Shown one piece after another: positions 1 to 36,459 of a DNA stretch of 36,459 nucleotides (position 1 is its first letter; the number at the start of each line of letters is the position of its first letter). The stretch is from Urinicoccus sp. (GTDB taxonomy: Bacteria > Bacillota > Clostridia > Tissierellales > Peptoniphilaceae): assembly GCA_029983435.1 (NCBI GenBank), contig JASBZN010000001.1, positions 1 to 36,459 on the forward strand, read 5' to 3'. The translations under genes were made by a program, and so were the position numbers. The notes under the pieces are model-generated. The model did no database searches and had not been told where the DNA came from. It saw only the letters and a program-made list of their open reading frames with translations.

Positions 1-187
1 TTTCTCGATCTGGGCGAAGAGTCCCGTCTCCTGATCCTTGAATCCACTTTAATTCCACTGCCCGCATCATGTTTTCTTCTGCCCAATGCCCGTGAATATC
101 GGTAAAATTAGCAGCAAAACCTTGATTTGGAACCACAAGAAGGGCTAGGGCAAAAAGGCCCAGTCTTAATTTGTTTTTCCACTTCAT
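1..187 (-). CDS. S-layer homology (SLH) domain protein, 5' part only (runs off the window start)
   Basis: Not in the ORF track. Manual translation from ATG at 187 (GGAGG RBS upstream) gives MKWKNKLRLGLFALALLVVPNQGFAANFTDIHGHWAEENMMRAVELKWIQGSGDGTLRPDRE. This is a signal peptide followed by the SLH pattern FTDIxxHWA...WIxGxxDGTxRPD. Confidence 0.85.
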   Translation of the reverse strand, partial: MKWKNKLRLGLFALALLVVPNQGFAANFTDIHGHWAEENMMRAVELKWIQGSGDGTLRPDRE

Positions 188-345
188 CTTTTTTCCTCCA
201 GCAAATAATCTCCAGGCCCAAGGCCTTGCAACAGCGATGAGGTTGCCTTTCATTCAAAAATCATGGGTCAACCTTGTTCAATCTGAACTTAAATCAAGTT
301 TACCATATTGGGAGAAAAATTTGAATCCTTCTCTCGTTTTCCCAT

Positions 346-376
346 AAAAAAATCCCCAAGTCGAAACTTGGGGATT
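346..376 (-). terminator. Rho-independent terminator downstream of the 3-hydroxyacyl-CoA dehydrogenase gene
   Basis: AATCCCCAAGT-CGAA-ACTTGGGGATT hairpin (351-376) with an A-run on + (U-tail on -). Confidence 0.85.
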
Positions 377-407
377 CCACCAAAGGAAATTTTCTCTGAA
401 ATTTTCT

Positions 408-1373
408 TTACTTCTTGTAATCGTAGAAGCCCTTGCCAAAACTAGCGCCTTTTTCTCCCTTGTCGATTTTCTCCTTAACCATTTGGAGAATTTTGTAGTC
501 TAAAGAGTCGGGGTCTTGGGAAGAGGGTTTGTTTTGTTGAATATTATACACAGTATCTAGGCCCACGACATCAATAATTTGGAAGGGTCCAGCTGGTGCT
601 CCAGTAGCCAGTCGCCAAGTCATATCAATGGTTTCTGGATCCGCCACTCCCTTGGCCCAAAGGTGTTGGGCTGCATCTAAAAGAGGGACCAAAAGACTAT
701 TGAGCACATATCCCGGTTGTTCTTTATGGAGTTTAATGGGAATCATGTTAATTTCTTGGGCAAATTCCACTACGGTATCGTAGGTTTCTTGGGAAGTTCC
801 TGGATGTCCCATACATTCTGCTGTGTTGTGAGCCCAAATTTCATTGGCAAAATGAAGAGCCATGTATTTTTCTGGGCGGCCAGTGCTTTCTGCAAAGGTC
901 GAAGGTAAGAGGGTGGAAGAGTTCGTACAGAGGATGGTCTTTTCATCCAAGAAATCTCGGGCTTTTTCATAGAGGTCGATTTTGGCTTGGGGATCTTCCG
1001 CCATGGCTTCAATGGCAATATCTGCTCCCTTTAGGGCCTTTTCCATATCCAGCTCCAAGTGAAGATTTTCTTCCATATTTTTTTTACCCTTGGCTAGAAG
1101 GTCGTCGATATCTTCTTCTGTAAGTCCTTCCCACTTGGAGATCAGTCCCTTGGGATAAAGATAGGCTCCCATAGGGTTTTTTAAGAGCTTTTTAGATCCT
1201 TCCAAAGCTTGAAGGATCTTTTCTTTATAGGTTTTAATCTTAGGCTCCGTTCTACCAATGGATCCTTGGCTCCGAAGCCAAATAGTTGTATCATGACCTG
1301 TATAGGCACTCATTAAGGCAATTTGTGTTCCCAATACACCTCCGCCTAGTAAAACCACTTTTTTAAATTCCAT
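408..1373 (-). CDS. 3-hydroxyacyl-CoA (3-hydroxybutyryl-CoA-type) dehydrogenase family protein
   Basis: Rossmann GGGVLG, IEAMAE, TNSSTL, catalytic HFAN...AE, PGYVLNSLL, GPFQIIDVVGLD and C-terminal GKGFYDY. AGGAGG RBS. Confidence 0.9.
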   Translation of the reverse strand: MEFKKVVLLGGGVLGTQIALMSAYTGHDTTIWLRSQGSIGRTEPKIKTYKEKILQALEGSKKLLKNPMGAYLYPKGLISKWEGLTEEDIDDLLAKGKKNMEENLHLELDMEKALKGADIAIEAMAEDPQAKIDLYEKARDFLDEKTILCTNSSTLLPSTFAESTGRPEKYMALHFANEIWAHNTAECMGHPGTSQETYDTVVEFAQEINMIPIKLHKEQPGYVLNSLLVPLLDAAQHLWAKGVADPETIDMTWRLATGAPAGPFQIIDVVGLDTVYNIQQNKPSSQDPDSLDYKILQMVKEKIDKGEKGASFGKGFYDYKK

Positions 1374-1493
1374 TTTTTCCTCCTTATTTATCCATTTTAT
1401 CTATCATCTCGGCTTTAAGCCCTTTCGCTTTTATATGTACCCCAAAAATCCCATTTTAAAATCAAGAAAGGTCCGATTTTTTCCCTTCTCCAA

Positions 1494-1525
1494 TAAAAAA
1501 AGACGATCCTCTTCCATCGTCTTTT
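1494..1525 (-). terminator. Rho-independent terminator after the small membrane protein gene
   Basis: AAAAGACGAT...ATCGTCTTTT inverted repeat with a longer A-run on the left, immediately past the stop at 1533. Confidence 0.7.
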
Positions 1526-1532
1526 CCCGCTA

Positions 1533-1817
1533 CTATATGGACCTTAAGGCTTTATTGATCCCCTTTAAGAGCTTAATAAGAAGGGTCCCCACCAAGGGAA
1601 CCCCCAAAGGCCCTAAAAGAAAGGCCAGGATAAAAGCCCCTAGGGCTACAGAACCCATCCCATGAATAAAGGCAAAAAAGCCCACCACTAGGCATATCCC
1701 CATAAGGGTATAGAGGAAAATTTTCCCCAAGCCAAATAAAATACTTAACATTAGTGTAAGTAGACTTAAAAATAAATTAACTGGAAATAAAATTAGTTTA
1801 ACAAGTCCCCTTAGCAT
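1533..1817 (-). CDS. Small hydrophobic membrane protein, CD1845-family-like
   Basis: 94 aa, almost entirely hydrophobic. KLILFP...AFLLGPLGVP resembles the CD1845 family pattern (from memory). It has its own extended -10 and terminator. Confidence 0.65.
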   Translation of the reverse strand: MLRGLVKLILFPVNLFLSLLTLMLSILFGLGKIFLYTLMGICLVVGFFAFIHGMGSVALGAFILAFLLGPLGVPLVGTLLIKLLKGINKALRSI

Positions 1818-1854
1818 CTCAAACCCTTTCTACTTTTAATCCCTGTCTTTTTTC

Positions 1855-1863
1855 ATTATAGCA
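1855..1863 (-). promoter_or_regulatory. Extended -10 promoter element (TGCTATAAT)
   Basis: Reverse complement reads TGCTATAAT about 40 nt upstream of the ATG at 1817. Confidence 0.55.
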
Positions 1864-1950
1864 TGGAGGCCATAAAAAAGAAGAGATCTTCCTTAAATTA
1901 GAAACATCTCTTCCTTTTCTATACTTTTTCTTTACTTTTCAACAACTGCA

Positions 1951-3285
1951 TCAAGATGGTTCACTCATCAATTCTTCATCCGACTGTTCATCTCTATTTT
2001 TTTCAAAATCTTCATGGATGGCCTTTAATCTTTCTCGGTTCATTTCTGTATCCATGGCGTCTAGGCAAATTTTATAGACATAATCTAAATATTCTTTTAC
2101 CTGACCTTTTACACTTTTATCGGCAATCATATAAACCAGATATAACCCTTTAAGAATCCCTTCTGCCACCAAGGGATCCTCTTTTCCATAGTGGACAATT
2201 TGTACAAAGGAATTGTAGAGTTCCTCTTGGACAGTGTAGCCATTGTAGATAATTTTTGTTTGGTCATCTTCATCTAAGACAACATAAAAATTGTTTGTTG
2301 AAAAAAGTTTCCCTAACAACATCGAAATCTTTCCAATGCTGGTCCTAGCTGTATTGGGGTCGTTCACTCCCGGGCTTAAAGCCATTAGAGCAATTTCAAT
2401 TAAATTGGTCATTTCATGGTGGTAGTCTTTTACATCATTTTTACTGACATTGATGACTAGGCAATCCGCAAGTTTAGCTAAAAATTCTTTTTTCTCCTGA
2501 CCCTCTAAGCCTAGGTCTTCCATCATACGGAGCTTTGCTATATACATCCCCTTGGAAAGGTAGTCGCCAACTTTTCTTTCAACGACCACTTCCGACTTAA
2601 GGCCCTTTGCCTTTAGCTGAGCCAATAAATTTTTGCTGTCAACTTCATATAAATACCCCGTTTGGTTAGCAAAAATCTTAATTTCATCGACAGGTTGGCT
2701 GTTGACAAAGCGTTCCGATTCCTTCCTTAAATTGGCCTCTTCCTCTATAAGGTCAGAGGCATTATTATAGATTGTCTCAATAACATTGGCAACCTTTATA
2801 TCTTTAAGAACCCGCCGAACAAATAAAATAAAAGAAATCATGGCGGCAATGGCATAAAAAATAGCAATGGTTCCCGATATTAGAGGAATCTTTGAATCAA
2901 TATTTTGCACCATAAAAAGAGCCAGAACGGTGTAAAAAAAGCCACCAATAAAGACTCCAAAAAGGCTCAAGACATTGGGCTTGTCAATAAAGTCTTGCAC
3001 AATCCGAGGGGTAAAGGACCCAGAATATTTATTTAATACCGTCAGAATCGTGGTAAAGGTAAAAGTCGTAACGGTTAAAAACGTTCCAGTCAAGTTAGAT
3101 AAAAAGGAAGAAGTAACCTCTGAAGAAAGTAAGAGCACTTCTGGTAACTTGCTTTTTAGCTCTGGGTTTTGGTAGTCCAAAGACCAGGTAATAACTAGAA
3201 GAATTAAAGAAATAAGACTATACCTTGTAATTCTTATGATATTTCGATTGTTGTAATAGAATAATTTTATTTTACTTAACATCAT
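1951..3285 (-). CDS. DUF2254 family membrane protein
   Basis: N-terminal TM helices with LTVTTFTFT...YSGSFTPR, and the soluble-domain motif EIALMALSPGVNDPNTA. Confidence 0.85.
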   Translation of the reverse strand: MMLSKIKLFYYNNRNIIRITRYSLISLILLVITWSLDYQNPELKSKLPEVLLLSSEVTSSFLSNLTGTFLTVTTFTFTTILTVLNKYSGSFTPRIVQDFIDKPNVLSLFGVFIGGFFYTVLALFMVQNIDSKIPLISGTIAIFYAIAAMISFILFVRRVLKDIKVANVIETIYNNASDLIEEEANLRKESERFVNSQPVDEIKIFANQTGYLYEVDSKNLLAQLKAKGLKSEVVVERKVGDYLSKGMYIAKLRMMEDLGLEGQEKKEFLAKLADCLVINVSKNDVKDYHHEMTNLIEIALMALSPGVNDPNTARTSIGKISMLLGKLFSTNNFYVVLDEDDQTKIIYNGYTVQEELYNSFVQIVHYGKEDPLVAEGILKGLYLVYMIADKSVKGQVKEYLDYVYKICLDAMDTEMNRERLKAIHEDFEKNRDEQSDEELMSEPS

Positions 3286-3300
3286 TTCACCTTAAATTCT

Positions 3301-3309
3301 ATTTTACCA
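3301..3309 (-). promoter_or_regulatory. Extended -10 promoter element (TGGTAAAAT)
   Basis: Reverse complement TGGTAAAAT just upstream of the DUF2254 start region. Confidence 0.45.
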
Positions 3310-3359
3310 TAGAATCTTTCTGAAAAGAACTGCTAACTTACCTTCTCCTAGCTACATAC

Positions 3360-3384
3360 AAAAAAGGGAGGTCTCCCTCCCTTT
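3360..3384 (-). terminator. Rho-independent terminator
   Basis: AAAGGGAGG-TCTC-CCTCCCTTT hairpin with an A-run on +, 11 nt past the stop at 3396. Confidence 0.75.
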
Positions 3385-3395
3385 CGTTCAAAAAT

Positions 3396-4583
3396 TTATT
3401 TTTCAGCCCCTGGGCCAATATAAATTTCTACTAATTCCACAACTTTTTCTCCATCAAATTGAACCCAGAAGGGTGGTTTTAATTTCCGATTTTCCATTTC
3501 CTTTTTAAAGCTTTCATAGGAAACTTCATGAGCTGCTGTAACCATGCCCTTTTCTTCCCGAAGGTAAAATTTGCAATCCTTGTCCAAGTCAAAGGGAACT
3601 TCTTCTTCCTTTTCGTCATAAACATTAGCACCCCAAGCTGGACCTAGCATTAAGTCTGCCCGTCTTTTTATATTATTAATAGAAATAAACTCCCCAGGAT
3701 TCAGGTTAATTTTTCCTGCTTCCTTATCAATGGAGTTAATATAAGCCACATATTTTTCTGTTTCTTTTAAACCATCCACAAATTGAAGAGTGTGGAGGGC
3801 TTCTTTAAAGAGCATTTCCTTTTCTTTGTAGTCTTTTTCTGTCCCTTGGCTATAGGGAACATCCGAAGGATAATTGACTTCCGTGAAAAATCCCTTGTCA
3901 TACTTAAGAATATCTGTTGGGACAATCGCAGAAAAACTATAATTATAGGCCTTACCAATAGATGCGATTAATTCGTTCCGATCCTTGGTAAAAAACTCAT
4001 AGGCATTGTTTTCAATGTTAAAACGAGTGGCAATGGCATCATCAAAGCCTGCTGGTAAGTACATTCTGACACCAATTTCTGGATAGTCCCTCTTGGTCAT
4101 CTTGGCTAAGTCTTCTTCATTGACAGGTGGAAAAATATTTTCTCCAATTAAGACCATCCCCATGGGGCCATTCCATTCTACCTTTTGACCATAGGCTTCT
4201 GCTACTGTTCGAACAGGAATAAATATCCGATTATTTACAGCCTTGGCAGGAACATCCATGGTGACTTCTTTTGTAGCTTCCCCTTCTTGAACAGTTACCT
4301 TCTTATCCCCCAGGGTAAAAAGCAACTTTGTGGAAGCTTTTGTCAATTCCACTTGATTTTTTTCCGCCTTCCAATCTACCTTAAATTGTAAAGCTTCTGA
4401 CAGAGCCCGAACAGGAACCAAGGTCCTGGAATTTTCTGCAAAAGGTGCTACATCCGTAGGAATTAATCTTCCATTGACAACCAGTGAAATAGGCTTGTCC
4501 TGTCCATAAATGGGACTTGCCACAAGGACCAGACCCAGGAAGATAGACAGAAGGGTACCCATTCTTTGAAGTGATTTCTTCAT
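3396..4583 (-). CDS. Secreted protein with copper amine oxidase N-terminal (stalk) domain and an uncharacterised C-terminal region
   Basis: Signal peptide. DVAPFAENSRTLVPVRALSEAL..VDW and MDVPAKAVNNRIFIPVRTVAEAYGQKVEW are typical stalk-domain repeats. AGGAGG RBS. Confidence 0.85.
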   Translation of the reverse strand: MKKSLQRMGTLLSIFLGLVLVASPIYGQDKPISLVVNGRLIPTDVAPFAENSRTLVPVRALSEALQFKVDWKAEKNQVELTKASTKLLFTLGDKKVTVQEGEATKEVTMDVPAKAVNNRIFIPVRTVAEAYGQKVEWNGPMGMVLIGENIFPPVNEEDLAKMTKRDYPEIGVRMYLPAGFDDAIATRFNIENNAYEFFTKDRNELIASIGKAYNYSFSAIVPTDILKYDKGFFTEVNYPSDVPYSQGTEKDYKEKEMLFKEALHTLQFVDGLKETEKYVAYINSIDKEAGKINLNPGEFISINNIKRRADLMLGPAWGANVYDEKEEEVPFDLDKDCKFYLREEKGMVTAAHEVSYESFKKEMENRKLKPPFWVQFDGEKVVELVEIYIGPGAEK

Positions 4584-4761
4584 TTCTCTTCCTCCTTTTT
4601 ATTTTAAGACATTCTTTATGTCTGTTTTATACCCGCTTTAAACTTCCCTATTCAATTTTCCAAGCTTTTCTACTGCGATTTAACTATTACTCATTTTGTA
4701 CAAAAAACTATACTCATTCAAAGTTTTCCTGTCTAAGCTATGGACTAGTACGCGACACACT

Positions 4762-4803
4762 TAAAAAGCAGTCTTTAGACCTAAATCTAAAAACTGCTTT
4801 TTA
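4762..4803 (-). terminator. Terminator of the lysA-dapF-transporter operon (symmetrical, could act bidirectionally)
   Basis: TAAAAAGCAGT...ACTGCTTTTTA outer stem with an inner TTTAGA/TCTAAA stem. Confidence 0.8.
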
Positions 4804-4828
4804 TATCATATCCAAAAAGTCTTCTGAT

Positions 4829-6067
4829 TTATTTGTTCATCACCTTACTATTTAGCCAATTTTTTCCTTCAACAACTCTTGCTACGAGCATCGATGCAAT
4901 AGTATCTCCAGAAGAGTTAATCATTGTTGCAGGTGGATCAACTAAAAATCCAATCGTTGCTATTACAGGGAATGCTTCTGGTGGAAAACCGTATATATTG
5001 ACAATTAGCATTTCTCCAATTAGTCCTCCACCTGGAACCCCACTCATAACAACTCCACCTAATACAGAAATTAATATTGCCGTAATAAAGGTCCCCGCTC
5101 CAGTAAATTGCTGTCCAAAAACACCAAATAGAAACGAAATCTTCAATATAGAAGAAAGACAAGTTCCGTCCATATGCATTGTTGCTCCTAAAGGCATTAC
5201 AATTTCTCGAATATCTTGAGGAACCCCTATTTTCTTTGCCGATTCAAGATTTACGGGCATTGTTGCAATGGATGAACCTGTTGCAAAGGCAGTAATCGCT
5301 GGTGGTAAAATATTTTTAACCATTCTTCTAACAGCTTCTTTGCCTCCTGAAATATATGCATACGCAGGGAACATAATTACAAAATACAGCAAACATACAG
5401 GATAATAAATAACCATAGCTCTTAAGTAAGAACCTAATAGTTTAGGCCCAAATTCACCAATAAGAGATGCAAAGTAGGCACCCAATCCAATCGGAGCGTA
5501 TAGCATAACTATTCCAACTAATTTCATCATGACATCGCCTAAAGCATCTAATAAGGATGCAATTCTTTTATCTGGATCGTCAATATTCGCAACACAAATT
5601 CCAAATAGAATAGCAAAAATGATAAGTGGTAACATATTTTCTTTGGAAAATAATTCACTAAAATCATTAACAGTTAAAGCTTGTACAATTTGCTCCCCAA
5701 TAGAAACCTTCTCAACTGGATCGCCCATCGTTAAGGCAAGGTTAACGCCTTGTGCAGGCGGAAATGCTGTAACAACAATGATGATAATGACAGAGGCCAC
5801 TAAACCTGTCGCAACAAAAACTCCAAAAAGACCTCCCAATATTTTTCCCAATCTTTTCATGCTAACCATGTTGCCTACAGCACTTGCAATTGTAACAAAG
5901 ACTAAGGGCACCACTATAGTAAACATCAGGTTTATAAAGACATCTCCAAAAGGTTTTAAAACGGTTGCTTTTTCTCCCCATTTTAAACCAATAATACTTC
6001 CTATAATTATTGATAACAATAAAATTATTGGAAACCGATAGTTTTTTAAAGCATTTGTTTTTTTCAT
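4829..6067 (-). CDS. Dicarboxylate/amino acid:cation symporter (DAACS/SDF family)
   Basis: Multi-TM protein. PFGDVFINLM..IVVPLVF, AFATGSSIATMP (serine motif), PLGATMHMDGT (NMDGT-like) and DPPATMINSSGD. Confidence 0.9.
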   Translation of the reverse strand: MKKTNALKNYRFPIILLLSIIIGSIIGLKWGEKATVLKPFGDVFINLMFTIVVPLVFVTIASAVGNMVSMKRLGKILGGLFGVFVATGLVASVIIIIVVTAFPPAQGVNLALTMGDPVEKVSIGEQIVQALTVNDFSELFSKENMLPLIIFAILFGICVANIDDPDKRIASLLDALGDVMMKLVGIVMLYAPIGLGAYFASLIGEFGPKLLGSYLRAMVIYYPVCLLYFVIMFPAYAYISGGKEAVRRMVKNILPPAITAFATGSSIATMPVNLESAKKIGVPQDIREIVMPLGATMHMDGTCLSSILKISFLFGVFGQQFTGAGTFITAILISVLGGVVMSGVPGGGLIGEMLIVNIYGFPPEAFPVIATIGFLVDPPATMINSSGDTIASMLVARVVEGKNWLNSKVMNK

Positions 6068-6085
6068 TTTTTCTCTCCTTTTTCG

Positions 6086-6904
6086 TTAAATCTCTTGCTT
6101 AAAATCCCCTTTAAATACAAGCTCTGTCTTTCCAATCAAGGTAATGTCTCTTACTTCTTTTCCCTGTTTTTTAATTTTTACGAGCAATTCTCCCCCCTCT
6201 ACAAGATTCTTTAATGTAATTTCTCCATCATCTTGCGTTTTTAGATAACTTATGTCTACAGAGGATACTCCTGTTCCACAAGCTAAAGTAAAATCCTCTA
6301 CTCCGCGTTCAAATGTTTTGATTTTTAAAACGTTTTCTTTAATATAATATAAATTTACGTTTGTTCCTTTGGGAAAAAACGGGTCGTGCCTAATCGTTTT
6401 TGCCAACCTATACTGCTCCTCTGGATGCATTTCCTCAAAGTTTATTTTATAGACAAAGTGAGGAACCCCAGGTTCTCCCAATTCTATATAATCGCCCGAT
6501 ATCTTACCATCCAGCACTTTCACATTGTACTTCTCTACCGATGGAAGATTAATCTTAACAGAATAAATATTATCCCGAACAAAAGATGTTTTAACATCCC
6601 CTGCTAAGGTCTCTAACACTGCTTGGGGAAGATTTAATTCTTCATGGGCAAACCGGGCTAGGCACCTTGCTCCATTTCCACACATTTCACCTCGGGTTCC
6701 ATCTGCGTTATAAAACTCCATTTTTATGTCACAGGTCTCTAATTCGCTCTTTCCCATGATAATTAATCCATCTGCTCCAACACCTAATCTTCGATTGCAT
6801 ATCTTCTGAGCAAATTCTTTTTTATTTTCTATGTTTAAACGACCTGTATAATTATTAATTAAGACAAAATCATTCCCGCATCCGTGCATTTTTGTAAACT
6901 TCAT
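6086..6904 (-). CDS. dapF: Diaminopimelate epimerase
   Basis: KMHGCGNDF, GVGADG, catalytic EMCGNGARC and ERGVEDFTLACGTG, GVPHFV, GTNVN. Confidence 0.95.
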   Translation of the reverse strand: MKFTKMHGCGNDFVLINNYTGRLNIENKKEFAQKICNRRLGVGADGLIIMGKSELETCDIKMEFYNADGTRGEMCGNGARCLARFAHEELNLPQAVLETLAGDVKTSFVRDNIYSVKINLPSVEKYNVKVLDGKISGDYIELGEPGVPHFVYKINFEEMHPEEQYRLAKTIRHDPFFPKGTNVNLYYIKENVLKIKTFERGVEDFTLACGTGVSSVDISYLKTQDDGEITLKNLVEGGELLVKIKKQGKEVRDITLIGKTELVFKGDFKQEI

Positions 6905-6905
6905 T

Positions 6906-8177
6906 TTAAACCTCTAAATCATCCATTATTAATTCTTCCAAGGACTGTCTTTTAACAACTAATTTGTGTTCTTTCCCTTCTACAAAAACCACAGCTGGTT
7001 TTAATAACTGATTATAATTACTAGACATGGAATAACCATACGCTCCTGTCGACCTTATAAGAATTAAGTCTCCTGTTCTTACTTCTGGCAGCTCAATATC
7101 TTCTCGAATAATATCTCCTGACTCACAACACTTTCCACAGATCGTAATTACTTCTTTTTTTTCACTTTCAACACAGTTGGCAACAACTCCGTCATATTTC
7201 GCTCCATATAGAGCTGGCCGAATATTATCTGTCATCCCCCCATCTATTGAAACATATTTTCGAACGCCTTCAATATTTTTAATTGATCCAACTGTATACA
7301 AAGTATAACCTGCTTCACCAACAATGCTACGACCAGGTTCAATTGTAACAACAGGGCGTTCCTTTTTAAAATGATTAAAAATTTCATCAATTTTATTCAT
7401 GATTGGATCTAAAAAATAAGAAAAAGATTTTCTTTCTTCATCTGTATAATTAATTCCAAAACCGCCACCTACATTTAACTCTTTAATTTCATCACATATT
7501 TCATAAGTTTCTTTCAAAAGAGGAGTGATATTGTTTAAAGCATTGACATATGGTTGGCTTTCAAATAACTGGCTCCCAATATGAAAATGATATCCTATAA
7601 ATTCTAGATAAGGTTCATCTGAAACTTTTTTCACTTGTTCCAATACTTCATCTAATGGAAATCCAAACTTAGTATCCTCTTTTGCTGTCGTAATATATTT
7701 ATGGGTATGCACCTCGACGCCAGGTGTTACGCGGAAAAGTAAATTTATTTTTCTTCGATATTTATGGGACAAATCGATTAAGTACTCTAGCTCTTCTTCT
7801 CCATCCACAATAATCTTCCCAACATTATTTTTTACTGCCATTTCCAGCTCTTCATATAATTTATTATTTCCATTAAATTCAATCCGAGAAGGATCAAAAC
7901 CAGCTTGTAGTGCAGTATATAACTCTCCCCCACTTACTACATCTAAGTTCAAACCTTCTTTCTCAATAAATTGACACATTGCTTTACAAATAAAAGCTTT
8001 CGACGCATACGAAATAATGGTATTGGGATATTTACTAGTGAACGCTTTTTTTAATTCATTTATTGTTTTTTTCATTTGTCCAACTGAATAAACATATAAA
8101 GGAGTGCCGTAGTGTTTTTTTAGATCAAGACAACAAACGTCTTCAATATAAGCTTTGTTTTCTCTTATTTTAATCAT
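6906..8177 (-). CDS. lysA: Diaminopimelate decarboxylase
   Basis: YGTPLYVY, PLP lysine in YASKAF, DVVSGGEL, HFHIGSQ, EPGRSIV, DGGMTDNIRPALY, CESGD and GAYGYSMSSNYN. Its stop is 1 nt from the dapF ATG, consistent with translational coupling. Confidence 0.95.
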   Translation of the reverse strand: MIKIRENKAYIEDVCCLDLKKHYGTPLYVYSVGQMKKTINELKKAFTSKYPNTIISYASKAFICKAMCQFIEKEGLNLDVVSGGELYTALQAGFDPSRIEFNGNNKLYEELEMAVKNNVGKIIVDGEEELEYLIDLSHKYRRKINLLFRVTPGVEVHTHKYITTAKEDTKFGFPLDEVLEQVKKVSDEPYLEFIGYHFHIGSQLFESQPYVNALNNITPLLKETYEICDEIKELNVGGGFGINYTDEERKSFSYFLDPIMNKIDEIFNHFKKERPVVTIEPGRSIVGEAGYTLYTVGSIKNIEGVRKYVSIDGGMTDNIRPALYGAKYDGVVANCVESEKKEVITICGKCCESGDIIREDIELPEVRTGDLILIRSTGAYGYSMSSNYNQLLKPAVVFVEGKEHKLVVKRQSLEELIMDDLEV

Positions 8178-8198
8178 AAAAGTTTCCCTTTCTACATT

Positions 8199-8214
8199 TT
8201 CCTATTAACGGGAA
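8199..8214. promoter_or_regulatory. Palindromic box 1, TTCC-N8-GGAA (candidate operator)
   Basis: TTCCTATTAACGGGAA in the lysA 5' UTR. The same pattern recurs at 8306-8321. Confidence 0.45.
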
Positions 8215-8247
8215 TTTAATCCCCGTTAATTCCCGTTCTTTTTCTTT

Positions 8248-8276
8248 ATTATAAGCCTAAATTTTTCACCCTTCAA
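8248..8276 (-). promoter_or_regulatory. Sigma70-type promoter of the lysA operon
   Basis: Reverse complement TTGAAG-17 nt-TATAAT. Confidence 0.7.
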
Positions 8277-8305
8277 TGCCTTTTCCTATTTTTTATACTT
8301 TATTT

Positions 8306-8321
8306 TTCCCATTTTCAGGAA
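8306..8321. promoter_or_regulatory. Palindromic box 2, TTCC-N8-GGAA (candidate operator)
   Basis: TTCCCATTTTCAGGAA, located between the two divergent -35 elements. Confidence 0.45.
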
Positions 8322-8328
8322 TACGGCG

Positions 8329-8357
8329 TTGCTATTTCTTTTATTCCTTTATATAAT
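8329..8357 (+). promoter_or_regulatory. Sigma70-type promoter of the regulator gene
   Basis: TTGCTA-17 nt-TATAAT, followed by an AAGGAG RBS and the ATG at 8393. Confidence 0.7.
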
Positions 8358-8392
8358 AGATTTATAAATTCTATCCACAGAAAGGAGTTACT

Positions 8393-10228
8393 ATGGCTTT
8401 TCAAATAAATCATTTACTAGATTCTATTTTAAATAACACAAATGAAGGCTTTATAGCTATTGATTGTGATGGACGTATAAAGCTTTATAATAAAAAAGCC
8501 AAGGAGCTTTTCGGTATCGATTCTACAGCTCAAGTAGACCATCCAGAGGGAAAACTAAAAACGGGAGATTTAGTTATTATTGCAGATACTGGCATCGGAG
8601 AGGATGATGGGAATTTAGATTATAGTTCTTTGGAAGCCATTGGCATCTATGACAATTCTATAAAGCATGGCGACCCTTTTGTTGCTGTTGGCGCTTATAA
8701 AGAAGCGAAAATAAAATCCCAATATAAAATTTTTGATTCTAATTCTAATTTAAAGAATTTTTCTTTTCACTCTTTTTTCCAAGGAGAAGAAATTAATGTG
8801 TCAATAAATACAGCGAAAAAAAGAGTAAATATTGAAGTTTTAGGCGATAATTACTATATGGATTATTTCCATTCTATTGGTCATATGGTTGTTTTAGACG
8901 CAAATAATCACTCCCTTAAATTTTCTCAAGATAATGGTTACACCGCCCGCCATGAGAGTGTACAAGAAATTTTAAATGGAGTTCATTTCAGAGGAAAAGG
9001 AAAGTATCGCTCAAACTTAGATGTCATTAACCAATTTATTTATGATATTCATGCGAAATCAAAAATTATAGAACAATTCTTAGATGTTGCACATGGCAAA
9101 GATATTCAATTTAAAAATCGCTTTGAAGAAATTAACGGATTCCCAACTTTATGTAGCCTCTTTCCAGTTCGAGATAAAAATTCAGAGGTCACTGCCGTTT
9201 TAAAAATAGACGATATTTCTGAAATTAACAAAATTATTGAGGAACGAAATTTTCTCTCTCAAGAATTAAATGCTACAACGAATATGGTCAGAAACATCCC
9301 TCCTGTTCGAAAGATTTTCCCCTCTATATCTGGAAACAGTTTGCCCATGCAAAGCGTTAAAAAAATGGCTTGGTTTGCTTCTAAAAATGACCAGCCTATT
9401 TTAATACTAGGTCCATCTGGAGTTGGGAAAACTAATTTAGCAAGAAACATTCATGGAATTAGCAAAAATAAAAACAAACCTTTTGTCCATATTCATTGTG
9501 AAAAAAATATAATTTCCTCTATGGATAGTTTACTGTATGGTACAAAAGATGACCTGCTTTTTATAGGAGCTTTTGAAAGTTGTAAAGGCGGCACCCTTTA
9601 CATTAGTAATATTGATATTCTCCCTCTAAACCAACAGTCCAAATTATATGAAACCATCAAAAATGGATTTTTTTATAGAAATAAAGATCCTAAAAGGATC
9701 CAATTCAATGGACGTCTTTTCTTTTCTTCTACAAAAAATTTAGAAACAGAAGTTGAGGAAGGGCGATTTGATCAAAAGCTATACAACTATATTCAATCTT
9801 TCCAAATCTGGATACCTCCTCTTGCTTATAGAAAAGAAGACATTTTAAGTCTTACAAGGGATTTAACAGAGGATCTTTGCCGAGAATTTGGATTGGATAC
9901 GAAACACTTTACAAAAGAAGCTTTAGATTTATTAGTTCAAAATCCTTTGAAAAACAATGTGAAAGAACTAAAAAATTTGTTAAAAGAAACAATTTTAAAT
10001 ACTCCTGGCAAAAACATTACTCCCGACAATTTAAAGCTTTCTTCCAACGATAAATTTATGGACGCTCCTCCTCATATGACAATGAAAGAATTTTTAGAAA
10101 ACCAAGAAAAACTTATTTTAATAAAAACTCTATCTTTCTATAAAGGTAATAAAAAAGAAGCCATGGCTCATCTAGATATGACCAAAACTACTTTTTATAA
10201 TAAATTAAATAAATATGGACTAAGTTAA
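8393..10228 (+). CDS. NtrC/TyrR-like transcriptional regulator (PAS-like N-terminus, degenerate sigma54-activator AAA+ domain, Fis-type HTH)
   Basis: ILNNTNEGFIAIDCDGRIKLYNKKAKELFG (PAS start), ISGNSLPMQSVK, Walker A GPSGVGKT, PFVHIHC, IWIPPLAYRKEDI and C-terminal GNKKEAMAHLDMTKTTFYNKLNKYGL HTH. Confidence 0.85.
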   Translation: MAFQINHLLDSILNNTNEGFIAIDCDGRIKLYNKKAKELFGIDSTAQVDHPEGKLKTGDLVIIADTGIGEDDGNLDYSSLEAIGIYDNSIKHGDPFVAVGAYKEAKIKSQYKIFDSNSNLKNFSFHSFFQGEEINVSINTAKKRVNIEVLGDNYYMDYFHSIGHMVVLDANNHSLKFSQDNGYTARHESVQEILNGVHFRGKGKYRSNLDVINQFIYDIHAKSKIIEQFLDVAHGKDIQFKNRFEEINGFPTLCSLFPVRDKNSEVTAVLKIDDISEINKIIEERNFLSQELNATTNMVRNIPPVRKIFPSISGNSLPMQSVKKMAWFASKNDQPILILGPSGVGKTNLARNIHGISKNKNKPFVHIHCEKNIISSMDSLLYGTKDDLLFIGAFESCKGGTLYISNIDILPLNQQSKLYETIKNGFFYRNKDPKRIQFNGRLFFSSTKNLETEVEEGRFDQKLYNYIQSFQIWIPPLAYRKEDILSLTRDLTEDLCREFGLDTKHFTKEALDLLVQNPLKNNVKELKNLLKETILNTPGKNITPDNLKLSSNDKFMDAPPHMTMKEFLENQEKLILIKTLSFYKGNKKEAMAHLDMTKTTFYNKLNKYGLS

Positions 10229-10388
10229 TCAGGGCACATCGTATTTCAATGGCAAGATTAATCCATCTCTACTTTTTTAAGCACTTAAAATAAGTCCCTC
10301 TTTTTATCTTCCTCAGTCAATTTTTATTTTCTATTTGAATGGAATTCACTATTTTTTTGTCTGTTTTTCCGTCATTTCAGCCTAGGTG

Positions 10389-10397
10389 TGATATAAT
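10389..10397 (+). promoter_or_regulatory. Extended -10 promoter element (TGATATAAT)
   Basis: TGATATAAT about 42 nt upstream of the TetR start. Confidence 0.55.
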
Positions 10398-10439
10398 GAA
10401 AGCGTATGCTAAATTATTCTATACAAATTAGGGGGGTAT

Positions 10440-10982
10440 ATGGCAAATTATACGCAAGACCTCATCATGGAAACTTTTGAAAATATGTTGGACCGCATGC
10501 CTTTTGATAAAATCACGGTAACGGCTCTTATCAAGGAATGTAATATTGGGCGAAACACTTTCTATTACCACTATGATGATATCTATGCTCTTCTTGATGA
10601 AGCCCTTATCCAATGGTTAGGGGACTATTTAGATACAACTCCAGAAGAAAATTGGCAGGAAAATTTTAAAACTATCCTGTATTTTTGCCGAGCCAATAAG
10701 AAAAAAATCTATCATATTTTTAATTCTCTTTCTCGTGATCAACTTGCTCATTATGTTTCAGATCGAACGAATTATTCTATTTCTTCTTATATTCAAAGTT
10801 CCACTAAAATCCCCAGAGATAATTCGGAACGGGCAAAGGCCATTGGTCAAATCATTGGCTATACTCTTTGTGGCTACTTTATTCGATTTTTATGGAATGA
10901 TATGGAAGTCGATATTGATGCGGATATGGACAGGTTAGGTCTTATTTTTGATGAGCTTTTAGAGGGGCTGGAAAAGGAATAA
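10440..10982 (+). CDS. TetR/AcrR family transcriptional regulator
   Basis: HTH PFDKITVTALIKECNIGRNTFYYHYDDIYALL; 180 aa. Confidence 0.92.
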   Translation: MANYTQDLIMETFENMLDRMPFDKITVTALIKECNIGRNTFYYHYDDIYALLDEALIQWLGDYLDTTPEENWQENFKTILYFCRANKKKIYHIFNSLSRDQLAHYVSDRTNYSISSYIQSSTKIPRDNSERAKAIGQIIGYTLCGYFIRFLWNDMEVDIDADMDRLGLIFDELLEGLEKE

Positions 10983-11144
10983 TTGGTACACTCTTCTTAA
11001 AGTGTTCAAAATAGGACATTGTTTTACTTCCGTATAATTTAAGACAGGGCTCTTTTTTTGACCCTGCAAAAGTAGAGTTCTATATTATACAATAGAATTA
11101 ATTATAGGCTAAGAATAGTAACCAGGACCTAAGGAGGTTTTTGA

Positions 11145-12503
11145 ATGAATGTTTCAGCTACACTTGCTAAGCATGGTTTAACCAAGGCGTTTGACCATCT
11201 TTATAAAGACCCAGAAAATAATCTTCCTAAAATTATGAATTGGGCAGATAAATTTTCAAAAGGTCATTTTGAAGGACAACGGAAGGCGATTCGAAAAGCC
11301 ATTGAGGATCCAAACGATCCTTACTATCCTTTCGTTCGTCACGTTGTTCAAGATATTGACCCAGAAGTAATGAAGACTGTTGCCGCTAATTTCTTTATTA
11401 ATTCCAACCTAGTCAGCGGTCCTCTCCAAGAAAAATTACGAGAAAAATACAATTGTAATATTCCTTGGACCATTTTATTGGACCCAACTTCTGCTTGTAA
11501 CTTGCAATGTACTGGTTGTTGGGCAGCTGAGTACGGAAACAAATTAAATCTTACTTATGACGAAATTGACGACATCATCTGTCAAGGAAAAGAACTCGGC
11601 GTTTATTTCTATATCTATACTGGTGGGGAACCTCTTGTTCGCAAGGACGACATTCTCCGTCTTTGTGAAAAACACGATGACTGTGTCTTTATGAGTTTTA
11701 CCAACGGTACCTTAATTGACGAAGACTTTGCCAACGAAATGCTTCGAGTTAAAAACTTTATTCCATCTATTTCTTTGGAAGGTTTTGAAGAAGCAACAGA
11801 TTCCAGACGAGGCAATGGTGTATACGAAAAAGCCTTAAATGCTATGAAGCTTCTCCACGATAAGAGACTTCTTTATGGTGTTTCTTGCTGCTACACTAGC
11901 CAAAACTACGATTCCATTACTTCTGAAGATTATTGGGATATGATGATTGATAATGGTGCTTACTTTGTTTGGTACTTCCATTATATGCCTGTTGGAAATG
12001 ATGCAAGTCCTGAATTAATGCCAACTCCTGAACAAAGAGAAGTCGTTTTTCGTCGGATTCGAGACTACAGATCTCGCAAACCACTCTTTGCCATGGACTT
12101 CCAAAACGATGCAGAATATATTGGTGGCTGTATTGCCGGTGGTCGGAACTATCTTCATATCAATGCTAACGGAGATGCTGACCCTTGTGTATTTATCCAC
12201 TATTCCGACTCCAACATTCGCGAAAAGAGCTTGTTAGAAGTTCTTCGTTCTCCTTTATTTATGGCTTACCATGACGGGCAACCCTTTAACGACAACATGT
12301 TAAGACCTTGTCCTATGTTGGAAAACCCAGATAAATTAAGGGATATGGTTAAGAAAACTGGAGCGAAATCGACAGATATGCAATCTCCAGAAAGTGTAGA
12401 CCACTTATGCGATAAATGTGTATCTTACTCTGACAACTGGACTCCCAAGGCCCATGAACTTTGGGAAGAAAGAAAAGAACAAAAAGCCAGCCAACAATCC
12501 TGA
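11145..12503 (+). CDS. Radical SAM protein with C-terminal SPASM/Twitch-type auxiliary Fe-S domain
   Basis: CxxxCxxC (CNLQCTGC), TGGEPL, FTNGTLI, ISLEG, then GCIAGGRNYLHINANGDADPC...PCP...LCDKC. AAGGAGG RBS. Confidence 0.92.
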   Translation: MNVSATLAKHGLTKAFDHLYKDPENNLPKIMNWADKFSKGHFEGQRKAIRKAIEDPNDPYYPFVRHVVQDIDPEVMKTVAANFFINSNLVSGPLQEKLREKYNCNIPWTILLDPTSACNLQCTGCWAAEYGNKLNLTYDEIDDIICQGKELGVYFYIYTGGEPLVRKDDILRLCEKHDDCVFMSFTNGTLIDEDFANEMLRVKNFIPSISLEGFEEATDSRRGNGVYEKALNAMKLLHDKRLLYGVSCCYTSQNYDSITSEDYWDMMIDNGAYFVWYFHYMPVGNDASPELMPTPEQREVVFRRIRDYRSRKPLFAMDFQNDAEYIGGCIAGGRNYLHINANGDADPCVFIHYSDSNIREKSLLEVLRSPLFMAYHDGQPFNDNMLRPCPMLENPDKLRDMVKKTGAKSTDMQSPESVDHLCDKCVSYSDNWTPKAHELWEERKEQKASQQS

Positions 12504-12521
12504 GTTTAAGATGACTTTATA

Positions 12522-12570
12522 AAGAAATCCATTGTCTTGATTTTCTTCAAGACAATGGATTTTTCTTTTT
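12522..12570. terminator. Bidirectional terminator between convergent genes
   Basis: 16-bp stem AAATCCATTGTCTTGA / TCAAGACAATGGATTT with a T-rich tail on + and an A-rich left flank. Confidence 0.85.
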
Positions 12571-12618
12571 CGTCAATTTAAAAATTTAACCCTTGCTAGG
12601 TTTCTGCTGCAAGCATCT

Positions 12619-13479
12619 TTATGCCAGCAGATAATCATTAATCGTATGAAGATATTTTTCAGGCAGGATGCTGACGCCTCCCTTGCAGGAAAAGCCTTTG
12701 ATGGGCTCAACTTTGTCCCCAATTTTTAAGCAGGCCTCTTTATTTTTAATATCAACAACTTTATCCCCCAGAGAAATCCGAGTCAAGTTTTCTTCTCCTT
12801 TCCATTCTACTGTTGCTCCCAAGGCCTCAAAATATTTCCGAAGATAAATCCCCTTACTTTTAGAATCCCTGTAGTTTTCTATGTCAACTACTGGATTCTT
12901 TTTATCTAAGATAAAAATTTTATAGGGTTTTGCAATGGGCGGAATACTTCGTGTGGCTTCGCGATAGAGAACGGCTAAATCTTTATTTAGAAAATCTTTC
13001 TCTAGTCTTCCCTCTTTATTTTTAGCTACTGTATCCTGGCCTATCTCCATTTTTAAACGGTTGGAAATCCCCTGTCCCTTTTTGTTAAAAAAATCCACAT
13101 CCAAAGAGTAGCTTGCTTCATCCACATGAACAGCAATCCAGTCTGGTGTCATTTTCGCTGGTAGAGATGTTAGAACAGGAGTGTCTTGCCTATAAAAATA
13201 TTGAATCTTTTCTCCCTTTTTAAAAGAATAGTTTTCCAACAATTCTCCACTAGACAAATCCAGAACAGGAACTTTAGCTGTGTATAAAAAGAGTTCCTCC
13301 TCTAGACCCTTTCCAGCTCGTTCGTTTTTTACGAGAATTTCTGAATTTTGTCCTTCTGTAGCGACTTCTTCTATTTTTCCATAACATTGATCATACCCAA
13401 TCCCTTTTTCATCCTTTGCAAAAAGGGCCTCACTGGAAATCAGAACGAGGGCAAGGGTACAAATAAGTAATTTTTTCAT
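12619..13479 (-). CDS. Secreted hypothetical protein with C-terminal stalk-like (copper amine oxidase N-terminal-like) segment
   Basis: Signal peptide MKKLLICTLALVLISSEALFA. Two repeats of TSLPA/TRSIPP type. C-terminal IYLRKYFEALGATVEW. AAGGAG RBS. Confidence 0.7.
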   Translation of the reverse strand: MKKLLICTLALVLISSEALFAKDEKGIGYDQCYGKIEEVATEGQNSEILVKNERAGKGLEEELFLYTAKVPVLDLSSGELLENYSFKKGEKIQYFYRQDTPVLTSLPAKMTPDWIAVHVDEASYSLDVDFFNKKGQGISNRLKMEIGQDTVAKNKEGRLEKDFLNKDLAVLYREATRSIPPIAKPYKIFILDKKNPVVDIENYRDSKSKGIYLRKYFEALGATVEWKGEENLTRISLGDKVVDIKNKEACLKIGDKVEPIKGFSCKGGVSILPEKYLHTINDYLLA

Positions 13480-13567
13480 CTTTTCTTCTCCTTTCTCTTG
13501 TGAAGGTCTATTGTCAAAGAAGGGCCCGCCTTTTGGAGCCCTCCTTTTTCAATTTTCATCTGTTCTT

Positions 13568-15733
13568 TTAATTATTCTCAAAGACACTATCTGCCTTGTA
13601 TTCATCTGTCCAGGCTGGCTGTTGGATTGCCTCTTGTGTAAAGTCTTCATTATACAGGCCTTGCATCAGCTGATTTTGAAAATCTTCGTCTGTCATTCTT
13701 TGGGGGGCTAAAAATTCATAGTAGGAATAAACAGGTCCCGTCCCTAGAATCAATTGTCCATCAACGGGGTAGACTACATAGGCCAATTGAGCCATGCCAG
13801 ACCCCACTTCCAGGTACTGACCAGGTTGAATTCCCAGGGTGTTGTCCACACTCACCATTAAGTCGGCTACTGTAGCCATGTTTCGGTCCGCTTGCTCTTC
13901 AATATCAAAGAAGTTTTCTGCCTTTTCATCATAAAATTTAACAAAGATATTTTCCATTTCTCCCCCAATATAGAAGAGTCTTTCTTGGGCTTTTGCATCG
14001 GGAGATTTCCCTTCTAGCTCCAAAATACTAGTATCTCTTAGGAATCTAATTAAGTCACTAAAATTAGCTAGATTTTTTTCGTTGGCTTGGGAAAGAAGGT
14101 CACGGTTCTTCAGATTTTCTGTCATGTAGTTTAGGGTCCATAAAAGACGGTCATAAACGGGAACTCGAGGTTCTACATAGGACTTAGGGGTGGGTTCTTC
14201 TTCGCCGCCACCACCCATTTCAGCTCCTACTTGCTTCCCGTAAAGAAGGGTGTCGTGTTTTAATTGGGCCCAAGACCCCAAAGCAGAGTTTAAATCCTTA
14301 GCTTCCCAGGCCTTGGACTTCATAAATTCTGGGAACTTTTCTTCTACTGGTTCTTGGTAACCCTTGAGTATCCAAAGCCAAGACCGGTAGACATTTTTTC
14401 GACCTTCTTTTCCATCTTCTAAAACTTGCGCCAAACTCTTGGCTTTCTTATAATTCTTTGAAAAATCTGGCCACTCTTTATTGTCTTCATTGGCTTGAAC
14501 TAGTTCATCCGCCAAGGGGTTTCCCAAAAGGCCCATAATATCCACGCCAGAATACAGAGGACGTCGAGAGGGCTTTTGTGTATCCACCAGCATTTGCCCC
14601 AAAACATTGTCTAAAACCGCTCTTTGAGGCAGAAAGCGGAAGGACAATCCTTCATAATACTGGATTTTAGGTTTGGGGATTTTTTCTAAATCTCCATAGA
14701 CTTTATCTAAATTTTCCTTTTGACCCAGCTTGTCTACAGGCATCTCTTTTTTAAAATACCTATAGTAAATTTGCCCCAACCCATAGGGATCCAAATCCTC
14801 TGCATTTTCCACTAAAAAATTTAAGGGATCATTGACATCTTCCCAAGTATGGAAAGAGCTTTCTTCTTTACAGAGATTTTTTGCCATTAAAAGGGCTTGA
14901 ACGGCATTATCTAGCAGAGCTTCTCCCTTGTCGTTGTAAAAGGTCATGGCAAGTTGAGAATACAGCATGGACCCTCGGAAATAATTGGTCAGTTCTTGGG
15001 AGCGAGTATAGTGTCCTCGGGGTTTAAACTGAGAATAGTCCACAGCCTTATTTACCAAGGAAGACTGGTCTTTGCTTTCCCTTTGAATTTTTCCCAGTTC
15101 TTCTTGGGCCAGGTCTTTGGCTTCTTGGGGGATTTCCCCCTCCAAAGGCTTCGCAAAGAGGTCTGCTGCCAAGGCAAAATAGGCCGTATTTTTAAGAGCT
15201 GCTTCTTTTACCAAGGGATCTTTTGCCGCCTGGTAATCTTTTGCCGACTCTTGGGCCATGATCTCATTTAATTCTTGCAGTTTAGGGGAAAATTTTTCCA
15301 CTTCCAACTCCCGGAGAAGGGCATCATAAGAGATGTGAAAAAGGTGGAGAACAGAATCTGCCGTTACAAAATTTGGATGGTAAGAATACTCATTTCCCTC
15401 ATACCACTGAAAAGGCTGGTCCGTAATTGTTTTTCCATCGACAAAAAATTTATTTTCTACCAAAGCTTGCTTTTGTTCCTGGTTAAAATCCATATATTCG
15501 TTGATATAGTCGTCTATATTGGCGATATTTCCCAAGTCTTCCTGAACGACATAGGGAGAAACCTGTGCCGACACTTGGCTTTCCTTAAAGTCTGGAAAAA
15601 CGATCTCCGTCTTCATCCCCGCCAAAGGATTTTCCATTCCTTGGTCTGTCTTGGTTTGGTCCGAAGCCTTTGGACTACACGATACGAGTAACAAACAGGC
15701 TAAGAGCCCTGCTAAGTACTTTTTCTTTTTCAT
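13568..15733 (-). CDS. DUF3160 domain lipoprotein (start revised from 15796 to 15733)
   Basis: MKKKKYLAGLLACLLLVSC lipobox. AAGGAG RBS and ATGA overlap with the upstream gene stop. FVTADSVLHLFH, DYSQFKPRGHY, LGSWAQLKHDTLLY, YVEP and GPVYSYYEF...RMTDE motifs. Confidence 0.85.
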   Translation of the reverse strand: MKKKKYLAGLLACLLLVSCSPKASDQTKTDQGMENPLAGMKTEIVFPDFKESQVSAQVSPYVVQEDLGNIANIDDYINEYMDFNQEQKQALVENKFFVDGKTITDQPFQWYEGNEYSYHPNFVTADSVLHLFHISYDALLRELEVEKFSPKLQELNEIMAQESAKDYQAAKDPLVKEAALKNTAYFALAADLFAKPLEGEIPQEAKDLAQEELGKIQRESKDQSSLVNKAVDYSQFKPRGHYTRSQELTNYFRGSMLYSQLAMTFYNDKGEALLDNAVQALLMAKNLCKEESSFHTWEDVNDPLNFLVENAEDLDPYGLGQIYYRYFKKEMPVDKLGQKENLDKVYGDLEKIPKPKIQYYEGLSFRFLPQRAVLDNVLGQMLVDTQKPSRRPLYSGVDIMGLLGNPLADELVQANEDNKEWPDFSKNYKKAKSLAQVLEDGKEGRKNVYRSWLWILKGYQEPVEEKFPEFMKSKAWEAKDLNSALGSWAQLKHDTLLYGKQVGAEMGGGGEEEPTPKSYVEPRVPVYDRLLWTLNYMTENLKNRDLLSQANEKNLANFSDLIRFLRDTSILELEGKSPDAKAQERLFYIGGEMENIFVKFYDEKAENFFDIEEQADRNMATVADLMVSVDNTLGIQPGQYLEVGSGMAQLAYVVYPVDGQLILGTGPVYSYYEFLAPQRMTDEDFQNQLMQGLYNEDFTQEAIQQPAWTDEYKADSVFENN

Positions 15734-16368
15734 GGCAATACAATCTCCTTTCCATTGATTTCTAAAAGCTGGGTTTCCCCCTGATAGCGAATCCACCCAG
15801 GCTTTTCTTCCAAAAGCGGTTTTTCCTCTAGAGGCTTACTGAGATAGTCTCGACTAATGTGAAAATTTAAATAGTGGTAGGCAGCCAAAAAATATTGACC
15901 CGCCTTCCTCTCTACTGATAAAATCTCCTCTCGTCCATCTTTGTCGATATCATAGAGAGTAAAGTCTTCCATGGGCAAACTGAGCCGAGAAGCTCGAAAC
16001 TTGGCCTTTAGCTCTCCATTTTCTATGTTGTAAAGAAAGGGCCGCCGAGCCATTACCTGGTGGTGGGGGGCTTTTTTATAAACCCCTAGGGCAATTTCTA
16101 CTTGGCCATCTCCGTCTACATCCCCTAGGCAAAACTTCCAAATATTGAGAGCATTTTTCCCTTGAAATTTTTTCCATGTGGACTTTTGTCCCCTTCGAAT
16201 TTCTATTGTATTTCCATACTTAGAAAAGGCCTTGCGGTAAAGAACTAGCGTTACCTTTCCCTCCTTGGGAAGGGAAATTGTCTCTTCTAAAACCTTTATT
16301 TGAATTTGAGAGATTCCCAAGCAAAGAACCAAGATGAGGGCCAAAAAGACCAGAAGTTTTCCTTTCAA
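15730..16368 (-). CDS. Membrane-anchored/exported hypothetical protein with two DxDxDG calcium-binding-type motifs (start probably TTG at 16368)
   Basis: N-terminal hydrophobic helix KGKLLVFLALILVLCLG; GDVDGDGQVE and YDIDKDGREE. AAAGGGGA RBS precedes the TTG. The ORF-track start at 16416 lies inside a terminator. Confidence 0.75.
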   Translation of the reverse strand: MKGKLLVFLALILVLCLGISQIQIKVLEETISLPKEGKVTLVLYRKAFSKYGNTIEIRRGQKSTWKKFQGKNALNIWKFCLGDVDGDGQVEIALGVYKKAPHHQVMARRPFLYNIENGELKAKFRASRLSLPMEDFTLYDIDKDGREEILSVERKAGQYFLAAYHYLNFHISRDYLSKPLEEKPLLEEKPGWIRYQGETQLLEINGKEIVLP

Positions 16369-16401
16369 AAAAAGTCCCCTTTCTTGCTTTATTATACCCT
16401 G

Positions 16402-16432
16402 AAAAATAGGAGCCAAACCAGCTGGCTCCTAT
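16402..16432 (-). terminator. Terminator of the osmoprotectant ABC transporter operon
   Basis: ATAGGAGCCA-7 nt-TGGCTCCTAT with an A-run on the left. Confidence 0.8.
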
Positions 16433-16441
16433 AGTTCTTGC

Positions 16442-16535
16442 TTTTTATCAGGACTACACAGGATAGCTCCTACTTTTTGATTCGAACCATACAGGATAGC
16501 CTTTTTTGATTTGAACTACACAGGGTAACCCCTGC
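16442..16535. repeat. Three imperfect tandem direct repeats of about 30 bp
   Basis: TTTTTATCAGGACTACACAGGATAGCTCCTAC / TTTTTGATTCGAACCATACAGGATAGCCT / TTTTTGATTTGAACTACACAGGGTAACCCCTGC. Confidence 0.8.
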
Positions 16536-16553
16536 TGCTTAATCCTCTTTTTC

Positions 16554-18071
16554 CTAAGGCTTGATTAAATTTTCCTTTAATAAATAAGCCCTGGCGACAT
16601 CTCTAGCGGCTTTTCCTTCGACATCAACTTCATAGTTCATTTGAGTCATTTCTTGGGAAGAAATTTTTCCTGCCAGCTTGCCAAGAACTTCTTTTAGTTC
16701 AGGGTATTTTTTCAAGGTATCTTCTCGTAAAAGAGGGGCTGCTTGATAGGGAGGAAAGAGTTGCTTATCGTCTTCTAAGACTTTCAGCTGGTTGGTTATA
16801 ATTTGGCTATCTGTAGAATAGACGTCTGTTATATCAATGGACTGGTTGGAAATAGCTGTATATCTTAGGGCTGGTTCCATGGTCTTTACTTGGAAGTTTA
16901 GCTGATAAAGGGATTTTAAACCTCGATTTCCATCTTCCCTGTCATTAAATTCCAAGGTGAAACCTGCCACAGCAGAATTTTCTAGCTTTCCAAGGTCAGA
17001 AATTTTTTCCAGCCCATGGTCCTTGGCATAATCTTGGCGAACGGCCAAGGCATAGGTGTCTTGAAACTTACTAGGAGCTAGGTAAACTAGCTTATCTTGG
17101 GCATAAATTTTATCTCTTGCTACTTCATAAACCTTTTGGGGGTCATTAGATATTTTTCCCAAGTCTTCTGTTAAAAGAGAACTGGTAATAGTTCCTGTAA
17201 ATTCTGGGTAGATGTCGATGCTTTTGCCTTTTAAAGCCTCATACAAGAAGGTCGTTTTACCAAAATTTGGCTTGACTTCCACCTTGATATCGGTGTCGTT
17301 TTCAATTAACTCCTTATACATATTGATGATGATTTCTGGCTCTGCTCCCAGCTTGCCAGCTACGACTAATTCTTTTTTCCCAGATCCAGCCCAGGGAATA
17401 AAACTCAAGGCTAGTAAGACAATAGCCAGAAAAAAGGAAAGGAGAATGGTCCTTGGCTTTTTGTTTTGTAAAATTTTAATAAGGCTACTAAAAAGAACAG
17501 CTAAAAGGGCCGAAGAAATAGCCCCTATGAGTATGAGAGAGGAATTATTCCGATCGATGCCCAGTAGAATAAAGGACCCCAGGCCGCCAGCTCCAACTAA
17601 GGCCGCCAGAGTTGCCGTTCCTATAATCATAATGGCAGAGGTCCTTACTCCCGACATGATAATAGGCATAGCCAGACTGAGTTTATATTTTTTTAACTTT
17701 TCCCATTTAGTCATTCCAAAGGCTGTCGCCGCTTCTTCTAAGGAAGGATCAATTTCAGAAAAGCCCGTCACCGTTCCCTGGTAAATGGGAAAAAGAGCAT
17801 AAATCACAAGGGCTGTAATGGCTGGCACTTTCCCAATTCCCATAAAGGGAATAAAAAGTCCTAAAAGAGCCAAAGAGGGAATGGTTTGAAAAATTCCTGT
17901 AACTTGTAAGATCCCTTCGTTGATTTTTTTGCGATTGGATAAGACAATAGCCAAAGGGACAGCGATGATAATAGCAAGGAGAAGAGAAAGTAGAGAAATT
18001 TGCAAATGTTCAAAGAGGGCAAGGACCCACTGAGATTTTCTTTCTAGAAAAGTTTCTAATAACTTATTCAT
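16554..18071 (-). CDS. Osmoprotectant (glycine betaine/choline/carnitine) ABC transporter, permease fused to substrate-binding domain
   Basis: [13 protein letters not shown] loop ([11 protein letters not shown]), [12 protein letters not shown], then the SBP motifs [28 protein letters not shown] and DDKQLFPPY. Confidence 0.92.
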
Positions 18072-18804
18072 TCTTTAGCTCCTTTTCCTGGTTAAAAAAT
18101 TCCCTGACAAAGGTGTTTTCGGGATTTTCAATCATTTCCTTTGGACTGGCAATTTGTACGACTTTCCCCTCTTTCATGATACAAATCCGATCTGCCAGTT
18201 TTAAGGCTTCATCCATATCATGGGTAACAAAGACAGTGGTTATCTTATAGTCCTGGTGGATTTTTTTAATTAAATCCTGGAGCTGAGCCTTACTAATGGG
18301 GTCCAAGGCAGAGAATGGTTCATCCATTAAAAGGACTTCTGGGTCTCCTGCAATGGCCCGAAGAATACCAATCCTTTGTTTTTCTCCTCCAGAAAGGTCT
18401 TTTGGTAGTCTCTTGCGATATTTTTTCGGATCTAAACCCACTTGGTCCAAGAGGCGATCTGTCCTTTGACTGATTTCCCTTTTATCCATTTTTTTCATTT
18501 CAGGAATCAAGGCAATATTTTCAGCTACTGTGAGATTTGGAAAAAGAGCAATTTGCTGTAAAACGTAGCCCATATTAAGTCGCAACTGCCGAAGAGGATA
18601 GTCTTTTATTTTCTTTCCCCTAAACAAAATATCTCCTTCTGTTTGTTCAATAAGTCGATTCATAAGCTTAAGACTCGTTGTTTTCCCACTTCCACTGGGA
18701 CCTACCATGACAAAAAACTCTCCGTCTTCAATTTCAAAATTTAATTTATCGAGTACTTTTCCACTGCCTGGATAGGCCATGGATACATTTTTATAAATAA
18801 TCAT
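18064..18804 (-). CDS. Osmoprotectant ABC transporter ATP-binding subunit (start revised to 18804)
   Basis: Walker [20 protein letters not shown], signature LSGGEKQR, Walker [26 protein letters not shown] before MIIYKNVSM. Confidence 0.92.
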
Positions 18805-18957
18805 CGAAATCTCCTTTACTTGACAAGTTATAGGTCCCTTCTTTCCTTCTTCTCTCCTATAAGCAACATTTTTTATCACTTGTTTTAAAATAGATACCCT
18901 TTTTTAAACAGTCTATCCACCTACATCGTCTTTATCCCTCATCCAAGTTTTTCTTAT

Positions 18958-19004
18958 AAAAAAGAGCTCCCCCCTTAGCCTGAACAGGCTCTAGCTTGAA
19001 GCTC
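18958..19004 (-). terminator. Probable terminator of the activase operon
   Basis: Outer GAGCT/AGCTC and inner AGCCTG/CAGGCT stems with an A-run on the left. Confidence 0.5.
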
Positions 19005-19047
19005 CATTTAAAAAATTTCCTATCCAATTATTTTCTTCTGCATTTTT

Positions 19048-20004
19048 TTATAGTTCCTTAATGGCACCCCGTTCACACCGGTTTCCCCAAGAGTCGATGA
19101 GCTTGCCATCTTTTAAGACACACATAATTTCACAATGGTTGGGACACTTATTACAATTCACGCCTTTTGTCGTAAATTCGATCTCTGTCGTCTCAAAATT
19201 AAATTCTTTATGGTCTCCCATTTTATGGGCCAAAATGGCAATTCCTATAGCCCCTGCCAAGTGTCCCACTTCATCCACAATAATTTCTTGCCCTAAGGAT
19301 TCTTCAAAAAACTTTTTTACACCCTTATTTTTACTTACACCGCCTTGAAAAACAATGGGGCTTTGGATGTTTTTCCCCCGGCCTACGTTGTTTAAGTAGT
19401 TGTTGACAATGGACTTACAGAGCCCCGCAATAATATCTTCCTTCTCATAACCCATTTGCGCCTTATGAACCAAGTCAGACTCTGCAAAAACTGTACACCG
19501 GGCAGCAATGGGCGTGGGATTTTCTGAACTTAAGGCAATATCGCCAAAATCCTCCACAGCAACCCCTAACCGATTGGCCTGGGAGGATAAAAAAGCACCC
19601 GTTCCTGCTGCACAAAGAGTGTTCATGGCATAATCCACCACAATGCCATTGTCAATTAAAATAATTTTTGAATCTTGACCTCCAATTTCCAGAATAGTTT
19701 TTACATCTGGGTGCATGGAAATCGTCCCAATGGCATGGGCCGTAATTTCATTTCTTTCAATTCCTGCATCGGTAATGGCCCCTACCAACTTTCTTGCCGA
19801 GCCTGTTGTCCCGACAGCCATAACCTGATACGTATTCGTATCCAATTGATCTTCTAAAGATTTTGTGAGTTTCTTTACTGCTTCAATGGGATTTCCCTCT
19901 GTCATTAAATAATCTTGGGCTAAAATATGATTGTCCTCATCTAAAATAACCCCCTTGGTAGAGATACTTCCTACATCAATTCCATAAAATGCCTTTTTCA
20001 TCAT
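19048..20004 (-). CDS. ATP-dependent Fe-S activase (BadF/BadG/BcrA/BcrD, HgdC-like) with extra C-terminal Cys motif
   Basis: GIDVGSISTK, EITAHA, ILEIGGQDSK, cluster ligands MNTLCAAGTG and RCTVFAES, FQGGV. Tail CNKCPNHC...WGNRCERG. Confidence 0.92.
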   Translation of the reverse strand: MMKKAFYGIDVGSISTKGVILDEDNHILAQDYLMTEGNPIEAVKKLTKSLEDQLDTNTYQVMAVGTTGSARKLVGAITDAGIERNEITAHAIGTISMHPDVKTILEIGGQDSKIILIDNGIVVDYAMNTLCAAGTGAFLSSQANRLGVAVEDFGDIALSSENPTPIAARCTVFAESDLVHKAQMGYEKEDIIAGLCKSIVNNYLNNVGRGKNIQSPIVFQGGVSKNKGVKKFFEESLGQEIIVDEVGHLAGAIGIAILAHKMGDHKEFNFETTEIEFTTKGVNCNKCPNHCEIMCVLKDGKLIDSWGNRCERGAIKEL

Positions 20005-20033
20005 TTATTTTTACTCTTCCCCTCACTCATTCT

Positions 20034-21098
20034 CTATAAAATCTTTTCTTTTCGCATCATAATCATATCATAAAAAGCTTCCAGCCTAGTCTCTAACCCA
20101 ATACCACCAGTTTGCGAATCAAAGGAAACATAGAGGATGGGAATTTCATAGTCCTTACTGATATTTTGTAAGACACTCATGGTGTCAATCTCTGGCATAC
20201 AGCCTGCAGACTTGATATGAATAATTCCATCATAACCTTTTTTCGCACATTTTAAAGCCGCCCCTATGGTGTACATACTAGTCGCTCCCATATCGTAGCT
20301 GGCATAATTTTTGATATGCTTTTTTACTTCTTTTTCTGGTCGATGAATGAGCGTATTGGTAAAATTCATCCACCGACTCACTTCAATCCCCTTTTTCGCC
20401 AACCACTTCTCTAAAAAATGATTGGAAAAAGGCTGCATAATCGTATAATATTCCCCAACAATCGCCACTTTTAAAGGATTTTTCGGCTTATCTATTTCAA
20501 TTTTGTTGAAGCGTTTAAGATACTCTTTTTGGTGAACTTTTAACTCTTTTAGCGTTTTTACTTGCCGCAGGTCTTCCAAATACTCATCATACAAACGTTG
20601 GAAAGACCCTTCCTCCACCTCAAACCCTAAATTTTTCCTTAAAAAATCATCCACAACATCCAGGTATTCCACCATCTTTACAGCCGTAGGCAAGACTTCC
20701 CCAATCCGGATTAAAGACATTTCCGAATTCAAGGCCTTAAACTTTTCATACCAAGAAGATGGTTTTTTCAACCTGGTTTGGGCAAAATTAACAAAGCGAA
20801 CATCATAACCCAAATCTCGGATAATCTGCTCATGCAATTCCCCATAATAGCCCAATCGACAAAGTCCACCGACACTCACCAAAATATTGGCCCCCGCTTC
20901 GATGGCTTCAATGTAATTTCCCAACATAAACTTAAAAGGCGCACAAACCGAATCCGGACTGTACTTTGCTCCAATCTCCAAAGTTTTATCCGTCATCTTG
21001 GGCGGATTGACATATTCCAGACCCATTCCCTCGTTGAAGATAAATTCAAAAACAACATTATAATTTCCTATCTGGGGAAATGTCACTTTTTCTGTCAA
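20034..21098 (-). CDS. 2-hydroxyacyl-CoA dehydratase-like (reductase/dehydratase) Fe-S subunit (start probably TTG at 21098)
   Basis: VCAPFKFMLGNYIEA, GGLCRLGYY, KVAIVGEYY, DGIIHIKSAGCMPE and SFDSQTGGIGLETRLEAF. AGGAAGGTGG RBS. Overlaps the upstream gene end. Confidence 0.8.
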   Translation of the reverse strand: MTEKVTFPQIGNYNVVFEFIFNEGMGLEYVNPPKMTDKTLEIGAKYSPDSVCAPFKFMLGNYIEAIEAGANILVSVGGLCRLGYYGELHEQIIRDLGYDVRFVNFAQTRLKKPSSWYEKFKALNSEMSLIRIGEVLPTAVKMVEYLDVVDDFLRKNLGFEVEEGSFQRLYDEYLEDLRQVKTLKELKVHQKEYLKRFNKIEIDKPKNPLKVAIVGEYYTIMQPFSNHFLEKWLAKKGIEVSRWMNFTNTLIHRPEKEVKKHIKNYASYDMGATSMYTIGAALKCAKKGYDGIIHIKSAGCMPEIDTMSVLQNISKDYEIPILYVSFDSQTGGIGLETRLEAFYDMIMMRKEKIL

Positions 21099-22014
21099 AC
21101 AAGCCACCTTCCTTTTGAAATAAAATAATATCTAAGAAACTTTCCAGCCTGGTTTCAAGTCCTCCCACGCCTTCTTGTCCATCAATAACCAAATTTAAAA
21201 TAGGAACATTTTTTATCTTCCGCAAAATCATTTCGTTTGCCATGGAATCTGGTCCACAGTTAAAAGAACTGATTAAAATAATCCCATCGATCTTTGGCTT
21301 AAACTTTAAAATAGCCCCCAAGAGCTGCCGGTTAAACGTCCAGGGCATGGTATCCGTTAACTCTTTTGCATAAAAGTCCGCCTTCTTCCCATCCATGTCC
21401 GTTGCCAAAAGAAGCTCCACATCCATCTCTTTTAAATAATTCAAAATCATTGATCCCGAATATGCATCAAAAACATTGTACTTATGTCCAACCAAAAGAA
21501 TCTTTACCTTGTCCGAACTTAGCTTGTCCTCCATCTTCTTTTCCTGGTTAGAAATCGCATCATTCCTTAAATGCTTGGCCTTTCTATAGGCAAGAATCGA
21601 TTGACTTTTCCTCTTTCCCAAAAATTTTCCCAATTTAATAAAACTCTTTCGCTCGCTTTCGCCTTCACTATAGTTAATATTAAAAGGTAAAATAGTTAAG
21701 CCTTCCTCACGAAAAGTATTGGCCACAAGATCTATCGTTGCTTGATACCTGGTACACATCCGGTCATAATAGCCCAAGGTTTCCATTCTTGGAACTAAAA
21801 TATAGTCACATTTCCCAATAAGAAACTCCACATGGCCCAAAAAGACTTTTAAAGGCAGGCAACTTTCATCCATGGCATGGTTGACCCCCTTCTGGTAAAT
21901 CTCCTTATCCGTTTCTGGACTGATAATATACTCCACACCCAATTCATCCAAAAAAGTCGTCCACATCAAGGCAAATTCATAATAAAGAAGACCCCTCGGT
22001 ATTCCTACTCTCAT
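21058..22014 (-). CDS. DUF2229 / acyl-CoA dehydratase activase-related protein (start probably ATG at 22014)
   Basis: MRVGIPRGLLYY, ESCLPLKVFLGHV, ILLVGHKYNVFD, SSFNCGPDS and LVIDGQEGVGGLETRLESFLD. Confidence 0.85.
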   Translation of the reverse strand: MRVGIPRGLLYYEFALMWTTFLDELGVEYIISPETDKEIYQKGVNHAMDESCLPLKVFLGHVEFLIGKCDYILVPRMETLGYYDRMCTRYQATIDLVANTFREEGLTILPFNINYSEGESERKSFIKLGKFLGKRKSQSILAYRKAKHLRNDAISNQEKKMEDKLSSDKVKILLVGHKYNVFDAYSGSMILNYLKEMDVELLLATDMDGKKADFYAKELTDTMPWTFNRQLLGAILKFKPKIDGIILISSFNCGPDSMANEMILRKIKNVPILNLVIDGQEGVGGLETRLESFLDIILFQKEGGLFDRKSDISPDRKL

Positions 22015-22096
22015 CTCTACTCCCATCACTCCATCTTTCCATACAAATCTTAAAACAAACTCTTTTCAGATGGATAAATTTATTCCTATTCTCTTT

Positions 22097-22105
22097 ATTA
22101 TACCA
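22097..22105 (-). promoter_or_regulatory. Extended -10 promoter element (TGGTATAAT) for the DUF2229 operon
   Basis: Reverse complement TGGTATAAT about 85 nt upstream of the ATG. Confidence 0.55.
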
Positions 22106-22218
22106 TTCTTTCCTACCCAATAACCCTGTCCTCCCCGTAAGTCCCTAAGAAAAGAAAAAATCGAACATCTTTTATCTTGCAAGCGGAACCACACACCTAT
22201 CCTTATTTTCAAAGCCCA

Positions 22219-22254
22219 TAAAAAAGGCACCTTATTTCCCTTTAAGATGCCTTT
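22219..22254 (-). terminator. Second, orphan terminator-like hairpin in the intergenic region
   Basis: On - strand AAAGGCATCTTA...TAAGGTGCCTTT followed by a U-run. Confidence 0.6.
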
Positions 22255-22350
22255 ACAATCCACCAAGATCATCCCGTCGTCAATACTTTCAAACATAAGG
22301 ATCCGATTAATGTTTCATCCTCCATTCTAAAAATCGCCAATCCTAAAATA

Positions 22351-22386
22351 AAAAAAGATAGGTTACATATGTAACCTATCTTTTTT
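22351..22386. terminator. Perfect 36-bp palindrome acting as terminator of the 2126-aa gene
   Basis: AAAAAAGATAGGTTACAT|ATGTAACCTATCTTTTTT, 4 nt past the stop codon. Confidence 0.85.
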
Positions 22387-22390
22387 CCAT

Positions 22391-25300
22391 TTACTTTTGT
22401 CTTGGTATCCATTGGAACAAGTCTTGTTCGATAATAGCATCCTTTACATCTATTGAGTAAGCCTTTTTATCTTTTCCATAGGCAATGTACCGGCCTCCCC
22501 TTTGATGGAGGAAGGTGTTACTTGCACAAAGGATGTCGTAATAAGCCCACATACTTGGATTAATATCGCTATAATTGATCAAGTAGTTTTCATTGCCCTT
22601 CATAAAGTCTTCATCTTGAATACGACGGAAGGCCCGGTTGGATACCGCTGCAACTTCTTTTCTCGTAATGGGCGCATCATATGCAAAGGGAATCAATCCT
22701 TCTGTATAGATGGTCAACCAACCCTTTTTATAGGCGCCTTGAATTTCTCCCATAGCCCAATGGTTTGGTCGCAACTTCATCGCGTTTCCTGCTTCTTTAT
22801 CTACATATTGGAACCGACGTAAGGTAGCGATCCATTCTGCCCGAGAAATTTTTTGATTTGGCTTAAATTCTCCATCGTCATAACCAACAAATACCTTGGC
22901 TTGCGTGGTAATCTTAACCGCATCGTTAAACCATTTAATTTGTTTTGTGTCCTTGTAAGGAAGCTTGTAATTCAAATCAAAAGGATAGCCATCTTGTTTT
23001 AAGGCATTGGCTAAAATTTGTGCCGCCTCAGCTCTTGTCAACCCATCGTCTGGTCGGAATTTTCCTTGGAACCCTTCCATATACCGCACTTCTCGACGAA
23101 GAACTTGACGATCTTTATAAACTGTTTCTGTTTTAGTTTGACCTGGAACCGGCACAGGATAAGGACTTGGATAAGGTTGTGGTACTGGATAAGGTTTTTC
23201 GATAATATCTGGTCCAGGTTTGACGTAAACTAAAATATCTACAAGCTGAGTCATCCCATTTTCCCTAAAGCGAATGCGGACCTTAGCGGAAGTCATGCCA
23301 TCCTTTCCTACCTCAGGTTGTTGGACAACCTCTTCAACAGTGAAGTCCTTGTCTGATTTAATTTGTTCTTGATAGGCTCCCAGTCCAGGTTGGACATTTA
23401 AATCTGTCGTAACAACCCGAGTTTGAATTGTGGGATCAAAAACTGGTGTCCCTGGTTTTTGTTCCCTATATTGTGCCGTAATCGTTGTTCCCTCTTTAAA
23501 TTGTCCTACTAGGGTTGGTTCCCATTTATCAAAGACATATTGGGTGTCTCCATCTTTTTTCCCTGTAGGGTCTTCTGCAGGAATTTTTACAGTTTTATTA
23601 GGATTTACCCAGAAGAGACGACTTGCAGGATCTGTTGCCTTGTCTGTGGGGTCTACCGTAACAAGAACAAAATATTCTGGTACATTGCCTGGCTTTTGGT
23701 CCCCTGTTTGCGGAATGACATTGGGTACATATTGCGCCTCAAGAGTCATATCTTGCGTCACTGGATCCTTCGTTGGATCAAATGCTTTTTCATCCAAAGT
23801 CCAACCTGTAAAGGTATAATCAGCCTTTTCTGGAGGTGTCACTTCCCCGATAACTTGTCCATGTTCCACTGTTTTTGAAGCAATATAGCTACCGCCATTT
23901 GTGTTAAAGTTTACAGTATGTCCGTTGGTAGTCCAAACAGCTGTCGCTGTGCTGTCTTCCGTTAAAGTCACACTTTGACCAGGCCGATAAATTTGGTCTC
24001 CGATTTTCCAACCCTTAAAGACCGCATTCTCTTTACTTAAACCATTGGAATCCGCTAAAGTAATTGCTTTACCTTTTTCCGTTGATTGCGGAGAGGGTGG
24101 CGTACCAGTCCCTTCCCCTGCCTCATAAGTCAACGTCACCGTATTCGAAATATTTGAAAATTCTGGATAAATTAGGGTATCTTCTGTAAACATATATCTT
24201 TGTTTTATATTGTCCTTTTCAAAGATATATTCTCCATTGGTGTTTACCTTGTTATTATTAGAGGTCCAGTGCGTAAAGCCTAACTTTTCTTTTTCTTCCT
24301 CTGTCAATTTTATTTCAGGAATTTCTACCCAAGCTTTTGGATTTACATAGTAAATCTTAGAGTCTTTTTCGCCAGCTTTCCCTGTTGGATTTACGGTTAC
24401 TTTTACATAGCCACCTGTAATATCCTTTAATTCTCCATTTTCAGCCTTGCTCAAAAATTCTGGCTTTTCTCCACTTGTCAACGCTTCATAACGATTTTTA
24501 TAAATTTTTACTGGAATTTCAATATCTTGTACAGAATTATCTGCAAAGTTTACTTTTGCCTTGAAATTTACAGTTCTTACAAGTTCCTCTGAATCAAGCT
24601 TTCCTAATTCTTTTAACTTTTTATAGATAGCATCTTGCGTAAGTTCATTTCCAGCTTCATCCATGATTGTTACTGTGGCATCTTTTGGCAAGCCACTTTC
24701 CTTGCCGTTTTTATTAACCCATTTAACTTGATCTTTTAACTCATCAAGAGTCGGAGCAAAGTTATTGATCCAATTTCCATCAGGATCTTTATAGGATTCT
24801 GTTCTTACAAGTTCATGTACCTTTACTCCAGACCAATCAAAGTAGGCTGTAAAAGTATACTTCTTGTCTATAATCGTATTACTATTTAGAAGTTTTTCAT
24901 TGTCCCACTTAGTAAATTTCTTTCCTGCATCAGGTGTGATGTAATACTTGCCTTCAACTTTTTCTTCGCCTTCCTTTACTTCTTCTGGAACTAGAAGATT
25001 ATCTGATTTTAGTCCAACGATTACATCGTAGTAAAGTTCCCTAACTAGATTATCTTTGGCATCTGTAAAGTTTCCGCCATTGTCTGCTTTAAAAGTTACT
25101 CTTACATATCCATCTGGCACTGGATCATTAGGGTCTTTTACTTCAATTACTCTTACGTCCTTGTAGAAAAAATTAATTTCATCAAGTCCAGTTTCGTTGA
25201 TGCCGGCAAAGGTATCTGTGTCTTCATAAATGTCAAAGAATACTTGTTGTTGGGGCTTGTCATTTAAAACCCAACCAGGAATTCTTCTGTAATTTCTTGC

Positions 25301-28300
25301 ATCGTAATGACGCTTACCATTGATTACTGTTTCATTAGGAACAATGGTATATTTTTCTTTGATTTCTTTAAAATCCGTCTTATTCTTTGCAAGAAGTTCT
25401 TTATATGCAGCGCTCTTTGCTTCAGGTGGCATAGAAGTATCATTTTTGATTTTTTGATAAGCCGCTTTCGCTTTTTCCATAAATTTATCTACTTGTGTCT
25501 TACCTCTCTCATCAAGATAATTTACTTCATAAACTCTTTCTTTAAATGGCTTGTAGAAAAATTCAAAGCGATTCTTAGCAAAATTAGGGTTATCTACAAG
25601 TTCCCCTTCTTCATTGTGAACTTTTTCTGCTTCTACTTTTAAAATTTGGTTATAGCTGTTTTCTCTACCAGTTTCATCCTTATATTTCTTATAGTCAGCA
25701 TTGGCATTATAAAGTGCTTCCCACTCAGCTTGAGGAACGAGCAAGTACTTGTCTCCTTGCCGACTTGCAAGGCCTGTTGTGTAAGACCCAACCCTTTTGT
25801 TTTGAAGATTTTGTACATCCTTAGATTCTTCTTCATAATTCAAATTTAAGAAGTGGTGGATGGCCTTAACTGTTATTAGGTCTTGTTTGTTCCAAACCGC
25901 TCTAAGGTGAACATTGCCCACTACTTCGTTGCCAAAGTGATACATTTCAGGAACCTTATATAAGTCCTTGTAACTTGTGTCCACAGTTTCTGTGTCATTT
26001 CCATCTTTGTCTTTTGTATACCTTACAAATTCCCAACCAACAAAGTTGTAGCCAGGTCTTGTTGGTTCAATGACATTCTTAACTCCATCTTGTGGTTCTT
26101 TTAAAATCATCTTGTGGACAAATTTAAAAGTGTTATCTTCACCAGTAACTTTTTCTGGATAAGTGTGCGTTTTGCCATCTATTTCAAGTTTTTTAGATTC
26201 ATCAGAAATATTTTTTGTGCTTAAATCTCTTAAACTTCCGCCATTTGGATCAAATTTTACCTTCCAAATTGTCTCTGGTTCGCCCCACTTGGCGTAGAGA
26301 ACTTGGTCGTAATGAAGTTTTGTTTCATTTCCGTCTTTTACCAGGTTGTTGCCGGCAGGGTCCAGTGCCCAGCCTAAGAAGCTCCAATCCTCTGGTACCC
26401 AATCTGGTCTTTCTGGCACATGTTTTGTATCTAATTGCAAATCCTTTAGTGGCAATTCATAAGGCGCCTCTAAAACATTGTCCTCACCATATTCGCTGTC
26501 ATTTTTTACTGTCTTCGGATCGTTATTTAGTTTTAACTTGTACTTGTTACGAGAGTAGCTTGCATAATTGTAGGCATTTCTCCCATTAAAGGATTTATTG
26601 CTCCAAGGAAAATGGTCGATGTATTCGATCTTGTCGGCGTCGCTTCTAAAAGGCGTTTTTGCCTTTCTCTCTGCATTTAAATCATCAAAAGTTTTCTCGA
26701 CATCACTATCTTTTCCTAGTCCTACCCATTCTGCCCATCTTGTCTCTTGTTTAAGGGTAAAGCCTTGAAGGTGAGGTAAAATAAAGTCATATTCGACTGT
26801 ACTGGTGTCACTCTTCCAATAAGACATGTCATAATCGATTTGTTCCTTGCCATCAAAATCATCTTTTATGAAATCAATATGGTGAACAGTGGCAGCTTCA
26901 TAGTAGCTGGCTCCAAGGGAAATCTCATATTCTCCCCTATCTTTTGTTTGATTTTCTCCTATTGGTATCTTATCTGCGTGACCATGTCCAGAATCGCTAT
27001 CTGTCCCCATTACATCTTCAGCGTCAACAAAATCTTCTGCACTTAAGCGATAAGGCGGCGTGTCACGAAAAATTTGTGGATAATCAATGTCATTATTATT
27101 ATTTATATACCAACCTATTAAGCCGTCGTCTCCATAAGAATCGCTACCATCACCTTTCGGAAGGCCTGAAATTTCCGCATCCTTTGGCCATATTCCTTTT
27201 AAACTTTGATTAAATCTGACATCTACTTTATAAGGAGATCCTTCCTTCCCTATGACTTGTCCATCTCTTGTTATAATCGGCCAGTAGCTAAAATCTGGAT
27301 CATCAAGATTATATGCTGTAAAGTAAAGGGTGTAAACTCTACGGTCGTAGTAAACATTGTAGACTGTTTCCCCTGTTGCGGATACAGATTTTTGAACGTT
27401 CGGGTCTTTTTCAGATGCATTTTGCTTTTTAGTCAAGTCTGCATTTAAGAAGTAGTATCTGGCAAATTCCTCTTTGCTATTTTGAGCCTTTTCCAAGCGT
27501 CCGTCGTTTAGGTCCGGGAAGGTGATGCCATGGATATCTAAATTAGTAAGCTCCGGCGTAGAGCCTGTGTCGGCATCGTCTATTCTTCTTGCGCCGATAA
27601 AGTCGTAGCGATCGCGCAAAGGAAGGGTGTCGTCTTTGTCGTCGTAATCAGGTTTTTCAGTCCAAAATTGGATGACGTATTCTGCTTTATCATTTTCAGT
27701 CCACTGAGCAGTAAAAGTAAGACCTTCTGCTGGCATGGCATTTTTTATGCCATCTTTGAATTTTCCACCTGGCTCAAAATCTGCTTTGGTAATAAGAGTA
27801 TCCTTAGAAAGAGTTTGTTTATTGCCAGCTTGGTCAGTATACGTTATATCTTTATTTACCTTCCAGCCTTGTAACTCTGAGCCCAACTTTTTAATATCAA
27901 AGTTTAATTTTGGTATTGTTTGTCCATAGATGAGGGTCATTCCTGGCAAGTCAGTGCCGCCATTGGAATCAAAATTTACATCAAAAATAGCACGGTTGTA
28001 CCGCATTTCTATTTCAAAATCAGCTGAATTTTGGGGAACTTGGGTTGTTAAGACATTGACTTCAGGAACATAGCCTTTGATTCTTTCGTCATCTAAAGCC
28101 TTTATAGTGACAACTGTTCCTGTTATCCCATTTTGGTATGTGTAGATATAATCTTTATCTCCATCTCTAAGACCATACTTATCTCTATTTTCAAGCTCTT
28201 GGAAAGTGTGTTTGATCTTTATAGTCCCTTGTTTTGCCTTATAAAGATATGGGTGCTCTCTCTTATATTCATTGCCATCCCAGTATCCTTCTCCTTCATT

Positions 28301-28771
28301 TTCTTTAATGTAGTCATAATTTACAGTAAAGCTTTTTGTAGGCGAAGTATAGCCATCAATAGTTGGCAAGTCTATAGTCTTATTTATCTTATATTTTTCT
28401 GCTTCCGTTAAAACTTTTTGTCCTTCATTGCCTTCAAAGTCAGTGTATGTGTAGTCCTCATCACCGACAGTTGCTATATAAGGCTGATAGCCAACGACTT
28501 GTTCTTCGTTTCTTGGAACCTTATAGTCTGCACGTATGGTGTAAAGCTTTGGCATATCAGGATTTTTTATAATATCTCCTGCCTTTTTACCTTCCGGTAA
28601 GACAAGAGGTTGGATGAATGTCCCTTCCTTAATCTGGTTAATATAGTTTGACTTTTCTTTAACCATATGATTGTGATCAAACGCTTCTGCTAGAGTCTGT
28701 ATTGGAAATGCGGTAACAAGCATGATCACCGCCAATAATGCACAAACACTTTGTTTCACAAATTTTTTCAA
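22391..28771 (-). CDS. Large cell-surface protein (2126 aa): InlB-B/Listeria-Bacteroides-type repeats, Pro-rich linker, C-terminal SLH domains
   Basis: TTG start and signal peptide. Repeats VNFDSNGG, VKFDPNGG, LTYEAGEG and VNFNTNGG each followed by F/LxGW...xAxW/Y. PYPVPQPYPSPYPVP linker. SLH motifs FRPDDGLTRAE, GYDDGEFKPNQKISRAE and HWA...PITRKE. Confidence 0.9.
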   Translation of the reverse strand: MKKFVKQSVCALLAVIMLVTAFPIQTLAEAFDHNHMVKEKSNYINQIKEGTFIQPLVLPEGKKAGDIIKNPDMPKLYTIRADYKVPRNEEQVVGYQPYIATVGDEDYTYTDFEGNEGQKVLTEAEKYKINKTIDLPTIDGYTSPTKSFTVNYDYIKENEGEGYWDGNEYKREHPYLYKAKQGTIKIKHTFQELENRDKYGLRDGDKDYIYTYQNGITGTVVTIKALDDERIKGYVPEVNVLTTQVPQNSADFEIEMRYNRAIFDVNFDSNGGTDLPGMTLIYGQTIPKLNFDIKKLGSELQGWKVNKDITYTDQAGNKQTLSKDTLITKADFEPGGKFKDGIKNAMPAEGLTFTAQWTENDKAEYVIQFWTEKPDYDDKDDTLPLRDRYDFIGARRIDDADTGSTPELTNLDIHGITFPDLNDGRLEKAQNSKEEFARYYFLNADLTKKQNASEKDPNVQKSVSATGETVYNVYYDRRVYTLYFTAYNLDDPDFSYWPIITRDGQVIGKEGSPYKVDVRFNQSLKGIWPKDAEISGLPKGDGSDSYGDDGLIGWYINNNNDIDYPQIFRDTPPYRLSAEDFVDAEDVMGTDSDSGHGHADKIPIGENQTKDRGEYEISLGASYYEAATVHHIDFIKDDFDGKEQIDYDMSYWKSDTSTVEYDFILPHLQGFTLKQETRWAEWVGLGKDSDVEKTFDDLNAERKAKTPFRSDADKIEYIDHFPWSNKSFNGRNAYNYASYSRNKYKLKLNNDPKTVKNDSEYGEDNVLEAPYELPLKDLQLDTKHVPERPDWVPEDWSFLGWALDPAGNNLVKDGNETKLHYDQVLYAKWGEPETIWKVKFDPNGGSLRDLSTKNISDESKKLEIDGKTHTYPEKVTGEDNTFKFVHKMILKEPQDGVKNVIEPTRPGYNFVGWEFVRYTKDKDGNDTETVDTSYKDLYKVPEMYHFGNEVVGNVHLRAVWNKQDLITVKAIHHFLNLNYEEESKDVQNLQNKRVGSYTTGLASRQGDKYLLVPQAEWEALYNANADYKKYKDETGRENSYNQILKVEAEKVHNEEGELVDNPNFAKNRFEFFYKPFKERVYEVNYLDERGKTQVDKFMEKAKAAYQKIKNDTSMPPEAKSAAYKELLAKNKTDFKEIKEKYTIVPNETVINGKRHYDARNYRRIPGWVLNDKPQQQVFFDIYEDTDTFAGINETGLDEINFFYKDVRVIEVKDPNDPVPDGYVRVTFKADNGGNFTDAKDNLVRELYYDVIVGLKSDNLLVPEEVKEGEEKVEGKYYITPDAGKKFTKWDNEKLLNSNTIIDKKYTFTAYFDWSGVKVHELVRTESYKDPDGNWINNFAPTLDELKDQVKWVNKNGKESGLPKDATVTIMDEAGNELTQDAIYKKLKELGKLDSEELVRTVNFKAKVNFADNSVQDIEIPVKIYKNRYEALTSGEKPEFLSKAENGELKDITGGYVKVTVNPTGKAGEKDSKIYYVNPKAWVEIPEIKLTEEEKEKLGFTHWTSNNNKVNTNGEYIFEKDNIKQRYMFTEDTLIYPEFSNISNTVTLTYEAGEGTGTPPSPQSTEKGKAITLADSNGLSKENAVFKGWKIGDQIYRPGQSVTLTEDSTATAVWTTNGHTVNFNTNGGSYIASKTVEHGQVIGEVTPPEKADYTFTGWTLDEKAFDPTKDPVTQDMTLEAQYVPNVIPQTGDQKPGNVPEYFVLVTVDPTDKATDPASRLFWVNPNKTVKIPAEDPTGKKDGDTQYVFDKWEPTLVGQFKEGTTITAQYREQKPGTPVFDPTIQTRVVTTDLNVQPGLGAYQEQIKSDKDFTVEEVVQQPEVGKDGMTSAKVRIRFRENGMTQLVDILVYVKPGPDIIEKPYPVPQPYPSPYPVPVPGQTKTETVYKDRQVLRREVRYMEGFQGKFRPDDGLTRAEAAQILANALKQDGYPFDLNYKLPYKDTKQIKWFNDAVKITTQAKVFVGYDDGEFKPNQKISRAEWIATLRRFQYVDKEAGNAMKLRPNHWAMGEIQGAYKKGWLTIYTEGLIPFAYDAPITRKEVAAVSNRAFRRIQDEDFMKGNENYLINYSDINPSMWAYYDILCASNTFLHQRGGRYIAYGKDKKAYSIDVKDAIIEQDLFQWIPRQK

Positions 28772-29235
28772 GTCTCTTCCACCTATCTTTCATTTAATTT
28801 TTTCATTCCACACAGATCGTGTACACTTACCTCTTTAGCCTTATAATTCTACCAACAATTATAAGTACTCCTTAGTTTATGTCTTTATTGTAATAAATAA
28901 GTGGTGTTTTTTCAAGTTATTTGCAAGCTTATAGCAGGTTTTTCCCGCATCAAAATCATCCACCACAATCCCATGGAAAGCTTGGGAAAAATCCTACTTT
29001 TAAAAAAGTCTTCTCTATTTACTCCCCAAAAAATTCTTTCTAAAATTTTTTTAAATTTTTTAAATAAAGCTAGCAATTTATAGTTTTTTAGTGTAAAATA
29101 CTTAATATAGTAATATCGTATATTATATAGGTGTTATAGTATCCGATATCGCTACATAGTAAATTTCAAATCGGCATAATCTATTCTGACAATTTAAAGT
29201 GTATATTTTTACTTCAATTTAGAAAGGAGTTAACA

Positions 29236-32142
29236 ATGAATCGTAAAAGCACCCTATTTTTAATGCTTTTACTGACCTTTCTCCTTGGTTTGTTTTCAGG
29301 CAAATCGGAAGTTTACGCTCAAGAAGCTACGACGCAACCCGAAACAAAAGTCGAGATCGGTAAGGAAAAAGCAAATGTAAAAAACCCGTCCCAAGAAGCG
29401 GCTACGACTTCTTCGGGAGAGGATCTTGAAAAAAAACAAGAGCCTCCAAAGGTAGAAGAGACGAAAAAAGAAGCTACCTCTGTAGAAAAACAAGCTCCGG
29501 AAGAATTAAAAGAAGACCAAAACTCTCCTCAAAATTCCAAGGATGCAGTAGTAAAAGAAGCTCAAAAGCCTCAATCCCCTTCTGAAGAAATCCAAGAGGC
29601 AGATCCTGAAAAACCTACTTCCAAGCCCGAAACCCAAGACCTTAATGAGGGTGACGGCAAGCCAGAAGCTCAAGATCCTAGCGAGGATACCGAAAATCGA
29701 GACGCTTCAGAAGAAAACTCTGAAGAAGCTACAGACCCTGAAACAAAAGAGCCTGCCCTGGAAGCAAAAGAAGAAGAAAAGCTTCAAGCCCTACCAGAAG
29801 AGGAAAATCCGAAAGATATCTACTTAAATGGTCAAGATGGTAATGATGAAAATGATGGTTCGAGCCGGGACAAAGCTTTAAAGACCTTTGATAAGGCAAA
29901 AGACAAAGCTCGTAACGACAAAAACATCAAAAATATTTATGTTACAGGCACTACTTCTGTGGAAGGCGATGTGAACCTGGATGAAACCAACGCCAAACTT
30001 GTCCGCGATGAAAACTTTAATGGCTATTTATTGCGCGTAGAAGATGGAAAAACAGCGAACCTCACTAACATCACCGTTGATGGAAATGCAGACAAGAACG
30101 AAAACATCGAAAAGTCTTTAATTGAAGTGAAAAGCGGCGCAACCCTTACCATTGGTGAAGGTGTCGTTTTAAAAAACAATCAAATCAAAGACATTAAAAA
30201 TACCGCTACTGAAGGTGGAGCAGTGCACGCTAATCACGCTACTGTCAACATGACAGGCGGAAGTATTGAAAATAACCAAGCCACTTATGGCGGGGGAATC
30301 TACCTAAATGGATCGACCCTAAACTTCTCTGGCGGGATTGTTCAAAAGAACACTTCTAAAAGAGTTTATGACCGTGCTTATAGCCAAATTTATTCTGCAG
30401 GTGGCGGAATCCTGGCAGATGAAGGATCTACTATTAATTTATCTGGCACTGCTACCGTTTCAGGAAACTCTGCTGCAGAAATTGGCGGCGGCATTAGCTT
30501 GGGCTCAAACCAAGCAGGACTCACTAGTATCTTAAAGATGACTGGCGGCATTATTGACGGAAACACTGCTGGCGCTTCTGGCGGTGGACTCTTTATTCAA
30601 GGTGGCTTATATGATGGTTATCAATCAAAGGCCTATATTTCCGCTGGACAAATTACCAATAACAAAATGGACGGATTAGGCGTAACTGAAAAAGCTTTTG
30701 GCGGCGGTGGCATTTATGTCAATGGTGTTTCAGATCCATTTATTTGGCAAGGTACTACTTATCATGGTGTAAATGGTGAGCTTTACCTTAAAAATGTTTT
30801 AATTACGAAAAATACATCTGATTTAGAAGGTGCTGGCATGGCAAACTGCCCCATCTCTAAAACCACTATTTATGTAAATAACGGTGCAGCCCTTTATGGT
30901 AATACTTCTAAAACCATTGGAAATGAATTATTTATTTATTCTAATAAAAACTTTTGGACCCACAGTGGGGAAGCAAGATATGAACTTTCCAAGTGGATGT
31001 TAGGCGGCGCCCCCTTTAACTGGAAGTCTTATACCGGGGAGTCCTTACCCGATGAAAAACTTCAAGGTATTCTTGAAGCAAGTGCTAGTAAACCTAGTTT
31101 TTTAGCCCTTAATGTTGATTCTCAAGGCAATGCCTTAACACAAGCCCTTGCCAAAGTTATTATTTCTGGCAACTATTCTGCTACTCGTGGTGGCGGAATT
31201 GGTAGTAACGGGACGGTAGTGATTGGTACAGAAGGAGCTACAACAGAAGTTTCTGTAACCAAGAAATGGGAAGACGGAAACAACGCAAAGAGCAAGCGTC
31301 CAGACACTATTCAGGTGCAACTCCTTGCCAAGTATAATGGGAAGGAATACCTAGTAGAAACAAGAGAAGTGAGCAAAGAAGAAAATTGGGAAACTACCTT
31401 TTCAAATCTTCCTATCTACAATGAAAAGGAAAAAATCATCTACACTGTAAAAGAACTAGGAATTCCAGGTTATGAATCCATCCTCACAGGAGACATGACC
31501 CAAGGCTTTACTATTACCAATAAAGAAAAACCTGAAGAACCCAAAACTAGAGACATTAAAGTGAAGAAAAATTGGGATCTTGTTGGTAGCGAAAAACCTG
31601 TAGATAAAATTGAGGTAGAACTTTACCGAGATGGAAACTCCACTGGCAAAAAACTAGAATTAAACGAAGCCAACAACTGGTCTGGTGTCTTTAAAAATTT
31701 AGAAATTGCCAGCACAGAAAACCCCTCTAAAGAATATATCTATAGTATAAAAGAAATTGGTGAAAACAAGGGATTGATTCAGTTTGGTGAAAAGACTTTT
31801 GTAGTAAGCTACGAAGGAAACATGACAGACGGTTTTACTATTACTAACAAGGAAAAACCAGAAACACCACCAGAAACTCCTCCGGAAACACCTCCAGAGA
31901 CACCACCAGAAACTCCTCCGGAAACACCAGAAACTCCTCCGGAAACACCTCCAGAAAGTTTTGAATCCTACCCAGAAAAACCCTTAGCACCTCCAGAAAC
32001 AGAAGAAACAACTCCAGTAAAATCAACTAGCCCTCCAGGAGGCGCTCCCAAAACCTACGACCCAGGCTTTGGAATTTACCTAGCCTTAGCCACAGTATCT
32101 AGTTTCGGTTTAGGCATCTTTGGTCGTAAAAAAGAAAATTAA
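29236..32142 (+). CDS. Cell-wall-anchored adhesin-like protein: acidic low-complexity N-terminus, predicted right-handed beta-helix, two CnaB domains, Pro-rich stalk, sortase-like tail
   Basis: Signal peptide; IYLNGQDGNDENDGS; repeated GGAV/GGGIY/GGGIL/GGGIS/GGGLF; VTKKWED..RPDTIQVQL and VKKNWD..IEVELYRDG, each ending FTITN; (PETP)n; APKTYDPG, hydrophobic helix and RKKEN. AAGGAG RBS. Confidence 0.88.
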   Translation: MNRKSTLFLMLLLTFLLGLFSGKSEVYAQEATTQPETKVEIGKEKANVKNPSQEAATTSSGEDLEKKQEPPKVEETKKEATSVEKQAPEELKEDQNSPQNSKDAVVKEAQKPQSPSEEIQEADPEKPTSKPETQDLNEGDGKPEAQDPSEDTENRDASEENSEEATDPETKEPALEAKEEEKLQALPEEENPKDIYLNGQDGNDENDGSSRDKALKTFDKAKDKARNDKNIKNIYVTGTTSVEGDVNLDETNAKLVRDENFNGYLLRVEDGKTANLTNITVDGNADKNENIEKSLIEVKSGATLTIGEGVVLKNNQIKDIKNTATEGGAVHANHATVNMTGGSIENNQATYGGGIYLNGSTLNFSGGIVQKNTSKRVYDRAYSQIYSAGGGILADEGSTINLSGTATVSGNSAAEIGGGISLGSNQAGLTSILKMTGGIIDGNTAGASGGGLFIQGGLYDGYQSKAYISAGQITNNKMDGLGVTEKAFGGGGIYVNGVSDPFIWQGTTYHGVNGELYLKNVLITKNTSDLEGAGMANCPISKTTIYVNNGAALYGNTSKTIGNELFIYSNKNFWTHSGEARYELSKWMLGGAPFNWKSYTGESLPDEKLQGILEASASKPSFLALNVDSQGNALTQALAKVIISGNYSATRGGGIGSNGTVVIGTEGATTEVSVTKKWEDGNNAKSKRPDTIQVQLLAKYNGKEYLVETREVSKEENWETTFSNLPIYNEKEKIIYTVKELGIPGYESILTGDMTQGFTITNKEKPEEPKTRDIKVKKNWDLVGSEKPVDKIEVELYRDGNSTGKKLELNEANNWSGVFKNLEIASTENPSKEYIYSIKEIGENKGLIQFGEKTFVVSYEGNMTDGFTITNKEKPETPPETPPETPPETPPETPPETPETPPETPPESFESYPEKPLAPPETEETTPVKSTSPPGGAPKTYDPGFGIYLALATVSSFGLGIFGRKKEN
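31858..31956 (+). repeat. Coding tandem repeat, mostly 12-bp units encoding (PETP)n
   Basis: CCAGAAACACCA/CCAGAAACTCCT/CCGGAAACACCT units, with one 9-bp unit (PET). Confidence 0.9.
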
Positions 32143-32164
32143 ATAAAAAATAATCAACCGATCC

Positions 32165-32209
32165 TATCTGCTGGGAGATGTAAAATCATCTTCTGGCAGA
32201 TATTTTTTT
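32165..32209 (+). terminator. Rho-independent terminator of the CnaB protein gene
   Basis: TATCTGCTGGGAGATG / CATCTTCTGGCAGATA stem (with G-U pairs) followed by T7. Confidence 0.85.
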
Positions 32210-32234
32210 GCCATTAAAATCCCATCTTTCCTGA

Positions 32235-32546
32235 TTATTTCTCTGATGTAGCCGATGTTAAGATTTTTGCTATAGAGGTAGCCCTTTCTTTTCTAAGGAT
32301 GGCAGGCAACCTCATAACACCATAAACTAGATCTTTTCCCATGTCTGTCCTTAACTTCGGTCCTTCCTAAGAATTAGTCATCCAACCGTACTCAAAAATT
32401 GCATATTGGTGATTTTTCTCTTCCTCAGAATTTTAATCCATACATTTATACTTATCAATGTATCTAAATAGTTTTAAGCTCATTTTTTTGTATTGAATGG
32501 CTCGTTTTTCTTGTGGTTTGGCATCTAGTTTATTTTTATCCGATGC
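32235..32546 (-). pseudogene. Possible degraded gene remnant of unknown origin
   Basis: One minus-strand frame runs 104 codons with two internal stops (ASDKNKLDAKPQEKRAIQYKK...*...*EGPKLRTDMGKDLVYGVMRLPAILRK...) in a roughly 500-bp gap. No start or RBS. Confidence 0.25.
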
Positions 32547-32725
32547 TGTAGAACGTTCGTCATTCTATGGTAGAAAAACAATCGTATGGTTCTCTTTCTT
32601 CTAACTGTTTAAGTGGATCCCTTCTTTATTTTTCGTCTTTTTAAAAAAGATATTACAAATCGATGGAAAATAAGTTAGTAAAATATGGCATCATCAGATA
32701 TAATTGTTTACATAAGGAGGTCATT

Positions 32726-34201
32726 ATGGAAAAGATGTTACTTGGAAAAGCAGATGATCCAGTCTATCTACTTGCAAATAAGGCAAATCAACATGGCATG
32801 ATTGCAGGAGCGACAGGTACTGGAAAAACCGTCACCTTAAAGGTCTTATGTGAATATTTTTCGTCAATAGGAGTTCCCACAATTTTAACAGACGTCAAAG
32901 GGGACCTTGTAAACATGTCCCTTCCAGGAGAAATAAATGACAAGATAAAAGAGAGAATCGATTCTATCGGCATGGAAGGGTTTGAACCTCAAAACTATCC
33001 CCTACATCTTTGGGATGTATATGGCGAGGAAGGCGTCCCCCTTCGAATTACAATCTCTCAAATGGGACCTTTGATGCTTGCAAGAGTCTTGGAGCTCAAC
33101 GACACACAAGAAGGCATTTTAAACATCGCCTTTCGAGTGGCGGATGAAAATGGACTCCTCTTACTTGACTTAAAAGATTTAAGAGCCCTTTTAAACTACT
33201 TGTCAGAAAATCGCCAAGAACTTTCAAAAAAATACGGCAACATTGCACCGCAATCCCTTGCCACAATTCAAAGAAAAATTTTAATGGTGGAAGAAATGGG
33301 AGGAGAAAAATTTTTCCAAGAACCTTCTGTTAAAATCCAAGACTTCCTCCAAGTAGATACAACAGGCATGGGTGTTGTCAATGTCATTATGGCAAAAAAA
33401 TTAATCAATCGTCCGGAACTTTACAGCATGTTTTTGCTCTGGCTGCTTTCAGAACTCTTTGAAAATTTGCCAGAAGTAGGAAACCCCGAAAAGCCTAAAT
33501 GCGTCTTCTTCTTTGACGAAGCACACCTGTTATTTGCAAATGCACCCAAGCACATGGTGGAAAAAATTACCCAAATCGTAAGGCTTATCCGCTCAAAAGG
33601 CGTAGGAATATTTTTTATCACCCAAAACCCCATAGATATTCCAGCGGAAATTTTAAACCAACTGGGTAACCGAGTGCTCCATCAACTGAGAGCCTTTTCG
33701 CCAAGAGAAATGCAAGCGGTAAAAGAAATGGCCATGACCTTCCGACCCAATCCCAAATTTGAAGTAAAAGACGAAGTTATGAACTTAAAAACAGGTGAGG
33801 CTCTCGTCTCAACCCTCTTAGAGGACGGCAGTCCCTCTCCTGTGGCAAAGACACTCATTGTGCCGCCCCACTCCTCCTTTAAGACACTAAGTGAAGAGGA
33901 TTTAAAATATATTAAAGAAAACTCACCATACTACAGAATCTATAAGGACTTAATAGACAGAGAGAGCGCTTACGAAATATTGGAAGAACAAGCACTTCAA
34001 AGTGAAAAAGAAGAACAACTTAGAAAAGAAAGAGAAGCCTTGGAAAAGGAAAAACTTGCCATGGAAAAAGAAAGGTCAAGACAGTACGGACGAAATAAAT
34101 CCTATGTGGATAAAAGCATTGACTCAATACTTGGCTCTGTAACAAGAACAATTGGCAGAGAAATCGGACGATCCATCATGGGATCCTTAAAAAAGAGGTA
34201 A
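32726..34201 (+). CDS. DUF853 / HerA-like P-loop ATPase (YjgR-like); start revised to 32726
   Basis: ANQHGMIAGATGTGKTVTL, DVKGDL, LLSELFENLPEVG, FFFDEAHLLF, LIRSKGVGIFFITQNP and QLGNRVLHQLRAFSP. AAGGAGG RBS before MEKMLLGK. Confidence 0.92.
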   Translation: MEKMLLGKADDPVYLLANKANQHGMIAGATGTGKTVTLKVLCEYFSSIGVPTILTDVKGDLVNMSLPGEINDKIKERIDSIGMEGFEPQNYPLHLWDVYGEEGVPLRITISQMGPLMLARVLELNDTQEGILNIAFRVADENGLLLLDLKDLRALLNYLSENRQELSKKYGNIAPQSLATIQRKILMVEEMGGEKFFQEPSVKIQDFLQVDTTGMGVVNVIMAKKLINRPELYSMFLLWLLSELFENLPEVGNPEKPKCVFFFDEAHLLFANAPKHMVEKITQIVRLIRSKGVGIFFITQNPIDIPAEILNQLGNRVLHQLRAFSPREMQAVKEMAMTFRPNPKFEVKDEVMNLKTGEALVSTLLEDGSPSPVAKTLIVPPHSSFKTLSEEDLKYIKENSPYYRIYKDLIDRESAYEILEEQALQSEKEEQLRKEREALEKEKLAMEKERSRQYGRNKSYVDKSIDSILGSVTRTIGREIGRSIMGSLKKR

Positions 34202-34232
34202 GGTTCTATAACAAGGATAAAATTTCAAAAAA

Positions 34233-34270
34233 TAAAAAGGCTATAAACGAAAAAGTTTGTAGCCTTTTTA
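34233..34270. terminator. Terminator downstream of the DUF853 gene (symmetrical)
   Basis: TAAAAAGGCTATAAAC-GAAAAA-GTTTGTAGCCTTTTTA. Confidence 0.8.
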
Positions 34271-34296
34271 TATGCTCAACAATATTCTGTTCCTAC

Positions 34297-34323
34297 AAAA
34301 AGACCGAGTTTCCTCGGTCTTTT
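34297..34323 (-). terminator. Terminator for a minus-strand transcript (catalase mRNA or a small RNA)
   Basis: AAAAGACCGAG-TTTC-CTCGGTCTTTT (GAAA loop on - strand). Confidence 0.8.
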
Positions 34324-34501
34324 CATACTTTTACTTCATCTGATTAATTCAGTTGTCGAGGCGAATATCTATCCTGTCCACTCTTCCTATCCATCGCCGC
34401 CCTTTTCCGCATGCCTCCGGGATTTTACTTTTGAACTGTTTCCACAAAGTATTTTCAAAATAACATTAAATTCAATTTGATGGAGAGCTTAATGTCGTAG
34501 C

Positions 34502-34536
34502 TCAGGCGAGATTTTACGAGAGAGAATCTCGCCTGA
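34502..34536. repeat. 12-bp GC-rich inverted repeat with no U-tail
   Basis: TCAGGCGAGATT-11 nt-AATCTCGCCTGA. Confidence 0.8.
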
Positions 34537-34593
34537 CTAAGGGAAACCCTAGGATGTTATTGGGACAATTTATTTATTAACAGATCCTCATCC

Positions 34594-36459
34594 TTAAATT
34601 GTTCCTTCTCTATTCCAGAACCTCTGCTTACTTAAGTTCTCTATAAATTTGTCAATATCTTTTATATCCTTGCTTACCATCACTCCATCGGCTTTTTCTT
34701 GTTCTTTTTCTAAGATACCGCTGGCATCACCTATAATCCATAAAGGTTTATAGTGCTTAAAGGTTTCACTAACAAATTCACCAATATTTTTACTAAAGTC
34801 CTTAGAGGGCTTTTCTGGAACCACAACGATTAAAGCATCTTCCAAAACAGGATGAACCGTTTCGTATCTATGTTTTACTATTTGGCCATCTTTTGTATCT
34901 TTCAAGTTCCCTTGAATAATTTCCGCCTTAGCCTTATTGGATTTAATTTTTTCAACTAAGCCTTTAAAGTCAAAAGAGTCGTCGTTGTCGGAATAAATAC
35001 CTACCTTTAGGGTGTCTGGCTTAAAGACTGTGTTCGCTTGGGAGAATTCTGGCATCCTAAGTTTCAGGGCTTCCTTACTTGGTTTACTACCTGCTGGGTC
35101 AAACCCCCGGTCTGGATTTGGTTTTCTCACCCCAACATTTTTGGCAATTTCTTCTGCCATTTCCATATCTACATTGGCAAACATATCCACCACATTTTGC
35201 CGAATTTCTTCTCTTTGAACCTTAGATAATTCAAAAGAGAAAGCATTTATAATATGCTTTTGTTCAACTTCACTTACAGACTTATAAAAAGCCGTAGCTT
35301 GGCTAAAGTGGTCTCTAAAACTATCGTCTCTGGCCTTTATGGCCTTGCCATCAATCTTTTCTTGGTAGTGCTCATAGCCACCGTCCTCAGGACTTTCATA
35401 ATATGGAGATTGGTCATCAATACTTGATTTATGGTAGGCTACAGGCCCTTTATTTATCATGTGTTGATGCCATCCATCTCTTTGGTTATTATGAACTTCA
35501 GCTATAGGTCTATTTATCGGAATTTGTGCAAAGTTTGGTCCACCGAGTCTTAGCAGTTGGGTATCAGTGTAGGAAAAAAGTCTGCCTTGTAATAGTGGAT
35601 CATTCGTAAAATCAATTCCAGGAATAACATTACCTGGGTTAAAGGCTACTTGTTCTGTTTCTGCAAAATAGTTGTCTACATTTTTATTGAAGGTCATTTC
35701 CCCTATTTTTATTTTAGGAATGTCTTCTTCTGGCCAAACTTTGGTTGGATCTAGGATATCAAAGGGGAAGTCATGTTCCTTTTCTTCTGGAAGTAACTGA
35801 ACGCAGAAATCCCAAACAGGATAATCCCCTTGGTCAATAGATTCATATAAATCCTTTCTTTGACTATCTGGATCATTACCTGATACCTTTAAGGTTTCAT
35901 CCCAAACCCTAGAGTGAACTCCCAATTGTGGGTTCCATTGGTATCTAACAAAGGTTGCCTTGCCATCCTTATTTATCCATCTAAAGGTATGAACAGCAAA
36001 ACCATCAATCATACGGAGACTTAAAGGAATTGCCCTATCACTCATTTGCCACATAACCATATGAGCTGATTCTTGATTACGGGTCACAAAATCCCAAAAA
36101 GTATCGTGAGCGGATTGAGCTTGAGGAACTTCTGTATCAGGTTCTGGTTTTACAGAGTGGACAAAATCAGGAAACTTTATAGCATCTTGGATAATAAATA
36201 CTGGCACATTATTACCAGCTATATCGTAGTTTCCATCTTCTGTATAAAATTTTATAGCAAAACCACGTACATCACGAGGAGTATCTGTAGAACCTCTAAA
36301 TCCTGCTACAGTAGATATCCTTGAAAATAGAGGAGTTTGTTTATTGTGACCTGAAAATAGACATGCTTTTGTATACTCACTCATATCCTTAGTAGATTTA
36401 AAAATACCATGAGCACCCACACCACGAGCATGGACAATTCTTTCTGGAATTCTCTCATG
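34594..36459 (-). CDS. katE: Heme catalase, large-subunit (HPII/KatE-type) with C-terminal extra domain; 5' end lies outside the window
   Basis: The frame is open to the window edge: [18 protein letters not shown] (distal His motif), [18 protein letters not shown], and proximal ligand [15 protein letters not shown]. About 130-aa C-terminal extension ending in FKHYKP...RFWNRE. Confidence 0.92.

Follow-up and report, generated by a model that had tools for sequence, protein, structure and literature searches.

A candidate diaminopimelate utilization operon of lysA, dapF and a DAACS symporter on a species-specific island in Urinicoccus

The lysA, dapF and symporter genes described here probably form a self-contained module for the utilization of diaminopimelate (DAP), acquired by one species of a lysine-auxotrophic genus of Peptoniphilaceae, a reading to which we assign a probability of roughly 0.6. 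The genes lie in a 36,459-nt stretch of DNA from a Urinicoccus sp. (contig JASBZN010000001.1), referred to below as the window. In the proposed mechanism, free LL- and meso-DAP released from the peptidoglycan of other bacteria would enter through the symporter, which would probably accept isosteric bis-amino acids as well, for example lanthionine or cystine. DapF would convert the LL isomer to meso-DAP, which LysA would decarboxylate to L-lysine for use in protein synthesis, probably in a lysine-type cell wall, and in the lysine fermentation pathway. Control of the operon would fall to a divergently encoded PAS-AAA+-HTH protein acting at TTCC-N8-GGAA sites. Its counterpart in relatives would be a true sigma-54 activator, while here the loop that contacts sigma-54 and the motif for ATPase activity appear to have been lost and the promoter to have become sigma-A type.

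The three genes share one orientation on the minus strand, in the order lysA, dapF, DAACS/SDF symporter (Table 1). The junctions, read directly, are TAA-A-ATG between lysA and dapF, with 1 nt between them, and TAA-18 nt-ATG between dapF and the transporter gene, with the ribosome-binding site AAGGAGAG inside the gap. Both the gene order and these gaps agree with an earlier note on this DNA, as does the leader of about 64 nt behind the predicted promoter, which that note had put at about 65 nt. Its observation of one promoter and one terminator is borne out too. A strong sigma-A-like match and a strong folded stem speak for it (dG -24 kcal/mol and z -4.94 for the stem, which appears by RNA folding, a simple terminator scan having reported no site 3' of the transporter gene), but promoter-like matches in the whole region number 20 versus 16.5 +/- 4.3 in shuffles, which is not above chance, so that the single promoter remains a consensus prediction. 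The locus also lacks what the note had reported missing: none of lysC, asd, dapA or dapB lies within the window, and neither a lysine riboswitch nor any other Rfam family is matched at gathering score, whether here or in 8 related loci.

Table 1. Features of the operon and its surroundings (positions in the window)
Feature	Position	Strand	Basis
Species-specific island: transporter, dapF, lysA, regulator	4524-10438		unmatched at the DNA level in three genomes of the genus
Intrinsic terminator 3' of transporter gene	4762-4803	-	19-bp stem then U5
DAACS/SDF symporter, unnamed clade; candidate importer of DAP and look-alike bis-amino acids	4829-6067	-	PF00375, 328.8 bits
dapF, putative diaminopimelate epimerase (divergent subgroup)	6086-6904	-	TIGR00652, 190.3 bits
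lysA, meso-diaminopimelate decarboxylase	6906-8177	-	TIGR01048, 453.8 bits
Leader element, candidate regulator site and/or RNA hairpin	8199-8237	-	TTCC-N8-GGAA site and inverted repeat
Predicted sigma-A-type promoter TTGAAG-17-TATAAT	8248-8276	-	best minus-strand match, 10/12
Second TTCC-N8-GGAA site	8306-8321	-	upstream of -35 box
Divergent regulator: PAS, degenerate AAA+, Fis-type HTH	8393-10228	+	Pfam domains

The 215-nt intergenic region upstream of lysA contains both of the TTCC-N8-GGAA matches found in the 36-kb window, and similar sites occur upstream of the operon in relatives. The leader copy (8199-8214) overlaps a perfect 10-bp inverted repeat (8207-8216 / 8228-8237), which in RNA is predicted to fold into a hairpin with a dG of -16.4 kcal/mol (z -3.06). 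The AAA+ domain of the adjacent regulator scores only 92.5 bits, and alignment with intact relatives, which retain both motifs, shows that its GAFTGA loop is deleted and that the Walker B residues DE are replaced by SN. Moreover, rpoN was not found in genomes G000 or G001, and the intergenic region of the window has no -24/-12 sigma-54 promoter (TGGCA-N7-TGC), even with a relaxed pattern. A GGCA...GTGA stretch, considered by eye as such a promoter, fails at the -12 GC. Judged by motifs, promoter and rpoN, the protein does not look like a sigma-54 activator; it probably derives from enhancer-binding proteins (EBPs) and works without sigma-54. Of 19 lysA-bearing loci, 10 have a canonical sigma-54 promoter 55-222 nt ahead of lysA, which argues for induction by an activator rather than repression by lysine. 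In relatives a PAS-AAA+-HTH activator adjoins the -24/-12 promoter of an amino-acid utilization operon, an arrangement shared with Clostridiales operons for amino-acid catabolism that are under sigma-54/EBP control (e.g. PrdR; Nie et al. 2019, PMC6615313), whereas the activator of the window is degenerate and its promoter of the sigma-A type. The main text of that paper does not mention lysA, dapF, diaminopimelate, lysine or cystine.

The transporter is a member of the DAACS family, matching the SDF model over residues 16-397 far above its gathering score of 27.9 bits. No NCBIfam equivalog is above cut-off, the DctA, SstT and GltP models scoring far under theirs, and the database names of the members of its clade are all generic. 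An AF2 model (pLDDT 83.3, pTM 0.82) has a GltPh-like fold, with Foldseek TM scores of 0.70 to the aspartate transporter 9bh0 and 0.66-0.68 to GltPh. Likeness to GltPh, GltTk and the EAATs extends to the binding site, where we take residue numbering and roles to be those of GltPh: the equivalents of D394, T398, N401 and D405 are kept, and the ligands for the alpha-amino and alpha-carboxyl groups are retained. Unlike those carriers, the protein has Ala at the R397 position, in the TM8 motif VDPPATMIN, a position occupied by Arg in aspartate/glutamate carriers, and its NMDG motif reads HMDG. Ala is found in the query and in 55/55 clade members, while the outgroups have Arg (5/7) or His (2/7); HMDG likewise marks the clade, and a His in TM7 and a Glu in HP2 are conserved in its core. 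These two substitutions make an acidic substrate unlikely, and by its TM8 residue the protein would not belong with the carriers of acidic amino acids or C4-dicarboxylates (GltP, GltPh, DctA). That the altered site accommodates DAP is conjecture. The protein is also not the cystine symporter TcyP/YdjN, being 27% identical to TcyP of E. coli K-12 (306/412 residues, 77 bits). What the sequences show is gene content, linkage, the lack of upstream genes in the assembled part, and regulatory motifs; we infer the substrate, which would be DAP and bis-amino acids, as well as the direction of flux and the effector of the regulator.

The transporter clade has lysA and/or dapF as neighbors at 24 of the 56 loci taken from genome_contigs, in two phyla, a recurrence far above chance, while neither gene stands beside the transporter in any of the 10 loci where it is less than 52% identical. 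The transporter is found in 15 of 238 Peptoniphilaceae genomes and DapF in 4 of the 238, always encoded immediately upstream of the transporter gene; among relatives with a transporter orthologue, dapF stands beside it in 4 of the 5. The synteny that the earlier note had wished to see surveyed is conserved widely, and the regulator is part of the unit. Two genomes (G173, G174) have a regulator-dapF-transporter arrangement lacking lysA, which speaks against the DAP-to-lysine reading. In another relative, G057 (98% complete), the gene order is M20 amidohydrolase, LD-carboxypeptidase, dapF, transporter; its MurE is of the DNPR type, no dapA, dapB, ddh or lysA was found in it, and it appears, from its gene content, to need external DAP.

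Other neighbors of the same clade point beyond DAP. A PatB C-S lyase adjoins the transporter in 14 of the 56 loci and an enzyme of the D-cysteine-desulfhydrase family in 9, some of these loci being without dapF or lysA. The transporters concerned are 54-67% identical to that of the window and are mixed among the DAP contexts in the transporter tree; at one such locus (G032) a sulfonate-type ABC system, the transporter, DCyD and PatB stand together, and at another (G053) an EBP, the transporter and PatB. The transporter also has LdcA (LD-carboxypeptidase) as a neighbor, both in G057 and at a Leptotrichia locus. Loci with neither DAP nor sulfur partners (proBA, arginine deiminase genes, an AmpH-like peptidase and others) gave no further pattern. 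The PatB, desulfhydrase-like and LD-carboxypeptidase neighbors suggest a wider range of DAP/lanthionine/cystine type, and the earlier proposal of a dedicated DAP importer is therefore too narrow.

Such contexts could also mean that DAP is not a substrate and that the transporter carries sulfur-containing bis-amino acids (cystine, lanthionine, cystathionine). In that case dapF and lysA would be linked to it because genes for scavenging cell-wall components or amino acids are co-regulated, and not because of a shared substrate. Fusobacterial and Leptotrichia genomes, from a group that builds its wall with lanthionine, encode orthologues that are 64-68% identical. External lanthionine rescues F. 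nucleatum, so that an importer exists there (PMC11602996). Against this explanation, which we regard as unlikely, the Urinicoccus genome itself yields no match to DCyD by tblastn and only 20-27% matches to PatB, with LdcA likewise represented elsewhere in the genome by weak matches in that range or none, while the only enzymes co-transcribed with the transporter act on DAP. The confinement of Peptoniphilaceae DapF to the transporter's side and the apparent dependence of G057 on external DAP point the same way. The sulfur and DAP readings are in any case compatible, since E. coli has a cystine uptake system that DAP shares and inhibits (PMC4383340).

The source assembly is a MAG of 73.9% completeness, whose missing part might hold a dapA-dapB-ddh locus; in the assembled part dapA, dapB, ddh and DapL are all below cut-off, and Anaerosphaera DapA, DapB and Ddh used as tblastn queries gave no match at E<=1e-5. 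Its asd gene adjoins hom and thus belongs to the threonine/methionine branch. In all three other genomes of the genus that were compared (98-100% complete), dapA, dapB, lysA and dapF are absent and ddh and DapL-type genes were likewise not found. The MurE of the genus is without the DNPR motif, and these bacteria can therefore probably build their wall without DAP. The module itself is a 5.9-kb island of four genes. Its flanks match genome G001 at two distant places, the left flank (window 406-4523) at G001:C3:409774-413923 and the right (window 10439-20000) at G001:C3:1109480-1117759. The fermentation link drawn in the earlier note also gained ground, as kamA (cut by a contig end), kamB, kamC, kamD and kamE are present. 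The broader proposal of that note, DAP scavenging for lysine, is partly supported: each computational check that it had suggested turned out in its favor for this genome, with the pathway not found, synteny conserved and fermentation genes present, but in two relatives (G017, G055) the same operon coexists with a dapA-dapB-ddh cluster, a complete de novo route to meso-DAP, and so it is not confined to auxotrophs.

These two relatives bring in a second alternative, that lysA and dapF serve ordinary terminal lysine biosynthesis, with the upstream genes in the unassembled 26%, and that the transporter moves something unrelated in or out, e.g. lysine or a small neutral amino acid (serine, threonine, alanine). 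The only lysA of G017 and G055 lies within the operon, so that there it also serves ordinary biosynthesis, and Ala at the Arg position is seen in neutral-amino-acid carriers of this superfamily as well, one PDB title reading "GltPh R397C in complex with L-cysteine". Yet all three near-complete genomes of the genus lack the entire pathway, and what was gained here is just the four-gene island. Furthermore, the Ddh route to meso-DAP requires no DapF, and nevertheless the sole dapF of G017 and G055 strictly accompanies the transporter, as would suit an enzyme acting on imported LL-DAP. Linkage kept in two phyla would not be expected of an unrelated transporter, and regulation by an activator, with no lysine riboswitch, also speaks against this explanation. 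We consider it improbable, at about one chance in ten's worth of credence.

The enzymes themselves fit the DAP utilization reading. LysA, encoded by a single-copy gene in this assembly, passes the equivalog cut-off of 297.9 bits over residues 6-420, and DapF passes its own of 114.65 bits. The catalytic cysteines of DapF, C75 and C209, are invariant in the alignment, as are N11, N66, N77, E199 and R200. All but one of its 17 PDB matches (E<=1e-5), the best included, are named DAP epimerase. Family membership is no proof of DAP epimerase activity, because the "DapF" of F. nucleatum is a histidine racemase (PMC11602996). The idea that the protein seen here is a HisR-type racemase gains no support from its PDB neighbors, and activity on LL- and meso-DAP is suggested, indirectly, by those neighbors and by the adjacency of lysA. 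The remaining alternative, that the DapF-like protein racemizes or epimerizes some other amino acid (in the manner of histidine racemase or a lanthionine epimerase), which the transporter would import, could draw on the HisR precedent, on the lysA-less loci of G173 and G174, and on the low family scores of the transporter-linked proteins (190-222 bits versus 226-298 bits in the other DapF compared), which form a distinct subgroup with the motif ERGVEDFT(L)ACGTG, but it is very improbable given a score above the equivalog cut-off, the conserved E-R pair and Asn residues, the absence of the HisR entries 9CR1 and 9CR6 from the 17 matches, and the bona fide lysA that usually adjoins the gene.

Parts of this picture have precedents. 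In E. coli, an overlap of cystine and DAP transport has long been known (PMC4383340). The systems there are the ABC importer FliY-YecSC (TcyJLN), whose genes lie with dcyD, and a symporter of the DAACS family, TcyP/YdjN. Shared with the present case are the uptake of bis-amino acids, the presence of a D-cysteine desulfhydrase gene in transporter loci, and, for TcyP, the DAACS family; the transporter of the window differs from TcyP in belonging to another clade, and from FliY-YecSC in being a secondary carrier, co-transcribed with dapF and lysA. Beyond this overlap, we found no carrier assigned to DAP in the open literature. Salvage of DAP was proposed by Ashniev et al. 2022 (PMC9026213) for 14 human-gut genomes that have LysA but no steps to meso-DAP. 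The present assembly, at 73.9% completeness, has LysA and yielded no genes for the steps to meso-DAP, and may thus belong to their variant A1. The underlying idea is the same, but the main text of that paper names no transporter, DapF coupling or regulator. DAP salvage by genomes with LysA only is therefore already in print, while the transporter, the coupling to DapF and the regulation appear to be new. There is also a resemblance to the recycling of peptidoglycan peptides (LdcA, MppA/Opp, murein tripeptide), in that wall-derived DAP is reused and LdcA is a neighbor of the transporter in some loci. In the known murein recycling route, peptides are imported through ABC systems, whereas an amino-acid-type carrier is implied here and the product is lysine.

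A more far-reaching and still tentative reading, which we hold less probable than its opposite, is that the VDPPAT/HMDG clade of DAACS proteins is the long-missing secondary importer of wall-derived meso-type bis-amino acids (LL- and meso-DAP, the thia-analogue lanthionine, perhaps cystine and cystathionine), within a widespread PAS-EBP/sigma-54 regulon marked by TTCC-N8-GGAA. The partners in that regulon, differently combined from case to case, might be DapF, LysA, the PatB C-S lyase, LD-carboxypeptidase and the D-cysteine-desulfhydrase-like enzyme. By such means, anaerobes of Bacillota, Synergistota and Fusobacteriota that ferment amino acids could feed on the peptidoglycan of dead neighbors or rebuild their walls from it. 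In some lineages, the present one among them, lysine made from DAP might come from this regulon alone, and in others, such as G057, so might the DAP of the wall.

Few amino acids specific to bacteria are as abundant as DAP in guts, sediments and digesters, and the conversion of DAP to lysine is described in the rumen literature. A named DAP importer with its regulator would explain the persistence of lysine-auxotrophic anaerobes, and the importer would improve genome-based predictions of auxotrophy and cross-feeding. It would also give a handle on the recycling of necromass (peptidoglycan), and on the supply of DAP and lanthionine in organisms unable to make them. The module would, in addition, illustrate how an enhancer-binding protein can become a regulator that works without sigma-54, the promoter being swapped as well.

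The earlier note had described lysA, dapF and a DAACS symporter gene as one unit, and this arrangement was confirmed: the three open reading frames lie head to tail on the minus strand where they had been placed, with family scores well fitting the names (see the table), and no Rfam family reaches its gathering score in the window. The lysA/dapF junction is 1 nt (TAA-A-ATG) and the dapF/transporter junction 18 nt (TAA-18 nt-ATG); a ribosome-binding site is present at both. Just 3' of the transporter gene, the transcript can form a 19-bp hairpin followed by a U run (dG -24 kcal/mol, z -4.9), which a simple terminator scan did not pick up. The operon promoter, of the sigma-A type, is a consensus prediction only, since promoter-like matches are no commoner in the region than in shuffles (20 versus 16.5 +/- 4.3). 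Both lysA and dapF are single-copy in the organism's own genome, and the transporter protein is also recorded from other contigs at 99-100% identity (P0001-P0003).

Features of the window, with positions in nucleotides
Feature	Position	Strand or orientation	Remarks
lysA	6906-8177	minus	TIGR01048, 453.8 bits (cut-off 297.9)
dapF	6086-6904	minus	TIGR00652, 190.3 bits (cut-off 114.65)
DAACS (sodium:dicarboxylate symporter) transporter	4829-6067	minus	PF00375, 328.8 bits
Regulator, PAS - AAA+ - Fis-HTH	8393-10228	divergent to operon	
Top minus-strand promoter match	8276-8248	minus	TTGAAG-17-TATAAT
TTCC-N8-GGAA sites	8306-8321, 8199-8214		intergenic region between regulator and lysA
Island	4524-10438		contains transporter, dapF, lysA and divergent regulator
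Segment resembling G003	13306-16474		742-aa ORF (13568-15796) and 228-aa ORF
Acyl-CoA dehydratase activase, then two ORFs	19048-22029		activase 199 bits
2126-aa ORF	22391-28771		Listeria-Bacteroides repeat and SLH domain
Cna_B-domain protein	29236-32142		
HerA-like ATPase	32663-34201		
Large-subunit catalase gene	34594-36459		runs past window end

The association of these genes recurs well beyond this organism. When sixty relatives were compared, a transporter at least 54% identical was found in only five. Anaerosphaera aminiphila (G017) and another relative, G055, share the order lysA-dapF-transporter; G057 has M20 amidohydrolase - LD-carboxypeptidase - dapF - transporter; and in G032 and G053 the transporter is accompanied by a PatB-family C-S lyase, in G032 also by a D-cysteine-desulfhydrase-family enzyme (DCyD). 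A scan of public genomes, in which neighbours were called from tblastn matches at E<=1e-15 spanning half or more of the query, comprised 56 transporter loci, and lysA and/or dapF adjoin the transporter in 24 of them: both genes in 16, lysA alone in 3 and dapF alone in 5 (two cut by a contig end, one divergent). With equal flank size, neither gene was found in any of 10 loci whose transporter was less than 52% identical; a further locus, L099, gave a match of 22 residues only. The linked carriers come from Anaerosphaera, Aminipila, Anaerovorax, Sedimentibacter, Oscillospiraceae, Lachnospiraceae, Clostridiaceae and Peptostreptococcaceae, and also from Synergistota (Acetomicrobium, Synergistaceae). 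Among 238 Peptoniphilaceae genomes, DapF occurs in 4 (our own, G017 and the relatives G173 and G174), and 15 have an orthologue of the transporter; these counts overstate the number of events because related genomes are not independent. All four of these dapF genes lie directly upstream of a transporter gene and, despite the kinship among genomes, dapF is clearly coupled to transporters of this clade.

The upstream lysine pathway, missing from the window in the earlier note, was not found in the wider genome either. The organism's own assembly (1.2 Mb, 169 contigs) is a metagenome-assembled genome only 73.9% complete, from which alone gene absence cannot be proven; it gave no match to dapA, dapB or Ddh, no DapL-type aminotransferase over cut-off (best 58 bits versus 364.7) and, in tblastn with the A. 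aminiphila DapA, DapB and Ddh, nothing at E<=1e-5. An asd gene is present, but homoserine dehydrogenase comes next (threonine/methionine branch). Three same-genus genomes, 98-100% complete, have no dapA, dapB, lysA or dapF and no transporter orthologue (best identity 28-30%), and the island has no DNA counterpart in them; its flanks match the same-genus genome G001 at two sites about 700 kb apart. This species has thus gained exactly the last two lysine enzymes, a carrier and a regulator, in a genus otherwise without a lysine pathway.

The placement of dapF bears on what is imported. A dapA-dapB-ddh cluster is present in both G017 and G055 (Ddh scores of 442 and 446 bits), and the Ddh route gives meso-DAP directly, with no epimerase required; most Peptoniphilaceae with dapA, dapB and lysA do without DapF. 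Yet the sole dapF of each of these two genomes, like the sole lysA, sits beside the transporter gene. Synthesis can dispense with this epimerase, and its tie to a carrier would be explained if LL-DAP is part of what is imported. G057 (98% complete) provides an independent argument for DAP import: no dapA, dapB, ddh or lysA was found there, its only DAP gene (dapF) lies between the LD-carboxypeptidase and the transporter, and its MurE (552 bits) has the DNPR motif, which we take to be the mark of DAP-adding enzymes, so that external DAP would be needed. The MurE-like protein of our own genus and of G017 is without DNPR, and the goal of the operon in our organism is therefore probably lysine rather than DAP. 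This ligase, which has an unusual C-terminal region, scores about the family cut-off (242-260 bits; L104 = G000:C53 in our own assembly, L103, L105, L111), and G057 has both the DNPR-less form and the canonical one.

Membership in the DapF family is not proof of function, since the Fusobacterium nucleatum "DapF" is a histidine racemase (PMC11602996). The window DapF belongs to a divergent subgroup but retains the E-R pair and the two catalytic cysteines; among solved structures the nearest to it are DAP epimerases, and HisR entries are absent from the 17 matches. In G173 and G174, dapF and the transporter are present and lysA is missing, a pattern to be expected if the DAP is put to some other use or if the substrate is not DAP.

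The transporter exceeds the cut-off of no NCBIfam equivalog (DctA, SstT and GltP 98-125 bits versus cut-offs of 308-638), and its relatives carry only generic names in the databases. An identity as TcyP was rejected (27% identity to the E. coli protein over 306 residues). The nearest solved relatives are aspartate transporters (9bgz, 200 bits; GltPh, about 140 bits), to which an AlphaFold model (pLDDT 83.3) compares with a TM score of 0.66-0.70. TM8 reads VDPPATMINSSGD; in GltPh numbering, the equivalents of D394, T398, N401 and D405 are retained, and R397, which in GltPh binds the carboxylate of the substrate's side chain, is replaced by Ala here and in 55 of 55 clade members, with Arg (5) or His (2) in seven outgroup carriers. 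The clade core also has HMDG in place of the family's NMDG, and its HP2 contains a Glu (GVPGGGLIGE). These residues argue against aspartate, glutamate and dicarboxylates as substrates, and the site would suit an amino acid whose side chain is uncharged or zwitterionic; DAP, lanthionine and cystine are predicted to be compatible, but so are small neutral amino acids.

The proposal of a dedicated DAP importer in the earlier note fared less well. The PatB-family lyase adjoins the transporter in 14 of the 56 loci, DCyD in 9 and LD-carboxypeptidase in one Leptotrichia locus; PatB and DCyD often share an operon with lysA and dapF (PatB-lysA-dapF-transporter, lysA-dapF-DCyD-transporter). In a carrier tree of 62 sequences (three partial sequences dropped, three further loci giving no full-length transporter ORF), the DAP and sulfur-enzyme contexts are interspersed, which makes DAP-only specificity unlikely. 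The simplest common denominator of the substrates is a class of bis-amino acids (DAP, lanthionine, cystathionine, cystine), lanthionine being the thia-analogue of DAP. E. coli offers a precedent for this range, as its cystine uptake system is shared with DAP and inhibited by it, and the genes for its ABC cystine importer lie together with dcyD (PMC4383340). F. nucleatum, which has a lanthionine-containing wall, is reported to be rescued by external lanthionine (PMC11602996), so that an importer must exist there; fusobacterial and Leptotrichia genomes have transporter orthologues 64-68% identical. No PatB or DCyD orthologue was found in our own genome, so only the DAP branch is present in this organism.

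In several DAP operons (L039:9361-10356, L044, L052, L056, L058, L064), the gene for DCyD (TIGR01275, 329 bits in G017) either immediately precedes lysA or separates dapF from the transporter gene, and one idea is that the enzyme might cleave the D-centre of meso-lanthionine. In a Synergistaceae assembly the transporter gene is followed by that for a 726-aa AmpH-like DD-carboxypeptidase/endopeptidase homologue (L053:7118-9298), another peptidoglycan-related neighbour.

In related loci, homologous activators retain GAFTGA and Walker B, and 10 of the 19 lysA-bearing loci examined have a canonical TGGCA-N7-TGC(A/T) promoter 55-222 nt ahead of lysA; L066 has a sigma-54 variant ending in G, and L050 a match 1.6 kb upstream. 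Sigma-54 promoters drive transporter - PatB in G053 and amidohydrolase - NhaC-type carrier - lysA - dapF - transporter in G055 (L040:2670-9245; amidohydrolase PRK09061-like, carrier of the NhaC family), where a homologue of EamA-type cysteine/O-acetylserine exporters lies nearby. Operon control in these loci is activator-dependent and inducible, typical of catabolic operons in Clostridia. When the main text of a published Clostridiales sigma-54 regulon reconstruction (PMC6615313) was searched for lysA, dapF, diaminopimelate, lysine and cystine, none of these terms was found.

In the regulators of the window, G173 and G174, the GAFTGA loop and the acidic pair of Walker B are both gone, and rpoN was not found in our own genome or in the complete G001. 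Degenerate enhancer-binding proteins (also at L113:6072-7877 and L114:2824-4593) occur in three Peptoniphilaceae genomes, where a sigma-A promoter has taken the place of the -24/-12 promoter of the target operon; the orthologous proteins of other families are intact. TTCC-N8-GGAA, a consensus read by eye, occurs only twice in the 36-kb window (1.48 expected), both times in the 215-nt intergenic region, and the operons of Anaerovorax, Aminipila, G173 and G174 are preceded by similar sites, a distribution that links regulator and operon. DAP would be the natural candidate effector, by analogy with E. coli, where LysR activates lysA in a DAP-dependent manner.

Elsewhere in the window, the segment 94% identical to the same-genus genome G003, within DNA 68-85% identical to G001, may be a recently exchanged element. 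At E<=1e-15 no NCBIfam match was found for its 228-aa ORF, nor for the two ORFs after the activase, which are probably subunits of a 2-hydroxyacyl-CoA dehydratase of amino-acid fermentation. The 2126-aa ORF is presumably a giant cell-surface protein, and the host of the catalase otherwise looks like a strict anaerobe.

The earlier note had offered biosynthesis or fermentation as the fate of the lysine, and the genome is in keeping with this. On contig C65 (L106:33-6589) lie kamB, kamC, kamD and kamE together with a kamA truncated by the contig end, the kamA part scoring 291 bits to lysine 2,3-aminomutase, kamD 903 bits and kamE 396 bits, so this gene content predicts that the organism ferments lysine. 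DAP could then be both a lysine source for growth and a fermentation substrate. That LysA-only genomes may salvage DAP has already been proposed, for 14 of 2856 gut genomes, in a paper whose main text names no transporter (PMC9026213), and searches of the open-access literature found no carrier assigned to DAP beyond the E. coli cystine systems. What appears to be new here is a DAACS clade for which a novel class of substrates is predicted, and its coupling to DapF, LysA and a PAS-type enhancer-binding protein regulon.
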